Shown here in pieces: positions 1 through 64,000 of a stretch of 64,000 bases of DNA (its first letter is position 1; each line of letters begins with the position of its first letter). Source of the stretch: a virus. The notes under the pieces were generated by a model, which searched no databases, was not told where the DNA came from, and saw only the letters and a list, made by a program, of their open reading frames with translations. Both the position numbers and the translations under genes were made by a program. The DNA lies in the IMG/VR virus record IMGVR_UViG_3300031857_000123, positions 4,915-68,914 of that record. The stretch is one strand, 5' to 3'.

Positions 1-5
1 TATTC

Positions 6-359
6 ATGATAAATTTAAGCACTGAAGGCTGGCCACAAATATTGGTAATGGTAAGCTTAGCGGTTATAGCAATTTTTATTGGTACTCAAAAGCTTTTTAA
101 AGAGTGGAAGTCCACCAATGCGGAAACCAGCATTATTACGCTAATGCATCAAGAACTAGAGCGGCTGTCTGAGCAAAATACCTCTTTAAGCCAAGAGTTG
201 GGTAGATTAAACACCGAGATTATAAAATTAAATCAAGAGTTACACAATCTAACCATAGAAAATCAAAGATTACATACGGAAGTAGTTACTTTAACTAGTG
301 AAGTTAGTAGATTACAAGCAATACTGATTAAAAGGGCTCCTTATGGCATCACCAGTTAA
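6..359 (+). CDS. Membrane-anchored coiled-coil protein (holin/virion-associated candidate)
   Basis: One N-terminal hydrophobic helix followed by a heptad-repeat coiled coil; lies in the tail operon. Confidence 0.45.
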   Translation: MINLSTEGWPQILVMVSLAVIAIFIGTQKLFKEWKSTNAETSIITLMHQELERLSEQNTSLSQELGRLNTEIIKLNQELHNLTIENQRLHTEVVTLTSEVSRLQAILIKRAPYGITS

Positions 360-930
360 GCTAAACTTTCAAATATACCAAGGCGGAACATTTAAACAAA
401 TTTTACGCTGGGAGTCAGGAACCAAGGCTTATGTTCCTATTACTAACATTACAAAAAGCGCCCCTGTAGCAATTACTGCAGTAGGGCATGATATTCCTCC
501 TGGTTGGCGTGTTAAAGTACTCAACGCAGGTGGCATGAAAGAAATCAATAGCGCAGATACCTACTATCAAGCCACAGTAGTAACAGATAACTTAATTGAA
601 CTAAATAGTGTGGTAAGTTTAAACTATTCAAACTATACCAGCGGTGGTGTACTAGAATACAATCTGCCAATTAACCTATCAGGATATACTGGTAAATTAA
701 CACTAGCAGACAGTGTTAACAGCACCACAGCTTTGTATGAGACTACATCAGCTGCCGGCGGAGTAGTATTAGATAATGAAGCGCATACTATAACAATTAA
801 CATACCTGCATCAGCTACACGAGATTTCAACTTTTCAAAAGCAGTATATGATCTTAGTTTACAACGAGGTACTGAGATTACGCCTTTTGCAACTGGGTTA
901 ATATTTTTAACTAAGGGAGCAAATATATAA
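343..930 (+). CDS. Phage structural/tail-associated protein
   Basis: N-terminal FQIYQGGTF and C-terminal VYDL...F.TG motifs typical of BppU-like/tail-associated beta-sandwich proteins; overlaps neighbouring genes. Confidence 0.5.
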   Translation: MASPVKLNFQIYQGGTFKQILRWESGTKAYVPITNITKSAPVAITAVGHDIPPGWRVKVLNAGGMKEINSADTYYQATVVTDNLIELNSVVSLNYSNYTSGGVLEYNLPINLSGYTGKLTLADSVNSTTALYETTSAAGGVVLDNEAHTITINIPASATRDFNFSKAVYDLSLQRGTEITPFATGLIFLTKGANI

Positions 931-1175
931 TGGAAAGCGTAGTAGTATCCTCAACCGAAATAGTTGTAATTGAAACAGATACTAGCAATACAGTTACTAC
1001 TGGTACTTTGCTGGGTGCAGGAACGGGGGATGGGGTAAGCTCTATTAGTCAAGCGATTGACGTAGACATAACCGAACTAACTACCGGATCTATTCTCGTA
1101 TATAATGCTATGAATGCGCAGTGGAAAGCCACCCTACTGCTACAAGAGCAAACAATAGAATGTGGCCAGTTCTAA
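930..1175 (+). CDS. Small tail-fibre-associated protein
   Basis: DVDITELTTGSILVYNA..QW repeat unit and terminal IECGQF motif seen in phage fibre proteins. Confidence 0.5.
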   Translation: MESVVVSSTEIVVIETDTSNTVTTGTLLGAGTGDGVSSISQAIDVDITELTTGSILVYNAMNAQWKATLLLQEQTIECGQF

Positions 1176-1187
1176 AAGGAATTAATA

Positions 1188-3134
1188 ATGTCTTCAACAA
1201 TTAAGATAAAAAGATCCGAAGTTGCAGGTAATCCTGCAGTTTTGGGAGCAGGTGAACTGGCTTATTCTGGTTTAACTGACAATGGCGTAAACGGCGGAGA
1301 TCGTCTATACGTTGGTATGGGTACTGAAACTGCAGGTAATGCAGTTAATCACGTTGTAATCGGAGGTAAGTACTTTACCGATATGCTAGACCATAGCAAA
1401 GGTGTACTAACTGCCAACTCAGCAATTATTACCGATGCTAGTAAAAAATTAGATCAATTATTAGTTGATAATATTGATATTAATGGTAATGCTATTGCTG
1501 CAACAAATCTAAACGGTGATCTTGGTATTGCTGGTAATGGTAGTGGTAAAGTATTGATTTCAAATGTATACAGACTACCCAATGTTGATGGTACCGCTGG
1601 TTACGTACTAACCACTGATGGCAGTGGTAATGTTGCTTGGAATGCAGCCGTTAGTAGTCTAAATATTTTAGGCAATACTGGCACAGATACTTTAAATCTA
1701 CTCACAGACTCCTTGTCAATTACTGGTACAGGACCAGTTAGTACAGCAGTTAATGCAGCTACTAATACCTTAGCTATTACAGTTGCAAATGCAACTACAA
1801 CTACAACAGGTATTGCTAGTTTTTCTACTAATGATTTTAGTGTGTCAAGCGGAGCAGTTAGCCTTAAAACCAACGCAATTTATAATGCTGTTGGTTCAAT
1901 GCTGTCAGGCACTCAAAGTGGTATCACAGTTAGCCTGAATAATCTAAATAACACATTAGATTTTGTTGTAGGTTCTTTGAATGTTAGCTTAACAGGAGCT
2001 GTTGAAAGCACTATTACTAGCACTGGTCCTAATACTAGTGTTTTAAGTGTTACTATTCCTAATAGTTCTATTGCCAATAATAAACTGGCTAATAATACTG
2101 TTACTATCGGTACAACACAAGTTGCGTTAGGTGCTACAGCAGTGAATTTGCTAGGCCTACAAAGTTTAGATGTTGATAATATTAACATCAACGGAAACAC
2201 CATTGGTATTACAGATACCAACGGTAATTTAAGCTTGGCTGCTAACGGCACAGGAACAATTGCAGCAAATAACTTCCGTATTAGTGGTTTAGCTGATCCA
2301 ATTAATCCTAATGATGCAGCTACAAAAGCATATGTTGACGCACGAAGCGCAGGCCTAGACCCTAAGGCGTCAGTAAGAGTAGCAACTACCGAAAACATTA
2401 GTTTAAGTGGCACTCCAAGCATCGACGGAGTTTCAATTGTTGAAGGCAACCGCGTTTTGGTTAAAAACCAAACAATTGCCACACAAAACGGTATTTACAT
2501 AGTATCTGCAAGCTCATGGTCTCGCAGCGCAGACTTTGATCAAGATCAAGAAGCAACTGCTGGCGTATTCTTTTTTGTTGAAGAAGGTGTAACCAACGGC
2601 GACGCTGGTTTTGTACTAACAACTGATAATCAAGTAACGATTGGTGTAACTGACTTAACTTTCACACAGTTCTCTGGCACAGGTCAAATTGTTGCTGGTG
2701 CTGGCTTGCAAAAGTCCGGCAATGAACTAAGTGTTAACGTACTAAGTACCGGTGGCATTGAAATTGTTGCTGATAACCTGCAACTAAAAAGCAGCTTAGC
2801 AGGAGCAGGTTTAACGTACTCAAATGGTGTGCTAAACCTAGTTGGTACAACAGATCGTATTACTGTTAATTCAGACAACTTAGATATTGCAGCTACTTAT
2901 GCAGGTCAAACTTCAATTACTACTCTTGGTACTATTGCTACAGGTACTTGGAATGGTACTGCAATTAGTGCCAGTTACGGTGGTACCGGAGTATCCTCAT
3001 TTACAGTTGGTGATTTACTAGTTGCTAATACCACATCAAGCCTTGCTAAACTAGGTTTAGGCCAAGACGGAAAGATTCTACAATCAAACGGTACTACTCT
3101 AGTATACGCAGACATTGATGGTGGAACCTACTAA
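1188..3134 (+). CDS. Tail fibre protein
   Basis: N-terminal IKIKRS...L..GELAY module, DAATKAYVD and KASVRVATT..I.LSG...IDGV fibre motifs, ends IDGGTY; SD AGGA. Confidence 0.8.
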   Translation: MSSTIKIKRSEVAGNPAVLGAGELAYSGLTDNGVNGGDRLYVGMGTETAGNAVNHVVIGGKYFTDMLDHSKGVLTANSAIITDASKKLDQLLVDNIDINGNAIAATNLNGDLGIAGNGSGKVLISNVYRLPNVDGTAGYVLTTDGSGNVAWNAAVSSLNILGNTGTDTLNLLTDSLSITGTGPVSTAVNAATNTLAITVANATTTTTGIASFSTNDFSVSSGAVSLKTNAIYNAVGSMLSGTQSGITVSLNNLNNTLDFVVGSLNVSLTGAVESTITSTGPNTSVLSVTIPNSSIANNKLANNTVTIGTTQVALGATAVNLLGLQSLDVDNININGNTIGITDTNGNLSLAANGTGTIAANNFRISGLADPINPNDAATKAYVDARSAGLDPKASVRVATTENISLSGTPSIDGVSIVEGNRVLVKNQTIATQNGIYIVSASSWSRSADFDQDQEATAGVFFFVEEGVTNGDAGFVLTTDNQVTIGVTDLTFTQFSGTGQIVAGAGLQKSGNELSVNVLSTGGIEIVADNLQLKSSLAGAGLTYSNGVLNLVGTTDRITVNSDNLDIAATYAGQTSITTLGTIATGTWNGTAISASYGGTGVSSFTVGDLLVANTTSSLAKLGLGQDGKILQSNGTTLVYADIDGGTY

Positions 3135-3173
3135 GTATAGTTGCTACTATACCACACCTTTTTAGGAACAAAT

Positions 3174-4811
3174 ATGTCAAATAAAATTATCTTAAAAAAA
3201 TCATCTGTTAACAGCAAAGCGCCTGTTACAGGTGACTTAGAGTATGGTGAACTGGCTCTTAACTACGCAGATGGTAAGCTGTACTTTAAAACCCCCGGTA
3301 ATACAATTGACTACTTTAGTTCTGGAGATTTGGTAACTGGACCAACAGGACCGCAAGGTACTGTTGGCGCTACTGGGCCACAAGGTTTGCAAGGACCCCA
3401 AGGTGTAACAGGCCCTACAGGAGCGCAAGGTGTTGTTGGCCCAACAGGTGCTACAGGTGCTGACTCAACAGTTGCAGGTCCCACAGGTGCGCAAGGTATT
3501 CAAGGTATTCAAGGTGTTGTGGGACCCACAGGTGCTACAGGTGCCGACTCAACAGTAGCAGGCCCCACAGGTGCACAAGGCGTTGCAGGTCCCACAGGTG
3601 CACAAGGTATTGTGGGCCCTACAGGTGCACAGGGTACACAAGGTGTAACAGGCCCCACAGGTGCCCAAGGTGAAACCGGCGTGCAAGGTATACAAGGTGT
3701 GCAGGGTGTAGCAGGCCCCACAGGTGCACAAGGCACACAAGGCGTTCAAGGTGTGCAGGGTGTAGCAGGCCCCACCGGTGCTGTAGGCCCCACAGGTGCA
3801 CAAGGCAGCACAGGTGCAGCTGGTCCCACAGGACCACAAGGCCCACAAGGTCCACAAGGACTTCAAGGCAATCAAGGCCTGCAAGGTGTTGCAGGCCCAA
3901 CAGGTCCACAAGGTGTAGAAGGGGCAGCCTCAACAGTAGCAGGCCCCACAGGACCAACCGGTCCAGTTAATAGCTCTAGCGTATACACAGGTATTGAAGT
4001 AGATACTTTTACTTCCAACGGATCTACAACCAGCTATACACTAAGCTTACAGCCAATAAGCAAAGACTATGTACTAGTAATGTTGCAAGGTACCTTGCAG
4101 CCTCGCAGTATTTATTCAGTTAGTGGATCCACACTAACATTTACTGAAGCACCAACAGCAGGTGCCCTAATAGAAATTACCACGTTTACAGCAGCACAAG
4201 ATGTTGTTGTTGGTCCCACAGGACCGCAGGGCACACAAGGTGTGCAAGGAATTCAAGGCATCACAGGTGCCACAGGCCCAACTGGCAGTGTGGGTCCCAC
4301 AGGACCACAAGGTGTAGCAGGACCCACAGGTGCTACTGGTGCTAACTCAACAGTGGCGGGCCCCACTGGCGCTCAAGGACCACAAGGAGTACAAGGACCC
4401 ATAGGTACGGCAGGGCCCACAGGTGCACAAGGTATTCAGGGCCCACAAGGTATTCAGGGTATTCAAGGTGTAGCAGGCCCCACAGGCCCAGCAGGTAGTG
4501 GTGGAAGTACAGGGTTACAAGAAAACACACGAACTTCCAGTTATCAGCTAACAGCATCGGATAATGGCAAGTATATTAATATTAGTAATGGTGGTGTAAC
4601 AGTTCCTGTTAACACATTTATTGCAGGTAATACTATTTCTATTTATAATAATTCAGCAGCTTCACAAACAATTGTTCAAGCTGCAGGCGTAACAATTTAT
4701 TTAATTGGTACTAGTATAACTGGCAGCAGAACACTAGCACAACGAGGTTTAGCTACACTACTATGTGTGGCTAACAACGAATTTGTGATTACTGGCGGAG
4801 GTTTATCCTAA
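3174..4811 (+). CDS. Collagen-like (Gly-X-Y) tail fibre protein
   Basis: IILKKSSV...[17 protein letters not shown]-terminus and long GPTGAQG repeats; ATG 3174 with SD AGGA preferred over TTG 3141. Confidence 0.85.
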
Positions 4812-6412
4812 TGTCAGTTATTCAACTATTTTTTGCATATATAAGTGATTTAGTTTCGCCATATGCTTGGAGTATTATCAGAGCAGTTTGGCCTAGCACA
4901 GGTAGTTCTGGTATTTTTAGTGTTGCTGCTCAAGAAACTTCAGCGTCTGGGGTGTTTTTTAAACCAGATGGTACTAAAATGTACGTTTTAGGCACTTCAG
5001 GTGGAGACGTAAATGAGTATAATTTAGCCACGCCCTGGGATGTTACAACCGCTAGTTTTGTACAATCCCAATTCCAAGGCTATCCTAGTGAGAGTACACC
5101 AACAGGTATATTTTTTAAACCAGATGGTTTAACCATGTATTTAATTGGTCAAAGCAATGATTTTGTTGCCCAATATACACTAACAACTGCTTGGGATATA
5201 AGCACATTTAGTTTTACTGAAAGATTTAGCATTAACGCTCAAGAAGGTAGTTCAGAAAGCGTATTTTTCAGCACAGACGGTACAAAAATGTACGTAATAG
5301 GCAATGGAGGAGATGATGTAAATGAGTATACATTATATACTGCTTGGAGTGTGAGTACAGCTAGTTACACACGAGTATTTAGCGTTGTCGCGCAAGAAGC
5401 AATCCCTAGAGCGCTGTTTTTTAAACCAGACGGTACTAAAATGTATGTAAGCGGTAATAGTGAAAAAATACATGAGTACACACTAACAACGCCTTGGAAT
5501 CTTTCCAGTGCTAGTTTTACAAGAAGTACAATAGATATAGGTGAGTTTAGATCAAGCATAAATGTAGGGTGTATATTTATAAAACCAGATGGCACAGAAC
5601 TGTACGTTGCAAATGATTTAACAGATGATATTATTACTTTTACAATGCTGACCCCTTGGGATGTTTCCAGCTTAGTAATAAAAAGACCTACTTACAGTGC
5701 TAGTACACAGCCACAATTTGCAGGTGCACACGATTTGTTTTTTCACCCAGACGGAACAAAAGTGTTTATCTTAGGGCAATCCCTTAGTTTTGTGGTTTGC
5801 TATGATCTTTTAGAACCTTGGCGTATACAAACTATTAGATATGTTAATGAATTTAATGTAGGTACTCAAGAGAGTTCGCCTACCGGTTTATTTTTTAGAC
5901 CCGACGGTTTAAAAATGTACGTAATTGGAACCAACAATGACAGAGTACAAGAGTACAATTTATCAACAGCGTGGAACGTTACCACAGCAGTATTCAGTCA
6001 GAATTTTAGCGTAGGAGCGCGAGACTCTACTCCTGATGGATTGTTTTTTACACCAGACGGTCTAACAATGTACGTAGTTGGAAACAGAGTATATCAGTTT
6101 GTATTAACAACAGCTTGGAATATTAGTACTGCAAGTTATGTTAGAGAGTATAACACAAACCTACAAGATACTTCGCACAACGCTATATACTTTAAACCAG
6201 ATGGTTCGAGAATGTACACTGTAGGTAATAACAATGCCGCAGTATATGAATACTTATTAACAACACCTTGGAACGTAGGTACCGCGTCTTATGTTCAAAA
6301 CTTTAGCGTAACTGCCCAGCAAACTAATCCACGTGGTATAAGTTTTAAACCAGACGGTACTACAATGTATATAGTGGGTGGAGGGTCGGTGCACGAGTAT
6401 GTTATTCAATAA
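4811..6412 (+). CDS. Beta-propeller repeat protein (putative receptor-binding adhesin)
   Basis: Ten ~50-aa repeats with FFKPDGTKMYV.G core and L.T.W.V.TA motif; TAATG-coupled to the fibre gene. Confidence 0.75.
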   Translation: MSVIQLFFAYISDLVSPYAWSIIRAVWPSTGSSGIFSVAAQETSASGVFFKPDGTKMYVLGTSGGDVNEYNLATPWDVTTASFVQSQFQGYPSESTPTGIFFKPDGLTMYLIGQSNDFVAQYTLTTAWDISTFSFTERFSINAQEGSSESVFFSTDGTKMYVIGNGGDDVNEYTLYTAWSVSTASYTRVFSVVAQEAIPRALFFKPDGTKMYVSGNSEKIHEYTLTTPWNLSSASFTRSTIDIGEFRSSINVGCIFIKPDGTELYVANDLTDDIITFTMLTPWDVSSLVIKRPTYSASTQPQFAGAHDLFFHPDGTKVFILGQSLSFVVCYDLLEPWRIQTIRYVNEFNVGTQESSPTGLFFRPDGLKMYVIGTNNDRVQEYNLSTAWNVTTAVFSQNFSVGARDSTPDGLFFTPDGLTMYVVGNRVYQFVLTTAWNISTASYVREYNTNLQDTSHNAIYFKPDGSRMYTVGNNNAAVYEYLLTTPWNVGTASYVQNFSVTAQQTNPRGISFKPDGTTMYIVGGGSVHEYVIQ

Positions 6413-6439
6413 CATTATTAATCTACTAAAGGTAATTAA

Positions 6440-9400
6440 ATGAGCATTTTAAAATTAAAGCCGTACAGCTTAGACCAAGCGGCGGAATATACTTTTGGTA
6501 GTATTACAGTTACCGGTCTAAGCAACCTGGGTAACCTAAGCAACATTGTAATTGCTGACGGTACGACAGGTCAAACCGTAATCAAAAACGCACTAGGCGG
6601 TTTAACTTGGGTTACACCTTTTAGCGGTAGCTATACTGACTTAACAAACAAACCAACACTTACTGTTGGCCCAACGGGTCCACAAGGTGAAGTAGGCCCA
6701 CAAGGCATACAAGGTGTACAAGGCGTTGCAGGTCCCACAGGTCCGCAGGGCTTACAAGGGGATGCAGGCGTTGCGGGGCCCACAGGTGCACAAGGCGCAC
6801 AAGGTATACAAGGTGTTGCAGGTCCAACAGGTGCACAAGGTGATACCGGAGCCCAAGGCGTTGCGGGACCCACAGGTGCACAAGGCATACAAGGCATACA
6901 AGGTACGCAAGGCGAAACCGGTGCACAAGGCACGCAAGGTACGCAAGGTTTGGTGGGTCCAACAGGCTCACAAGGTGTTGCAGGCCCCACAGGCCCACAA
7001 GGTAATACTGGTCTACAAGGCCCAACAGGCTCACAGGGTGAAACTGGTATACAAGGCCCTACAGGTGCTCAAGGATTGCAAGGCACTCAAGGCATACAAG
7101 GTATACAAGGTGTTGCAGGTCCCACAGGCCCACAAGGTATTCAAGGCGAAGTAGGCCCACAAGGAAGTACTGGTCTACAAGGTCCAACAGGTGCACAAGG
7201 TGCACAAGGTGTGCAAGGTGAACTGGGTCCCACAGGACCACAAGGTATTCAAGGCGAAGTAGGTCCTCAAGGTATAGCAGGCCCTACTGGATCACAAGGT
7301 GCTCAAGGTGTTTCAATCACACTCAAAGGCGAAGCAGCTGACGTAGCCAGTTTGCCAGCTTCAGCTGACATAAACGATGCCTACATTGTACAGTCAGACG
7401 GTAACTTGTGGGTATGGAATGGTACTACTTGGACAGATGCTGGTCAAATTGTTGGTCCGCAAGGTCCCACAGGTGCTGCTTCCACAGTTGCTGGACCAAC
7501 AGGCGCGCAAGGTGAAACCGGTGCACAAGGTCCTACTGGGCCACAAGGTATTCAGGGTACCCAAGGTGTGCAAGGTGAAGTGGGCCCAACAGGTGCACAA
7601 GGTGTTGTAGGTCCAACAGGTGCACAAGGTGATGCAGGCGTTGCAGGTCCCACAGGTGCACAAGGTGTGCAAGGTGTGCAAGGTGTGCAAGGCACACAAG
7701 GCGATGTAGGCCCACAAGGTGCAACTGGACCCACAGGTGCACAAGGCTCAGACGGAACAAGCGTAACACTAAAAGGCTCCGTAGCACTATTATCAGACTT
7801 AGACTACATTAACACACCACAAGTTGGAGACTTATATGTTGTCCTAGAAGGTGGTAATGGTTATGTTTATAATGGTTCTGTGTGGAGCAGTGTAGGAGCT
7901 ATCAGAGGTCCACAAGGACCAACAGGTGTTCAAGGAGCCGCTGGCCCCACCGGTGCACAAGGTGTTCAGGGAGTTCAAGGACCAACTGGCCCACAAGGTG
8001 TTCAAGGTGAAACAGGTACACAAGGTGCTCAAGGAGTTCAAGGACCCACAGGTGCACAAGGTGCTCAAGGTGTGCAAGGACCCACAGGTGCACAAGGCGC
8101 GCAAGGTGAAACTGGTGCTCAAGGATTACAGGGTACTCAAGGCATACAAGGTGTGCAAGGCGAAGTGGGCCCAACAGGACCACAAGGTTTGGTGGGCCCA
8201 ACAGGTGCTCAAGGAGCCGATGGCCTGGACTCAACAGTGGCTGGTCCACAAGGCATTCAAGGACCAACTGGTCCGCAAGGCACACAAGGCATTCAAGGCG
8301 ACACTGGTGCCACAGGCCCAACAGGTGCACAGGGTGTACAAGGTACAGCAGGACCCACAGGTGCCCAGGGTACTCAAGGTGAAACAGGTGCTGTGGGACC
8401 AACTGGTCCACAAGGCACACAAGGCATTCAAGGCGTTGAGGGCGTTCAAGGCGTTCAAGGACCCACTGGCCCACAAGGTGCACAAGGCACGCAAGGTATA
8501 CAAGGTGTTGTTGGTCCAACAGGTGCACAAGGTGTTGCAGGTGCTACAGGTCCCACAGGTGCGCAGGGTGTTGCAGGTGCTACAGGTCCCACAGGCGTAG
8601 CTGGCCCAACAGGTACACAAGGTTTGGTGGGCCCAACAGGTGCACAAGGTGTTGCAGGTCCCACAGGTGCGCAGGGTGTTGCATCTACTGTACCAGGCCC
8701 AACCGGGGCACAAGGCCCAACAGGTCCTGCTGGCAGCGGCAGTAGTGCACTGGCTGACCTAACTGATGTTGACTTAACCACTGCTGCCACAAATGGTCAA
8801 GCACTTGTGTACGATACTGCTACCAGTACTTGGAAACCGGGCAGTGTTGCTGCTGGTTCAGGTGGGGTTGGAGGAAGTTTTGTTACCAGAACTTATAGCG
8901 GCGATGGTACTACTGTTGATTATACAGTTACCTCAGGTTTAACAGTAGACTCCGTGCTTGTATTAGAAAACGGTATTGCACAGACTCCCACTGTAGACTA
9001 TACTGTAACCGGAACAACACTAACATTTACTACTGCCCCGGCTAGCGGCATGAGTATTCAAATACGCGAACTAGGCGGCGGTGACGTTACACTAACTAGC
9101 ACACAAACTTTAAGTAACAAAACAGTTGTTGATGTGGTGTTTGAGGGCGATTATACAGAGCAAGTATTTACCATCACAGACGGTGCATCGGTTGATCTTG
9201 ACCCGTCTAATGGCACGGTGCAAGTGTGGACATTGGGGGCTAATCGCAGCCCCACAGCAACAAATTTTGCTTCAGGGCAGTCTATGACCTTGATGGTTGA
9301 TGATGGTGCGGCCTATGCAATTACATGGCCAAGTGTAACATGGAAGACCGATGGGGGCGTTGCACCAACGCTTAACACAGCAAGTGTGACTGTAATTCAG

Positions 9401-9451
9401 TTGTGGAAAGTCGATACTGTTTTATACGGTGCACGAGTAGGAGACGCTTAA
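6440..9451 (+). CDS. Long collagen-like tail fibre protein
   Basis: Three long Gly-X-Y tracts separated by small W-containing beta domains; C-terminal phage fibre domain. Confidence 0.85.
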
Positions 9452-11223
9452 TGCTTTCAACTAAAATTAGACCTGCGGCGGGTCCAGGCTCCGAGCCCTC
9501 TCCTGTCCCAAAAGTGTTGGCAGTATCTATCAGCGCTTCTCCTTGGATCACGGCCTACTCTTGGGGCCCAAGTGGGTTTCTTGGAACGTACTCAAATCCT
9601 GCCACTCTTCCAACAGGCGTAGGCTTCGGGGTAGCGTTCAGCCCTGCGGGAGACGCTATTGCGGTGGCCCACAACACAACTCCTTTTATAACCGCTTATC
9701 CATGGTCAGGCTCTGGTTTTGGAACGAAGTATGCCAATCCTGCAACGCTTCCCGCAAGTACTGGCAACGGGGTAGCATTCAGCCCTGCGGGAGACGCTAT
9801 TGCGGTGGCCCACAACACAACCCCTTTTATAGCCGCTTATCCATGGTCAGGCTCAGGTTTTGGCACGAAGTATGCTGATCCTGCCCCCCTTCCAATAGGC
9901 TCTTCCTTCGGGGTAGCGTTCAGCCCTGCGGGAGACGCTATTGCGATGAGCATAACCCCGTCCCCTTACATAACCGCTTATCCATGGTCAGGCTCAGGTT
10001 TTGGAACGAAGTATGCCAATCCTGCAACGCTTCCTGTAGCTACTGTAACAGGAGTAACATTTAGCCCTGATGGAGCAAGTATTGCGGTGGTCAACGGTAA
10101 TACCCCTTCCATAACCGCCTATTCATGGTCGAGCGCAGGTTTTGGCACGAAGTATGCCAATCCTGTAACGTTGCCACCACTTAATAGCAGCGGGGTCGCC
10201 TTTAGCCCTGCGGGAGACGCTATTGCGGTGGCCAGCAATAACAGCCCTTACATAACCGCTTATCCATGGTCAGGCTCAGGTTTTGGCGCGAAGTATGCCA
10301 ATCCTGCCACCCTTCCAACGGGCACTGGCCGCGCGGTATCGTTCAGCCCTGATGGAGCAAACATTGCTGTGGCCCACTCTAATTCCCCTTATATAACCGC
10401 CTATCCGTGGTCGGGCGCAGGTTTTGGCGTGAAATATGCCAATCCAAGCGTGCTCCCTAAAAGCGCTGGATACGGGGTGGCGTGGAATACTGTAGGCGAT
10501 GTAAGGTATCCGCAGTACCTAGCGGTGGCCCACTTCAATACCCCTTTTATAACCGCCTATCCATGGTCAGGCTTTGGTTTTGGCACGAAGTATGCCGATC
10601 CTGCCACTCTTCCAACGGCCACTGGCACCGGGGTGGCGTTCAGCCCTGCGGGAGACGCTATTGCGGTTACGCACGGCGGCTCTCCTTACATAACCGCCTA
10701 TCCATGGTCAGGCTCTGGTTTTGGCACGAAGTATGCTGATCCTGCAACGCTTCCCACAAATACTGGCTTCGGTGTAGCGTTCAGCCCTGCGGGAGACGCT
10801 ATTGCGGTGGCCCACAACGTTACTCCTTTTATCACCGCTTATCCATGGTCAGGCTCTGGTTTTGGCACGAAGTATGCCAATCCTGCAACGCTTCCAACGG
10901 GCATTGGCAACGGTGTAGCTTTTAGTCCTGATGGAGCAAACATTGCGGTGGCCCACGCCACAACTCCTTTTATAACCGCTTATCCATGGTCAGGCTCTGG
11001 TTTTGGCACGAAGTATGCTAATCCTGCAACGCTTCCCGCAAGTACTGGCAACGGTGTAGCGTTCAGCCCTGCGGGAGACGCTATTGCGGTGGCCAACAAC
11101 ATATCCCCTTCTATAGGCGCTTATCTATGGTCAGGCTCAGGTTTTGGCACAAAGTATGCCAATGCTGCAGCGTTGCCAACAGGCAATAGCAACGGGGTAG
11201 CATTTACACAAATCATCTCTTAA
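9451..11223 (+). CDS. WD40-like beta-propeller adhesin with twelve 47-aa repeats
   Basis: Repeat IAVAH...PFITAYPWSGSGFGTKYANPATLP...GVAFSPAGDA with 141-nt DNA period; ATG 9451 overlaps the upstream TAA. Confidence 0.75.
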   Translation: MLSTKIRPAAGPGSEPSPVPKVLAVSISASPWITAYSWGPSGFLGTYSNPATLPTGVGFGVAFSPAGDAIAVAHNTTPFITAYPWSGSGFGTKYANPATLPASTGNGVAFSPAGDAIAVAHNTTPFIAAYPWSGSGFGTKYADPAPLPIGSSFGVAFSPAGDAIAMSITPSPYITAYPWSGSGFGTKYANPATLPVATVTGVTFSPDGASIAVVNGNTPSITAYSWSSAGFGTKYANPVTLPPLNSSGVAFSPAGDAIAVASNNSPYITAYPWSGSGFGAKYANPATLPTGTGRAVSFSPDGANIAVAHSNSPYITAYPWSGAGFGVKYANPSVLPKSAGYGVAWNTVGDVRYPQYLAVAHFNTPFITAYPWSGFGFGTKYADPATLPTATGTGVAFSPAGDAIAVTHGGSPYITAYPWSGSGFGTKYADPATLPTNTGFGVAFSPAGDAIAVAHNVTPFITAYPWSGSGFGTKYANPATLPTGIGNGVAFSPDGANIAVAHATTPFITAYPWSGSGFGTKYANPATLPASTGNGVAFSPAGDAIAVANNISPSIGAYLWSGSGFGTKYANAAALPTGNSNGVAFTQIIS

Positions 11224-11232
11224 AGGAAAATT

Positions 11233-11487
11233 ATGGAAAACACACCACAAACTCGCGAAGAAATCTTGACTGCATCTTTGGAGGCTCGCATTCAAGAGGT
11301 CATGCACTATCAAATCAACATTGACAACTACACTATCGCACTAGAGGAAATTGGCAACCTACCGCCGGACGAGCGGGCCGAGCTATCCGCTTTCACTGAA
11401 CAACTGCGCACGCTGCTATCTTCTGAAAAGTTGGAGCAGAAGAAGGCCCAGATTATGCTCAGCGTTATCAAACGCCAAGTCGCATGA
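11233..11487 (+). CDS. Hypothetical helical protein
   Basis: ORF with SD AAGGA in the tail operon. Confidence 0.6.
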   Translation: MENTPQTREEILTASLEARIQEVMHYQINIDNYTIALEEIGNLPPDERAELSAFTEQLRTLLSSEKLEQKKAQIMLSVIKRQVA

Positions 11488-12167
11488 AACTGTGTGTCGC
11501 CACCCCAATGTACGGCGGCAACTGCACGGCGGGCTATGCCTCGTCGTTGCTTAACCTCTCCAAGTTAATTAAGTTTGAACACAACTTTATTGCCAACGAG
11601 AGTTTGGTTACCCGCGCTCGGAACATGCTCACGCATGCCTTTCTTGAATCAGACTGCACCCACATGCTTTTTATTGATGCAGATGTGGCCTTTGACGCAC
11701 ACGGTGTGGTGAAGATGCTGGAGAGCGATAAGAACCTGATTGGCGGCTTGTATGCCAAGAAGCACATCGACTGGCAGCGCGTGTTCAACATGGCAAAGCA
11801 AGTAGATTCTGCGCAACAATTGGCAGCCAATGCCTATGACTACTACGTTAGGGGAAACGTGCAAATGGGCACGCAGGAGTGCGTGGAGGTCGAAAGCGTT
11901 GCCACGGGACTGATGTTGATAAAGCGCGATGTTTTTGCCGCCCTAAAATCGAGCACCCCTGCCAGCAAGCTTGGTTCGGCTGTCATTGGGCAAATTTCAG
12001 CCCAAACTCTCGTGCATCACTACTTTGACACAGGCTTGGATGCCAAGACTGGCGAGTTTTTGTCCGAGGACTATGCTTTTTGTCAGAAGTGGAAAAGAGC
12101 TGGAGGAAAGGTTTACGCTGCTCCTTGGATTAAAACAATCCACATTGGAACTCATAATTTTGGATAA
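11484..12167 (+). CDS. GT-A fold glycosyltransferase-like protein
   Basis: ATPMYGG, ESLVTRARN, MLFIDAD (DxD), TGLMLIKR, SEDYAFC and HIG motifs. Confidence 0.75.
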   Translation: MKLCVATPMYGGNCTAGYASSLLNLSKLIKFEHNFIANESLVTRARNMLTHAFLESDCTHMLFIDADVAFDAHGVVKMLESDKNLIGGLYAKKHIDWQRVFNMAKQVDSAQQLAANAYDYYVRGNVQMGTQECVEVESVATGLMLIKRDVFAALKSSTPASKLGSAVIGQISAQTLVHHYFDTGLDAKTGEFLSEDYAFCQKWKRAGGKVYAAPWIKTIHIGTHNFG

Positions 12168-12176
12168 GGAATAAAA

Positions 12177-12632
12177 ATGCACGCACTTATTGAAAACGGG
12201 GCTGTCAAGCAGTATCCATACAGCATTGAGCAGTTGAAAAAAGCCAATCCTGCTACCAGCTTTCCAAAAAATCCTAGCGACACGCTGCTGGCATCGTTTG
12301 GCGTGGAACGCGTGTTTTTTTCTACGCAGCCCAGCCTTACTGACACGCAGGTCCTAGAAGAAGGTAGCCCAGTGTTCAACACAGTGGACCAGCGCTGGAT
12401 CCAAGTTTGGACGGTACGTGACATGACCCCCGAGGAGATTTCAAGTCGGGAAGAGGGCCAAGCTTCCTCTGTCCGTGGACAGCGCGACAGCCTGCTAGTC
12501 CAATCAGACTGGACACAAGTTGCGGACGCGCCTGTAAACAAAGCAGCCTGGGCAGCATACCGACAAGCATTGCGTGATATTAGCACACAACCAGACTTTC
12601 CTTGGACAGTGACATGGCCTGAACAGCCTTGA
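12177..12632 (+). CDS. Tail fibre assembly chaperone
   Basis: C-terminal R..RD.LL..SDWTQ.AD.P....W..YRQALRDI..Q..FP..V.WP motif. Confidence 0.8.
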   Translation: MHALIENGAVKQYPYSIEQLKKANPATSFPKNPSDTLLASFGVERVFFSTQPSLTDTQVLEEGSPVFNTVDQRWIQVWTVRDMTPEEISSREEGQASSVRGQRDSLLVQSDWTQVADAPVNKAAWAAYRQALRDISTQPDFPWTVTWPEQP

Positions 12633-12664
12633 TATAAAATTTACCAAACACAAAAAATACTGGC

Positions 12665-12693
12665 TTGCAAAATCCAGTATTTTTTGATATAAT
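12665..12693 (+). promoter_or_regulatory. Sigma70-type promoter overlapped by a 13-bp perfect inverted repeat (12651-12686)
   Basis: TTGCAA-17 nt-TATAAT; CAAAAAATACTGG / CCAGTATTTTTTG flank the -35 box (terminator or operator). Confidence 0.65.
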
Positions 12694-12720
12694 GGTATTT
12701 TCCAACCACACAACCAACCA

Positions 12721-13776
12721 ATGAAAATCGCAGTTTACGCAATATCAAAAAATGAACAGCAATTTGTCCAACGTTTTTGCGCCAGTGCGCAAGACGCAGA
12801 TTACATAGTAATTGCTGACACAGGATCCACAGACAATACCGTAGCCCTAGCACAAGAATCAGGTGCACAAGTGCACCAAATCTCAATTCAACCCTGGCGA
12901 TTTGATCGTGCCAGAGATGCTGCACTAGCATTGGTTCCACATGATGTGGATGTGTGTATCTCCTTAGACTTAGACGAGGTCTTAGAACCTGGCTGGCGAG
13001 CCGAAATTGAACGTGTGTGGAAGTCCGATACCACACGACTGCGTTATAAATTTGACTGGGGCAGTGGTATTAGCTTCTACTACGAAAAGATTCACCATCG
13101 CCGTGGTTATCACTGGCACCACCCTTGTCATGAGTATCCAGTACCAGATGCACGCACACAAGAAGTGTGGGCACACACGGATATGTTGTTGGTAACACAC
13201 CACCCAGACAACACCAAGTCACGTGGTCAGTATCTTGATCTCCTAGAACTGGCTGTTACAGAGGACCCACATTGCCCACGCAATGCCTTTTACTACGCAC
13301 GTGAACTCAGCTTCTACCGCCGTTGGGCCGAAGCCATTGCAGCCTGTGAGCGATATTTAAAACTGCCTCGCGCAACTTGGAACAACGAACGTGCTTATGC
13401 TTATCGCGTTATGTCGGACAGCTACTGGGCATTGGGCGATGTCACCAACGCCGTCAAGCACGCCCGACTCAGCTGCTGTGAAGCACCAGGCACTCGTGAG
13501 CCTTGGGTCACACTGGCAATGTTGTCGTATCAAACTCAGCAGTGGGCCGAGTGTTACGCAAGTTGCCAACACGCACTAGCCATTGCCAACAAAGAACTTG
13601 TGTATACAATGGACCCTAAGGTGTGGGGGTCGCTGCCACATGACTTGTGCAGCATTGCAGCACACCACCTGGGTTTACAAACCGTTGCAGTCCAGCAAGT
13701 TGAGCTTGCACTGCAACACGAACCCACCAATGCCAGATTACAACAAAATTACGAGGTGTTCAAAGGAAAACCATGA
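12721..13776 (+). CDS. Glycosyltransferase family 2 with C-terminal TPR-like helices
   Basis: AISKNE, DTGSTD, FDRARD, SLDLDE, HE motifs followed by TPR-like repeats. Confidence 0.85.
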   Translation: MKIAVYAISKNEQQFVQRFCASAQDADYIVIADTGSTDNTVALAQESGAQVHQISIQPWRFDRARDAALALVPHDVDVCISLDLDEVLEPGWRAEIERVWKSDTTRLRYKFDWGSGISFYYEKIHHRRGYHWHHPCHEYPVPDARTQEVWAHTDMLLVTHHPDNTKSRGQYLDLLELAVTEDPHCPRNAFYYARELSFYRRWAEAIAACERYLKLPRATWNNERAYAYRVMSDSYWALGDVTNAVKHARLSCCEAPGTREPWVTLAMLSYQTQQWAECYASCQHALAIANKELVYTMDPKVWGSLPHDLCSIAAHHLGLQTVAVQQVELALQHEPTNARLQQNYEVFKGKP

Positions 13777-14603
13777 CAACAAAAATTTCAACAGCCAACA
13801 TTCAAACCACCTCGCTTGAACTACTACAGGGCAACAAGACCTATGCTACCTTATCCCAACTTCCGCTGGCGGGAAACGCTCAAGGATCGCTGGCATTTGT
13901 TGTTGAAAACAACAGATTATACATGTGGAATGGTACTGGCTGGTTCAATATTGCACTAATCAACACCAACCCATCGATCACTAGTGGCCCTGATGCAAAT
14001 TATCTATTTGCCAAAGACGGCACGCCAACTGTGATCACATTGATTGCTACGGATCCAGAGGGAATTCCAATTACATGGAGTTATCAGGTCACTAGCGGAT
14101 CATTAGGTAATACAGCTACTATATCTCAAGCTGACAATGTGTTTACCATCACGCCAAGTACAAACACCGATCACGAAGGTACATTCAGCATCACATTTAC
14201 AGCAAGCGATGGCGTCAATCTTGCAACAACAGCTGCTTCAACGTTTACATTAAACTTTGAGCCCAATTGGGCTTTGCCTGTTCAACAGCAAAAGATACAA
14301 GCCAGTGACGCACAAGCAGATGATCTGTTTGGATTCTCAGTGGCAATTAGTGGCGATACAGTGGTGGTTGGTGCCTATCAGGAAGACCCTAACAGCATCA
14401 GCGATGCCGGATCTGCCTACATTTTTACCAGATCAGGTAATACTTGGACACAACAAGCCAAGATACAAGCCAGTGACGCACAAGTAAATGATCTTTTTGG
14501 ATACTCAGTGGCAATTGATGTTGATACGGTAGTAGTTGGTGCCTATTCGGAAGACCCTAACAGCATCACTGGTGCCGGTGCAGTCTACATTTTTACCGCC
14601 TGA
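13773..14603 (+). CDS. Virion adhesin with Ig/cadherin-like domain and two FG-GAP repeats
   Basis: ATDPEG..ITW and FTASDG Ig motifs; two ASDAQ..D.FG.SVAI..DTVVVGAY..D....AG.VYIF repeats. Confidence 0.7.
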   Translation: MTTKISTANIQTTSLELLQGNKTYATLSQLPLAGNAQGSLAFVVENNRLYMWNGTGWFNIALINTNPSITSGPDANYLFAKDGTPTVITLIATDPEGIPITWSYQVTSGSLGNTATISQADNVFTITPSTNTDHEGTFSITFTASDGVNLATTAASTFTLNFEPNWALPVQQQKIQASDAQADDLFGFSVAISGDTVVVGAYQEDPNSISDAGSAYIFTRSGNTWTQQAKIQASDAQVNDLFGYSVAIDVDTVVVGAYSEDPNSITGAGAVYIFTA

Positions 14604-14642
14604 TGACGGTCAGATGTACTACTGGGATGAAGAGACAACTGC

Positions 14643-14684
14643 GGACGTATAAGATATGACGTATAAGATAGGACGTATAAGATA
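14643..14684. repeat. Tandem 14-bp repeat x3 (KGACGTATAAGATA)
   Basis: Read directly at 14643, 14657 and 14671. Confidence 0.9.
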
Positions 14685-14779
14685 TGACAACAAAAAATTC
14701 CAGCAACAACATTCAGGATGCTACATTGGCTACTATTGGTAGTGGCCCCAAAATCACACAGCCGTGGCAACCTGGCTGA
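14684..14779 (+). pseudogene. 5' remnant of a tail adhesin gene
   Basis: MTTKNSSNNIQDATLATIGSGPKIT resembles the N-terminus of 13773 (MTTKISTANIQ) but stops after 31 aa. Confidence 0.5.
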
Positions 14780-14796
14780 GTCTACAGAAAGCCACT

Positions 14797-15210
14797 ATGT
14801 TTTGGATTTTTAAATTTACACCAGACTTTGTCTGGTATCTACTACCAATTTTAGGCTTGGTCTCACTGGGATTAAGCCGTGTGCCTGTACTTTACATGTA
14901 CCGGACTGTGTTAAGCATTGCAGGCACTGTGGTACTAGCACTGGGATTGTACACTTTGGGAATGTTGTATGCCAACAATGCCTGGCAACAAGCTGCACAA
15001 GAACTACAGGCCAAGGTTGCGGCAGCCGAAGCTCAGTCACAAGTGGTCAACGAAGTAGTACGTGAAAAGCTGGTAACACAAACCAAGATTGTTAAACAGC
15101 GTGGCGAAACTGTGGTCAAGTACATTGACCGCGAGGTAGTTAAACTGGACGAACGTTGTACAATTCCACCAGAGTTTGTAAATGCACATAATAAGGCAGC
15201 TACACGATGA
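14797..15210 (+). CDS. Inner-membrane spanin (Rz-like)
   Basis: N-terminal TM helices, coiled coil, C-terminal C.IP.EFV.AHN motif; overlaps a lipoprotein gene and precedes the endolysin. Confidence 0.75.
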   Translation: MFWIFKFTPDFVWYLLPILGLVSLGLSRVPVLYMYRTVLSIAGTVVLALGLYTLGMLYANNAWQQAAQELQAKVAAAEAQSQVVNEVVREKLVTQTKIVKQRGETVVKYIDREVVKLDERCTIPPEFVNAHNKAATR

Positions 15211-15473
15211 AAATTATACTACTTAGCTTAACACTGTTACTAACTGGTTGCACCACAGTTGTGCCAGTTCAACAAACTTGGCCCGAGCCGCCAGGCTTGC
15301 AAAGCATGCAACGGTGTCCCGAACTCAAACAGCTTGAAGCTAACCCCAAGCTCAGTGATGTTGCCCGAACAGTTACACTCAACTACTCAGAGTACTACAG
15401 CTGCTTGGTTAAACTAGAAGCCTGGCAGGAGTGGTATAGCAAGCAACAAATTATCTTTAAAGGACTAAAGTGA
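15207..15473 (+). CDS. Outer-membrane spanin (Rz1-like lipoprotein)
   Basis: Lipobox LLTG-C, Pro-rich segment, CP..L and NY..Y..C motifs. Confidence 0.75.
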   Translation: MKIILLSLTLLLTGCTTVVPVQQTWPEPPGLQSMQRCPELKQLEANPKLSDVARTVTLNYSEYYSCLVKLEAWQEWYSKQQIIFKGLK

Positions 15474-16096
15474 CTCAACTAACTTTACCCCAACTACAGC
15501 AATTGATTCCTAAAAATCCTTATGTTAAACAGTGGCACGGTGCGCTAGCTCAGCTGCTTCCTGACTACGAAATCAATACACCACAACGTATTGCTGCTTT
15601 TGTTGCACAGTGTGCACACGAGTCTGGTAATTTTACTGCACTGCGTGAAAACTTAAACTACAAGGCGGTGACACTTCGCAAGATTTTTCCCAAGTACTTT
15701 CCCACAGATGAGCTGGCACAGCAGTATGCCAGCAGACCTGACAAGCAGCAGGCAATTGCAAACTTAGTATACGCCAACCGCATGGGCAACGGACCTCCAG
15801 AAAGTGGCGATGGCTGGCGTTTTGCTGGCAAAGGATTAATTCAGCTTACAGGCCGTGACAACTATACTTGGTTTGCAGCTAGCCTGGAGATTAGTGTTGA
15901 AGAGGCTGCTGAATACTTAGAAACCTTTGAAGGTGCTGCGCAGTCGGCTTGTTGGTTTTGGGAAACCAATAAGTTAAACACTTGGGCAGATCGCGGCGAT
16001 ATCCTTACACTAACCAAACGCATCAATGGCGGAACCATTGGACTAGAAGACCGAATTAAACATTATAACCATGCATTGCACGTGCTAGGAGCGTAA
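15470..16096 (+). CDS. Endolysin, glycoside hydrolase family 19
   Basis: AQCAHES, ENLNY, YANRMGN, DGWRF.G.GLIQLTG..NY, INGG..GL.DR. Confidence 0.93.
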   Translation: MTQLTLPQLQQLIPKNPYVKQWHGALAQLLPDYEINTPQRIAAFVAQCAHESGNFTALRENLNYKAVTLRKIFPKYFPTDELAQQYASRPDKQQAIANLVYANRMGNGPPESGDGWRFAGKGLIQLTGRDNYTWFAASLEISVEEAAEYLETFEGAAQSACWFWETNKLNTWADRGDILTLTKRINGGTIGLEDRIKHYNHALHVLGA

Positions 16097-16097
16097 T

Positions 16098-16637
16098 TTG
16101 AATTATTTAAAACAACTGGTATTAGCAGCTTGCTTTTTGGCTGGCAATGTGCTAGCACAAGATTTAGGCAGTACAGTTACCACAAACTCAAATATTATCA
16201 CACGTTCAGATAGTACTGTGCGCTCTCCTCCAGCCAGTGCAATTAGTCCCACAATCAACACAGCCAATAGTGACCTTTGTACTGTGGGTGTAGCAGGTGC
16301 TGTGCAAACTCAAATCTTGGGTATTAGTGCTGGAACTACTACCGCAGACTTAAACTGCGAACGACTAAAGCTGTCAAAAACACTGTTTGACATGGGCATG
16401 AAGGTTGCTGCTGTTAGTACCTTATGCCAAGACCGCAGAGTTTTTGATGCAATGATGATGGCAGGTACTCCTTGTCCTTATGATGGAGCAATTGGATCTG
16501 AAGCTCGTGCAGCTTGGAAAACCAACGAAGCACAACAACCTCTAGCAAATCCCAAAAGCAAAGGACTAACCGATGACACTAAAACATTGCTTGGCGGCGG
16601 CGGTTTGCTTGCTATTTTACTCTTACTCTTACTCTGA
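16098..16637 (+). CDS. Exported Cys-containing protein with C-terminal membrane anchor
   Basis: Signal peptide, SPP.SAI.P...C...NCERLKL...LCQD..V..AM..AGTPCP core, terminal LLAILLLLL. Confidence 0.6.
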   Translation: MNYLKQLVLAACFLAGNVLAQDLGSTVTTNSNIITRSDSTVRSPPASAISPTINTANSDLCTVGVAGAVQTQILGISAGTTTADLNCERLKLSKTLFDMGMKVAAVSTLCQDRRVFDAMMMAGTPCPYDGAIGSEARAAWKTNEAQQPLANPKSKGLTDDTKTLLGGGGLLAILLLLLL

Positions 16638-17436
16638 GACAGTAAACACAAGATCAAACAACGCAGCTCAGTTTGGATTAAATTGGGTAATGCAAGAAGT
16701 ATTACCACAGTACACAGGTCTAGTAGTTAATGCTGTTCAGTACTCCTATACAGCCGTTAAAAACACACAAGACCCGCTTGTGGTAAATGTTGAAAACTTG
16801 CGTGCTGGTGGTACTGGCTATGTGTTTCGTAGTCGTGATGATTGGTCTGGAATGCCTGGCAATACTATTACCAAAACAGTGGCTACTGACAGCATACCCA
16901 TTAACTTATGGGGCCCAGGACAAATACGCTTAGAAGGTGTTGGTCAGGTAACAGACCCTAATGTTAGGTATGTGTACCGATACGACACTTGTAAAATAGA
17001 GCCTGTAACTGACACAAGCTGCCCAAACTACAGACCGCCACAAACTCTCACAGGCTACACGCCCGCCGAACAGGTTATAGAGCCAACCTGGAACACTAGC
17101 CTACTAGAAACCGCCGAAGAACAAGAACGTAATCGTAAATTTTTAATTGAAAATGCAAATTTCCGTAAGCCAACCGAACCTCCTAGTCGTGGCACTAACC
17201 TACTCCTAAACGCACAAGCGCTTTCATTATGGTTTAAGCTAGATTCCCTTAATAATATACCTGGATTTGCACAGTACAGTGTATCAATGCCAGGTGGAAC
17301 ATATGCAGAAACCATAGTGCTCAAAGATAAGGTTCTGCCCGATAGCCGTAATAGCCGTAGACTTAATCAAAGCCAGCAAGAATTGCATCAAGCTATGATT
17401 AACTCTCAATTTAATCAAATAAAGGAACCTAAATGA
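16573..17436 (+). CDS. Exported protein of unknown function
   Basis: Signal-peptide-like N-terminus, beta-rich domain, C-x8-CP motif. Confidence 0.55.
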   Translation: MTLKHCLAAAVCLLFYSYSYSETVNTRSNNAAQFGLNWVMQEVLPQYTGLVVNAVQYSYTAVKNTQDPLVVNVENLRAGGTGYVFRSRDDWSGMPGNTITKTVATDSIPINLWGPGQIRLEGVGQVTDPNVRYVYRYDTCKIEPVTDTSCPNYRPPQTLTGYTPAEQVIEPTWNTSLLETAEEQERNRKFLIENANFRKPTEPPSRGTNLLLNAQALSLWFKLDSLNNIPGFAQYSVSMPGGTYAETIVLKDKVLPDSRNSRRLNQSQQELHQAMINSQFNQIKEPK

Positions 17437-17930
17437 TTAAGCAATTAACTTTATCCCTGCTACTAGTCGTTGGGCTAGCGGCTCAAAGCGCAGAAGTACC
17501 TATTCGTGGTAATGTTACTTCTAAGTGTGTTATTAACACAGATACACCAGGTGTGTATGGTAACCCAACACCTGATTTATTAAGCACTGCCCGAACAGAC
17601 GGCGGTGTTTCTCCTGTGGTACGTTACGACGTAGTACAAGGCGGCTTCTACAAAGCTACTATTACTGCACCAAGTAGCTTTACTACTAGTCCTGTGCTGG
17701 TTGATGCAGTAAACTGGACTGGTCAAGTTGATGTGAGCCGGGTAAGTGATGCAGCTATGTCAGCGTATACAACCAATAAAATTGTATACAACAACACCAC
17801 AGAAATCGACTTGGTTGTACCAGGCAGCGTTTGGTTTTCTACTACTTCAAAAGCAACCTATGGTTTTGAGAAGTCTTTTCCAGCAGGTGAGTATCGCGCA
17901 GTAGTCGTAGCGGAGTGTATTGCTAAGTAA
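17433..17930 (+). CDS. Exported fimbrial/pilin-like (spore coat U/CS1-like) protein
   Basis: Signal peptide, I.G.V..KC.I N-terminal strand, C-terminal PAGEY.A.V..EC. Confidence 0.5.
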   Translation: MIKQLTLSLLLVVGLAAQSAEVPIRGNVTSKCVINTDTPGVYGNPTPDLLSTARTDGGVSPVVRYDVVQGGFYKATITAPSSFTTSPVLVDAVNWTGQVDVSRVSDAAMSAYTTNKIVYNNTTEIDLVVPGSVWFSTTSKATYGFEKSFPAGEYRAVVVAECIAK

Positions 17931-17934
17931 CACT

Positions 17935-18321
17935 ATGCAATTTTTCCGTAACCTACTGTTAGTGCTATTTTTTCTAACTGGTGGGCTGGCCAATGCCCAC
18001 CAATTTACTCCAACTTATTTTAGTTTTGAACCTTCGTTTGTTCAAGGAGTACAGCAAGCAAAAATGGAGCTATTTAATAAACGCCGTGAGATATGGTTTT
18101 ATGAGCTAGATGTATACGACAAAGATTGGAATAAACTACCTTTTGCGGCATCTCAGGGCAAAATGGTACGCATAGAATACTTAGAAACTAAGTTTATTGA
18201 TGTGTATGTAAAAGCTCAGGACGTTGGTAGAGTTGTATATATTTGTACCGAATCTCGACTACTAAAACAGGACGCTCAAGGTACTTCAGTGTCTTCCCGA
18301 GTCTGCTCAAAATTTAAATAA
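17935..18321 (+). CDS. Exported PapD-like Ig-fold (pilus chaperone-like) protein
   Basis: Signal peptide ending ANA-H, TP...F, M.L.N strand pattern, C-terminal Cys pair. Confidence 0.4.
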   Translation: MQFFRNLLLVLFFLTGGLANAHQFTPTYFSFEPSFVQGVQQAKMELFNKRREIWFYELDVYDKDWNKLPFAASQGKMVRIEYLETKFIDVYVKAQDVGRVVYICTESRLLKQDAQGTSVSSRVCSKFK

Positions 18322-18749
18322 TGAATAAATTAAAACAATGTAGTATTGCACTGTTATTTTTCTGCGGTGTTGCTGGTGCTAATACTACCGGATCCTTGAA
18401 TCTTTCACTACCAGGCTTGCCTGGTAGTTTTCAGTCAGATAGTTTTAGAGCTAACGGTCTTGATTGTTCGATGGCTATTGGTTCTAGCACTAACCTTGAG
18501 TTTGGCGTTATTGGTCTTGTTAATCGTGATAACAATCAACAGCAGTTGAGCACTACACCGCTTGACCCACAAAAAAACGTTGGTTTATATGGCAGAATAA
18601 TCATACCAATTGGTGCGCCCAAAGAACGCCTAGACTGTAATGAGCTGTATCAGCTAGAACTAAGAAAGAAACGCATGGAGATTCAAAAACTTGAAGGTGA
18701 GATCAACAATCTCAGAAACTTGAAGTTTGAAAACACCGGCAGTAAATAG
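18321..18749 (+). CDS. Exported protein with Cys pair and C-terminal coiled coil
   Basis: Signal peptide AGA, LDC..AIG..TNLEFGV, GLYGRIIIP.G...RLDC..LY.LEL. Confidence 0.55.
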   Translation: MNKLKQCSIALLFFCGVAGANTTGSLNLSLPGLPGSFQSDSFRANGLDCSMAIGSSTNLEFGVIGLVNRDNNQQQLSTTPLDPQKNVGLYGRIIIPIGAPKERLDCNELYQLELRKKRMEIQKLEGEINNLRNLKFENTGSK

Positions 18750-18757
18750 GAGATAAT

Positions 18758-19312
18758 ATGTCTAACTTAGACAATAAAATAGATGACTTACAAGCAGCGG
18801 CTAAACAGTATGCAAGTAAAGACACAGTTATTAGCATTGGAGGTTACGAGTTTACTCCGGCTAAGCTTATGGTAGCTTTTACACTTGTTAGTTCACTACT
18901 GGGTGGCTTATACGGTACTTTTGAAGTCTACAAAGACTATCAAAGTATGAAAAAGAAAATTGCTGAGTATGCGGCTCCTGACCTAAGCGACTTTGATAAG
19001 CGCCTTGCCGTGATCGAAGAAAACTCTAGCAAAACCACTGACTATACTCGTGATATTAAAAACGACTTAAAAACTGATATTCGTCGTAACGAATCAGTAA
19101 CCGAGCAGATTGAGCGCAGTGTAAAGCAAGCACAACGTGAAACAGATCAAGACTTAAAAGTACTGGCCCGAAATGTAGAAACTTCACTGCAACGTGCGCG
19201 TGATGACATGGACAAACTAAAGCGTGAAACTGAAACCAAGGTTGAGCGCATGAATAAAAGTGTTGACGACAAAATACAAAAAGCTCTAGATAATCCACTA
19301 GCCGGAAAGTAA
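18758..19312 (+). CDS. Single-TM coiled-coil protein
   Basis: One TM segment then a long coiled coil ending KALDNPL; SD AGGAG. Confidence 0.6.
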   Translation: MSNLDNKIDDLQAAAKQYASKDTVISIGGYEFTPAKLMVAFTLVSSLLGGLYGTFEVYKDYQSMKKKIAEYAAPDLSDFDKRLAVIEENSSKTTDYTRDIKNDLKTDIRRNESVTEQIERSVKQAQRETDQDLKVLARNVETSLQRARDDMDKLKRETETKVERMNKSVDDKIQKALDNPLAGK

Positions 19313-19313
19313 T

Positions 19314-19583
19314 ATGAATGTAGATTTAAAACTATTTAAATGGCTAGGAGTGTTGCTAATACTGCCGCTTGCACTGGCATTTTTTGGAGGAGACCGTTTT
19401 CGTTATCCGTGCCAAAATCCAGAAAACTGGGATACACCACAGTGCAAGCGACCTATTTGTGATGTAACTCGCACTTGCCCAGACCACATTTTCAAAGGTC
19501 AACGTGACCCTCGCTTAGACCCTCAGGCAACGCCAGCTGCAGCCACATCCACACCAACCACAGGAGCCTCTTGTGCAAAATAA
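19314..19583 (+). CDS. Small exported Cys-rich protein
   Basis: Hydrophobic N-terminus, RYPCQ.P.NW...C..P.C....CP. Confidence 0.55.
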   Translation: MNVDLKLFKWLGVLLILPLALAFFGGDRFRYPCQNPENWDTPQCKRPICDVTRTCPDHIFKGQRDPRLDPQATPAAATSTPTTGASCAK

Positions 19584-20025
19584 CACAATTCTCTATACCG
19601 ACGAGCAACTAATGGCTCGATTAAAGTTCTTTATTGGAATATGCTTGGCACTAACACTAACAGGGATTGTTTTTGTTGTGTTATACAGTTTAATTTTCGT
19701 AACGCAACCACTAAATGCAATTAGCCCAATCGATCAAAAGTTTTTTGAACTAATCGTGCCAATTGCTACTTTTTTAACTGGTACTCTATCAGGAATTATG
19801 CTTGCAGGTGGCACCAAAGAAGAAGTTGATGCATCTATTGCACTAATGAAACAAGCGCAAGAAAATGCTGCCGCTGCCGCCAAAACCAGTTATGTGCCAC
19901 CTAAAACAGAACCTACGTTTAGCCCAGGTATTTCAACCACAGCCGGATTCAATGGCACTAGTGCAGAAGTTCGCATGATTAACGGCAAGCCAGCACCACA
20001 ACCAGCACCACAACCGGAGATTTAA
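19573..20025 (+). CDS. Two-TM membrane protein (holin candidate)
   Basis: Two hydrophobic helices and a Pro-rich tail. Confidence 0.5.
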   Translation: MQNNTILYTDEQLMARLKFFIGICLALTLTGIVFVVLYSLIFVTQPLNAISPIDQKFFELIVPIATFLTGTLSGIMLAGGTKEEVDASIALMKQAQENAAAAAKTSYVPPKTEPTFSPGISTTAGFNGTSAEVRMINGKPAPQPAPQPEI

Positions 20026-20217
20026 ATGAAAACATTAATTTTAGCCGCACTAACATTTAGCTTATTGTCGCCACCATTGGCGATCGCTGCCGAAACAAAA
20101 AAGGTATGTGTTGACCAAACGGATCCTAAAACAAAGCAAACTAAAGAAGTTTGTAAAACCATTACAGTACACAAGAAGCTGGAAGGTACAAAAGTACCTG
20201 ATAAAAAGGATAAATAA
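20026..20217 (+). CDS. Small exported basic protein
   Basis: Signal peptide AIA, one Cys pair. Confidence 0.55.
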   Translation: MKTLILAALTFSLLSPPLAIAAETKKVCVDQTDPKTKQTKEVCKTITVHKKLEGTKVPDKKDK

Positions 20218-20225
20218 ATTTTTAT

Positions 20226-20254
20226 TTGACAGTGCGCTTATCCGGTGGTATAAT
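20226..20254 (+). promoter_or_regulatory. Consensus sigma70 promoter for phoH
   Basis: TTGACA-17 nt-TATAAT, perfect consensus. Confidence 0.85.
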
Positions 20255-20293
20255 TAGTACTCCACCGGATTTTATAAACCAACAAGGAAGTAC

Positions 20294-21049
20294 ATGGCAA
20301 GAAATAGTGGTAAATCACATCGCACCTTTCCAGCAAAAAAGTCTACAAGCCCCACACAGGCTGAAAAATCTAGACTGCGTCAAAGTAAGCATGAAGGTTT
20401 TGAAGAACCTCAGCCTCAACGTAACTATACCTTTAAAGAAGTTCAACCACTAAACTTCGTACAAAGTGAGTATTTAGATGCGATTGAGAACAATGACGTT
20501 ATATTTGGAATAGGTAGTGCAGGAACTGGTAAAACATTTATTGCAGCAAACTATGCAGCTCGAGAACTATACTATAAGCGTGTTAACAAGGTTATCCTAA
20601 CCAGACCCAACATTGAAACTGGCAGAGGCCTTGGTTTTTTACCAGGCACACTAGAAGAAAAGTATGCTCCATACCTATTGCCTTTTGACTCAATTTTTAC
20701 CAAGGCACTAGGAAAAGGCTTTTATGAGTATTGTTTGCGTTCAAAAGACATTGAGCCTACTCCGCTAGGGTTTTTACGAGGAACTACATTTGACGACTGC
20801 GTTGTCTTAGTAGACGAAGCACAAAACTGTACGCGTGAGGAGATGAAAATGTTACTTTCACGTATTGGCAAGAACTGCAAGATGATTTTTTCAGGTGATA
20901 CTGAACAATCGGATATTCCAGATAGCGGCCTAGAAGACGCTGTTGACAGACTAGAAGATATTGACGGTATTGAAGTAGTTGAGTTTTTAGACGAAGACAT
21001 TGTACGAAGTAGAATGTGTAAACAAATTATTATGGCCTACAGGAACTAA
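20294..21049 (+). CDS. phoH: PhoH family ATPase
   Basis: GSAGTGKT, RP, LGFLPG, FLRG.TF, DEAQN, SRIG, GD..QSD, DIVRS. Confidence 0.95.
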   Translation: MARNSGKSHRTFPAKKSTSPTQAEKSRLRQSKHEGFEEPQPQRNYTFKEVQPLNFVQSEYLDAIENNDVIFGIGSAGTGKTFIAANYAARELYYKRVNKVILTRPNIETGRGLGFLPGTLEEKYAPYLLPFDSIFTKALGKGFYEYCLRSKDIEPTPLGFLRGTTFDDCVVLVDEAQNCTREEMKMLLSRIGKNCKMIFSGDTEQSDIPDSGLEDAVDRLEDIDGIEVVEFLDEDIVRSRMCKQIIMAYRN

Positions 21050-21050
21050 A

Positions 21051-21689
21051 ATGGCAAAAAGTTATAAACCCACTAGCGGCATGGCATCAGCGGCCCGTCG
21101 TGCACTAAAGTGGAAAGATGAGGGCAAGCCAGGCGGTACGCTTGTGGGTTTAGCCCGAGCAAACCAACTAAAAGATCGTGAACCACTAAGTGAGTCTACT
21201 GTGCTACGTATGTACAGCTTTTTTGCACGTCATGAAGTAGACAAGCGGGCTACTGGCTTCAGTAGCGGCGAGGAAGGATTTCCCTCAAAAGGTCGTGTAG
21301 CTTGGGACTTGTGGGGTGGTGATGGTGGTTACTCGTGGAGCAGCGCCAAGCGCAATACAATTATGCGTGAACGTGAACGCAAAGCACTACGCTTACTGGC
21401 AGTAGCCACAAAATCTGCAATACCACCAATGTTGCTAATGGCTGCCGCACAAATGATTGAAGACTATGCTAATGAAAACATCAGTGAAAATTTGGATGCT
21501 TTTGGTCAGTTCATGTACCACGCGCAACTCTTACGCAACAATCACCTAGATGTGTACTTGTTAGACTTGCACTTAGTTGCAGAACCATATCGTGATATTT
21601 TAGTAATGATTTTCAGTGAACTAAGTCCTGAAAGTGAAAACTATGATGAAGAAGACGACGAAGACTCAGACGAGGATACTCCACTATAA
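21051..21689 (+). CDS. Conserved phage protein with acidic C-terminus
   Basis: GGT.VG.ARA.QL...LS..TV.RM.SFF.RH and AW.LWGGD.G..W motif seen in phage proteins; SD AGGA. Confidence 0.55.
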   Translation: MAKSYKPTSGMASAARRALKWKDEGKPGGTLVGLARANQLKDREPLSESTVLRMYSFFARHEVDKRATGFSSGEEGFPSKGRVAWDLWGGDGGYSWSSAKRNTIMRERERKALRLLAVATKSAIPPMLLMAAAQMIEDYANENISENLDAFGQFMYHAQLLRNNHLDVYLLDLHLVAEPYRDILVMIFSELSPESENYDEEDDEDSDEDTPL

Positions 21690-21692
21690 AAG

Positions 21693-21727
21693 AAAAGCCC
21701 CTAACCAGCAATGGTTAGGGGCTTTTT
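21693..21727. terminator. Bidirectional intrinsic terminator at the convergence point
   Basis: AAAAGCCCCTAACCA-GCAA-TGGTTAGGGGCTTTTT between convergent operons. Confidence 0.9.
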
Positions 21728-21738
21728 GTTTGGCTAGT

Positions 21739-21900
21739 TTATTGCACAGTTGCTGCAGTTTCTGGCTGTGGTAGCTGAGACTCTGCTTGTTGTCGCAATT
21801 TTTGAGTTAATGGGTTACAAATTTTAGCAGGTAATTCTTGTAGGCCAAGTAAGACTGCATTGATTTCTTCAATTGAAAGATCTGTTAGTGTGAATTTCAT
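21739..21900 (-). CDS. Small hypothetical protein
   Basis: MKFTLTDLSIEEINAVLLGLQELP; ATG 21900 preferred. Confidence 0.55.
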   Translation of the reverse strand: MKFTLTDLSIEEINAVLLGLQELPAKICNPLTQKLRQQAESQLPQPETAATVQ

Positions 21901-21919
21901 GCTATATGAGTATTTAAAA

Positions 21920-23887
21920 TTATTTAATGGGACAGGCACCGGTTGCACACTCGGCATCGGTAATTTCGTCAAAACTGTTGGCATCGTTTAAGTCAACAGT
22001 GCCCAGAGTCTGAGCATACTCACGGTAGTCTTGCTCAGTTACAACTTCTTGTGGAAGGTATAAATAACCTAAATCTTTGGCAGTTTTGGTTGGGTCTGTG
22101 CGGTAGATAAAACTCACACCAACATAGCAGTCCCAATTGTCTAGTAACCAGTCAATGATTGCAGGTGCTTCACTTGGGTCATAGCTAATAGTCACTGACG
22201 TATTTTGCTGATTCCAGCTAGTTTGTAAAAGCTTATAACGCTCCAGTTGCACAACAGCTGATTCAAGATTAACTTCTTTGCCATCAACTTTATCAAAAGG
22301 AACGCCGTCCCACATTACTGGAAACGTAACAAGAACTCCAGAATCATCAACAGGATGATTAATAACACGGTAATTCGCTTGACGTAGCTTTTCAACCACC
22401 GGGTCATGCTTGCTAAATTGTACATTGTTAAAAATATACTTTCCTAGTGGTTTGTGTACGCCTTCTGTGGTATCCATGATTTTGGATAGTGTGCCTGACG
22501 GCTTAATGCAAGTTACGTTTTTAGGTGCTGGCAATCCCAGTTCCAAACTCATACCAACAGCAGCTGATGTAGCAGTACGCTTTAAGTATTCGTAGTCATA
22601 GCTGCCCATGTCTGGACGCATTGCAATACCAGTTAAACCTACTCCGCATAGTCGTAGGAAATAGTTGTTAAGATGCCAAGATTCCTGAAGAATGCCGTCC
22701 TGAAGATTAACACAGGTTTGTCGGTAGTTGGCACGAGCTGCCAGTCGTACAGCGTTGTGCAAACCGGCAGTGTCGCCTTTGAACTTTGCAATATCAGTTT
22801 CGGTAAGATTACAGAAAGCCTTATTACCGAGTAAGATTTCAACGCATGGATTGGCTCCCTTAAACCACGGAGCGCGTCTGAGGGCTTCGACTTCATTGAT
22901 AAATCCAGGTTCACTTCCACCAGCTTCAATCATCATGCCAAAGATACGCTCCAAGTCTGATTTTAGCGGCTTCTTTTTAAATACTAAGCTGTTATTTGAC
23001 TGTGTGCGGTGCTGATTATTGTGCAACCACCAATCTTTTTTGGCTACGGCGAATTCTTCCCATTCAGGTTGATCATAATCGAATAGTGCGATTTCAGCAC
23101 TTCTGCGACTACTAAGAATGGTGCCAAGATGATTAACAATATCAAGGATATCCATGCGAGTAAGCAGACTATCAGCGCGACCATTAAGTATATTGGCAAT
23201 AGCGGTATAAGCAGTACTGATAGCAGCATCACCCGACGAAATCCAACCATATCCTTTTAGCCTTTCACCAGCAGGTCGTAGTTGACTAAAATCAAGAACC
23301 AAAGTATCAGCAGGGTACTTACCCGCAAGCAACTTGCCAACAGACTTTGCCCAAGCTTCTGCACTGTCTCCGACTTGAATAGTCCAAGTTTTGGTATCAG
23401 ATGCCCAGTATTCCACATTCTCTTCATTACCGCCCTTAGATGTGCGTGTACTACGTACTACACGAATATTTTTAATTGGCTTTGAGAATCCGTTGAGTGT
23501 ACCAACAATTGGCTTGAATCCAACGCCACAGCCCTGTAATAGCAGCCATAAGACGTCAACTACGTCATAGATTGTTTCAACGTGTGTAAAGCTGCAATTG
23601 AACTGAGAGGCTTCACGTGTTTTAGCTACGTTAGTACCACCCAACCACAGCGTACGGCCACTCATTAATACTTTACGATCAAGCATCAATTGCTCAAGAT
23701 CGTATAATTCTGCGTACTCAACATCATTGAGTTCGCGATCTACTGCTCGTGTCCACAACCACTCTTGATGGTCAATAACGCGAGCAACTGTTTCTTGCCA
23801 TGTTTCAAATTCTTTTCCGTCGTCTGAGGTAGGGCGATTATAGGTACGACGTGTGATTACTTGCGCGCGTGTTGATGGAGAGTTCAT
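21920..23887 (-). CDS. nrdJ: Class II (adenosylcobalamin-dependent) ribonucleotide reductase, RTPR type
   Basis: RTY.R, GR.LW.GG, FNC, G.GVGF, RRSA.I, NPC.EI, CNL, T.IKPSGT, C-terminal C..GACP; no beta subunit adjacent. Confidence 0.9.
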   Translation of the reverse strand: MNSPSTRAQVITRRTYNRPTSDDGKEFETWQETVARVIDHQEWLWTRAVDRELNDVEYAELYDLEQLMLDRKVLMSGRTLWLGGTNVAKTREASQFNCSFTHVETIYDVVDVLWLLLQGCGVGFKPIVGTLNGFSKPIKNIRVVRSTRTSKGGNEENVEYWASDTKTWTIQVGDSAEAWAKSVGKLLAGKYPADTLVLDFSQLRPAGERLKGYGWISSGDAAISTAYTAIANILNGRADSLLTRMDILDIVNHLGTILSSRRSAEIALFDYDQPEWEEFAVAKKDWWLHNNQHRTQSNNSLVFKKKPLKSDLERIFGMMIEAGGSEPGFINEVEALRRAPWFKGANPCVEILLGNKAFCNLTETDIAKFKGDTAGLHNAVRLAARANYRQTCVNLQDGILQESWHLNNYFLRLCGVGLTGIAMRPDMGSYDYEYLKRTATSAAVGMSLELGLPAPKNVTCIKPSGTLSKIMDTTEGVHKPLGKYIFNNVQFSKHDPVVEKLRQANYRVINHPVDDSGVLVTFPVMWDGVPFDKVDGKEVNLESAVVQLERYKLLQTSWNQQNTSVTISYDPSEAPAIIDWLLDNWDCYVGVSFIYRTDPTKTAKDLGYLYLPQEVVTEQDYREYAQTLGTVDLNDANSFDEITDAECATGACPIK

Positions 23888-23898
23888 TTATTCTTTCT

Positions 23899-24291
23899 TT
23901 ATTGGCTGCAAGGGCCGATTACAAACCCGCTAGCGTCTGGTGTGCAGGTATTTGATAGTTTTACACAAGGCCCAACCACAAATCCGTCTGTGCAGTAATT
24001 AATTGTAGGTTGAACTACCAGACTTGGTCCTACCACTACATTTGGGATTACGGTAACTTCTGGTCCTTTAACAGGGCCAACTACAAACGGTAGTTGTGCT
24101 GCTGGGCCTGGGCCTACCACAGGCACTGATGGAACAGTAACAGTTCCTGCTGGACCCGCTACAAAAGGTGTTGGTAGTGTTGCAACAGTTTGGTCTGATA
24201 GTGTTACTACTTTTGGTATGACTGGTGGCTCAGTATTACCACCACATGCTGTTAGTACTGTTACTAGTACTAGTAATGCGAAATTTTTCAT
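23899..24291 (-). CDS. Lipoprotein with VVGP repeats
   Basis: Lipobox LTA-C, repeated (F/V)V(V/A)GP units, C-terminal Cys pairs. Confidence 0.65.
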   Translation of the reverse strand: MKNFALLVLVTVLTACGGNTEPPVIPKVVTLSDQTVATLPTPFVAGPAGTVTVPSVPVVGPGPAAQLPFVVGPVKGPEVTVIPNVVVGPSLVVQPTINYCTDGFVVGPCVKLSNTCTPDASGFVIGPCSQ

Positions 24292-24303
24292 AATATTCCT
24301 ATT

Positions 24304-24813
24304 TTATTGTCCAGTACTGCCAAATCCGCCAGTACCACGTTGTGTGTCATTCCAAGAATCCACAAAGTCCACAATTTGAACTGGTTGGATTACTAGCTGG
24401 GCAATTCTGTCCCCAGCGTCGATTTTATAGGGGTCATCGGAAATATTTTTTAGCAAAACTTTTAAATTTCCACGATAATCTGAATCAATGACTCCAACTG
24501 AATGTGGGATTGTAATGCCTTTTTTGCCTTGCGAGCTGCGATTGTAAATAAGGCCCACAAAGCCTTCTGGAATTTTTACCGCTATACCCGTATCAACAAG
24601 TTTTTGTTCTCCAGGATAGATTTCAATCCAACGTGCTGCACCTTCTGGAAACCACGCAAAAAGGTCTGCACCTGCATCTGTGCGGTGTGCCCGCTGTGGA
24701 AGAATTGCATCAGGCTGTACTTGGCACTGAATCTTGGGATTGTTGCGGTATGTCATAGTATTAGGATCGTATGAGGCAGTAATACTACCGCTGCTTATAA
24801 GTGTGCTGTTCAT
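24304..24813 (-). CDS. dut: dUTPase (trimeric)
   Basis: AGADL, RSS, GVIDSDYRG, RIAQLV, RGTGGFGSTG. Confidence 0.95.
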   Translation of the reverse strand: MNSTLISSGSITASYDPNTMTYRNNPKIQCQVQPDAILPQRAHRTDAGADLFAWFPEGAARWIEIYPGEQKLVDTGIAVKIPEGFVGLIYNRSSQGKKGITIPHSVGVIDSDYRGNLKVLLKNISDDPYKIDAGDRIAQLVIQPVQIVDFVDSWNDTQRGTGGFGSTGQ

Positions 24814-25655
24814 TTTGTGTAAAGTTCTAGGGTTTGATCAATGGTTATAATATTAGCTTCACCAATAGCTTCGCTACAATAAGTAACTAAGTCCATTAGT
24901 TGATAGTTGAGTAGTAACAAGTCGCGGCACTTGTTCAACTCTTGAATGTACTTGTACTTACCGCTAAGTGGAATGTTTGCAGCAATGTCGTAACAGCTGC
25001 CATATTCACTAACCAAGGCAACAGCTCGTTTAGGCCCAATACCAGGCACACCAAGAACGTTGTCGCCAGTATCACCCATAAGGCACTTAACGCTAATGTA
25101 ATCTTCAGGGCTAAATTCATAGTGGTCATTCCAGTTGTTGATGGTTACTTCTTTGCGGGTTACATAGCTAAATCGGCTAACGCCTTCGGTAACTAACAAG
25201 TCCCAGTCACGGTCGCTGGAGATCAGCCAAATGTCATCAAAAGGCAAGCTGGACTTTTTACTAACAATGTATGCTGCAATATCGTCAGCCTCAACGCCTT
25301 GAAAGCGCAGCACAGGATAGTCGGTATTTTCAGCAATGTGCTCAAGCGTTTTGGTGAATTCTTCAAAGAACAGTTCAAACGCAGCTTTTTCAGCGTCTGT
25401 TTGTTCTGCAAACTTGTCTTTGCGGTTTTGCTTGTATTCTGGGCTTAGTGCTTTGCGATAGCTGCTTGAGCCTTGGTCACATGCAATAATAACGTGTGAG
25501 GCTTTGTAAGATTTCTTTAGACTATTTACTGTGCGCAGGTAGTCTTCAGCAAAATCAGTGGCTCCTGAATGCTTGTAACGAAAAGCAAGGTTTAGTGCAT
25601 CAACAACAAGCAGTGTTGCTGTTGATTCAGTGGCTTGTTTGAATGTTTTACTCAT
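24810..25655 (-). CDS. 5'-3' exonuclease/flap endonuclease (T5 D15-like)
   Basis: VVDALNLAFR, YKQNR, GVEADD, SSDRDW, GD.GDN..GVPGIGPKRA. Confidence 0.93.
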   Translation of the reverse strand: MSKTFKQATESTATLLVVDALNLAFRYKHSGATDFAEDYLRTVNSLKKSYKASHVIIACDQGSSSYRKALSPEYKQNRKDKFAEQTDAEKAAFELFFEEFTKTLEHIAENTDYPVLRFQGVEADDIAAYIVSKKSSLPFDDIWLISSDRDWDLLVTEGVSRFSYVTRKEVTINNWNDHYEFSPEDYISVKCLMGDTGDNVLGVPGIGPKRAVALVSEYGSCYDIAANIPLSGKYKYIQELNKCRDLLLLNYQLMDLVTYCSEAIGEANIITIDQTLELYTK

Positions 25656-25680
25656 TGTGTATTTTTGTGGTTAAGTGTAT

Positions 25681-25709
25681 ATTATACACTTGATAACCCG
25701 CCAAGTCAA
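25681..25709 (-). promoter_or_regulatory. Sigma70-type early promoter
   Basis: TTGACT-17 nt-TATAAT upstream of the D15-like gene. Confidence 0.75.
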
Positions 25710-26164
25710 GTGACAAATTGTGGTTGCTCATACTTTAACCAGTCTTCTAGTAGAGCAACATAAAATTCGTGAGTTTCATGATTATAGTAAACACAGCGGT
25801 AGTCTTGCGAATTAGGCATTTCGTCAAAAGCCACAAAAACTTTTGATCGGTCAAACTTAAAGATTAACAGTGGTTTCTTCTCTACCTGCTTGCCTTGCCT
25901 GACACTTTGTTCCCAGAATTCTACAAGCTGCGGACTTTTTGAAGTCAATAGGTGTGAGGTCAGGTGATCTTCTGCATAGCCTTTGACTTCTACGCACCAC
26001 AGGTTGGTTCTGCCAGGCACGTAAAGATCGCCTTTGAGCAAGTGCTTGGCATCAAGTGCTCCTGACCCAGGTATTCGTTCCCACCCTAAGCCGGTGTGTT
26101 TACGCAAAAGATCACGTACTGTGGTTTCTGTACGTGCACCTTTTGCTCTAGCGTCTACTACCAT
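25706..26164 (-). CDS. Holliday-junction-resolvase-like nuclease (T5 D14-like)
   Basis: R.KGAR.E, R.PGSGA, KGD, EVK PD-(D/E)xK pattern; T5 synteny. Confidence 0.8.
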   Translation of the reverse strand: MVVDARAKGARTETTVRDLLRKHTGLGWERIPGSGALDAKHLLKGDLYVPGRTNLWCVEVKGYAEDHLTSHLLTSKSPQLVEFWEQSVRQGKQVEKKPLLIFKFDRSKVFVAFDEMPNSQDYRCVYYNHETHEFYVALLEDWLKYEQPQFVT

Positions 26165-26460
26165 TACTCAGTCGGCGTTTCCGCACTTGTAGGTTCAGGT
26201 GTTGGCTGGGCAGTCTTGGCGGCTGGCTTAACAATTGCTGGTTTGGCTGGTTTAGCTGCTGGTGCAACGGGGGCTGGTTTAGCCTGAAAAGTGACTGTTT
26301 TTACCTCACGCTCATCAACAGAGTATGTAATGGTTCCTGACTCAGCTTCAACTGTGGCCAGTTCAGCGTCAGAAATATGTGAGTGTAATAGTAGTGGTTG
26401 GCGCACGCCATCGCGTACTATGGTGGCTTTGATGGCCTTGATTTCTTCGATTTTAATCAT
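26164..26460 (-). CDS. Hypothetical protein with Pro/Ala/Lys-rich tail
   Basis: ORF coupled within the operon. Confidence 0.6.
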   Translation of the reverse strand: MIKIEEIKAIKATIVRDGVRQPLLLHSHISDAELATVEAESGTITYSVDEREVKTVTFQAKPAPVAPAAKPAKPAIVKPAAKTAQPTPEPTSAETPTE

Positions 26461-26461
26461 G

Positions 26462-28300
26462 TTATACCTCTATTTGGGATATGTTGTTGCGTTTTACAAC
26501 GTTGACCTTTTCTAGCAGTGGATGACTAAATCCGTGTGATACTAAAAAGGTATTCAAGTGTTCTTCCCCTAGGAGGACTTCCACTAATTTTTCTTTGCCG
26601 TCTACATCAAGTGCTTCAACAGTCTCGTCTAAGATCAGCAAGTTGATCCTGGAACTACTTAGGGTCTGCATTAGCTTGCGAATTGCAAGTAGGGTGGCTA
26701 CGTTTACACGTGCCCGCTCACCTCCACTCAATGCCAGCATTTCAATATCACGACCATTGTCAGTGATAACTACATTGAGTTTATCACTAGCTGAAATTTT
26801 AAAACTAATCTGGAATCTACCATCACTTAAGTCTACAAGGTAGCTGTTTGTGATTTCTTCCAAGTCTTTGACCAAGCACTCTATTTTGTATGCTACCAGT
26901 CCAGTTGTTGAAAAAGTTTTATTGAGCACGTTAACAATGCTCATACGCTCTGATAACTCGTGCAGTCGACCACTATAAGTTTCTAACTCCTCGGACATTT
27001 CTGCCAGTTGCTTACTAATAGTGTCAACTTTAGAATTATGTGCACTTACTGCTTGATTGGTTTTTTCAGCAGCTTGTATACGAGTACGAGTAGTTTCAAT
27101 ACTGTACTGTAGTCCAGCAAGATCAGATTGTAGTGTAGCTTTATCTAGCACAACATCTGGCAGTTCTGTGTCAATAAGTAAGTGATACTTTTCCCAGTCC
27201 GCTTGACTTTGCTGTGCTTGTTGCCAAGCTAAGACTTTCTGTGCGTGTGCATTTAAGTCTTGTGTGATATCTTTGCGAGACTGTGTGGCTTTGTCCAATT
27301 TTTCTAAGGCGGCTTGCTTTATTGCAGCTTGCTCACTTACAAGTTCGGCAATCTTGTTAACGTCTATGGACTGTAAACAAGTAGGGCAATTACCTTGTAG
27401 TTTGTTCATTTTTTGGACAAACGCCTCAACATCTTTTACTGTTTTTTGCAGCTCAATTGATGTGGTATTAAGCTGTGATACAATCGTTTGTTTTGTGCTT
27501 ACGTCTTCTTCTGGTTTTTCTGGCAGTGGTAAGATTGTAATCTTAGACTGTAATTGTTTGTAGGTATTGTTTTGTGCAATCTTTTTGTTGGTAGATTCTA
27601 CACCCTGAATAGCTACTTCTAGTTTAGCTGCTTCTTGCAATACTTGTGAGTCTAAGTTGGGTACCTCTACTGGCTGTTTTGGGGTTAAGTCAACCTTAGA
27701 GTATTTGTCTAGCCAGGCAACAACTGTGTTTACCTGTGATTGCGTTGAGGCAATGTCTTTGCTTAACTCTTGTGCTACTTCTTTGAAGACTTCTTGTGCT
27801 TGAGTGTAACGACCCAAGTTTAGGATTTCAATAAGGAACTTTTTACGCGCAGTATCTGCAGCAGTTAAAAACTCTAGGCTTGATGCATTACTCTGATAAA
27901 CAATTTGACTAAAAGTTTTATGGTCAATGCCGATTACTTCTTCAACAATTTTATAAGTGGCTGTGGAAGTATGTGCACTAATGTCCACACCATTTTTGTA
28001 CAACTTAACCGTTTGAGTAGTGCCACGACGTGTTTCGATCTTGTACTCTGTACCATCTCGGTCAAACACTAGTTCGATTGCATAGTGCTTGTCTTTTACA
28101 TACCGGTTAAGAATATCGGCCTTTTTAATGCCTTTGGAATTTTTATTGAACAGTACTTCTTCAAGCACTAGGGCAATAGAACTCTTGCCGTGACCATTTT
28201 TTCCTACAAGCTGTGTAAGTGGTGCAGCAACAAAATCAATCTTGTTGCCCTCACCATAGCTGAATGCGTTAGACCATGCTAGTGTTTTTATTGTTATCAT
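26462..28300 (-). CDS. SbcC/Rad50-like recombination ATPase (T5 D13-like)
   Basis: GKNGHGKS, CPTC zinc hook, LSGGE, LILDE, SH. Confidence 0.93.
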   Translation of the reverse strand: MITIKTLAWSNAFSYGEGNKIDFVAAPLTQLVGKNGHGKSSIALVLEEVLFNKNSKGIKKADILNRYVKDKHYAIELVFDRDGTEYKIETRRGTTQTVKLYKNGVDISAHTSTATYKIVEEVIGIDHKTFSQIVYQSNASSLEFLTAADTARKKFLIEILNLGRYTQAQEVFKEVAQELSKDIASTQSQVNTVVAWLDKYSKVDLTPKQPVEVPNLDSQVLQEAAKLEVAIQGVESTNKKIAQNNTYKQLQSKITILPLPEKPEEDVSTKQTIVSQLNTTSIELQKTVKDVEAFVQKMNKLQGNCPTCLQSIDVNKIAELVSEQAAIKQAALEKLDKATQSRKDITQDLNAHAQKVLAWQQAQQSQADWEKYHLLIDTELPDVVLDKATLQSDLAGLQYSIETTRTRIQAAEKTNQAVSAHNSKVDTISKQLAEMSEELETYSGRLHELSERMSIVNVLNKTFSTTGLVAYKIECLVKDLEEITNSYLVDLSDGRFQISFKISASDKLNVVITDNGRDIEMLALSGGERARVNVATLLAIRKLMQTLSSSRINLLILDETVEALDVDGKEKLVEVLLGEEHLNTFLVSHGFSHPLLEKVNVVKRNNISQIEV

Positions 28301-28541
28301 TTGCTAGTTTTCTTTTTAGCTCCTGCAACCCGCCAACATACACACCATCTAAAAAGATTTGAGGTACGCTGCGAGCGTCTGGAACTAGTTCAATTAAATC
28401 TTTTTTAGTATACCCGTTAATACCAAGCATACGTTCTTCAATCCGTACGCCATGCAAGTCTAGTAGTCGCTTTGCCTCAGTACAGGCTGGGCAGTTTGTT
28501 TGTGACCATACTTGCGCTGATTTATGTGAATTTTTCTGCAT
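28269..28541 (-). CDS. Glutaredoxin
   Basis: CPAC, SVPQIF, VGG. Confidence 0.88.
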   Translation of the reverse strand: MQKNSHKSAQVWSQTNCPACTEAKRLLDLHGVRIEERMLGINGYTKKDLIELVPDARSVPQIFLDGVYVGGLQELKRKLANDNNKNTSMV

Positions 28542-29478
28542 GATTTTGCATCTCCTGTAGAACTTTGTCTACTGTGGTTTCGGGTAATTCTAGAATATAG
28601 GTTACATACTCTCGAACTTCCTGATTTAGGGTCATCTCTGCATCAAGCATCAGGGCGGAGTCTGTATCACGTTTTAGCACTTTGGTAGCGATTAGCTCTG
28701 AATCGGCTAGTTCTCCGAGTTCTTGCATATCACCTTGGACTTCGTAAACGGTGTGATCAAAGTCCGTAGCCACTGGCGTCTCGTCAGCGGCGATTGTTCG
28801 CTTGATAAGTTGCGGCAAGTTGAATTTAAGCCACGTATGTTCCAAGCTATCAGCATCAAGCAAAATAGCACCGGTATCAACCCTGGAACGATGAAAGCTA
28901 GTAGTATAAGGGCTACCAGGGTAAAGAATATTTCTTTGAGAGTTTTCATAACTGTGTAGGTCACCAGCTAGCACAACTTGCCAACGGTTAAATAAGTCTA
29001 GATCGACTTCGGGCTTTACGTGTGGAGGAATCTCGCCACGAACGTGTGTGCATAAGATACGACCACCAAAATCACGACCATGTTTTTCGTAGTCTTTGAG
29101 CTTATTGTAAGGAATAATGTCTAAGTCAAATCCTACATTTTCATAGTAATCATCAAGCATGCTTACTAGTGGATTTAAGCGGTGCGTGGACTTTTTAAGA
29201 TTGGTTAGAAACGTTGAGTCTTTTTTCAACATCTCATGATTGCCAGGGTAGATTAGTGTAGGCTTGTGAAAGCTTTCTACAAAGTCAAAGTATAACTCAA
29301 CTTCGTCCATGGTAGGCAATCGGTCAAACACATCACCGCCTACAATTACCAGGTCTGCACTATGTTGCATTTCACTAAACTGTTCGCAGAATAAGCGGAA
29401 GCGATTACGTGACCACTCCACTGGAACATTCTTTTGACCTAGTTTGATGTGTACGTCTGCTGTAAATAGTATTTTCAT
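28522..29478 (-). CDS. SbcD/Mre11-like nuclease (T5 D12-like)
   Basis: ADVH, GGDVFD, PGNHE, AGDLH, YPGSP. Confidence 0.92.
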   Translation of the reverse strand: MKILFTADVHIKLGQKNVPVEWSRNRFRLFCEQFSEMQHSADLVIVGGDVFDRLPTMDEVELYFDFVESFHKPTLIYPGNHEMLKKDSTFLTNLKKSTHRLNPLVSMLDDYYENVGFDLDIIPYNKLKDYEKHGRDFGGRILCTHVRGEIPPHVKPEVDLDLFNRWQVVLAGDLHSYENSQRNILYPGSPYTTSFHRSRVDTGAILLDADSLEHTWLKFNLPQLIKRTIAADETPVATDFDHTVYEVQGDMQELGELADSELIATKVLKRDTDSALMLDAEMTLNQEVREYVTYILELPETTVDKVLQEMQNHAEKFT

Positions 29479-29491
29479 TGTTTTATCAGAC

Positions 29492-29527
29492 AAAATAGCC
29501 CGCAAGCTTTTTAGGATTGCGGGCTAT
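29492..29527 (-). terminator. Intrinsic terminator after the D11-like gene
   Basis: ATAGCCCGCAA / TTGCGGGCTAT stem followed by a U tract on the minus strand. Confidence 0.75.
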
Positions 29528-29533
29528 ATATTA

Positions 29534-30175
29534 TCAACCTAGTTCTTTGACTGCTTCGGATGCTGCTGTGTCAGCCTCATCACCTTCGTCGGAGTTAGAT
29601 GCTACTTTTTCCAATAGGGCTAGTACTTCGGCTTCTGTTGGGCGAGGGTACTTTTCATCAATTGATTTAGCTGCTGTTGCGGCTTCACGCTCGGCATCGG
29701 TTAGTGGACGTGGTTTGCAACGCAATACACTCAAGTCGTAGCTGATATTAAAAGCCAGTGGTCCTGTTTTGGTACGCTTGAAAACTACATCCCAACCTGT
29801 ATCGAAATCGGTAGGATCACCCAAATCTTCGGCCGCTGAAACAATTTGTTCAAACAGTTTCTTTTTCAAGTTAAGCGCCTTGACTTTGCCGTCCTTAGGG
29901 TCAATACAGTTAACTGTATACGACCACGAGCACTTCAAGTCTGGGTAGAAGGAGGGAACGTGATCTTTTTCGATGTTGTCGAATTTTTCTTTGTCACGAG
30001 AGAAAGCCAAGCACTCAACTGGAATGTCTTTGTTGTTAGCCCCTTTGAGCCAGTAGACGTAGCGTGGCAGAACTCCGCCCACTAGTCTAACTGTGTTTTC
30101 ACCGTCTTTGTATTCATAAGCCTCAACTTTGTTTGAGATTGCTTTGCCTTTGGTATTTTTAAATGAGATTGCCAT
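29534..30175 (-). CDS. Single-stranded DNA-binding protein (T5 D11-like)
   Basis: GEN.VRLVG.VLPRYVYW, LGDPTD..TGWD..F.R.KTGP, acidic tail; T5 synteny. Confidence 0.8.
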   Translation of the reverse strand: MAISFKNTKGKAISNKVEAYEYKDGENTVRLVGGVLPRYVYWLKGANNKDIPVECLAFSRDKEKFDNIEKDHVPSFYPDLKCSWSYTVNCIDPKDGKVKALNLKKKLFEQIVSAAEDLGDPTDFDTGWDVVFKRTKTGPLAFNISYDLSVLRCKPRPLTDAEREAATAAKSIDEKYPRPTEAEVLALLEKVASNSDEGDEADTAASEAVKELG

Positions 30176-30176
30176 G

Positions 30177-30554
30177 TTAGTTGTTTTCGTATTTAAAGTA
30201 AATTTTGTTGTCTGTGATTGTGAGCAGCGGATTGTGTTTTAAGGCATCTAAGTCAATGTCTTTGAAATAACTCAAGTCTAGGTAAACTACTCGGTAAAGT
30301 TTGTATAAGCTATAGTCACGCCTTCCTGCAAGTCTAATGTATTGCGCTTTGTGTGCAATATCGCAAGTTTCGGAGAAAAGAGGTTGGGCATTTAACAAGA
30401 AGCTGTGACCCGACAAGTTTTTAAAACTATTTAGTTCGTGGTGGTTTTTCGGTATAAGCTTTTTGCTAAAGTGCCTTTCCAGCATACTTAACATCAATTT
30501 AGGGTCGCAATTTGTTTCTGTTTCTAATAAATCCAGGTTAAAAAAGAGTGCCAT
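30177..30554 (-). CDS. Conserved T5-like hypothetical protein
   Basis: Lies between D10 and D11; has its own promoter at 30574-30602. Confidence 0.6.
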   Translation of the reverse strand: MALFFNLDLLETETNCDPKLMLSMLERHFSKKLIPKNHHELNSFKNLSGHSFLLNAQPLFSETCDIAHKAQYIRLAGRRDYSLYKLYRVVYLDLSYFKDIDLDALKHNPLLTITDNKIYFKYENN

Positions 30555-30573
30555 AATGATTAACTTAGACTAT

Positions 30574-30602
30574 ATTATAGCATAAAGACCACACTGCTGC
30601 AA
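30574..30602 (-). promoter_or_regulatory. Sigma70-type promoter with AAATTTACAC upstream element
   Basis: TTGCAG-17 nt-TATAAT. Confidence 0.7.
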
Positions 30603-30614
30603 GTGTAAATTTTA

Positions 30615-31910
30615 TCATGCTGTTATTACCTGCCAGCCTTTACGTAAGTAGAGCGCCAGCCTATCGTTGTTTTGTTTTTTATCTGCGTAACCAGCAAAGT
30701 TAATATCTACAACTAGGGGATCTAACTTGCCTTCGTGTAATCGCTGTACACGACCCACAATTTGTTCTAGCAAACTGTCGTTGCTCATTGGGGCTGCAAG
30801 GATAACACAGCTGAGCGTGTTAATAGATATGCCTTCTGAAAAGATTTGCCGGCTCCCACAAATGGCTTTTTTGGTTCCATCAAGTACTTGTTGCTTGATG
30901 TGTTGTCTGTCTTCGTATTCTGTGTCGCCTGTAACAACCGCGCAATCTTCGCCAATGTATTCTTTCACTTTGTGTAAAAACTCCACTCGATCAGCAATAA
31001 CCAATACCGAGTGACCTTCTTGCATATGCATTAATGCAATAGTTGCAATAAACTGCCTGTACTTTTCTGACTCTAGCAATTCCGTGACTTTTTCAACCCA
31101 AGGAACGCCTGGTTTTAGCGTAATCCCAGATTTAACAATGTGCACTGTGGGTGTTAGTGTGTTAGACTGCGGTGGTTTATAAACAACCGGCCCAAAGTAG
31201 TCACGGAACAGAATATGTTTACCGTCTTTGCGAATCATTGTACCTGACAGCGCAATACGGTATCGTGCGTGAAAAGCGTCCACTGTTTGTGCAAACGTAG
31301 TGGCAGGACAGTGGTGGGCCTCATCAAGGATAATACACCCAAACTCCTTAGATAAATCACCAGCAATTTTAGCAAGGGTCTGTATGTTGGCAACTGTGAT
31401 AAAGTGGTCTTCATAGTCTATCTGTCCTCCGCCGATTACTCCAGGTTTGTGTCCAAACAGCACTTCGATTTCTTCACACCACTGATCTCTGAGAGCAGCC
31501 GTGTGTGTGATAACAAGGGTCTTTTGACCAAACTTGTGTGCAAGGTGTAGTGCTGTAAATGTTTTACCCCATCCAACCAGTGCGTTGATGAAACAAGTAT
31601 CGTCGATTGGGTCATATACTACCTGCTGCTCTGGTCTTAGTTCAAACTTAGGGTCAGGAAAAGGTATATGGTCTACTATGCGTTTGTCAATGACCTCGTA
31701 GTCGTCTGGAACCAAGTCTAGACGGCCTTGTGGGATGCTCAAGATGCCTTTGGGCAGTACTTTGTAGTTTTTGATAGTTTCAACTGTAGCAAATTTCTTT
31801 GACCCAGTGTCTTTTTTGATTTTGTATGTAAGCTCACTGATAACCTTTTTGGTATGCTCAACACCAGGGTTATCCATGTAAATACGATTTGATATAATTG
31901 CTTTAGGCAC
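30615..31910 (-). CDS. SF2 DNA helicase (T5 D10-like)
   Basis: GWGKT, DEAHH, LSGT, EGI, Q.VGRVQR. Confidence 0.92.
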   Translation of the reverse strand: MPKAIISNRIYMDNPGVEHTKKVISELTYKIKKDTGSKKFATVETIKNYKVLPKGILSIPQGRLDLVPDDYEVIDKRIVDHIPFPDPKFELRPEQQVVYDPIDDTCFINALVGWGKTFTALHLAHKFGQKTLVITHTAALRDQWCEEIEVLFGHKPGVIGGGQIDYEDHFITVANIQTLAKIAGDLSKEFGCIILDEAHHCPATTFAQTVDAFHARYRIALSGTMIRKDGKHILFRDYFGPVVYKPPQSNTLTPTVHIVKSGITLKPGVPWVEKVTELLESEKYRQFIATIALMHMQEGHSVLVIADRVEFLHKVKEYIGEDCAVVTGDTEYEDRQHIKQQVLDGTKKAICGSRQIFSEGISINTLSCVILAAPMSNDSLLEQIVGRVQRLHEGKLDPLVVDINFAGYADKKQNNDRLALYLRKGWQVITA

Positions 31911-32482
31911 TAGACCATTCTCCAACTATCGGGCTTGTGTGCGTCACAAAAACCATAAAAAATATGTGCCATGCCTAATTGCAATACTCTGGCATAGTGT
32001 TGATTTTCACCAGGCCGCTGCATGGCTTTGAAGCGGCTAGACAGACCTTGCAATTCAAACACACACCCTAGCCCTGCCGCAGGTAAAACTTGTTTGATCT
32101 TGCGTGTAGTCAGTTTGGCGCGTGTGGTTTTTTCATAGTGAAATACTCTGCCACTATTATCAATAAACCAAGTAGTAGACTTGGCTAATTTTACCAAGTC
32201 TGCTAAAAAGTAGATAGCGGTGCGAACTGGAAATAGCGTTACCTTAGGGTCAGCTTTTAAACGCAGCCTGCGCATACCCAAAGTAGTTCCAGGTATGCTG
32301 GCGTCGTCTACTACGCGCACAGTTGCTGTTTCAGAATTCAGCTCATCAACATAGTGCGTGTAGTAGTACACAACCCCAGACTCTTGTCTGGGTTCATGCT
32401 CACCTAGCCTGAACACGGGCCAGTGTATCTCCGATAATTTCGTATGTTTCTGTAAAGTGTCCAAAACTATAATCCTCGCCAA
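31910..32482 (-). CDS. Conserved T5-like hypothetical protein (start uncertain)
   Basis: DD...G.TLG.RRL and FID..G..F.Y.K motifs; lies between pol and D10. Confidence 0.55.
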   Translation of the reverse strand: MARIIVLDTLQKHTKLSEIHWPVFRLGEHEPRQESGVVYYYTHYVDELNSETATVRVVDDASIPGTTLGMRRLRLKADPKVTLFPVRTAIYFLADLVKLAKSTTWFIDNSGRVFHYEKTTRAKLTTRKIKQVLPAAGLGCVFELQGLSSRFKAMQRPGENQHYARVLQLGMAHIFYGFCDAHKPDSWRMV

Positions 32483-34688
32483 TATCTTGATCTACACCAA
32501 TTGGGGTGTTTGGGATTTCACAGCCCCACTGGTGTTGAGTGTTACGCTTTAGGATCTCGCAGTATTCCACCACATCTTCGTCTTTTACAAGCGCAACAAT
32601 CGAGTCATGAACCAGCATAAAGATTTTAGCATCTAGCTGTTTCTCTTTAACTTCTTGTGCTGTTCGCATAGCGCCAAGTAAGTTAACATCACTGGCAAGT
32701 GACTGTACTTCAGCGTTGATTCCGCTACGGACTTCGTGAGCTGCGATACCTTTATCTGCGCTAAACACATTAGGTAGTCTGCGTTTCCTGCCAAAGAATG
32801 AGTATGTATAACCATTTGTTTGAATAAAGTTTTTGCGATCTTCAAGCCACTTTTTTAGCTTGTTGAATTTTGTAAAGTATTGTTTAATATCGTCACGAGC
32901 CTGCTCAACAGGGTAAACCTCACCAGTGGCTTTTGACACAGTCTGCGATACTTTGTTAGCACCTGAACCGTACAAAATACCAAAAGAGATAGCTTTAGCC
33001 GATTGACGCATACTTCCAAACAGCTTTTTAACGTCTTCAACCGCACATGGCAATGAGAACACCATTTTAGCAATTGTTGAGTGAAAGTCGCCGCCTGAAC
33101 TAAAAACTTCTTGCAGGTTCTTGTCACCGCTTAGCACAGCCGCATAGTACATTTCAGCTGTGGTCAAGTCTTGCGATACAATCTTGTAGCCTGCTGGAGC
33201 CTGGATGCAACCTTTGATAATAGGATCGTCGCGAGGTATTTGCTGAGCGTTGAACTTCCCAGAACTACTAAGCCTACCGCTAGTAGTAAATATAAGATTA
33301 AAATTTGTACGAATACGACCATCGCGGTCAATTTCTGGTAGAATCTTTTGAATATAGGTGTTTTGAATCTTGCCAAGCTGACGAACCTTTAAGATAGCTG
33401 CTGGTAGTGGATGTTCATCTGATAGTTCGCCAAGTACTTCTGCGTCAGTTGAGACTGCACCAGTAGCTGTTTTCTTGCCAGTCGGGTTAAGACCCAAGTA
33501 GTCAAAAAGCACAACACGCAGCTGCATAACACTGTTGGGATTAAAGATTTTGCCACTGTCACGCTCGTATTGTTTTACTGCATCAAACGAGTACACAACC
33601 TGCTTGGCAGCCTCAATTTCAGCATCAAGGTATTTACTAGCAGCAGCCATGCGTTCTGTGCTCATAGGAATACCAACTTCTTCCATGTCCATCAAGAACA
33701 GTGTACCAGGAATCAATATTTCCGAATAAACTTTACGCAGTTTGTCGTTGGCTTGTACAATGGGCCAAAACTTGTGGAAAAGTTCGTATGTAACGGCTGT
33801 GTCAATCGAAGCGTAACGGCTAATAGTGTCGAATGGGATAAGGTCATAGGTAAAGTCATCTTGCAGCAAACCATTGGCTGCACAGTATGCCTTTTTAAAG
33901 TCATCAAGTTCACTATCATAGTCGCCGTAATCGGTGTATTTTAAGGCCAATGGCTTCAAACCATGTGAATCAGTTTCATCTAACACATAGTGCATGACCA
34001 TTGTGTCGTGTACACGACTACGAGGAAAACTAATGCCAAGGTGATACTCAATCATCTTGTAGTCAAACTTCATGTTGTGAAACACTGTTGTGTATTCATT
34101 AGCAATCTTTTGCAACAAGTCCATGCACTCGTCGTCTAGGCAGTCTGTTAAGATATAACGACCATGCTTGGTTTTGTAGCTTAGTGACAAACCAAGTACG
34201 TAACCGTCTCGTGGATAAAGACAAGTTGTTTCCGTGTCCCAGGCAACATAACCTCGGGCATTGTCCATTACTTCTCGCAAAAATTCTTTGGCTTCATCAG
34301 TGCTGTCAATACCCTTAAAATCACCTTGTACACTAGGCTTTAGTTGACCTTTTACGTACTTGTGAATACGATCCACAGCACGCTGAAAGTCAGGTTTGCC
34401 TTCAGGCTTGAAGCTCAGCATTGCTGGATTTGAGATAGCAATAAACTTGTCGTTGACAAGCTGTCCAGCCATGTTGGTTACCGAGGTAATCTTGGCGTAT
34501 TCTTTGGCAGCTTCTGCGCCGACTAAGACTACGAAGTCGTATGGCTCCAAGTCTACTACCAAGTCTACATCTTTTTTCAGCAATTTGGTAATTGGCACCG
34601 AACTCATGTGGTACTGGTCATACTCAAACTCAAAGTAGTCTGAATAACGAGTACGGTTGGGTGCTTTGTCAATAACTGCAATTTTCAT
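32400..34688 (-). CDS. DNA polymerase family A with 3'-5' exonuclease
   Basis: DTET, HNMKFD, YA..D exonuclease motifs; TSGRLSS, QDL..AE, R.SAKAISFGILYG, VHDS polymerase motifs. Confidence 0.96.
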   Translation of the reverse strand: MKIAVIDKAPNRTRYSDYFEFEYDQYHMSSVPITKLLKKDVDLVVDLEPYDFVVLVGAEAAKEYAKITSVTNMAGQLVNDKFIAISNPAMLSFKPEGKPDFQRAVDRIHKYVKGQLKPSVQGDFKGIDSTDEAKEFLREVMDNARGYVAWDTETTCLYPRDGYVLGLSLSYKTKHGRYILTDCLDDECMDLLQKIANEYTTVFHNMKFDYKMIEYHLGISFPRSRVHDTMVMHYVLDETDSHGLKPLALKYTDYGDYDSELDDFKKAYCAANGLLQDDFTYDLIPFDTISRYASIDTAVTYELFHKFWPIVQANDKLRKVYSEILIPGTLFLMDMEEVGIPMSTERMAAASKYLDAEIEAAKQVVYSFDAVKQYERDSGKIFNPNSVMQLRVVLFDYLGLNPTGKKTATGAVSTDAEVLGELSDEHPLPAAILKVRQLGKIQNTYIQKILPEIDRDGRIRTNFNLIFTTSGRLSSSGKFNAQQIPRDDPIIKGCIQAPAGYKIVSQDLTTAEMYYAAVLSGDKNLQEVFSSGGDFHSTIAKMVFSLPCAVEDVKKLFGSMRQSAKAISFGILYGSGANKVSQTVSKATGEVYPVEQARDDIKQYFTKFNKLKKWLEDRKNFIQTNGYTYSFFGRKRRLPNVFSADKGIAAHEVRSGINAEVQSLASDVNLLGAMRTAQEVKEKQLDAKIFMLVHDSIVALVKDEDVVEYCEILKRNTQHQWGCEIPNTPIGVDQDIGEDYSFGHFTETYEIIGDTLARVQAR

Positions 34689-34710
34689 TTATTATTCCTT
34701 GTGATACTTT

Positions 34711-34739
34711 ATTATAGCGTATCTGAGCTAACATTTCAA
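34711..34739 (-). promoter_or_regulatory. Sigma70-type promoter for the polymerase gene
   Basis: TTGAAA-17 nt-TATAAT. Confidence 0.75.
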
Positions 34740-34741
34740 GT

Positions 34742-35596
34742 TTATTTATTAATGTACTCTGCAATGCTTCGTACATTCTCACTATCTAAATCGCCAGGGT
34801 CTACACCATCTGGTAGGTCTACTACTTCCGTAATAAAACCTTCAGCTTCGATAATAGGCTTGAGTAATTGGGCGGCCTTGCGACCCGCTTCGTCACCATC
34901 GAATAGTAGATATACGTGCGTAATACCTTGAGCCTTAAATGGAAGTAACTTCGATTTCGTTTCGTTTTGTAGGGTATTGGTGCCAAACGCGCAGACAACA
35001 TTTTCACAACCTTTGTCATATAAGTTAAGCATGTCAAACATGCCTTCTACAATTACCATTGAACTATAACCACTTGGCAAGTGGCTGGGAAATAGTGGCA
35101 TCTTAACACCTACAGGATAGTTAACATACCTGGGATTGCCTTGTGACATTGTATGTCGTGCCACAAACACAATATTTTTACCAGTAATGTCTTTGATTGG
35201 AAACACAATACGGTCTTGTAGCTTTTCAACTTGATTTGTATAAAAAGCCTCAAAATGCTTGAGTGTTTGTGCACTAACGCCACGAAACACTTTGGTCCAA
35301 GGTGTGTAGCCACTAGGCAATTCTAGTTCTTGACCAAATCGTTTTAGTACTTCCAGCTTTTCTTTAAGTGCCATAATCTTGATGGGTACTGGGTTTGTAA
35401 AAACTCCATAATACTTAAAAAGATTGGTTTTAAAGCCACAAGCAAAGCAATGTGCTACGCCAGAAACTTTGTCAACACGAAAGCTGGGGTTTGAGTCACT
35501 ATGATCTGGGTTTAGGCATTTGATAAGATAGTCACGACCTGAAACAGAGAACTTCAGGTCGTTTTTCTGGATAAGTTCTAAGACTGGGTCACTCAT
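34742..35596 (-). CDS. DNA primase
   Basis: C..P.H.D..PS...HCF.CG zinc finger; TOPRIM VEG.FD and FDGDEAG. Confidence 0.92.
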   Translation of the reverse strand: MSDPVLELIQKNDLKFSVSGRDYLIKCLNPDHSDSNPSFRVDKVSGVAHCFACGFKTNLFKYYGVFTNPVPIKIMALKEKLEVLKRFGQELELPSGYTPWTKVFRGVSAQTLKHFEAFYTNQVEKLQDRIVFPIKDITGKNIVFVARHTMSQGNPRYVNYPVGVKMPLFPSHLPSGYSSMVIVEGMFDMLNLYDKGCENVVCAFGTNTLQNETKSKLLPFKAQGITHVYLLFDGDEAGRKAAQLLKPIIEAEGFITEVVDLPDGVDPGDLDSENVRSIAEYINK

Positions 35597-36984
35597 TATG
35601 CATTCCAAGGTAAGTCTGCACCGCTATCTGATACCGGCACCACTTCCTCTTGACCTTTCTTTACTTTTTTAACTGGTTCTTTAGCTGCTGGGCGATCCAC
35701 ACTCTGTGGCGAAATGCGTAGTGAGTCCCAGTCAATTGGGCACGTAAACGCCATTTCTTTACCGCCTCGGATTTTAGTGGTTTGAAAAGAAATTGCACTG
35801 GTTTCTTTATCATGAGCTTCCATTGTAAGTGCGATATCTGCGGCATCCAAAATACCTTTGGCAAAACGTGCTTCTCCGTTAGCGTCGATTTGATATGGAC
35901 TAACCATAACGATCTCGTACTTACGGGCAAGGTTTTTGAGTTTCTTGGACACTTCAATTTGAGGTTTCCAATCATAGATATCTGTGCCTTCAATCTGAAT
36001 TTGATTTAAGTAGTCAACTACTACCAGTTTTAGTTTATCGCCAAACTTGGCTTTAGCTTTGCCGATATGCAAGTCGATGCTGCTTAGGGTCAAGTCACGA
36101 TCATCAACAATAATCATTTGATTATCTGCTTTTAGCACACAGTTTCGTACTAAGTTTTCTTCAAACTTGTAGCGGTCGCGGTGACGTAAAAACTCCGAGA
36201 CTAAGTCACCGCTATTCTCAAACATTTCTGCTCGGGCTCGAACTACTCGTAGCAGTTCGTCATCTGTTAGTTTGTGTTGTTTTAAGTTTTGTAGGTTTAC
36301 ATTTGCCAGGATACTAAGATTACGTTCCATGGTCTCTTTAGCAGTCATCTCAATACTAAAGTAAATACTACTGTTACCAGACTCATATTGATTAACAAAA
36401 AGATTGCTACTAGCAATAGATTTGCCAGATCCCCGTTTACCTCCAATGAGTATGAGTTCTTGGCGAGCCACGCCACCAAGCACACTGTCAAAACCGTTAT
36501 TAAGGCCAAGATAAACACGTTCTTTTTCCAAATCTTCTGGGTGGCTGAACATCATCATGTCAGCCATTGTAAACACTTTTTCTGATGTGTGGGTCTTTTC
36601 TTCAATTGTTAATGCAATTGAAGCTAAGTTTTCTTTTATTTCATTTGTATCGTAGAGTGGTAACTTGTCTACGAATTTATCTAGTAATTTTACCGTTTCG
36701 TTTTGAGTATACTGGTCGATTAATGCGTCCAGGGCTACTTCTGCGGAAACGTCTGGTACCTCGGTTAACCGGAGAGTTGCCAGTGTTTTAGACGCCGGAC
36801 CCTCCCTTAAGGTTAGCTCAAGATCGTCAAAAGACGGAATTGCGCTGTACTTTTCGTAGTATTTGTTTACTACGCTGTACAAGGAAGAATACGCAGGGTC
36901 TAAAAATACCAACTTGAGTTTAGCCCAAATATCTAGGTTACGCTCAGTTAATAATTTGTTTAAGACTACTGCACTAGTATCCAA
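35596..36984 (-). CDS. Replicative DnaB-like helicase (T5 D6-like)
   Basis: GKRGSGKS, FSIEM, VVDYLNQ, PYQ, K.R. Confidence 0.9.
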   Translation of the reverse strand: MDTSAVVLNKLLTERNLDIWAKLKLVFLDPAYSSLYSVVNKYYEKYSAIPSFDDLELTLREGPASKTLATLRLTEVPDVSAEVALDALIDQYTQNETVKLLDKFVDKLPLYDTNEIKENLASIALTIEEKTHTSEKVFTMADMMMFSHPEDLEKERVYLGLNNGFDSVLGGVARQELILIGGKRGSGKSIASSNLFVNQYESGNSSIYFSIEMTAKETMERNLSILANVNLQNLKQHKLTDDELLRVVRARAEMFENSGDLVSEFLRHRDRYKFEENLVRNCVLKADNQMIIVDDRDLTLSSIDLHIGKAKAKFGDKLKLVVVDYLNQIQIEGTDIYDWKPQIEVSKKLKNLARKYEIVMVSPYQIDANGEARFAKGILDAADIALTMEAHDKETSAISFQTTKIRGGKEMAFTCPIDWDSLRISPQSVDRPAAKEPVKKVKKGQEEVVPVSDSGADLPWNA

Positions 36985-36986
36985 AG

Positions 36987-37286
36987 TTACCCTACTTTCG
37001 CTTCATTGTCAATAATAACTTGATCTACGATTTCAGTTACTTTGTACATAACTTGCTCTCGCAGCTTTTTTAAATCTTGTTGATAAGTTACGCCACTATC
37101 ATACAGCAAACTCAGTTGTTCATGAGTTATCAACTGCTGTAGGCCAAAATAAATGTGGTCGTAAGCCATTGTAGATTCTGGTGAGATTTCTACTTGTGCG
37201 GCTTTTCCATAATTGTGCATAGCCTGTTTGACGACTTCTTCCATCGTAAACGACTCGTTGTCATGGTATGTAATTGTAACACGCAT
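36987..37286 (-). CDS. Hypothetical protein
   Basis: ORF with SD AGGAGG. Confidence 0.6.
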   Translation of the reverse strand: MRVTITYHDNESFTMEEVVKQAMHNYGKAAQVEISPESTMAYDHIYFGLQQLITHEQLSLLYDSGVTYQQDLKKLREQVMYKVTEIVDQVIIDNEAKVG

Positions 37287-37305
37287 ACTCTTGACCTCCT
37301 AAACA

Positions 37306-37340
37306 GAAAAAGCCCGGGAGCTTTATGGAACTCCCGGGCT
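37306..37340 (-). terminator. Intrinsic terminator after the D5-like gene
   Basis: AGCCCGGGAG / CTCCCGGGCT stem followed by TTTT. Confidence 0.85.
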
Positions 37341-37356
37341 ACTGATTTAAACCAAA

Positions 37357-38106
37357 TTAAGCAGCGGCTTTGGCTTCTGCTTTGGCTTTTTTAGCTGCGC
37401 CGTCATAGTCAGCAACTTTGATACCACGACGAGTCAACAGGGTACGCAGGCCACGCTCTGTTTTGTCAACTTTAGCAGCAATTTCTGCAACAGTCATAGT
37501 GTGGATGCTAGCACCCAAGGCAGTTACTTGGTCAACAGACTCTTTAGCATGAGATTCTTTTTGTGCAGGAATCTTAGCAATCTGGCCTTTACGTGTCAGG
37601 CTCAAAGCCTTACCACGAACTGAGGCAACAGTTTTGTTGAGTTTGGCAGCGATTTCTTCGATATAGCTACCTGCGTCAGCCATACGAACAAAAGTAGCTT
37701 CTTCGGCTTCTGTGTAAGTACGAGCAACTTCAACTTTTTCAGCAGGCTTTACTGAGCCAGTCAACTCAAGGGCCAACAGCTTGCCTTGAATTTGCTTTGC
37801 AGTGAACTTGCCGTCAGCAAAGTTTTCAGCAATATCTTTGTAGGTTAGGTTACCAGCATTTGCGTTAACGAAATCGGCAAGATCAGCGCCTTCGTCAGCA
37901 GTAAATGCACTTGTTTTTTCTTTTGCAAGACTAGCAACTTCACGATCTAGTTGACGCAGTTTGCTGGCAATACTGCGAGTGGTTTTACCCAACTGCTCAG
38001 CAGCACGCTCAACGCTATCAACGCTAACAGGGCTTTCGCTGCCAACGATTTGCATCAATTGGTCAACAGCTTCGTCAGACCAGTTTTTAGTTGTTTTTTC
38101 AGTCAT
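37357..38106 (-). CDS. DNA-binding protein, T5 D5-like
   Basis: Repeated HTH-like units (RSIASKLR, KQIQGKLL, ASVRGKALSL), LTRRG...DYDG; lies next to the ligase genes. Confidence 0.8.
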   Translation of the reverse strand: MTEKTTKNWSDEAVDQLMQIVGSESPVSVDSVERAAEQLGKTTRSIASKLRQLDREVASLAKEKTSAFTADEGADLADFVNANAGNLTYKDIAENFADGKFTAKQIQGKLLALELTGSVKPAEKVEVARTYTEAEEATFVRMADAGSYIEEIAAKLNKTVASVRGKALSLTRKGQIAKIPAQKESHAKESVDQVTALGASIHTMTVAEIAAKVDKTERGLRTLLTRRGIKVADYDGAAKKAKAEAKAAA

Positions 38107-38866
38107 TTGTGGTTTCTTTCAAGAAAGTATTTAGGTTTGTTATGATTTGGATGCCAAGAGACTCGGCTTTTTTGCGTTTTGTACTAGCTTTATCTTCTTC
38201 ATCAACTAGGATATCAGTGGCTTTTGTTACTGATTCAGTAACATTGTAGCCTGCCTCTTCTAGTGCTTTGTAGGCTTCTGCTTTAGTTTTGTAAGAAGAT
38301 AACTTTCCAGTGATACAAACAGTCTTGGAATTATTATTACTATTTGATGTGGAATTGCGGTTGGACTTAAAAGAGAACGGCAAAAACTCTCGTAAGTCAG
38401 GGAAATCTGTTTGTAGCCAGCCAACTAAGTTTTCTGTGACTTTGTCGCCTAGGCCAGCTTGTTTGCAAGTTTCGTAAGTGATTTGGTCAATGTGCTCGAC
38501 AACACTGCAAATCTTTTGTGATGCTGTATTGCCAACCAGTGGGATACTGAAGCTGGCAATCACTGTGGCCAAGTCAGCACCTTTGGCACGCTCAATCTCG
38601 TCTAAGAGTTTTGTGGCTGTGCGCTCACTGCCCAATGCTTCAGCTGCGGAATCTTGGTCTAAGTAGAACAGCTCGGTTAAGTCTTGTAGGTTGAGCTTTT
38701 CAACACTCCGAGGCCCCATGCCTTTGATGCCCAGAGTCTTGCAGAAGTGTTCAACTTTTTTACCCAGCTGTGCTCCGCAAGCTGTGTTGCGACAAAACAA
38801 TTGATCGTTGACCAATTCGAGTTTATAATCACAGCAGGGGCAGGTTGTTGGGATTTCGATCTTCAT
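38099..38866 (-). CDS. NAD-dependent DNA ligase subunit B (Zn finger, HhH, BRCT)
   Basis: CP.C...FC.N..C, IKGMG, IPLVG, CITGKL...VTK BRCT. Confidence 0.88.
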   Translation of the reverse strand: MKIEIPTTCPCCDYKLELVNDQLFCRNTACGAQLGKKVEHFCKTLGIKGMGPRSVEKLNLQDLTELFYLDQDSAAEALGSERTATKLLDEIERAKGADLATVIASFSIPLVGNTASQKICSVVEHIDQITYETCKQAGLGDKVTENLVGWLQTDFPDLREFLPFSFKSNRNSTSNSNNNSKTVCITGKLSSYKTKAEAYKALEEAGYNVTESVTKATDILVDEEDKASTKRKKAESLGIQIITNLNTFLKETTND

Positions 38867-38890
38867 GTTGTTTATCACTTTGTAGACTAT

Positions 38891-38919
38891 ATTATACTGG
38901 ATTAGGTATGGTTTGACAA
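38891..38919 (-). promoter_or_regulatory. Sigma70-type promoter between the two ligase subunit genes
   Basis: AAATTTACAC-TTGTCA-17 nt-TATAAT. Confidence 0.75.
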
Positions 38920-38936
38920 GTGTAAATTTTTACTCC

Positions 38937-39887
38937 TCAAGCATCAACTTTATGTAGTATGCAAGGAATAATTTCTCCGGCACGTATAACGGCCACACGA
39001 TCACCAATTCGCAAATCCAGCATTTCAATAAAACCTGGGTTGTTCAAGGTAGCACGACTAACCATAGCATCGCCAATAAGTACAGGTTCCAGGATACCCA
39101 CAGGAGTAACCTTGCCTGACTTGCCAACTTGCCATTCAACTGCCGTGAGTGTGGTTTCAACGTGTTCGGCACGCTCTTTTTTAGCATATGCACCTCTGGG
39201 ATGTTTGGCTGTGTAACCCATCTCATAGAACAGCTCGTTATCGTTAACACGGAACACTACACCGTCACAAGGAAATATTTTGTCCAAGTCCGGCTCATTG
39301 ATTACTGAAAAGCCTGAGTCGTGTAAGAGATTTAGGTCTTGGTTGAATGTGTCCGATAGGCTAGGCTGAACACCATAAGCAAAGAAACTTAGTGCTCGTG
39401 ATTGAAATTCAGCTACATCTTTTAAGTTAAGTGCACCGGCTGCATAGTTACGTGCATTTTCAATGTTGAGTGGAGCAACAATCTCGCCAGTAACTTGGTA
39501 CACGCCTAAAAAGGGAACTTTTTGTGGAACAATGGGGTTGCCCAAGAATTTATCAGTTACAATCTGACCTTCTACACCATCCCCACGGGTAAGAACTCGA
39601 ACAAGATTACCATCAACATAAAGTAGGCTAAGAGCTGCCCCATCCAACTTAACACTTGTAGCAATGCCTCGAATGCCTTGGAGAGGTTGGACGCCTTCAT
39701 CTTCGTAATACTTTTGTAGTGAGTACATTTGGTACAAATGTCGCTCGGTTTTGAGATTTTGTTTTGCCCCCACAGCACCGTAACCCACGCTATCAGCCAA
39801 TGCATCAAACTGTGCATCAGTGATAAATGGTGAGCCTGCATAATAAGCGGCTGAAGCCGAATCTAAATATTGTGTGATTTTGTTCAT
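38937..39887 (-). CDS. NAD-dependent DNA ligase subunit A (adenylation + OB)
   Basis: MYSL, KLDG, TRGDG..G, RNYAAG, DGVV, WQVG.SG..TP, RAG.IIP. Confidence 0.92.
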   Translation of the reverse strand: MNKITQYLDSASAAYYAGSPFITDAQFDALADSVGYGAVGAKQNLKTERHLYQMYSLQKYYEDEGVQPLQGIRGIATSVKLDGAALSLLYVDGNLVRVLTRGDGVEGQIVTDKFLGNPIVPQKVPFLGVYQVTGEIVAPLNIENARNYAAGALNLKDVAEFQSRALSFFAYGVQPSLSDTFNQDLNLLHDSGFSVINEPDLDKIFPCDGVVFRVNDNELFYEMGYTAKHPRGAYAKKERAEHVETTLTAVEWQVGKSGKVTPVGILEPVLIGDAMVSRATLNNPGFIEMLDLRIGDRVAVIRAGEIIPCILHKVDA

Positions 39888-40075
39888 AAAACAATTATAA
39901 CAGTTTAGGGTCTACGAAACAAGTATAAATTTAGAAATGCCGTCCAAAAGCGCAGTAAACCTGAAACCAGGGAGATATTTGATAAGTTTGTTGATCGTGA
40001 TCCCAATAAGGGTTAATCTCCCACGTTACCTCCCAATCACGACTGAGTTGCCAGTGACGTTTACCAAAGCGAATA

Positions 40076-40369
40076 TTAAACCAAAGGTTGCTCATTTTTC
40101 AGTTTCTCACTATAATGTTCAATAATTTCACGACCCTCGGCTACACTGCAAATTTCAAAAAGTCCGTCTAGTAAGGCATAGATATTTTCAGTGCTTGCAG
40201 GAATCGAGACACCTTCACGACTAGGTACAAATTCCCCTTCATACGACAAGAAGTATTTGCGTAGTTGTATATAAGTAACGTCTCTGAAATCGTTAACAGC
40301 TAATCGAACTTGAAAACCTTTGTCCATGTTTTCTTCGATTGTTTTTGAGTAGAGTATATTCTCGTCCAT
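40076..40369 (-). CDS. PC4/p15-like ssDNA-binding transcriptional coactivator
   Basis: VN.FR...Y..LRKY....GE..P...GVSIP. Confidence 0.75.
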   Translation of the reverse strand: MDENILYSKTIEENMDKGFQVRLAVNDFRDVTYIQLRKYFLSYEGEFVPSREGVSIPASTENIYALLDGLFEICSVAEGREIIEHYSEKLKNEQPLV

Positions 40370-40374
40370 ATTTA

Positions 40375-40617
40375 TCAGCCTTTTGGCGCAGATATAATTC
40401 TTTGCAGGTTTTCGTGTGTTGCTGGGGTTGCCCAATGTGTGGTAGCCCAGTCTGTAATGCAGTTGTTTTCTGAGATCTGCGACTCACGTCCTGCTACGCG
40501 CATAAGGTTACACCAGTGAGTCCAGTAGTCAGCAAGTATGGCCGCATCAGACCATACTTGCCATACTGCTTCACTGTATTTCTCGTTTACAGGCTCGCAG
40601 TACATCCAGTACCTCAT
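40375..40617 (-). CDS. Hypothetical Trp-rich protein
   Basis: ORF coupled within the operon. Confidence 0.5.
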   Translation of the reverse strand: MRYWMYCEPVNEKYSEAVWQVWSDAAILADYWTHWCNLMRVAGRESQISENNCITDWATTHWATPATHENLQRIISAPKG

Positions 40618-41240
40618 ACACGAACTCCTAGTTCACGAAGATGTTCTAGTGATGCCAGTTCGTGTGCTTCTTGGTATGCACTCTGTAACCACTTGTCGCT
40701 AAGCAGCCAGATACGATAGACCCAGCCGTGTTTATCGGACTTCTGCTCAGACTCAATACGTGCAGTAGAGTCATAACGCGCACTGTACACAACTTCGCCT
40801 ACACGAAAGCGGTCACGTACTGCACCTTCTGGAATCAGCTCTGGGCGAAAGTAACTTGACCCAGGCACTCGGATTGGTACTGCGTTGTCTTCTAGCACAC
40901 GCTTAATGAAACCTGCACTGCGATAAGTCATTTTTGAAATTGCATCAACAGTTTCACCATTTAAGTATTCTGAGATAATATAAACTACGTCTTCCCGGCT
41001 AGCGGGCTTGCCGCGTAGCTCAGCACGACGTTGTGCATCACGAGCTTGAGAACGCTTAAAGTCCTCGATAATAGTACCCAAGCGGGTAGTGTTGTATGCC
41101 ATGCCAAGAATCTGGCAAGCATCTTTTTTGGTAATAGGCTTCTGGCCCTCTTCAGTGGGTTCTAGTAGGCGGATAACTCGGCTAATGTTGGCCGGAGTCA
41201 TCAGTTCGGTTTCCAGTTCGCTTCGTTTCTTTGTTGCCAT
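40614..41240 (-). CDS. T5 D2-like DNA-binding protein
   Basis: TKK.AC..LG..N, YL.G....I....YRS, F.VGE.V motifs recalled from T5 early proteins; synteny. Confidence 0.55.
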   Translation of the reverse strand: MATKKRSELETELMTPANISRVIRLLEPTEEGQKPITKKDACQILGMAYNTTRLGTIIEDFKRSQARDAQRRAELRGKPASREDVVYIISEYLNGETVDAISKMTYRSAGFIKRVLEDNAVPIRVPGSSYFRPELIPEGAVRDRFRVGEVVYSARYDSTARIESEQKSDKHGWVYRIWLLSDKWLQSAYQEAHELASLEHLRELGVRV

Positions 41241-41448
41241 ATTAATATTTACTTTTGGTTTTTATACCGTACTTTTCTTGATGTTTTGACTTTTGTTTTG
41301 CTTCATGCACTGCAATAGCTGTGCGTATTTCTTGTAACAAAGCTTCGTCGTCCCACACAAGAGTGGTCTTGCCGTCAGGCCAAGTGGTAACAGTAAGATG
41401 ATTGCCTACTACCACTCGTGGTTTAGGTTGTTTCTTTTGTTTCATAAC

Positions 41449-41473
41449 AAAAATAGGCGGCACTAGGCCGCCT
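41449..41473 (-). terminator. Intrinsic terminator after the D3-like gene
   Basis: AGGCGGC-CTA-GTGCCGCCT followed by ATTTTT. Confidence 0.7.
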
Positions 41474-41476
41474 GGA

Positions 41477-41839
41477 TTACTTGAGGATACTGAGGAAGTA
41501 TACAGCTGCTTTGCCAGTCAACTTGCTGAGAATGTCTTCGTCAACAGGTTTGTTCATATCTTCGATAGCTGCTTTCAAGTCAGCAATAGCGGACTCTTTG
41601 CTTACACGAGCTGGCTTGTCACCAGCTGCAGGTGTTTTGGTTTTAGCACTACCTGCGGCTGGGTCTTTTTTCACATAAACACCGGCTTGTACCAGTACCA
41701 TGCGAACGCCATTAGGCGATTGCTCGAATTCTTCGGCAATGTCTTTGATGATTTCAGTTGAGTTGTCAGGTGTTGGGCCTGCGGCTTCGTATTTTGCGAT
41801 AACTTCTTGCTTAAGTTCGTCTGTCCAAGTTGCTGCCAT
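41477..41839 (-). CDS. T5 D3-like DNA-binding protein
   Basis: WTDE.K......Y, SPNGVRM.L..AGVY.KK, RVSK, KLTGKAA. Confidence 0.75.
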   Translation of the reverse strand: MAATWTDELKQEVIAKYEAAGPTPDNSTEIIKDIAEEFEQSPNGVRMVLVQAGVYVKKDPAAGSAKTKTPAAGDKPARVSKESAIADLKAAIEDMNKPVDEDILSKLTGKAAVYFLSILK

Positions 41840-41862
41840 GATGTGCTTTCTGTTATTTGTGT

Positions 41863-42135
41863 TTAAATGTGGTCTGTGGTAACGTCGGTCATTTTTTCTG
41901 GAATAAACCGGCGATAGTTATGCTTTAAATCATATTTTTGCATAACAGCTATTTTAGCATTATATTGACTCTCAAGCAAGTCACGATATTCGCGGGTGAA
42001 TTCTGCAAAGTTATCTTCTGGCATTTGCGATACATCAATGCCTTCAAAGTGGGTACTGGGCTGCACTACTTCAATAACTGCACGCTTGCTAGCAGTGCCA
42101 TCAGCTTTTGTGTAACTAAATTCTACGAGTTTCAT
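41863..42135 (-). CDS. Hypothetical protein (SH3/WYL-like F.YTK.DG..S.R)
   Basis: ORF downstream of the promoter at 42168-42196. Confidence 0.5.
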   Translation of the reverse strand: MKLVEFSYTKADGTASKRAVIEVVQPSTHFEGIDVSQMPEDNFAEFTREYRDLLESQYNAKIAVMQKYDLKHNYRRFIPEKMTDVTTDHI

Positions 42136-42198
42136 GTGGTTTGCCTTTTGTATCAATCTAAGCCACTATTATACTGTGATTTGACTGTGAGTTCAATA

Positions 42199-42468
42199 CT
42201 AAATTTCTTGATCTTGTTTTAGGATTTCTCGTGCAAGACCTGTGGAAAACTGCTCTGCCATGCGTTCGCTGAACATTGGCAGTATTAGCAGTGGAGCCAC
42301 AGCCGCACTTACAAGCACATAAACTACTGTGCTGGTTTTAGGATATTTGGTAAAGCTATTTGAGATTTCGCTAGCACGCGCTTGTTGCACCAGCGGCCAA
42401 AACCAAAAAATGCAGGCAGTAATTGAGGTACTAAATGCAAATAGCAAATAGTAGCCAATCAATTCCAT
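42199..42468 (-). CDS. Two-TM membrane protein
   Basis: Two hydrophobic helices. Confidence 0.55.
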   Translation of the reverse strand: MELIGYYLLFAFSTSITACIFWFWPLVQQARASEISNSFTKYPKTSTVVYVLVSAAVAPLLILPMFSERMAEQFSTGLAREILKQDQEI

Positions 42469-42845
42469 GTGCTGCCTTTGCGCATAAAGGCACGAGCGCC
42501 TAGTGTGAAGTCAACTTTACCTTGTGGCAGATTGATGAACAGTTTGGTACTTGGCACTGTCATTGCCGCTTGCGCCACTTTAGGGTTAGAACTAAACAGT
42601 TCTTTTGGAGCGCGACCGGTAAACTCTTTGAACAGTTTGGCCAGGCGAATTGCTGTGTGCGACCACTGTGGGGTAGTGGGAGCTTTGCGTTGACGGCCGG
42701 TTTCTAACAATGCATTTTGCACCTGCATATTATTGGGCTGTGATCTGAGCGTACGCTCTAGTCTGCGTTTGCGGTTGGCTTGTGTGCGTGCCACGCCTTG
42801 TGGAACGGCTGCTGCAGGTGCGGCGGTTTTGGATTTTGTTGCCAT
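42459..42845 (-). CDS. Basic hypothetical protein
   Basis: ORF within the operon. Confidence 0.55.
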   Translation of the reverse strand: MATKSKTAAPAAAVPQGVARTQANRKRRLERTLRSQPNNMQVQNALLETGRQRKAPTTPQWSHTAIRLAKLFKEFTGRAPKELFSSNPKVAQAAMTVPSTKLFINLPQGKVDFTLGARAFMRKGSTWN

Positions 42846-43026
42846 TTATAACTTTCTGATTGTATATGCGCCGGGATTATTGTGTACAGCGGTTAATTCA
42901 ACTACTCCAGCGGTGTCCAAGAATTCTAGTACTTGAAAAGCTTCGCCATAAGTTTGAATTACCACGCTGGGTTCATTGATTACTTCAGTTACCCACTCTA
43001 AAAACTGTAGTGTAACTGGAACTCGT

Positions 43027-43386
43027 TCAGTTTGCGAAAGGCCAGTTAGCAACACTCGAAAGGGGTTCGTAGTCAATGTGTGTGGGTGTGACATGGGCTT
43101 GTGCATCGCTGTTTACATAGTCTGTGATAGATTCGGCATTTTTAATGTCTTGTGCAATTTTATAGCACTCACCTAGTGCAGCAATCAGTTCTGGAATGCT
43201 GTCTACTGCAATAGGCATAATTCGGTCACAGCCGTCAACAATCACGACTTCTTCTGTGCCACCAGCATTAGTGCCAAACTCTACATAGTTGTAGTAAAAG
43301 TCACCAGAAGCGTCTGGGCCAAAAAGGTTTTCGTCGCCAAAGGTGTCGACGTCATGTGCAGGAACTTTAGCAAAATTAATTTTCAT
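43027..43386 (-). CDS. Acidic hypothetical protein ending WPF
   Basis: ORF downstream of the promoter at 43425-43453 (TTGAAA-17-TATAAT). Confidence 0.55.
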   Translation of the reverse strand: MKINFAKVPAHDVDTFGDENLFGPDASGDFYYNYVEFGTNAGGTEEVVIVDGCDRIMPIAVDSIPELIAALGECYKIAQDIKNAESITDYVNSDAQAHVTPTHIDYEPLSSVANWPFAN

Positions 43387-43499
43387 GTGATTGGGTATGG
43401 TTATGGTTGTTGCGTTAAAAGAATATTATAACAAAAAGTAGTTACAGTTTCAAGTGAATATTTTCGCAAACAAAAAACCCACCTAAACGGTGGGTGGTT

Positions 43500-43574
43500 T
43501 GGTGCGCTAGACTGGAATCGAACCAGTACTCGATCGATTATGAGTCGACTGCTTTGCCTTTAAGCTACTAGCGC
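43500..43574 (-). tRNA. tRNA with CAT anticodon (Ile2 or elongator Met)
   Basis: Cloverleaf GCGCTAG/CTAGCGC, loop CT-CAT-AA, encoded CCA; followed by a terminator at 43472-43495. Confidence 0.9.
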
Positions 43575-43723
43575 AAGGTTTTCATGATTTCTGACCGCTG
43601 TTCAGGAGTGTAACGAACCCAGTTTATGACTTGTTCCAGCGTGCGTTTGCATGTGGTACATTGCTGCAGTTGGGGGTCTAACAAACACCGTTGCTGACAG
43701 GGACTTTCAATCTTCGAACTCAA
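43568..43723 (-). CDS. DUF1289/YdhL-like small Cys protein (not in ORF track)
   Basis: Manual translation: IESPCQQRCLLD...CTTCKRTLEQV..W...PEQR. Confidence 0.7.
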   Translation of the reverse strand: MSSKIESPCQQRCLLDPQLQQCTTCKRTLEQVINWVRYTPEQRSEIMKTLR

Positions 43724-43841
43724 CGTAGTCTTCTTTGCCTACGCCACATTCTGGGCATTCAAAATCGTCTGGCAAATCTTCCCAACGACCTTCTAGTTCT
43801 TCATTGTGAACGTGGTCACATACTACACAAATTCGTGTCAT
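43707..43841 (-). CDS. Rubredoxin (not in ORF track)
   Basis: Manual translation MTRICVVCDHVHNEELEGRWEDLPDDFECPECGVGKEDY; ATGA overlap with rubrerythrin. Confidence 0.9.
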   Translation of the reverse strand: MTRICVVCDHVHNEELEGRWEDLPDDFECPECGVGKEDYVEFED

Positions 43842-44290
43842 TGTACGGTCTCCCAGACTTGTTGATATGCTTCTGCATGACGTTGCTCGACACGCTTGAG
43901 TGCTGCAAAACGCTTTTCAGCTTTGGCCAATACTTTGGCAAATGCTTCAGCATGTTCACGTGACTCAGCAGTTTGATGACGCACCTCAATTAAGGCTGCT
44001 TCGTTGTTTTCTCGTTCTGCGGCTTCTTCCATGCGAGGATACATTTCAGTATACTCGTAGGTTTCGCCTTCAATGGCTTTTTCCAAGCATACTTTGGTTG
44101 AGGGTCGCCCAATAAGTAACTCAAGATGACCCCAAGCATGTTTTAGTTCCTGGTCGGCTGTATGCTCGAAGTGTTTTGCAACATCTTCGAATCCATCTTC
44201 ACGTGCAATTTTAGCAAAGTAGCGATACTTAATATGAGCCATAGACTCACCTGCTAGTGCACTCTCTAAATTTTGTAATGTTAGTGACAT
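43838..44290 (-). CDS. Rubrerythrin (ferritin-like di-iron protein)
   Basis: NL..A.AGES.A..KY.YFA..A..DG, E..HA, AIEGETYE...MYP, E..HA. Confidence 0.92.
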   Translation of the reverse strand: MSLTLQNLESALAGESMAHIKYRYFAKIAREDGFEDVAKHFEHTADQELKHAWGHLELLIGRPSTKVCLEKAIEGETYEYTEMYPRMEEAAERENNEAALIEVRHQTAESREHAEAFAKVLAKAEKRFAALKRVEQRHAEAYQQVWETVQ

Positions 44291-44361
44291 AGTTATAAAT
44301 AAAAAATCCCCGAAACAGTACTTATTATACTAGATTCAGGGACATGGTTCAAGTGTAGATT

Positions 44362-44436
44362 TGGTACATCCTGACAGTTTCGAACTGCCGACCCTCTCGG
44401 TGTAAACGAGACGCTCTACCACTGAGCTAAGGATGC
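44362..44436 (-). tRNA. tRNA-Val(TAC)
   Basis: Cloverleaf, TCTCG-TTTACAC-CGAGA, CCA. Confidence 0.93.
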
Positions 44437-44437
44437 A

Positions 44438-44511
44438 TGGAGCGGGGTACGAGGATCGAACTCGTCTCACTAGCTTGGAAGGCTAGAGCACAGCCACTAT
44501 ACCAACCCCGC
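44438..44511 (-). tRNA. tRNA-Gly(TCC)
   Basis: CTAGC-CTTCCAA-GCTAG, U73, CCA. Confidence 0.93.
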
Positions 44512-44726
44512 GTTTAATTTAACATTTGTGGAACATACTCAGTTCCAGCGCCACGTGCGCCTGGTTTCCCTACCATGTCAGCATAGTCTGAAACCATGGT
44601 AACATACTGCATACCTTGCTTACGCAGAAGATCACAATAAATAAGTGCAGATTGTAGTTGTACGATCTCTGTTGAGCAAGCACTGCCCAAGTCGTTTGTC
44701 CAGTATATTTTATACATAATTGTTTG

Positions 44727-44801
44727 TGGAGCAGGATAGGAGGGTCGAACTCCTGACATTCTCGTTGGCAACGAGACATTCTACCACTGAATTAATCCTG
44801 C
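44727..44801 (-). tRNA. tRNA-Gly(GCC)
   Basis: TCTCG-TTGCCAA-CGAGA, CCA. Confidence 0.93.
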
Positions 44802-45110
44802 TTAAAAGGGTACATCGTCATCTAAGATACTGCGAATCATTTCACGTTCGCGCTTGACTAAGTCGTCTTCGAGCCAAGGTTTGATTTCTTCTTCGATGAA
44901 TCGTTGCTGAGCCTTATACCCAGCGTGTTCTTGTATGGTTTCGGTAACAATCTTGGTAAACTTAAATAATCCAGACTTTTCAGCCCAGATCAGGTATTCG
45001 TAGTGGTCTGGGATACAATCACATACTCGGCAACCTTGTAGTTTGCCTACCATAATTTTGTCTTGCATGTCTAAGAGTGGAGACTTTAGTTTTGAGAATC
45101 CAATTGCCAT
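44802..45110 (-). CDS. Hypothetical protein (GK..G..V.D.....YL.W motif)
   Basis: ORF between tRNAs, ends DDVPF. Confidence 0.5.
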   Translation of the reverse strand: MAIGFSKLKSPLLDMQDKIMVGKLQGCRVCDCIPDHYEYLIWAEKSGLFKFTKIVTETIQEHAGYKAQQRFIEEEIKPWLEDDLVKREREMIRSILDDDVPF

Positions 45111-45430
45111 TACCAGTGTCTCCATACGCCTGCTACAATAAAGCAATTTGTGCCAATATAACTTAACACAATTAGTGTTCTGATAATGGCTACCACATCA
45201 GCTTCGCAGTCAGTATTTCCAGCTTTGGCGCCTAGGGCATTTGCCCAAAGTCTCCAAAATTTTCTCATGCTTGTTGCTCTGCTTCTAGCTGTTCAAGCCT
45301 ATCGGCTGCTTCTTCTAGCAAGTCTGCTATACGGTCTGGTTTGCCCTCTTGCACCGATTTTCTGGTAGCAATCTGACGACGTATTTCAGCACGTTTTCGT
45401 AGTCTGTAGATTAGTGTTTCCATAATTACT

Positions 45431-45533
45431 CCATATATAACCACACTAGGTGTCAAGGCTTCTCACTACGCCTGTTCGCGACTAGTACACTAGACACCAC
45501 CGTGGAGTTAAGGCTTAGTGTGGTTATATATGG
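45431..45533 (-). ncRNA. Long-stem-closed structured RNA candidate (E7)
   Basis: 18-bp perfect terminal stem CCATATATAACCACACTA that includes the CCA of tRNA-Ser. Confidence 0.6.
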
Positions 45534-45622
45534 CGGGTAGCAGAGGAGTCGAACCCCATCCCGTTTCCGAGAACCCAGTTTTCAAGGCTGGTCGCAGGAC
45601 CAACCCCGCTGCATTACTACCC
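45531..45622 (-). tRNA. tRNA-Ser(TGA)
   Basis: Loop CT-TGA-AA, long variable arm, G73, CCA. Confidence 0.9.
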
Positions 45623-45628
45623 ACTATT

Positions 45629-46213
45629 TTATTCTTGTTTTGCTTCTGATTCACGCTTGGCTTGCATAGCTTGCAGCCGCTTGACCACTTCGTCCGAACC
45701 CATCCAAATGTCTTTGTTGTGCAACATACTGGAGATTTCTTCGCGGGTTAAAAAGTCTTGGTATACTTCAGTCATGAAGTTTTCTGACCAAGTACGTTCA
45801 AACTGTAGCTGATCGTACATTTCGCCGCCTTTGCCAAATGTTCCAGCCGAATAGTTGTGAAACATAAACAAGCTGTGTGGCGTGACTTCTTGCGAATGAC
45901 CGTGTAGGAAGATCATGGTGGCTGCACTCATGCAAGCACCTTCTACACTGCACACAACAGTAGCATCTGTGTCCGACATTACTCGTAAGAACTGTAGTGT
46001 GGTAAAAAGATCACCACCAGGACTATTGATATAAATGCGAATTGTGTCGGCGGCCGATGCGTTACGAATAATGTCAAACCACTCAATGTATTCCTCGGAA
46101 TCTTGAATTGGTCCTGACAAATAAAACTCATGAACGTGTGCGACTGGCTTTGTGAAATTGGTTGAAAACTTGTTGGATTCAAACAATTTAGGGTCGAGAA
46201 TATTAGACTTCAT
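45629..46213 (-). CDS. ClpP-like serine protease
   Basis: YL.G.I, YINSPGGD, G.C.SAAT.I, FM.H. Confidence 0.85.
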   Translation of the reverse strand: MKSNILDPKLFESNKFSTNFTKPVAHVHEFYLSGPIQDSEEYIEWFDIIRNASAADTIRIYINSPGGDLFTTLQFLRVMSDTDATVVCSVEGACMSAATMIFLHGHSQEVTPHSLFMFHNYSAGTFGKGGEMYDQLQFERTWSENFMTEVYQDFLTREEISSMLHNKDIWMGSDEVVKRLQAMQAKRESEAKQE

Positions 46214-46223
46214 AAGTTCCTTT

Positions 46224-46307
46224 ACTATATTTAAGTACTCTAGCTAGCCAAGGAGCCCTTGCTGTTAGGCAAGGTGGGGTTTTAACCCAAAAGTACTTAA
46301 ATATAGT
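46224..46307 (-). ncRNA. Long-stem-closed RNA candidate with permuted-tRNA (Y-RNA-like) layout (E6)
   Basis: 16-bp terminal stem enclosing T-arm-like, closed acceptor-like and D-arm-like hairpins. Confidence 0.55.
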
Positions 46308-46642
46308 GCCAGTATTCTGTTACGAGGAACTGGCCAAACCCTAAGCAGCAATTAAGCTGCTAAAGCGTAAACTTGATCGTTTGCGTTTATTTTTGTTTTG
46401 CTTCTGCAAATGGGAACAACCCCAATCTTAAGGCTTCTGCTTTACCTAGTTGTCTACGTCTCTACTCTTAGCCCAATCGATCCTGTGTCAGGCCCATCAA
46501 AAGAAAACTGAATTCAGGCTCTATGTCCTGACCATATGCTTACGCCGTGATGCACGTTGTACACCGTGTCAATTTTCTTTTGGTGGACCTGGCGGGCACT
46601 GCCCCCGCGTGTCGAACTCTTTTGGGTCGGCTTCATACAACC
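46308..46642 (-). ncRNA. ssrA: Circularly permuted (two-piece) tmRNA, tag ANDQVYALAA
   Basis: Acceptor piece ending CAGGTCCACCA at 46581 precedes a coding piece starting GGGCCTG at 46495 (G3-U70, A73); tag ORF 46384-46352 follows ATAAAC. Confidence 0.9.
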
Positions 46643-46733
46643 ATATTTAAGTACTCTAGTTTGGATTCAAACCTTGTTCTAGTCTTGTCGATCTGCGCTT
46701 CTCACAGTGCTGACCAGAGTACATAAATATGGT
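46640..46733 (-). ncRNA. Long-stem-closed structured RNA candidate (E5)
   Basis: ~20-bp terminal stem including the ACCA of tRNA-Thr, one G-U pair on the minus strand. Confidence 0.55.
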
Positions 46734-46803
46734 GCCCCATGACAGAATCGAACTGCCGTAACCTGATTACAAAACAGGTGTAATACCATTATACTAATAG
46801 GGC
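46730..46803 (-). tRNA. tRNA-Thr(TGT)
   Basis: Loop TT-TGT-AA, CCA. Confidence 0.92.
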
Positions 46804-46878
46804 TGGAATAGGTGACAGGATTCGAACCTGCATTGAACGGATTTGCAATCCGACGCGTAGCCGTTCCGCCACACCTAT
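46804..46878 (-). tRNA. tRNA-Cys(GCA)
   Basis: Loop TT-GCA-AA, U73, CCA. Confidence 0.92.
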
Positions 46879-46879
46879 A

Positions 46880-47083
46880 TTAAATTTGACGAGCGCGAAC
46901 ACACTGTTCAAACTGATTAAACGTGCGCTCAAACTTCAGCTGATACATTTGCTTTAGTCCAATCAGGTAATTCATACGCTGATCTTCGTCCATATTGTCG
47001 TGCATATCCAAATACAACTGAATGTCATCACAAACATTCCAGCATTGCATAATACCTTGTTCTAAGTCAAAACGATCAGTCAT
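46880..47083 (-). CDS. Hypothetical protein (DRFDLEQ.IM.CW motif)
   Basis: ORF between tRNAs. Confidence 0.55.
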   Translation of the reverse strand: MTDRFDLEQGIMQCWNVCDDIQLYLDMHDNMDEDQRMNYLIGLKQMYQLKFERTFNQFEQCVRARQI

Positions 47084-47084
47084 G

Positions 47085-47555
47085 TTAGTTTGCCAATATA
47101 AATTTTAAACGGTCAGCAGCATAGCTTGCTGCAAAAGCTCGGGGCTTTACTTGAGCGTCAATGTTACAAGTACCTTTGATATATCCAACTGCTTGCTGTA
47201 CAACAGCAGAACTCTTGTATCGCTCGTTGGGATTAATGTCTAGGTGTACTTCTACATGACGATCTTGTAAGACCTCTGATAGTTCATGAAATAGGTCGCT
47301 TACTTTGTAAACTTCATTCATTAATCGCATACTGGGCTTGTTTGCTTTTTGATCCCAGTCACGTTCACGAGTTACACTTCCAAAGATTTTACACCCATGA
47401 CAACCATCAATATGCACAACAACTGCCAGGGTATAGTCAGCGTGCCATACGCCGTTAACTTTAACGCGTTCTGAATCTGCACCTAAGTAAACTCGGGTTT
47501 CAGGACTCTGTGCTGCAATAAAGTCTCGGACTTCTTGGATGTTGAATTCGTACAT
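47085..47555 (-). CDS. RNase H-like (YkuK/DUF458 family) protein
   Basis: YLGADS, RL..EV, EVHLDIN, KP.AFAAS.AAD; ATG 47555 avoids overlap with tRNAs. Confidence 0.75.
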   Translation of the reverse strand: MYEFNIQEVRDFIAAQSPETRVYLGADSERVKVNGVWHADYTLAVVVHIDGCHGCKIFGSVTRERDWDQKANKPSMRLMNEVYKVSDLFHELSEVLQDRHVEVHLDINPNERYKSSAVVQQAVGYIKGTCNIDAQVKPRAFAASYAADRLKFILAN

Positions 47556-47568
47556 AGTATGTGTTAAG

Positions 47569-47645
47569 TGGAGGGTCTGGAGAAAGTCGAATTCCCAACC
47601 TCTTGGTTCGTAGCCAAGTGCTCTGATCCATTGAGCTACAGACCC
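47569..47645 (-). tRNA. tRNA-Arg(ACG)
   Basis: CTTGG-CTACGAA-CCAAG, CCA. Confidence 0.92.
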
Positions 47646-47648
47646 TTG

Positions 47649-47722
47649 TGGCAGAGGATAGAAGAATCGAACTTCTGACAACGGAATCAAAATCCGTGGT
47701 TATACCATTTAACTAATCCCCA
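47649..47722 (-). tRNA. tRNA-Gln(TTG)
   Basis: ACGGA-TTTTGAT-TCCGT, CCA. Confidence 0.92.
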
Positions 47723-47730
47723 ACAAAATA

Positions 47731-47805
47731 TGGCTCCAAAGGCAGGGATCGAACCTACGACCAATTGATTAACAGTCAACTGCACTACCGCTGTGCTACT
47801 TTGGA
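47731..47805 (-). tRNA. tRNA-Asn(GTT)
   Basis: Loop CT-GTT-AA, G73, CCA. Confidence 0.93.
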
Positions 47806-47906
47806 ATATTTAATTCTAGTGCCTGGTCGCAATCTCCAGGTAGCTTCAGCAATGGAAGGAACATTGCCTACACACTATAGCCAGTGAATTCACTAGAATT
47901 AAATAT
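47806..47906 (-). ncRNA. Long-stem-closed multi-branch RNA candidate (E4)
   Basis: 16-bp perfect terminal stem ATATTTAATTCTAGTG enclosing three hairpins. Confidence 0.6.
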
Positions 47907-47996
47907 GCTGCTTACGATATACAGCGTGGCACTATCGTGGCCACCGATTGGATTACGGACGCTCTAACCGGAACGGCACGGACCTAAGGCAGGTTT

Positions 47997-48071
47997 TGGC
48001 GGTCTTAAGGGGTAACGATCCCCTTCTACAGCAGTGACAGTGCTGTGTGCGTCCATGAACACTTTAAGACC
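47997..48071 (-). tRNA. tRNA-Asp(GTC)
   Basis: CAGCA-CTGTCAC-TGCTG, G73, atypical T-loop ATCGTTA. Confidence 0.88.
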
Positions 48072-48075
48072 AGAT

Positions 48076-48159
48076 TGGTACGACTGAAGGGACTTGAACC
48101 CTTAATCCTTGCGGCGATTGATTTTAAGTCAATTGTGTATTCCATTCCACCACAGTCGC
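48076..48159 (-). tRNA. tRNA-Leu(TAA)
   Basis: ATTGA-CTTAAAA-TCAAT, variable arm, CCA. Confidence 0.92.
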
Positions 48160-48164
48160 GTTAT

Positions 48165-48251
48165 TGGTGGTTGCTCTCCGACTCGAACAGAGAAGGCCAG
48201 CGGCAAGAGATTTACAGTCTCCCCCCGATACCATTACGGGACTAAGCAACC
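48165..48251 (-). tRNA. tRNA-Tyr(GTA)
   Basis: Loop CT-GTA-AA, variable arm, CCA. Confidence 0.9.
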
Positions 48252-48302
48252 GAAAGAATAATAATTATACCGCGTTTAACAAGAAAAGGCAAATCTAAAT
48301 TT

Positions 48303-48376
48303 TGGCATCCCCCAAGAGACTCGAACTCTTACTAACGGTTTTGGAGACCGCCGTGCTGCCATTACACCAGGGAGAA
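48303..48376 (-). tRNA. tRNA-Trp(CCA)
   Basis: GCGGT-CTCCAAA-ACCGT, G73, CCA. Confidence 0.9.
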
Positions 48377-48384
48377 ACAATGTT

Positions 48385-48459
48385 TGGTGGTTTTGAGTAG
48401 ATTCGAACTACTGACCTAATCCGTATGAAGGATGTGCACTACCGCTGTGCTACAAAACC
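48385..48459 (-). tRNA. tRNA-Met(CAT), elongator-type
   Basis: Loop TT-CAT-AC, G1-C72, CCA. Confidence 0.88.
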
Positions 48460-48710
48460 AAAAGCCAGAGACACGCTCTGGCTGAGTTATAAGTGCCGGT
48501 TACATTCTCCGGCGACACATTTCGTTGTGCCTGAAGACATTGACGCTGTTTAAGTTCCTTAAAGGGGCATAGTCTGTAGCCTTGAGTAAACAGATACACA
48601 GTTATTTTTGTGTCAGGATAACTTTAACCCCGTGAGAGCAGCCCATCTTGTTTTCGCTTCAGCGGACGCAGGACAGTGGTATTAGCACTGATTTGTTTAC
48701 AAGCCTGCAA
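48460..48710 (-). ncRNA. ~250-nt structured non-coding RNA candidate
   Basis: Spacer between two tRNAs with no ORF in the track and several GC-rich hairpins. Confidence 0.45.
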
Positions 48711-48711
48711 T

Positions 48712-48782
48712 TGGTTGCGGGGGAAGGATTCGAACCTTCTAGGCGGAGCTTATGAGACTTGCCTCTACCCTGACTCCCCGCG
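48712..48782 (-). tRNA. Atypical initiator-type tRNA-Met(CAT)
   Basis: CGCGGGG/CCCCGCA-ACCA with C1:A72 mismatch and a normal T-arm; shortened D-arm and irregular anticodon stem. Confidence 0.7.
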
Positions 48783-48966
48783 ATTTTTTACACCATTGTG
48801 TGGTGGCTGTTAGCATCACGAACTTTAACATAATGTTCGTATTGCTCAATCCAGTAGTTTAGCTCTTTGCTATTCTGTGGATTTTTGTCAGCCAAGTACT
48901 GTTCTAATGGTTCGTGTTCTGGACTAAAAACTGATTTAAGCACTCGTAGTGCATAGTCTAGGCCGT

Positions 48967-49200
48967 TCATTTTTGGTTAACGAACTCATAGAACTGCTTG
49001 CTTTTAGCAACCATGTCATTAAAGTCAAATGGCTTTGGCATGAACTTGGCAAGTTGTTCTTGACCCATTAGGGCTTTGTCTTTGGTATTATCAAAGATTT
49101 CTTGTGCAAACTCTACTGAGGCTGCGTATTCTGCTTGCATTAGTTCAGCAGTCATCTTGAGAATTTCAAGACGAATTTCAAAAGGAGATTTATTACTCAT
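48967..49200 (-). CDS. Hypothetical protein (KSPFEIRLE.L.M...FY.FV family)
   Basis: ORF between tRNAs. Confidence 0.55.
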   Translation of the reverse strand: MSNKSPFEIRLEILKMTAELMQAEYAASVEFAQEIFDNTKDKALMGQEQLAKFMPKPFDFNDMVAKSKQFYEFVNQK

Positions 49201-49269
49201 GGTAGTTCCTGTGTGTTGTGTAAAGTGTAGGCTTTGCACCTACTTGCGGCATCTAGGCCGTGTGAAATA

Positions 49270-49344
49270 TGGTACTGAGGGAGGATACCGAGACCTCGAC
49301 CCCTCGCTTATCAAGCGAGTGCTCTGCCGCTGAGCTACCCCAGT
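49270..49344 (-). tRNA. tRNA-Ile(GAT)
   Basis: CTCGC-TTGATAA-GCGAG, atypical T-loop, CCA. Confidence 0.87.
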
Positions 49345-49349
49345 GTATT

Positions 49350-49424
49350 TGGTACTCCCGAACGGTTTCGATCCGTCTTTTCCGCCTTGAAAGGGCAGCG
49401 TCCTAGCCAGTAGACGACGGGAGC
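49350..49424 (-). tRNA. tRNA-Glu(TTC)
   Basis: CTGCC-CTTTCAA-GGCGG, CCA. Confidence 0.9.
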
Positions 49425-49486
49425 ATTGTTTGTTTAAAATATAATTATACAGCCAATGGGCTGAACAATCAAGATAAGAATTCGAG

Positions 49487-49562
49487 TGGTGCAACCCACA
49501 GGAATCGAACCTGTTTCAATGGCTCTTCAGACCACCGCTATGACCACATCAGCTAGAGTTGC
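49487..49562 (-). tRNA. tRNA-Phe(GAA)
   Basis: Loop CT-GAA-GA, CCA. Confidence 0.92.
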
Positions 49563-49575
49563 AATCGCAATCTTT

Positions 49576-49650
49576 TGGGCAGACAGTAGAGTTTCGATCT
49601 CTTTCTACGACTTTCACAGAGTCGGGTGCTCCCATTACACTACCTGCTGC
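49576..49650 (-). tRNA. tRNA-His(GTG)
   Basis: CGACT-CTGTGAA-AGTCG, G-1:C73, irregular acceptor stem. Confidence 0.85.
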
Positions 49651-49783
49651 ATTTTTGGGTTTTGCATGAATAGCTGCTTCGGCAGCCTTACACGCGGTTA
49701 GGGTATCAAACTGGCAACGGCCTCGTTCGCCGTATTTGTACTTACCATTGTTGCACTTTATACAGGGCATATATTCCTTTGTT

Positions 49784-49870
49784 TGGCGGGAGATACAGGA
49801 ATCGAACCTGTCAGCCTATTTCTAAACGAAGGCTTAGCAAGCCTCTGTTGCACCTTGCAACACATCTCCC
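49784..49870 (-). tRNA. tRNA-Ser(GCT)
   Basis: Loop TT-GCT-AA, variable arm, G73, CCA. Confidence 0.9.
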
Positions 49871-49871
49871 G

Positions 49872-49993
49872 TACCATATTTGAACACACTAGCACCCACT
49901 TTTGCAACGTGTACTTTGTTGCCTAGACGTGTTGCCTTGCAAGGATTAAACAAGTGGTTGAACGCCAGCTTGCTAATGTGCTCAAATATGGTA
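49872..49993 (-). ncRNA. Long-stem-closed structured RNA candidate (E3)
   Basis: ~23-bp terminal stem including the ACCA of tRNA-Lys, two G-U pairs on the minus strand. Confidence 0.6.
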
Positions 49994-50063
49994 GACGCAC
50001 AGAGAATCGAACTCTGATTTGCTGGTTAAAAGCCAGCTACTTTAGCCGTTAAGTTATACGTCC
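49989..50063 (-). tRNA. tRNA-Lys(TTT)
   Basis: GCTGG-CTTTTAA-CCAGC, CCA. Confidence 0.92.
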
Positions 50064-50176
50064 AGGCTGCGCTTCCATTTGCCACGAAGCTGCTTGTGGC
50101 TTTTTGTATGTGAACCACTGCCGCCACGCTTCATCAAAGCTAAGGCAACATGATTCCGGGGTTTTCGTGTTTTCAT
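50054..50176 (-). CDS. Small basic peptide (KPRN.VA...G.H.K)
   Basis: SD AAGGA; stop codon lies inside tRNA-Lys. Confidence 0.55.
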   Translation of the reverse strand: MKTRKPRNHVALALMKRGGSGSHTKSHKQLRGKWKRSLDV

Positions 50177-50186
50177 AAATTTCCTT

Positions 50187-50261
50187 TGGTGGACCGTGGG
50201 AGGATCGAACTCCCGCTTCATGCTTGCAAAGCACATGTGCTACCATTATCACTAACAGCCC
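50187..50261 (-). tRNA. tRNA-Ala(TGC)
   Basis: G3-U70, loop TT-TGC-AA, CCA. Confidence 0.93.
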
Positions 50262-50267
50262 AAATTG

Positions 50268-50351
50268 TGGTGCGTCGAGAGAGACTCGAACTCTCAATCC
50301 TTTCGGCACTGGCTTCTAAGACCAGCGTGTATACCATTCCACCACCAACGC
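50268..50351 (-). tRNA. tRNA-Leu(TAG)
   Basis: Loop CT-TAG-AA, variable arm, CCA. Confidence 0.93.
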
Positions 50352-50516
50352 ATTATACTTTTATATCTACGTTTGTGCCTTTGTTAGGGTCTACATTTCT
50401 GTAATACACCACTTGTTGCACAAACTGTTTATTGTTACTGTCTACCCTAGTTGTATAGACTATTTCTCGTACCTTACCCATGTAAGGTGAGAATGTTCTT
50501 GATACGCTAATTGTTT

Positions 50517-50702
50517 CCATATTGTTGTATACTTTGTTTACTACCCACCCCGCTAAGGGTGTGTTTCTGGATTATCGTGTTCATGACGCACGCCTATGCC
50601 AGAACCCAGACCATACCCACCAACTTTCCCGGGTGTTGATGTTCTCAAGCCTGCAAGGTTCCATAACTGAATTGGCCACTAGCAAAGCATACAACAATAT
50701 GG
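50517..50702 (-). ncRNA. 186-nt long-stem-closed RNA candidate (E2)
   Basis: 20-bp terminal stem CCATATTGTTGTATGCTTTG with one G-U pair on the minus strand. Confidence 0.6.
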
Positions 50703-50707
50703 TCTAA

Positions 50708-51217
50708 TTACTCAGAACCATGTGTAATTCTGTGACAATTAGCACACAGAACTTTTAAATTACTAATAGAGTTATTTTCTCTATCTTTATCTATATGATG
50801 TACTTCTAGTGCTAAGACGTTGTCAAAACCACATATAGCGCATTTGCACCCATAATGTTTAAGTGCACGAGTTCTATAGGTAGAAGCACCATCTTTTGTT
50901 CTAAAGTAGGTGTTTGAACAAGCTCTAGAACAAGTTACTTGCTTATTACTATCGCGAACTTCTGTGGTAAACATACTACCACAGCAAACACATTTTCTTT
51001 GTTCAAGCTTTAATGGAGGGATTCCGTTAATAGTAAAATGAGATGTGTCCAATTCATTACCGTCTAAGAATTGTTTGACGATTGTGATATATTGCCCTTT
51101 TTTAGCGTATCCAAGTTTATTTAAAACTTGTGCTGTGGACAACGAAGTATCTACATACTCAAATAATTTTCCAGAAACTAAAGCTTGCTCTAGTTTATTG
51201 ATTAAAACTTTACTCAT
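50708..51217 (-). CDS. HNH homing endonuclease
   Basis: C..C and CS..C zinc motifs, CAICG, EVHH...R.NN...NL..LC.NCH; own promoter at 51240-51268. Confidence 0.88.
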   Translation of the reverse strand: MSKVLINKLEQALVSGKLFEYVDTSLSTAQVLNKLGYAKKGQYITIVKQFLDGNELDTSHFTINGIPPLKLEQRKCVCCGSMFTTEVRDSNKQVTCSRACSNTYFRTKDGASTYRTRALKHYGCKCAICGFDNVLALEVHHIDKDRENNSISNLKVLCANCHRITHGSE

Positions 51218-51286
51218 AAAATCTCCTGCTCATGTATATATTATACATCAATAGCAAGAATTTTGCAAGTTAATTTTTGGTCACGG

Positions 51287-51365
51287 TGGTCCGAGTGGAA
51301 GGATTCGAACCTTCGATCTCTGCTTCCCAAAAGCAGCGGATTAAACCGGACTTTCCTACACTCGG
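51287..51365 (-). tRNA. tRNA-Pro(TGG)
   Basis: CTGCT-TTTGGGA-AGCAG, C1-G72, CCA. Confidence 0.92.
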
Positions 51366-51484
51366 ATGTGTTAGTTTATTGAAGCAAACTAACAAAACTT
51401 ACTGGAATACGCAAGACTGTCCAGTGCAACAAAGAACAATAATTATACCTGAAATGTAAAATAACTACAAGTGTAAAATTTTAA

Positions 51485-51653
51485 TGGTGGATCGGGCAGG
51501 ACTCGAACCTGCTAACTAAAATTATACAGCCCCGTAAGCAATATATTCGAATTCAGCCCACCTGTAACTTCATGTTTGCGACAGAGGAAGTAATCCTAGG
51601 GTGAAGGGGTTGTATGCCGGCTCTATGCTTTAACCATGTTAAGCTACCGATCC
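51485..51653 (-). ncRNA. tRNA-shaped RNA with ~95-nt insert replacing the anticodon loop
   Basis: Perfect GGATCGG/CCGATCC-A-CCA acceptor, D-arm GCTT/AAGC, T-arm GCAGG-TTCGAGT-CCTGC. Confidence 0.8.
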
Positions 51654-51754
51654 ATATATTAGTACTTATTTTAACACAAGGGCGATTAACTCCCACCGGA
51701 TATATAGATTATCACTCTTTTGACGGCACGTATGTATAAGTACTAATATATGGA
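51651..51754 (-). ncRNA. Long-stem-closed RNA candidate (E1)
   Basis: 19-bp perfect terminal stem TCCATATATTAGTACTTAT. Confidence 0.6.
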
Positions 51755-52156
51755 GACCATCCCTAAATGGTCAACATATAGTCTTATTACTGAGGGCGAC
51801 AGCCCCACTGTATCTTAGAATATCCAAACATCCCTTCTACAGCGGCAGGGCGTTCTTTTGGTTGACGGGGCTTACACCCGCCTCGAACGTAACTTATTCC
51901 TAGGGGCTAGAACTTGTCAGAGGAACGGGACTTAATTACTATTTTTATAGACTCTGAGTGCTTCAGCGTCAAGGCTAGCATAAACTCGGAAACTATCGCG
52001 ACCAACCTTGTCATAAAGATCGTTTGCCATTTGCTCAAGATTTACAAGTTGCTCGATTGAGATCAAGGTACAAGTAACATATCGTGACAAGAAAGCATCA
52101 ATTAAAAAATCGCGTGAATAGCCTGCCATGTTTTCTCCAAATCAGCCTATATTATA

Positions 52157-52486
52157 TCAATAAACAACTGTTTCGTCAAATGTCAAAACTCTGATCTTAA
52201 CATCACCACGTTCTTCAGCTCGCGCAAGCCAGGTGTTTAGTACACTGTGCATAAACGAACTCATGTGATAGTTGTGTGCATGACAACGATAAGTGCTGCC
52301 ACTATACCCATCAAACTCAAGCCAGTCACCATCACGGCGTACTTGAGTAATCCCACTATTAAGTTTCCAGCTATCACTGCCCATGTAACCACCATACCAA
52401 CCAGCAAAAACTTTGCGCGTGGGTGTGGTTAGTTCAGGTGCGTCAAATTCTAGCACAACCCAAACATCTGGTGTGTATTCACTCAT
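52157..52486 (-). CDS. Conserved phage hypothetical protein
   Basis: PD.WV, W.GGY...DSWKLNSGI, F.G.SGS.Y.C motif common in lytic phages. Confidence 0.65.
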   Translation of the reverse strand: MSEYTPDVWVVLEFDAPELTTPTRKVFAGWYGGYMGSDSWKLNSGITQVRRDGDWLEFDGYSGSTYRCHAHNYHMSSFMHSVLNTWLARAEERGDVKIRVLTFDETVVY

Positions 52487-52712
52487 ATGTATCCTCTTTA
52501 GGCCAGTTCTTGAGACTTTTATCTACTTCAATTTCTTCAATGGAATATTCGGGCATAGGAAACCTACGCTCTAAGGTTTCATAAGAAACACCATGAAATA
52601 CCGCGACAACACTATTCCAGCCGGGTATTACTTTATTTACAATGTAAACAGTACTCATATTATTTCTCCGAATCAGACTATATTATAATCTGATTCAAGG
52701 ACTTAATTCAAG

Positions 52713-53108
52713 TCAATATTTTGTTTGTTCAGCCAGTCGACGGTACTCGCCGCCAGTAGGATGTATACCATCTTTGGTGGTTTGTGTAATCACAAGTGTA
52801 ACGTCCCCATACATTTGCGCAACTTTTACCACAGGTGTTTGCTTGATGGTATTATTAGCTGGCAGTATCCAAGTTACACGACCACTAATACGATCACGTA
52901 ACTCCGCAATTTCTTTGAATGTTTTATCTGCCAACCAATCATTAGTGCCAAGACTAATAACGGTGTGTTGCGCTGCTGGCATTGTAGCCGCGAATCGTTT
53001 ATTCCAAGCAGTACTGGTAATACCCACACGTGCAATCAGCTCACACTGTGGACGGTGTTGGGCAACGCCCACGGCTATAGAGTCGCCAACTATCAAACAT
53101 TCTAACAT
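52713..53108 (-). CDS. SGNH/GDSL hydrolase-like protein
   Basis: GDSI, LGTND, DGIHP...Y. Confidence 0.8.
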   Translation of the reverse strand: MLECLIVGDSIAVGVAQHRPQCELIARVGITSTAWNKRFAATMPAAQHTVISLGTNDWLADKTFKEIAELRDRISGRVTWILPANNTIKQTPVVKVAQMYGDVTLVITQTTKDGIHPTGGEYRRLAEQTKY

Positions 53109-53114
53109 ATATTT

Positions 53115-53189
53115 TGGTCCGCCGTGCAGGAATCGAACCCACATTAAGGGCTTAGAAGACCCCTGTATTATCCATTATACGAACGGCAG
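53115..53189 (-). tRNA. tRNA-Arg(TCT)
   Basis: GGGGT-CTTCTAA-GCCCT, CCA. Confidence 0.92.
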
Positions 53190-53194
53190 ATGTT

Positions 53195-53641
53195 TTAGCT
53201 GTAAATACGCATAATCGGCTTGTAAACACTAAATAGTTCACGGTTGTAGATTTCGACTAGCTCTGGGTCCATGTAGTCGTAATTGTCTGGAATATCAAGC
53301 ACAATGGCTTTTGAATTCATTAAGTCAACCAGGTCGTAGTCGGCCACAAACTCCAGCTCAAGCTCGTCTTTGTTGTGCGGATTCACAAACACAATCTTGT
53401 CTGCCCAGTGAATCAAGTTGGCTGAACACGGCACTAGTGCGTAGTTAAAGTTTGATCCACAACTACGGGCATTGATGCCGTGTTGTGCGGCTAGAGTAGC
53501 GCCGGTTGGGCTTCGCAAGAGGCCAGCACTGCACACAAAAAGCCAGCGAGCAGCGTGACCTTGATGTGAGTTAGCATATGGAGCTGTGGTTTTAAAGATT
53601 GCAGCATTTCGCGTGCCTGCGGCAAAGTATTTGTCTGTCAT
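53195..53641 (-). CDS. Low-molecular-weight protein tyrosine phosphatase-like protein
   Basis: LFVC-x5-RSPT (CSAGLLRS), WAD.I, LDIPD.Y.YM.P.L. Confidence 0.82.
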   Translation of the reverse strand: MTDKYFAAGTRNAAIFKTTAPYANSHQGHAARWLFVCSAGLLRSPTGATLAAQHGINARSCGSNFNYALVPCSANLIHWADKIVFVNPHNKDELELEFVADYDLVDLMNSKAIVLDIPDNYDYMDPELVEIYNRELFSVYKPIMRIYS

Positions 53642-54654
53642 TTTAGTAGTTGTTGTGCAAGTGGTGTACTTGCTAAGTTTTTTTGTTTTGATTCACACAT
53701 TATATCGGCAACTGGACTAAATGTCAAGGCCCAGTTATTCACATCCTGATTCCAGTAGTAATCACTGTGAGCACGAAGCTTGGCGGATGTAAAGCCTAGA
53801 GCTTTGAGTTGCTGCAAGTCTGGTCTAGTGTTTGGGTCGTGTTCGACCAAGCAGTCTTCACGGCTGACACTATAGTGTACGACAGGACGCACACCACGCC
53901 AGCTATCGCACACACGCTTAAAACGTTCATCAGTAGGTTCAATGTATTCTCCTGAGTTAATCCAGTGGTGGTGAATGTCAAGCACAAGTGCACAAGTGTC
54001 TACTAGTTCAAGACTAGCATCAAGACCCCAGGTAAACTCGGCATTTTCGATTGTTAGGCAGTTACGTGCTTCGGGGCTAAGACGACGCATGGCGGCTTTG
54101 ATGCCATTGGGACCTAGCTTACCGCCAACGTGCACATTGCACTTGAAGTCTTGAAACTGCTTGCCGTAACCCATGTAACGAATCAGGTCAGCATGATACT
54201 CAAATTCGGTAATACTATTCTCTACAACGCCAGGATTCTCACTTGCCAACACGCAAAACTGACCTGGGTGGAAGCTCAGACGAATATCGTGTTCGCGAGC
54301 AAAGTCGCCGCACATACCTAAGTGAGCTTCGAGCTTTGCAACAACATCTGATTCAAAGTAGAATGGCATATAGTCGTCATGAGTATATGCAGGCAACATA
54401 TCTGATGTAATACGAAACATACGCTGATTGTGCGGCTGCTTGGCAACCCACTTGAGCTGACGATAGAAAGCATTCAGGTTATGGTCAAGCAAACCCCACA
54501 GCTTACTACGCCAACCGTCCGGTGTCTGACGAGCAAGATATGTAATAGTTGTAGACTTGGTGTTCAAGTCTGGGTGTGCAGTATCATGCTCTGTTTGAAT
54601 TTTACAAGCAAAGCCAATGCGCTGAATGTTTTGATTAAAATATGTCATAGCCAC
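53638..54654 (-). CDS. uvsE: UV-damage endonuclease (UvsE/UVDE)
   Basis: IGFAC, FRI.S, RLSFHPGQF.VL.S, N.H.GG, TIEN, LDIHHH, AHSDY, MCESK.K. Confidence 0.9.
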   Translation of the reverse strand: MAMTYFNQNIQRIGFACKIQTEHDTAHPDLNTKSTTITYLARQTPDGWRSKLWGLLDHNLNAFYRQLKWVAKQPHNQRMFRITSDMLPAYTHDDYMPFYFESDVVAKLEAHLGMCGDFAREHDIRLSFHPGQFCVLASENPGVVENSITEFEYHADLIRYMGYGKQFQDFKCNVHVGGKLGPNGIKAAMRRLSPEARNCLTIENAEFTWGLDASLELVDTCALVLDIHHHWINSGEYIEPTDERFKRVCDSWRGVRPVVHYSVSREDCLVEHDPNTRPDLQQLKALGFTSAKLRAHSDYYWNQDVNNWALTFSPVADIMCESKQKNLASTPLAQQLLK

Positions 54655-54692
54655 AATTATAACAAAAACAGTTCAGCAAATCAAATCAATAT

Positions 54693-54926
54693 TTATCGAC
54701 CTACTAAGCCAAAGCAGATTCTGCACACAGGAAACTCGTCCTGATCGGTTTTGTGGTCGCTGCCCCAAATACCGCAGTGCGAGCATTCACAGCAGTAGGA
54801 TTCTAACAAGTAGTCATCAATGTCTTCAATATCAATGCCAGCATCACGGCAAGCTTCAGTAAGGGTTTTACGGGTTCCTGTCAAGCGCTTAGTTAGCCGC
54901 TTGTACATCTGGTTTATATCGGTCAT
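54693..54926 (-). CDS. Small zinc-ribbon protein
   Basis: C..CG.W and C..C motifs. Confidence 0.5.
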   Translation of the reverse strand: MTDINQMYKRLTKRLTGTRKTLTEACRDAGIDIEDIDDYLLESYCCECSHCGIWGSDHKTDQDEFPVCRICFGLVGR

Positions 54927-55395
54927 CTAGGTGGGGGTGGGTTTTCTCGAATTCTAAAAGGAACATAATACAGCAGGCTGCGTGAGCCAGGTGTGACAAG
55001 CCTGATTCAGGGTCACGATCTTCACCAGCATTAAATGCTGTGATATGTCGCATTGCTGCGCTTAAGGGTCGGCTCCAGGCAAAGCCCTTGCGCCAGTTGT
55101 GTTCTGCGTATTTTTGTGCACCAAATGCCAACACAGCAGCCGTTTGATTCATGGCTTCTGTTGATAGCAGGTGTAGGGGCAGTTTGTCTTGGTCAAACTT
55201 TAGTGCTGTACCCGCTGCTTTTTGAATCTCTGCAATCTTGTTTCCACCACGCAGCATTATTTCATCAGCCATTGCCTTAATTTGCTCAGTGGTTGGATAA
55301 CCATCGTCTGGTGGATATTGCGCGGCTCTGTCAGCATCGGTTGGAAATTCTCCAAACATCATTTTGTATTCTGTGTTTTCGTCTAGTTTAGGCAT
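54889..55395 (-). CDS. dATP/dGTP diphosphohydrolase-domain protein (DUF5664-like)
   Basis: KFD..K....LL, FGA.KY..NW.KG, A.RH, GED.DPESGL.HLAHA.C. Confidence 0.8.
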   Translation of the reverse strand: MPKLDENTEYKMMFGEFPTDADRAAQYPPDDGYPTTEQIKAMADEIMLRGGNKIAEIQKAAGTALKFDQDKLPLHLLSTEAMNQTAAVLAFGAQKYAEHNWRKGFAWSRPLSAAMRHITAFNAGEDRDPESGLSHLAHAACCIMFLLEFEKTHPHLDDRYKPDVQAAN

Positions 55396-55590
55396 CTGGT
55401 TTCTTGGTTAGTAGTGCTGCAATTTGAGCTTTTTTGTGTAAGCTGTTGAGAATGTGTGTAGGAATGTTTACTGGCCGGTTATTTTGACGACACCAATCTT
55501 CATAAACAGGCAAAAGCTTGTTTAAGATCAAGTCTTCTAGCTCGCGGGCATAAGATTTGTAAATAGGCATGGTATTCCTCCAGTTGACTA

Positions 55591-55693
55591 ATTATACCGC
55601 AAAGGCAAAACTTTTTCAAATGTAAATTTTGCTGTGTTGGCGCAGTGCACCGACAATTTTTGACTTGTCACACGCCGGTGTTTGAGTTATAAT
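55591..55693. promoter_or_regulatory. Divergent sigma70 promoter pair at the strand switch
   Basis: Minus: TTGAAA-17-TATAAT (55619-55591); plus: TTGTCA-17-TATAAT (55665-55693). Confidence 0.8.
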
Positions 55694-55724
55694 GTTAAAC
55701 ACCTACAAAACTTTGTAATAAAAC

Positions 55725-55988
55725 ATGGACATTAATCTGCTCGTACAGCGTCTCCGACACGGAGACACTTATACAGTACAGGATGGGGACAACGACCCAT
55801 ATCAAGTCAATCGACCCCCTAATCACCTTATGATCAAAGCTGCTGATGTTATTGTGCACCAAGATAGTGTACTAAAACAAAATCATGAAACAATTTCTAG
55901 CTTGCAACGTCAACTCAACGAACTCACACAACAATATGAAACGCTTCGAACTCAGTATACTACTACAGCAGCTAGCGGAACGTCTTGA
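55725..55988 (+). CDS. Hypothetical coiled-coil protein
   Basis: First ORF after the plus-strand promoter. Confidence 0.5.
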   Translation: MDINLLVQRLRHGDTYTVQDGDNDPYQVNRPPNHLMIKAADVIVHQDSVLKQNHETISSLQRQLNELTQQYETLRTQYTTTAASGTS

Positions 55989-56047
55989 TTGTGGTGAAGG
56001 CACTCGGCTAGAACAGATGAGCTTTGATGCACTAATGGAGATCTTAA

Positions 56048-56509
56048 ATGAAGACATTAAAAATCGGAATACTGTGCCTGATGCTAGTGCCTTTTACCCT
56101 TGGCCTAGGCAACGCCCATGATGGCAAAAAAGTAAAACAACCACGCTGGGCAGAGGTAGAGTGTTTGGCTAAAAACATTTACCACGAATCCCGCAATCAA
56201 CCGCTTGAGGGTCAGATTGCTGTTGCGCAAGTTACAGTTAACCGTGTAGCTAGCCAACAGTTCCAAAATACCGTGTGTGGTGTAGTTTATGCACCCAGCC
56301 AGTTTTCGTGGACACTAGACAAGCGTAAGCGTGTGCGAGATCAAGAAGCCTGGCGGGTTAGTGTTAGTATTGCACGTGCTGTGCTAACACGCTCAATAAC
56401 TCTACCACACTTTCCTGCACTATACTTTCATACACCACAAGTAAACCCACGTTGGAATCGTGGTAAGCGTGTTGTGGCCAGAATTGGAAATCATATTTTT
56501 TACAGTTGA
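56048..56509 (+). CDS. SleB-like cell wall hydrolase
   Basis: CLA.NIY.E.R....GQ.AVA.VT.NR, QFSW, ALYFH, IGNH.FY. Confidence 0.9.
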   Translation: MKTLKIGILCLMLVPFTLGLGNAHDGKKVKQPRWAEVECLAKNIYHESRNQPLEGQIAVAQVTVNRVASQQFQNTVCGVVYAPSQFSWTLDKRKRVRDQEAWRVSVSIARAVLTRSITLPHFPALYFHTPQVNPRWNRGKRVVARIGNHIFYS

Positions 56510-56557
56510 ATCCTTGAACTGAGTCTGGTATAATAAACAAATCAAGGAAATAATATT

Positions 56558-57313
56558 ATGAAAATCAGACTCTTATCAGACCTGCACACAGAATTCCGTC
56601 TTCCCTACAAAACTCATGCAATGAGTGAGTATCGTGGCGAAGACGTGCTTGTGCTGGCGGGTGACATTGCCAGCGGAAGCTCCAACACCCTGGACGTTAT
56701 CAAACACTTTCGTGACCAAGGCTTTCCCGAAATCATTTATGTGCCTGGCAACCACGAGTACTACGGCACTGGCTTTGACGAGTTCAATGCTAAAATGCAA
56801 AACAAGTGCCTGGAGTTTGACAACGTGCACTTCTTAAACCCCGGCACTGTGACCATTGGTGGTGTTAAGTTTGTGGGCGGCACACTATGGACTAACTTTG
56901 GTGATAACCCCTTCAGTCAGTCGGCAGCCAAACGTGGTATCAACGACTTCCGTCAGATTCGTGACTTTGATGTAAACCGCTGTGCCAAAACCTACTACCA
57001 GCACCTTGGATATATTCAAGATCAGTATGAGCAGCGTGGCGACTCAAAGGTTGTGGTTGTCACACACTTCTTACCAGCTCGTGAGTGCATTGCACCACGC
57101 TTTCGTGGAGCAAACTTACTAAATGACTACTTTGCTAATAACCTTGGTGAGTATATTTCTACTATGTCTAATGCTACTTGGCTTTTTGGCCACACACATG
57201 ATGCTACTGATATTGTGCTTGGTGATACTCGTGTGGTTGCTAATCCACATGGTTACTACAATGCGCTAAACGACGGCGTTGGCTTTGACCCTTTTAAAAC
57301 TATTGTGGTATGA
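56558..57313 (+). CDS. Calcineurin-like metallophosphoesterase
   Basis: SDLH, AGDI, PGNHE, G.TLW, TH..P, GHTH, NP.GY. Confidence 0.9.
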   Translation: MKIRLLSDLHTEFRLPYKTHAMSEYRGEDVLVLAGDIASGSSNTLDVIKHFRDQGFPEIIYVPGNHEYYGTGFDEFNAKMQNKCLEFDNVHFLNPGTVTIGGVKFVGGTLWTNFGDNPFSQSAAKRGINDFRQIRDFDVNRCAKTYYQHLGYIQDQYEQRGDSKVVVVTHFLPARECIAPRFRGANLLNDYFANNLGEYISTMSNATWLFGHTHDATDIVLGDTRVVANPHGYYNALNDGVGFDPFKTIVV

Positions 57314-57474
57314 ACAACAGATACTTAAACAGTTTACTACTCGGTCTACTAGGTGACATAAACCTAGTAGAACGCTGGTGGACGACACCTAACCGTGGCT
57401 TTAATATGCAATGTCCGTGTGATGTTGCAGAATCAGAAGTCCGCCGCTATCTTGAATCTTACTGCTTTAAATAA
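57310..57474 (+). CDS. MbcA/ParS/Xre antitoxin C-terminal-like domain (not in ORF track)
   Basis: Manual translation LG...VERWWTTPNRGFNMQCP.D....VRRYL; ATGA-coupled. Confidence 0.5.
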   Translation: MNNRYLNSLLLGLLGDINLVERWWTTPNRGFNMQCPCDVAESEVRRYLESYCFK

Positions 57475-57475
57475 C

Positions 57476-58402
57476 ATGACCAACACCGAAGACCTTATCA
57501 CAGCCCGTGTACTAGCCGACTCAGTTAGTCCAGAGGGTCAGCGCATGACTACCATGGAAATTGAGTACCCAAGGTTTATCTTGGCTGAACTCAATACGCA
57601 CCGTATGTTATCAAAGAATTCGGCGTCAAGTCGTGCTATTCCTGTTAAAACCATGCACGAACACATTCGTAACAATACTGCTGGGCCTGTATACTGGGGT
57701 GTTAATCAACCAGGTATGAAGGCTAAAACGTGCTTGGATGCCGAAGATACTGTTGAAGCACTCATGATCTGGGAACAGGCTCGTGATAGCGCACTTGATT
57801 ATGCCGGTCAGCTTGCTGATCTTAACCTGCACAAGCAGATCACCAACCGCATCACAGAGCCTTGGATGACGATGAAAACTGTGATTTCGGGCACTGAGTG
57901 GGCAAACTACTTTTGGTTGCGTGACCACCCAGATGCACAGCCAGAGATTGCACTGCTAGCAAACAAAATGCACAGTGTGTATGAGGCCAGCTCACCACAA
58001 CTATTACATCCAGGAGAATGGCATGTTCCTTATGTTACTACTCACCGTGACAATTATTCTGGTGTTTTGCATTATCTTGACAGTAATGACAAGTATATCA
58101 CAGCAAAAGAAGCGTGCATTATCAGCGCTAGCTGCTGTGCTCAAGTGTCGTATCGCAAGAATGATGATAGCTACGAAAAAGCACTAAAAATCTTCCAACA
58201 GTTAATTGAAAGCGAACCAGCACACGCTAGCCCAGTTGAGCATCAGGCCACTCCTATGGATGTGGAATCAATGTGCCGTTTTGAACCAGAAACTTGGCAA
58301 CCTGGAGTTACTCATGTGAGTGCTAACAGTGACTTGTGGTCGGGTAATCTTCGTGGTTGGATTCAGCACCGCAAACTTATTCCCAAGGAGGCACGCTGGT
58401 GA
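57476..58402 (+). CDS. thyX: Flavin-dependent thymidylate synthase (ThyX/Thy1-like)
   Basis: PRFI.AE.NTHR..S.NS.SSRAIP, HKQ..NR..EP, AQPEI, HASP.EHQA. Confidence 0.75.
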   Translation: MTNTEDLITARVLADSVSPEGQRMTTMEIEYPRFILAELNTHRMLSKNSASSRAIPVKTMHEHIRNNTAGPVYWGVNQPGMKAKTCLDAEDTVEALMIWEQARDSALDYAGQLADLNLHKQITNRITEPWMTMKTVISGTEWANYFWLRDHPDAQPEIALLANKMHSVYEASSPQLLHPGEWHVPYVTTHRDNYSGVLHYLDSNDKYITAKEACIISASCCAQVSYRKNDDSYEKALKIFQQLIESEPAHASPVEHQATPMDVESMCRFEPETWQPGVTHVSANSDLWSGNLRGWIQHRKLIPKEARW

Positions 58403-58761
58403 ACGTAGTCTTATATACAAACGATTTCGAGCCAATTACTGTGCTTGACTTGCCGCAGTGGTTGCTGGAGCAGCTAGAGCGGCAAGGTGCGGTGCGTGTG
58501 GCTGTGATGCGTCCAGTACAGTTTGGGATCGGTGATGGTGTCGCAGTTGGTTCAGTTGAGGGTCCAGAAGTGGTTACTATCTACTGTGAAAAGCTACGCT
58601 GGAAAGACGGCACAGTTAAGCCTATACTGGTTACCGACGACGACGAACTTGCACTCTCACTTAAACCTGAGTGGTTACCAGGTCAGCGTCAACGTGTTCA
58701 AAGCTATCAGCAAGCCATACGTGGTCTAACTGATAGCCTTGTTCGTGCAATGCGAAAATAG
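58399..58761 (+). CDS. Hypothetical protein
   Basis: GTG start with SD AGGAGG; VVLYT.D.EPITV motif. Confidence 0.55.
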   Translation: MNVVLYTNDFEPITVLDLPQWLLEQLERQGAVRVAVMRPVQFGIGDGVAVGSVEGPEVVTIYCEKLRWKDGTVKPILVTDDDELALSLKPEWLPGQRQRVQSYQQAIRGLTDSLVRAMRK

Positions 58762-58818
58762 ACTCTTGATTTCCTAGTTTGTGTGAGTTATAATAATTTA
58801 TTCACTAGGAGATCAGCC

Positions 58819-59013
58819 ATGTATTTTTGCGTAAAATGTTCAGATGACGTAAACCCACGCCGTTGGGCATTGGGCAAACACACATGCTTGCCGTGTGGTG
58901 AAGTGGTTGCACGCCAATTCAAGCACTGTATTGTGCCAATGGCCAAAAGCAACTATCAACCGGTTACTGATCTCTCAACACTCAAACAACTAAACAAATA
59001 TGCTAGAACTTAA
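58819..59013 (+). CDS. TraR/DksA-type C4 zinc-finger protein
   Basis: CxxC-x4-P.R..L...TCxxC; SD AGGAG and upstream promoter. Confidence 0.5.
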   Translation: MYFCVKCSDDVNPRRWALGKHTCLPCGEVVARQFKHCIVPMAKSNYQPVTDLSTLKQLNKYART

Positions 59014-59339
59014 AATTCAATGTCAAGACGCAGACGAAGCTCGTATGTACCTTAATGCAGTGCAGTATCACAATTTGCTAGACGATCTACGCAATGCGCT
59101 TCGCAGTGCACAAAAGCATGGAACTGATCAGGATGTGGTCAAAGTTGTCGAAAACTTCTTTCCAGATATTACCATTGCTTGCGACAACCATCAAGGACCG
59201 TACTAATGTTCTTACAGCTTTTAGACCAGCTGTTTGTGTGGTTTGCAAAGCTGTTAAGTTACATAGCTGTAGCACTCATACTAAGCTTATGGTCACTGGT
59301 TTTTATTGCCATTGTTGCTAACATTTATAAACTAATAAA

Positions 59340-59657
59340 ATGAAACCTAAATTTAACTTAAAACGCGAATTCAACCAGTGGTTTTTTGACGAACAATATC
59401 CAGAAATGGGTTCAAATCGTGCACAAGTCTATGGTTACGGCAATCCAGGCAACAAGGACAACCGTGACTACTGGATGGGCCAGGCATTTGAAGCCGGTGC
59501 ACAGGCTATGTGGAATGAAATCAACTATACTCTGGCTCAGTACGCTTGTGCAGTTGAGGGTTGCGACCCTTATATGATCGAACCATGCGAAGTATATGAC
59601 AGTGCTCGTGAAAGCTTGCACTATCACATCCACCAACAATTGAGGTTATTTCCATGA
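59340..59657 (+). CDS. Hypothetical protein
   Basis: ORF coupled within the operon. Confidence 0.5.
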   Translation: MKPKFNLKREFNQWFFDEQYPEMGSNRAQVYGYGNPGNKDNRDYWMGQAFEAGAQAMWNEINYTLAQYACAVEGCDPYMIEPCEVYDSARESLHYHIHQQLRLFP

Positions 59658-60340
59658 AAGTAAAAATCGGTAAATACACTACTTGGGTTGGACCTTATCA
59701 GATTGCTGATGCGCTCTGCTTTTGGGTCAAACCTGTGCGTGATGAATATGGCATGAAGTCCAAGCCAGACTGGGTTCATGAATTTGGTACTTGGTTGGCA
59801 GAAAATCGTGATGGAACTGACAGCTGGATTACTCGTGTGTGCCAGTGGGTTGAGTCCAAGAAGTCTCGTCAAATTTATGTGAAAATTGATCGTTGGGACA
59901 CTTGGGGCATGGACCACACACTGGCACTGATTGTGTTGCCAATGCTCCGTCAACTGCAAGCCACCAAGCACGGTGCGCCATACGTAGACGATGCAGATGT
60001 GCCTGACGAACTCAAAAGCACCTCAGCACCACCCAAAGAGCATGAGTATGATACTGATGCCAACCACTTCCACCGCTGGGATTGGGTGTTGAATGAAATG
60101 ATCTTTGCCTTTACCGCCAAGCGTGATGGTACATGGCAAGACAAGTACTCTAGTGGTGTGCATGACTGGAGTTCGGAACCTTGTGCATGGGATGACTCAG
60201 GCAAGCCTACAATGTATCGTATGATTACTGGCCCCAATGACACTTACAAGTGCGACTATGATGCAATGGCCGTTGAACAAGCACGTATCACCAACGGCTT
60301 TCGACTATTCGGCAAATACTACGAGAATTTGTGGGATTAA
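59654..60340 (+). CDS. Conserved phage hypothetical protein
   Basis: D.WDTW.MD.TLA.I..PML.QL...KHG.P, W.WVL.EMIFAF, GF.LFGKYY..LWD. Confidence 0.7.
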   Translation: MKVKIGKYTTWVGPYQIADALCFWVKPVRDEYGMKSKPDWVHEFGTWLAENRDGTDSWITRVCQWVESKKSRQIYVKIDRWDTWGMDHTLALIVLPMLRQLQATKHGAPYVDDADVPDELKSTSAPPKEHEYDTDANHFHRWDWVLNEMIFAFTAKRDGTWQDKYSSGVHDWSSEPCAWDDSGKPTMYRMITGPNDTYKCDYDAMAVEQARITNGFRLFGKYYENLWD

Positions 60341-60890
60341 TATGACTGTTTTAACCATTGTTGCCTTAATCTGTGCTGTGGTGATTGTTGGAGGTATTGT
60401 GTGGTTTGCACAACAAAATCCCACGATTGTGTGCAACTCCAACGGCTGTACTGGCAACTGCGACCAGGGCCGCTGTTGCACTTGTGTAAACGACCTACCA
60501 GACACCAACCCCAACTGGCCATTTCCACACAATCGACCATAAGTGTTGCGTTTTAGCAACAAATTTCCGCCACAAGTGTTATCTTGCACTTGTGGCTTTT
60601 GTTCGTTTGCGGTATAATATAGGCTATAAAGGAGAAATTATGATTAAACCAAACACACTTTGTATGATTCGTGGTGTTCCACACGGCCAGCTTGGATCGG
60701 ACTGTAACGGCAAAATTGTGGTTGCTACCAGCCTAATGCATGACGACGTGTGGAGTATTACTCCCAACGTGGTTACCGCTGTAGGCGGCGGTTTGCGCAG
60801 GCTGGTTGCTAGCCGTGCACACTACTTACACCCACTGGACAATCCACCAGAAGGTGCCCTCGATACCATTTCAACACGCAAGGAACTTGT

Positions 60891-61172
60891 ATGACACAAA
60901 TTGTAATCAACTGTGAACATGGCGGATTTGGTCTTAGCGATCAAGCACAAGCACGTTATCGTGAGCTAGCTGGAATACCAGTTGCAGAGTTTCGCTGGGA
61001 ACTTGATCGCAGTGATCCGCACTTAGTACAAACAGTACTTGAGTTGGGTGAAGCGGCCAATGGCCGCTATGCTGACCTAAAAGTGGTGACCATTCCTGAC
61101 GATGTTGAGTGGACAATCTGTGAATATGATGGGTGTGAGTGGGTTGCTGAAGCTCACCGTACTTGGAGTTAA
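60891..61172 (+). CDS. Conserved phage hypothetical protein
   Basis: VIN..GGFGLS, R.DP.LV, EYDG.EWVAE.HRTW. Confidence 0.7.
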   Translation: MTQIVINCEHGGFGLSDQAQARYRELAGIPVAEFRWELDRSDPHLVQTVLELGEAANGRYADLKVVTIPDDVEWTICEYDGCEWVAEAHRTWS

Positions 61173-61474
61173 CATGACACTACAAGCACTATTACCACCA
61201 CGACTGCGTGAGTGGTCAGAAATCGGCCCCGTACAACGTGCAGAACTGGAAGAATTTGCACACAGGTTGTTAGCACAACAAACCAAGGCAATTACAGCTG
61301 ATGGTGTGTTAGTCCAGGCTGGAGCCGAAGTATGGATCATTGACGGTGTTGGCGGCGTAAAACCCACCAGCGTTCGCAATACCGAGGCTGTTACCAACTA
61401 CTACCTATTCGGCAACATTCCTGTAGCCCACAGCTTTTCAACTCGCGAAGCTGCACTCAAATATCAAAAATACC

Positions 61475-61801
61475 ATGCCAATTAAACCCACACATCAAGC
61501 CGCTTATGATTACGCAATGGCCACACTCAAGCAGTCCGCAGGAGAAATCATGCTGGACAAAGCTCTCCGCACCTTAGGGTCGGACAATCAAATCATTGAT
61601 CTTTGCGAGCCTATTTTAGTAGCTTACCGCAAACTACTTACTGAAGTCATAGGTCTGCAACTTATGGACTGGCTGGACTGGTGGATGTATGAAACGGACT
61701 ATGGCACTAAAGCAATGGAGTTCACTATAGACGGTACCAGCTATGACCCTACCACAATGACACTTTACCGATTCTTGGAGACTGTTGATGCGAATGCTTA
61801 A
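61475..61801 (+). CDS. Hypothetical protein (W.DWW.YE.D.G motif)
   Basis: ORF coupled within the operon. Confidence 0.55.
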   Translation: MPIKPTHQAAYDYAMATLKQSAGEIMLDKALRTLGSDNQIIDLCEPILVAYRKLLTEVIGLQLMDWLDWWMYETDYGTKAMEFTIDGTSYDPTTMTLYRFLETVDANA

Positions 61802-62119
61802 ACACAGGCTTCATGAGGGCATCAACACCATTGAGCACTTTGGCACAATGCAGCTCAAGTACTTAGACTATCAAGATGGGAAACTACACGGTTGGTTTTT
61901 ACAACACGATGGCACAGAACCAGACAGCTACCAAGTGTACATTGCACTTACTGGTGAAACAGTACATGACGAGTACCAGTACGTGACGAGCACTCAAACA
62001 CAAATTAGTGGTGGTTACTACGTGGTACATGCCTACGACTAAAAACACTGACCCTAAGCCGCCAAATTTCAGCACCATAAAACACTCGCCAAAATATAAA
62101 AGCAGAGTATAATTAACAC

Positions 62120-62374
62120 ATGAACACACAATACTTGATCTGTAAACTGCAGGAGGAAGCAGCTGAGGTAATTCAAGCGGTAAGCAAAATCAACCGTTTT
62201 GGTGAACAAAACAAACACCCAGACAGAACAACCACCAACAAACAAGAACTGGTAGGTGAATTAGAAGATTTTCTTGCAATTCTCGCAGTTCTTGAACAGA
62301 CCCAATGGATCGACTTGACCCTAAGCAGCAACAATATCAAAACCAAGGCAATCGGACTGCTTAAAAATAACTAA
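62120..62374 (+). CDS. MazG-like nucleotide pyrophosphohydrolase
   Basis: EE.AE.IQA.SK..RFG ... E..D. Confidence 0.65.
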   Translation: MNTQYLICKLQEEAAEVIQAVSKINRFGEQNKHPDRTTTNKQELVGELEDFLAILAVLEQTQWIDLTLSSNNIKTKAIGLLKNN

Positions 62375-62476
62375 ACGAGATTTACAAATATAACGATCTC
62401 AGGCTCACATAAAAATACACCTTGATTTCTTCGAAAAAGTGTGCTATAATATTAGTAATTAAAGAAGATAAGTACT

Positions 62477-62582
62477 AGGGCAGAGTGTTATTTTATAGTA
62501 ACCTCGGGGAAGTTAGAAAGTCCATAGATCTTTCTAATCTTCCACGATTTGGTAAACTGTACTAAATAACAGGCTCTGCCCT
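62477..62582 (+). other. Long imperfect hairpin (~106 nt) downstream of the promoter at 62422-62450
   Basis: AGGGCAGAG/CTCTGCCCT, TGTTATTT/AAATAACA, GGAAG/CTTCC, TTAGAAAG/CTTTCTAA. Confidence 0.7.
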
Positions 62583-62607
62583 CCAACTGCCTAAATAGGG
62601 CCACTAT

Positions 62608-62658
62608 TTGTGTTTTCTATACTAAAGATATTGTGTTTTCTATACTAAAGATATTGTG
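62608..62658. repeat. Tandem 23-bp duplication (TTGTGTTTTCTATACTAAAGATA x2)
   Basis: Read directly from the sequence. Confidence 0.85.
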
Positions 62659-62767
62659 GTTGGCTGTATCACACCGTACAAACCGTGGATTATGCCCCAC
62701 TTTCCCACTCACCAACTAAACCTGGTGACCCCCAACCGACCCACTTTAGGGTCATACTACAATTCCA

Positions 62768-63784
62768 ATGAACGACATTAAATTACTAGATTTTCCACAA
62801 CTTGCCAAAGATTTTCAACAAACCTTTGTGCAGCTACGAGACGAACGATTAGCTTTAGCACAACGATTAGCAGAACGCAAGTATAGACAACAGTGGCAGC
62901 AAACTTATGATGGACTGCAAAACTTTGACAGCGAAGCTGGCAGTGATGGCATAGCCGAAGCTGTCACAGAAACACTAGGCGAATTTGACCCAGGCAGAGT
63001 CCAGCTTAGTGATACAGTCATACAGCAGTGCCGCCAAGAAGCCAAAGCGGCTGTGTGTGAAGCTTGGGCAGTAAAAAATATGATTTCACAAAAGCTAAGT
63101 TGGCTGCCACATCAGATGTTAGCATATTTTGGTACTTGGCAAGCTGTTCGAGATGAGTCGGGTAAGTATTCGGCAACGCTTACCTGGGATATGAACACAC
63201 GACAGCGTGGAGATTACTACGCCTTAGGGTCGGGACTGCTAGCTACTAGTGCTCGCACAAATTTCTTCAAGGATGCGCCTAAGGGTAATCAGCAGTATAA
63301 ATCCATTATCAATCCAATGGTTCCAATAGTCCTGGCTGGATTTAAAAAGTATCAAGGCATTAAGTACTCGGACTGGAGTCTTGAAGGTCTGGAAACTCTA
63401 CTAGACGCAGAGCTGGCAAAGCTTGTTGGTGTTACGGTGCCAGAAATCTCCCACAGCGACCTACTTGCACTACGCAACACTGCCATAACAGATCGTAGCG
63501 GCCCAAGGGCAGGTATCCCCAATAACCCAAGTACCTGCACCAAGCTCAATCACTTGGCAGATACGGCTTTGGGACACCTACCTAAACTTGCCAAATATAT
63601 GGTATTACAAACTTGGGCATGTCACCCAACCAATCGCAACGAGTACATGATTCTTGATCCCAATGACTGGGATGCGATCCCAGAACCTCTAATCAGCAAA
63701 GATATTTTCTTGCAACAAACCGCAAAGCCTGTAGCTACTAGAGTAGCTCAGTTTGCTGATAACACAGACCTGCCTTGGCTATAA
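62768..63784 (+). CDS. Hypothetical protein
   Basis: 338-aa ORF, no recognised catalytic motif. Confidence 0.6.
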   Translation: MNDIKLLDFPQLAKDFQQTFVQLRDERLALAQRLAERKYRQQWQQTYDGLQNFDSEAGSDGIAEAVTETLGEFDPGRVQLSDTVIQQCRQEAKAAVCEAWAVKNMISQKLSWLPHQMLAYFGTWQAVRDESGKYSATLTWDMNTRQRGDYYALGSGLLATSARTNFFKDAPKGNQQYKSIINPMVPIVLAGFKKYQGIKYSDWSLEGLETLLDAELAKLVGVTVPEISHSDLLALRNTAITDRSGPRAGIPNNPSTCTKLNHLADTALGHLPKLAKYMVLQTWACHPTNRNEYMILDPNDWDAIPEPLISKDIFLQQTAKPVATRVAQFADNTDLPWL

Positions 63785-63795
63785 TGGAGACTCAA

Positions 63796-64000
63796 ATGCG
63801 TTATACCAAAGAAATTTGTGACCGTATGGTCCAAGACTACCAAGCCCAGGTGCCAGTACATGAAATTGCCATGCAACTAGACGTACCAGAGCGATCGGTA
63901 ATTGCCAAGCTTAGTTCACTAGGTGTCTACCAAAAGAAAACCTACACCAACAAACGTGGTGAGGTGCCGGTGAAGAAGTCGGAGCATATTGAAAGGATTG
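63796..64000 (+). CDS. T5 A2-like DNA-binding protein (partial, runs off the window)
   Basis: Manual translation MRYTKE...IA.QL...RSVIAKLS.LGVY.KK.Y..K.G.P..K; SD GGAG. Confidence 0.6.
   Translation, partial: MRYTKEICDRMVQDYQAQVPVHEIAMQLDVPERSVIAKLSSLGVYQKKTYTNKRGEVPVKKSEHIERI

What the first reader, a model, noticed from the sequence alone, without database searches (positions are those of the whole stretch)
45431..51754. Family of seven long-stem-closed ncRNAs interleaved with tRNAs, several pairing with the upstream tRNA's CCA
Seen: seven non-coding units (45431-45533, 46224-46307, 46640-46733, 47806-47906, 49872-49993, 50517-50702, 51651-51754) are each closed by a 16-23 bp AT-rich terminal helix starting (CC)ATAT. 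Each encloses a different 50-150 nt structured payload. In three cases the helix includes the CCA of the preceding tRNA (Ser, Thr, Lys). Most internal mismatches are G-U on the minus (tRNA) strand, which argues for selection on RNA pairing. Two units share ATATTTAAGTACTCTAG and flank the tmRNA. Knowledge: T5 makes stable non-tRNA RNAs from its tRNA region, and long helices are RNase III-type processing signals. Inference: a modular cassette for releasing small RNAs (decoys or sponges for host defence or tRNA-targeting enzymes) from the tRNA polycistron.
Basis: partly seen in the sequence, partly recalled or inferred. Interest (0 to 1): 0.82.

Follow-up and report, generated by a model that had tools for sequence, protein, structure and literature searches.

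The report
Swappable small RNAs between phage tRNAs
Seven small non-coding RNA genes, each clamped shut by a long A/U-rich helix, sit among the tRNA genes of an uncultured freshwater phage; related phages swap the clamped inserts like cassettes, and phage T5's old 'stable RNAs of unknown function' turn out to be built the same way.

Summary
All seven units are real 16-23 bp inverted repeats at the stated coordinates. That makes 8 such stems in 7.2 kb, counting one inside the tmRNA gene, against 0 in the other 56.8 kb and 0.04 expected by shuffling. No unit matches Rfam.

Eighty related viral contigs carry 182 such units in about 75 payload clusters. Closing helices favour G-U over A-C on the tRNA strand, 99 to 29. 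Payload helices covary in the U4 and U6 families. One slot holds up to 7 payload families in different phages, and one family occupies several slots. In 54 of 61 tRNA-adjacent units the helix pairs the upstream tRNA's CCA. A sister clade has tight tRNA arrays with no units.

Phage T5's annotated stable RNAs RNAIII and RNAIV have the same architecture. Their annotated ends lie inside 20-bp helices, and T5 relatives swap payloads in that slot.

Best reading: co-transcribed structured small RNAs in a shared processing and stability helix, exchanged as cassettes. RNase III cleavage and any decoy role remain untested.

The parts
45431..45533 (-). U1. 18-bp closing helix and a 67-nt payload. The helix starts at the CCA of the tRNA-Ser(UGA) upstream.
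   Evidence: Homologues in 6 of 80 loci. The family occurs in two slots with different outer stems.
46224..46307 (-). U2. 16-bp closing helix and a 52-nt payload. It lies between the tmRNA and the ClpP-like gene.
   Evidence: Homologues in 3 loci. 8 of 29 pairs have double changes in 3 sequences.
46640..46733 (-). U3. 21-bp closing helix and a 52-nt payload. The helix starts at A73-CCA of tRNA-Thr.
   Evidence: Homologues in 5 loci. In L014 and L018 the family sits in the pre-ClpP slot instead.
47806..47906 (-). U4. 16-bp closing helix and a 69-nt payload with three hairpins. Its 3' end abuts the first base of tRNA-Asn.
   Evidence: Family of 14 distinct sequences: 21 of 32 pairs have double changes, 100% of cells are paired, and 0 of 500 shuffles reach this.
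49872..49993 (-). U5. 23-bp closing helix and a 76-nt payload. It starts in the tRNA-Lys 3' end and ends 1 nt before tRNA-Ser(GCU).
   Evidence: 5 sequences, 6 of 39 pairs with double changes.
50517..50702 (-). U6. 20-bp closing helix and a 146-nt multi-branched payload. The last 4 nt of the helix hold the ATG of a 55-codon ORF (50353-50520).
   Evidence: Covariance model R1 finds 24 full or near-full copies in 25 viral pattern hits. 20 distinct sequences, 38 of 53 pairs with double changes, 93.2% of cells paired.
51651..51754 (-). U7. 19-bp perfect closing helix and a 66-nt payload. It lies between a hairpin ending in UCCA and an interrupted tRNA-like gene.
   Evidence: No homologue in the 80 loci. 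The same slot holds 3 other payload families in relatives.
46489..46591 (-). Intervening segment of the permuted tmRNA gene. It is an eighth case of the same design: a 23-bp A/U-rich helix that begins at the acceptor-piece CCA and closes a 57-nt insert.
   Evidence: (pair I2).
45536..45621 (-). tRNA-Ser(UGA). Its G73-CCA is paired in the U1 helix.
   Evidence: Rfam tRNA-Sec model scores 34.8 bits. ARAGORN at relaxed threshold calls tRNA-Ser(tga).
46730..46803 (-). tRNA-Thr. Its ACCA is paired in the U3 helix.
49989..50063 (-). tRNA-Lys. Its 3' end is paired in the U5 helix.
47731..47805 (-). tRNA-Asn. Its 5' end, the RNase P site, is the base after U4.
49784..49870 (-). tRNA-Ser(GCU). It starts 1 nt after U5.
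50708..51217 (-). HNH endonuclease ORF with its own promoter-like site. It is inserted between tRNA-Pro and U6.
   Evidence: Pfam HNH. Promoter-like site at 51268-51240. In 6 of 8 family members the unit follows tRNA-Pro directly. Only 1 of 80 loci has a homologue of this ORF.
46352..46642 (-). Permuted (two-piece) tmRNA gene, flanked by U3 and U2.
   Evidence: Rfam RF04321 at 97.5 bits. ARAGORN tmRNA*.

Best explanation
Each unit is a gene for a small structured RNA embedded in the phage's tRNA transcription units.

The closing helix. A shared A/U-rich helix closes every unit. In the clade its median length is 19 bp, and the 5' arm consensus is CCAUAUUUWAGCACAYU. It usually begins at the discriminator base and CCA of the upstream tRNA, and it often ends at or near the 5' end of the next tRNA. 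I read this helix as a standard processing and stabilising module.

Proposed processing. RNase P at the downstream tRNA, together with a double-strand-specific cut inside the helix, would free the upstream tRNA. That tRNA's short trailer is then trimmed back to CCA. The most likely enzyme for the cut is host RNase III, because the phages encode none. What remains is the payload, capped by the leftover helix, as a nuclease-resistant small RNA.

The payloads. They are independent, structurally constrained RNA modules. Recombination in the shared helix arms lets phages exchange payloads between slots and between genomes.

What is shown and what is inferred:
- Shown: the architecture, strand-specific selection for pairing, payload covariation, cassette exchange, dispensability for tRNA arrays, and the same design in T5's annotated stable RNAs.
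- Inferred: co-transcription, the nuclease involved, accumulation as discrete RNAs in this phage, and the payload function. I guess the payloads are accessory host-takeover or counter-defence RNAs.
For: Real and non-random. 8 stems of >=16 bp lie in 7.2 kb, against 0 in 56.8 kb and 0.04 in shuffles. Fold z-scores run from -4.0 to -6.0.

One strand. All 652 tRNA and tmRNA genes called in 65 of 81 sources lie on one strand. On that strand G-U outnumbers A-C 99 to 29 in 140 distinct stems; 64 stems have more G-U and 9 have more A-C. The control outside the arrays gives 9 to 12.

Covariation in closing and internal helices:
- U4 family: 21 of 32 pairs, 100% of cells paired.
- U6 family: 38 of 53 pairs, 93.2% paired, 20 distinct sequences.
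- Slid-partner controls give 31-44% paired.

Cassette behaviour:
- The tRNA-Thr to tmRNA slot holds 7 payload families in 18 loci, the pre-ClpP slot 4 in 7 loci, and the U7 slot 4 in 5 loci.
- Families F1, F3, F7 (U1), F10 (U3) and F13 (U2) occur in two or more slots.

CCA anchoring:
- In 54 of 61 units that follow a called tRNA the helix reaches into the CCA.
- 46 of them also pair N73, and 42 of those 46 pairs are A-U.

The units are additions, not necessities. L024 and L025 (13 and 17 tRNAs) have none, have 4-12 nt spacers, and have a tmRNA without flanking units.

The experimentally annotated analogue, phage T5:
- RNAIII and RNAIV ('stable RNA with unknown functions') each sit in a 20-bp closing helix.
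- RNAIII's helix starts with the GCCA end of RNAI and ends in tRNA-His.
- The annotated ends lie 8 and 6 nt, and 13 and 12 nt, inside the helices. That leaves 3' overhangs of 2 nt and about 1 nt.
- Six T5-like phages hold 3 different payloads in that slot behind a conserved 11-bp outer helix.

No RNase III gene (PF14622) was found in the contig or in 4 near-complete relatives, so a host enzyme is implied.
Against: - No direct RNA evidence for this phage. Only contigs from 4 metatranscriptome runs could be laid. They cannot show ends or strand, and they may come from relatives or from contaminating DNA.
- RNase III is inferred from geometry alone, and the host is unknown. The CCAUAUUU start would also suit RNase E, from what I recall of its consensus, if that arm is cut before the helix closes.
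- U7 has no homologue.
- U1, U2, U3 and U5 rest on 3-5 sequences each, with 6-8 covarying pairs.
- Part of the 'covariation' in closing helices reflects whole-arm swaps rather than point compensation.
- A shared inverted terminal consensus and presence/absence polymorphism are also what a mobile DNA element would show.
- The sampled sequences are related, so counts are not independent events.
Confidence: 0.6

Rival explanations
1. The units are selfish, MITE-like DNA elements with terminal inverted repeats that colonise tRNA arrays. On this view the RNA folding is incidental.
For: - The arms share an inverted consensus across payload families.
- Units are present or absent among close relatives and missing from a sister clade.
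- They occupy many slots.
- An HNH homing-type gene sits next to U6.
Against: - No direct repeats flank the seven units; flanks are printed.
- Each genome carries different payloads rather than many copies of one element.
- The outermost pairs adapt to the upstream tRNA's discriminator base and CCA.
- Payload-internal helices covary.
- The mismatch bias is strand-specific.
- No tyrosine recombinase was found. Transposase families were not searched exhaustively.
- The HNH gene has a homologue in only 1 of 80 loci.
Confidence: 0.1
2. The helices are only processing or insulating spacers that help neighbouring tRNAs and the tmRNA fold and mature. The enclosed sequence is filler.
For: - The helices are anchored on tRNA ends.
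- The tmRNA gene's own intervening segment uses the same design.
- No payload function is known.
Against: - Payload helices covary, and several unpaired stretches are invariant across 20 distinct U6-family sequences.
- Related phages run arrays of 13-17 tRNAs and a tmRNA with 4-12 nt spacers and no units.
- Only 37 of 162 distinct units have a tRNA starting within 12 nt downstream.
- T5's RNAIII and RNAIV are annotated as accumulating stable RNAs.
Confidence: 0.12
3. The units are Y-RNA-like ligands of a Ro60 (Rsr) protein. The long terminal stem would bind Ro60 and the payload would recruit an effector.
For: - The general shape fits: 80-190 nt, with the ends paired in a long stem around a variable module.
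- 2 of 4 near-complete relatives encode a TROVE-domain protein inside the tRNA array.
- In L006 that gene lies next to a YrlA-like RNA (RF02553, 35.1 bits) and between two stem-closed units.
Against: - No TROVE gene in the window's contig (65% complete) or in the other 2 relatives.
- No YrlA or Y_RNA match to any window unit at E<=1.
- The bacterial Ro-site motif GNCGAA (passages of PMC4201824) is absent from all seven.
- The stems are fully paired rather than bulged.
Confidence: 0.05
4. The inverted repeats act as single-stranded DNA hairpins, as integron attC sites or replication and recombination signals do, and not as RNA.
For: A strand-specific G-T tolerance would also fit a hairpin in one DNA strand. 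The region shows cassette-like shuffling.
Against: - No integrase and no reverse transcriptase.
- The folded strand is the transcribed tRNA strand.
- The helices pair the tRNA CCA.
- T5's counterparts are annotated as RNAs.
- Multi-helix payload covariation is unlike attC variable regions, from what I recall of them.
Confidence: 0.03

Closest known systems
Phage T5 stable RNAs RNAIII and RNAIV, as annotated in NC_005859
   Same: - They lie in the tRNA cluster on the tRNA strand.
- The units are about 120-128 nt, each closed by a 20-bp A/U-rich helix.
- RNAIII's helix begins with the GCCA 3' end of the upstream RNA and ends in the next tRNA.
- Their function is unknown.
- T5 relatives hold 3 different payloads in that slot behind a conserved outer helix.
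   Different: - No sequence similarity: blastn of the whole region against 50,697 phage records listed only short tRNA-sized matches.
- The helix consensus is different.
- T5 has 2 such units for 23 tRNAs, while the window has 7 for 24 and its clade about 1 per 3 tRNAs.
- T5's RNAs are annotated as observed molecules. The window's are not yet observed.
Phage T4 species 1 and 2 RNAs (rnaC, rnaD)
   Same: They are small stable RNAs of unknown function encoded at the end of the tRNA cluster, next to a homing endonuclease gene.
   Different: Their minimum-energy folds have no long closing helix, with 3 and 0 contiguous terminal pairs. My finder reports no stem of >=15 bp in the T4 region.
RNase III processing stems of rRNA operons and T7 early transcripts (recalled, not tested here)
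   Same: A helix of about 20 bp formed by sequences that flank the released RNA. Ends lie inside the helix with a 2-nt 3' overhang, as T5 RNAIII's annotation shows.
   Different: Cleavage is unproven here. These helices are anchored on a tRNA CCA, are A/U-rich with a shared consensus, and enclose small exchangeable RNAs.
Y RNAs and YrlA
   Same: Small RNAs with the ends paired in a long stem around a variable module. A genuine YrlA-like RNA and a Ro60-like gene occur in the arrays of some relatives.
   Different: The window units lack the Ro-site motif, a tRNA-like T/D module, a neighbouring Ro60 gene and any Rfam match.
GOLLD and ROOL RNAs
   Same: Structured RNAs of unknown function encoded in phages, often near tRNA islands (passages of 10.1101/2024.12.08.627333).
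   Different: Those are single conserved families. The paper puts GOLLD above 800 nt and calls ROOL large; about 600 nt is my recollection. Here there are dozens of 50-260 nt families in a common helix, and none matches Rfam.
MITEs whose inverted repeats fold in RNA (Correia, ERIC; recalled)
   Same: Short elements of 80-200 bp with inverted ends, lying in transcribed intergenic DNA.
   Different: No target-site duplication, no multi-copy identity within a genome, payload covariation, and ends that adapt to tRNA CCA.

Membership tests
Phage tRNA-cluster stable RNAs (T5 RNAIII/RNAIV type) | Encoded inside the phage tRNA gene cluster, on the tRNA strand, non-coding, about 100-190 nt | tested here: met
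Phage tRNA-cluster stable RNAs (T5 RNAIII/RNAIV type) | Precursor closed by a helix of about 20 bp that takes in the CCA end of the upstream tRNA or RNA and reaches the next tRNA | tested here: met
   Window. T5.
Phage tRNA-cluster stable RNAs (T5 RNAIII/RNAIV type) | Accumulates as a discrete stable RNA in infected cells | not testable with these tools
   Only contigs from RNA libraries were available. They cannot show ends or level.
Phage tRNA-cluster stable RNAs (T5 RNAIII/RNAIV type) | Sequence homology to the T5 or T4 RNAs | tested here: not met
   blastn against the phage collection gave only short matches. The listed rows cover at most 5% of the query, on tRNA genes or unannotated tRNA-sized stretches.
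RNase III processing stem | Double-stranded helix of about two turns formed by the flanks of the released RNA | tested here: met
   16-23 bp in the window. The clade median is 19, IQR 17-21.
RNase III processing stem | Cleaved by RNase III, leaving 2-nt 3' overhangs | not testable with these tools
   There is only the T5 annotation, where RNAIII's ends give a 2-nt overhang and RNAIV's about 1 nt. No phage RNase III gene was found.
Y RNA / YrlA | Ro60-site motif (GNCGAA) in the 5' strand of the stem | tested here: not met
   0 of 7 units. The motif is taken from passages of PMC4201824.
Y RNA / YrlA | Encoded within 4 kb of a Ro60 (TROVE) gene on the same strand | tested here: not met
   No TROVE match in the 68.9-kb contig. 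The contig is estimated 65% complete.
Y RNA / YrlA | tRNA-like T-arm and D-arm module, or a match to Rfam RF02553 | tested here: not met
   No YrlA match in window 43000-54000 at E<=1.
MITE / TIR transposon | Target-site duplication flanking the inverted repeats | tested here: not met
   The flanks of the seven units are printed. There is no consistent direct repeat.
MITE / TIR transposon | Many near-identical copies within one genome | tested here: not met
   The seven window units fall in seven payload clusters.
MITE / TIR transposon | Cognate transposase or recombinase | tested here: inconclusive
   No Phage_integrase. Transposase families were not searched.
UG27-type variable ncRNA array | Adjacent reverse transcriptase | tested here: not met
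   No RVT_1 in the contig or in 4 relatives. The feature is taken from passages of 10.64898/2026.09.22.753630.
Any Rfam 15 family | Covariance-model match | tested here: not met
   Only the tmRNA and tRNA models touch the edges of the units.

The most novel reading that the evidence does not exclude
Phage tRNA arrays act as expression platforms for exchangeable RNA cassettes. A standard A/U-rich 'socket' helix, anchored on a tRNA's CCA end, lets unrelated phage lineages plug in, process and swap dozens of unrelated structured RNAs. This is seen in the freshwater clade and in T5-like Demerecviridae.

On this reading the payloads are fast-turning-over counter-defence or host-takeover RNAs, such as aptamer-like decoys for host nucleases or sensors. 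The arrays would then be the RNA counterpart of protein anti-defence islands, and the 50-year-old T4 and T5 'stable RNAs' would finally have a function.

A further possibility: once freed, the 3'-UGG(N) tail of a unit could re-pair with tRNA CCA ends in trans.
Probability: 0.2. Interest if true: 0.85.

Novelty: new variant of a known kind. Interest (0 to 1): 0.68.

Why it matters
Stable small RNAs in the tRNA clusters of T4 and T5 have been annotated for decades without a function. This window ties them to a much larger natural data set, which offers three things.

1. **A shared architecture.** Units have a common, recognisable design, a CCA-anchored closing helix, that can be searched for in any phage.
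2. **Selection on the RNA fold.** There are about 75 payload clusters, and the two largest families (U4 and U6) show clear covariation.
3. **Accessory-gene behaviour.** Units are swapped between slots, gained and lost among close relatives, and dispensable for the tRNAs themselves.

That turns an old descriptive puzzle into testable questions: which nuclease releases them, what each payload binds, and whether payload repertoires track host defences. It also warns annotators that 'intergenic' DNA in phage tRNA arrays is largely RNA genes. If the payloads are counter-defence RNAs, this is a rich source of natural RNA inhibitors. The socket helix may also be useful for expressing stable designer RNAs.

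Tried and rejected
**Known RNA families.** Rfam at gathering and at E<=1 gives nothing for the units.

**Cultured phages.**
- megablast hit only the tRNA-Ser of Pseudomonas phage PHB09. blastn hit 1103 records, and the 40 listed rows cover at most 5% of the query.
- The tRNA regions of PHB09, VCM, T4 and Xanthomonas phage BUDD have no stem of >=15 bp.

**U6 family in bacteria.** A motif scan of genome contigs gave 25 hits.
- Many hits, including most of the Bacteroidota ones, lie in a conserved membrane-transporter ORF. I recognise it as RND/AcrB-like by eye.
- The best model score was 21.8 bits.
- Rfam found only one tRNA in the 8 loci checked.
- I treat all 25 as chance.

**Partner enzymes in the contig plus 4 near-complete relatives.**
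- Not found: RNase III, reverse transcriptase, RtcB, RNA ligase PF09414, tyrosine recombinase.
- This removes support for circularisation by a phage ligase, a UG27-like cDNA system and an attC-like system.
- TROVE/Ro60 is present in only 2 of 5.

**PF04308 RNaseH-like ORF in the array.** It is not co-distributed with units. It is present in unit-free L025 and was not found in the fetched parts of L032 and L040, which have units.

**tmRNA enclosed by U3 and U2 arms.** This is not conserved. 1 of 12 loci reaches >=14 bp, with a median of 8.5 against 7 in controls.

**Metatranscriptomes.**
- 6 of the 24 runs listed are RNA runs holding small shares of the stretch.
- Four were laid, as contigs only, with many from relatives at 90-95% identity.
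- They give no ends, strand or level. Low cover over U6 is not evidence of anything.

- Supplementary files were not requested. The supplementary tables of PMC4201824, which list phage YrlA loci, might bear on the Ro60 side-note.

**Literature.** Searches found no description of this architecture or of payload swapping. The 1980s T5 papers are not in the library.

Full report
**Setting**

The window is part of a 68.9-kb IMG/VR viral contig estimated 65% complete. ARAGORN finds 23 tRNA genes and a permuted tmRNA, all on the minus strand. Rfam confirms the tmRNA (RF04321, 97.5 bits) and 21 tRNAs.

The nearest cultured phages by DNA are Pseudomonas Otagovirus phages. They share only tRNA-sized stretches with this region. 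Runs that hold the sequence are mostly freshwater metagenomes.

Yes. The seven units are the best inverted repeats in the region. Arms are 16-23 nt and 90-100% complementary, with 52-146 nt between them.

A strand-symmetric stem finder of my own (seed 9, stem >=16, loop 25-230) finds 8 stems in 45000-52200. The eighth is the intervening segment of the tmRNA gene. It finds 0 in the other 56.8 kb of the window. In 200 dinucleotide shuffles the mean was 0.04 and the maximum 1.

Every unit folds with its ends paired. Z-scores run from -4.0 to -6.0, and 0 of 200 shuffles folded as well. Over the 133 helix positions there are 128 Watson-Crick pairs, 4 G-U on the tRNA strand, no A-C and one U-U.

U7 begins at a UCCA that follows a small hairpin. 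U6 begins with a CCA that is the end of tRNA-Pro in 6 of 8 relatives. In the window an HNH endonuclease gene with its own promoter-like site has been inserted between them.

No unit matches any Rfam family, even at E<=1.

**Relatives**

I used the ClpP-like ORF between U1 and U2 to fetch 80 related viral loci, out of 162 confirmed relatives. blastn finds homologues of six units:

| Unit | Loci with a homologue (of 80) |
|---|---|
| U1 | 6 |
| U2 | 3 |
| U3 | 5 |
| U4 | 15 |
| U5 | 6 |
| U6 | 12 |
| U7 | 0 |

A census with the stem finder (stem >=15) gives 182 stem-closed units inside the tRNA regions of 65 tRNA-bearing sources. The count includes two tmRNA intervening segments. Single-linkage clustering puts their payloads in 75 clusters, of which 45 are singletons.

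Features of the 162 distinct units:
- Median helix 19 bp (IQR 17-21).
- Median unit length 103 nt.
- Arms 69% A+T, against 54% in payloads.
- 98 of the 5' arms align to a consensus CC-ATA-TTTW-AGCACAYT.

**RNA or DNA?**

All 652 tRNA and tmRNA genes lie on one strand. The finder treats G-T and A-C alike, so it has no strand bias. In 140 distinct stems it counts 99 G-U against 29 A-C on that strand. 64 stems lean to G-U and 9 to A-C. Stems outside the arrays show 9 against 12.

The two best-sampled payloads covary in internal as well as closing helices:

| Family | Distinct sequences | Pairs with changes on both sides | Cells paired | Shuffles reaching this |
|---|---|---|---|---|
| U4 | 14 | 21 of 32 | 100% | 0 of 500 |
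| U6 | 20 | 38 of 53 | 93.2% | see note |

Note on U6. The sequences were gathered with a covariance model from 25 viral pattern hits, 24 of which were true hits. No shuffle reached the observed percentage paired or covariation score, and 2 of 500 reached the pair count. The alignment was fitted to the model, which favours the structure. The MAFFT alignment of 9 sequences gives the same picture: 35 of 53 pairs, 93.5% paired.

Slid-partner controls pair only 31-44% of cells. Several unpaired stretches of the U6 family are invariant.

The smaller families give 6-8 covarying pairs from 3-5 sequences. Sequences are related, so these counts are not independent events. Some closing-helix 'covariation' is whole-arm replacement.

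**Cassette behaviour**

Slots can be recognised by their conserved flanks:
- The slot between tRNA-Thr and the tmRNA holds 7 payload families in 18 loci.
- The slot before the ClpP ribosome-binding site holds 4 in 7 loci.
- The U7 slot holds 4 in 5 loci.

Conversely, several families appear in two or more slots. These are F1, F3, F7 (U1), F10 (U3), F11, F12, F13 (U2) and F19. When they move they keep their inner helix and payload but take on the slot's outer helix.

Homology between different occupants of a slot ends about 14 nt into each arm. This fits recombination within the shared arm consensus.

Contigs from RNA libraries of other samples also join across U2's payload and across U4. That fits variant occupants in relatives, but it is weak evidence.

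**Anchoring on tRNA ends**

61 distinct units begin within a few bases of a called tRNA's end. In 54 of them the helix reaches into the CCA. 46 of them also pair the discriminator base, and 42 of those 46 pairs are A-U.

In the window U4 ends at the base before tRNA-Asn, and U5 ends one base before tRNA-Ser. The terminal pairs therefore follow the neighbouring tRNA. This is not what fixed transposon ends would do. No target-site duplications are seen.

**The units are dispensable for the arrays**

Density is about one unit per three tRNAs in loci whose ClpP is >=70% identical: 123 units for 374 tRNAs. Seven more distant loci with >=5 tRNAs have none.

L024 and L025 have 13 and 17 tRNAs separated by 4-12 nt, and a tmRNA with no flanking units. 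The units are therefore additions to a working array and are not needed for tRNA maturation as such.

**The closest known thing: T5's stable RNAs**

The T5 record annotates eight 'stable RNAs' in its tRNA region, most of them with unknown functions. T4 annotates two. My finder picks out two of T5's.

*RNAIII.* It sits in a 20-bp helix, GCCACAAUUGAAAAUUCGUA paired with UGCGAGUUUUCAAUUGUGGC. The first four bases are the GCCA 3' end of RNAI, and the last bases belong to tRNA-His.

*RNAIV.* It also sits in a helix of about 20 bp.

*Annotated ends.* They lie inside the helices:

| RNA | nt inside helix at 5' end | nt inside helix at 3' end | 3' overhang |
|---|---|---|---|
| RNAIII | 8 | 6 | 2 nt |
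| RNAIV | 13 | 12 | about 1 nt |

This is what a staggered double-strand cut followed by trimming of the upstream RNA back to CCA would leave. I could not read the original T5 papers.

*Conservation and swapping.* The RNAI-RNAIII-tRNA-His block occurs in 563 phage records. I compared T5 with five relatives picked across identity tiers, which is not a random sample. The slot holds three different payloads: 120 nt in three phages, 135 nt in one, and 77 nt in two. All sit behind the same 11-bp outer helix.

*Other cultured phages.* Aeromonas phage AhP_Mru1, which is T5-like, has two such units. Streptomyces phage StarPlatinum has one borderline unit. T4, PHB09, VCM and BUDD have none. T4's rnaC and rnaD have no long closing helix.

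**How it most likely works**

*Shown:*
- a common CCA-anchored closing helix under strand-specific selection;
- independent payload folds under selection;
- exchange of payloads;
- dispensability for the arrays.

*Inferred:*
- The units are transcribed with the tRNAs. Five strong promoter-like sites on the minus strand split the region into several operons. Only U7 has a strong promoter-like site just upstream, and none is followed by a terminator-like hairpin.
- RNase P defines the 3' side wherever a tRNA follows.
- A double-strand-specific nuclease, probably host RNase III, cuts within the helix. No RNase III gene is found in the contig or in four near-complete relatives.
- This leaves a helix-capped stable RNA and a tRNA with a short trailer.

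RNase E cutting the A/U-rich 5' arm before the helix closes is an alternative for the 5' cut. An abstract seen in a search listing reports that RNase E makes mature CCA ends of E. coli proline tRNAs (PMC5291269).

Payload functions are unknown. Their turnover pattern resembles that of accessory or counter-defence genes. Phage tRNA regions already supply one anti-defence RNA: a T5 tRNA neutralises PARIS (PMC11464382, title and start of abstract only).

**Rivals**

- *MITE-like DNA elements.* This fits the shared inverted consensus and the patchy distribution. It does not fit the absence of duplications, the one-of-each payloads, the tRNA-adapted ends or the payload covariation.
- *Pure spacers.* This does not fit the payload conservation or the unit-free sister arrays.
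- *Y RNAs.* This was worth testing, because 2 of 4 near-complete relatives carry a TROVE (Ro60-like) gene inside the array. In L006 that gene is preceded by a YrlA-like RNA with T-arm, closed stem and D-arm in the YrlA order (35.1 bits, below Rfam's cut-off of 69), and it is flanked by two stem-closed units. The window has no TROVE gene, no Ro-site motif and no YrlA match.
- *Other partner systems.* Reverse transcriptase, RtcB, an Rnl2-type ligase and a tyrosine recombinase are all absent.

**Verdict**

It is best filed as a new, highly diversified variant of the T5-type tRNA-cluster stable RNAs. Two features were not described in the papers I could search:
- a standard CCA-anchored socket helix;
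- cassette-like payload exchange, seen in two unrelated phage lineages.

The mechanism of release and the function of the payloads remain open.

Noticed in passing
window 48460-48795 (minus strand): A conserved non-coding block lies here. It consists of a tRNA-like piece ending in CCA, then about 255 nt of structured sequence ending in a terminator-like hairpin (48483-48463) just before tRNA-Met. blastn finds it in 28 of 80 loci. No Rfam match. In RNA run X16 the bin 48494-48714 has summed contig depth 11320.8, against 0-550 in the other bins. This suggests a very abundant RNA.
   Followed up: partly
window 51485-51653 (minus strand): A tRNA-like gene with normal acceptor, D and T arms carries an insertion of about 82 nt in the anticodon loop, by ARAGORN intron mode. 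That is too short for a group I intron, from what I recall. It is conserved in 10 loci and starts where U7 ends.
   Followed up: partly
window 51755-51935 and 47907-47996 (minus strand): There are two more conserved non-coding stretches without a long closing helix. The first is in 9 loci and ends in a hairpin plus UCCA; an RNA-library contig of depth 826.7 covers 51782-51922. The second is 90 nt, 81-97% identical in 11 loci, and lies between tRNA-Asp and U4.
   Followed up: partly
L006 5246-7049 (relative of the window): A Ro60-like (TROVE) ORF at 5577-6887 sits inside the tRNA array. It is preceded by a YrlA-like RNA at 5443-5548 and flanked by stem-closed units at 5246-5435 and 6947-7049. 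A second relative (L085) also has a TROVE ORF. The window's Met-Trp slot is empty.
   Followed up: partly
window 50708-51217: An HNH endonuclease gene with its own promoter-like site is inserted exactly between the tRNA-Pro CCA and U6. Only 1 of 80 loci has a homologue. T4 (segB) and T5 (heg genes) likewise carry homing endonuclease genes in their tRNA clusters.
   Followed up: partly
window 47088-47555 (minus strand): An ORF of Pfam family PF04308 (RNaseH_like, E 2e-17) lies inside the tRNA array and is conserved in 27 loci. It is not co-distributed with the units.
   Followed up: partly
window 46292-46307 with 46640-46655: The 3' arm of U3 and the 5' arm of U2 are complementary over 16 contiguous bp. 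The whole tmRNA could therefore be enclosed in an rRNA-style stem. This is seen only in this phage, in 1 of 12 loci.
   Followed up: yes
L143-L147 and L138 (T5-like phages): The slot between RNAI and tRNA-His in T5-like phages holds three unrelated inserts behind one conserved 11-bp outer helix. Payload swapping therefore also occurs in cultured Demerecviridae.
   Followed up: partly
window 48176-48264 (minus strand): By eye this reads as a class II tRNA-Tyr(GUA)-like gene with a 7-bp acceptor stem, a T arm and a CCA end. Neither ARAGORN, even relaxed, nor Rfam calls it.
   Followed up: no
window 50353-50520 and 45265-45456 (minus strand): The ATG of a 55-codon ORF, conserved in 5 loci, lies in the last four bases of the U6 helix. 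A small ORF also starts just after U1. The helices could therefore also affect translation of downstream genes.
   Followed up: no
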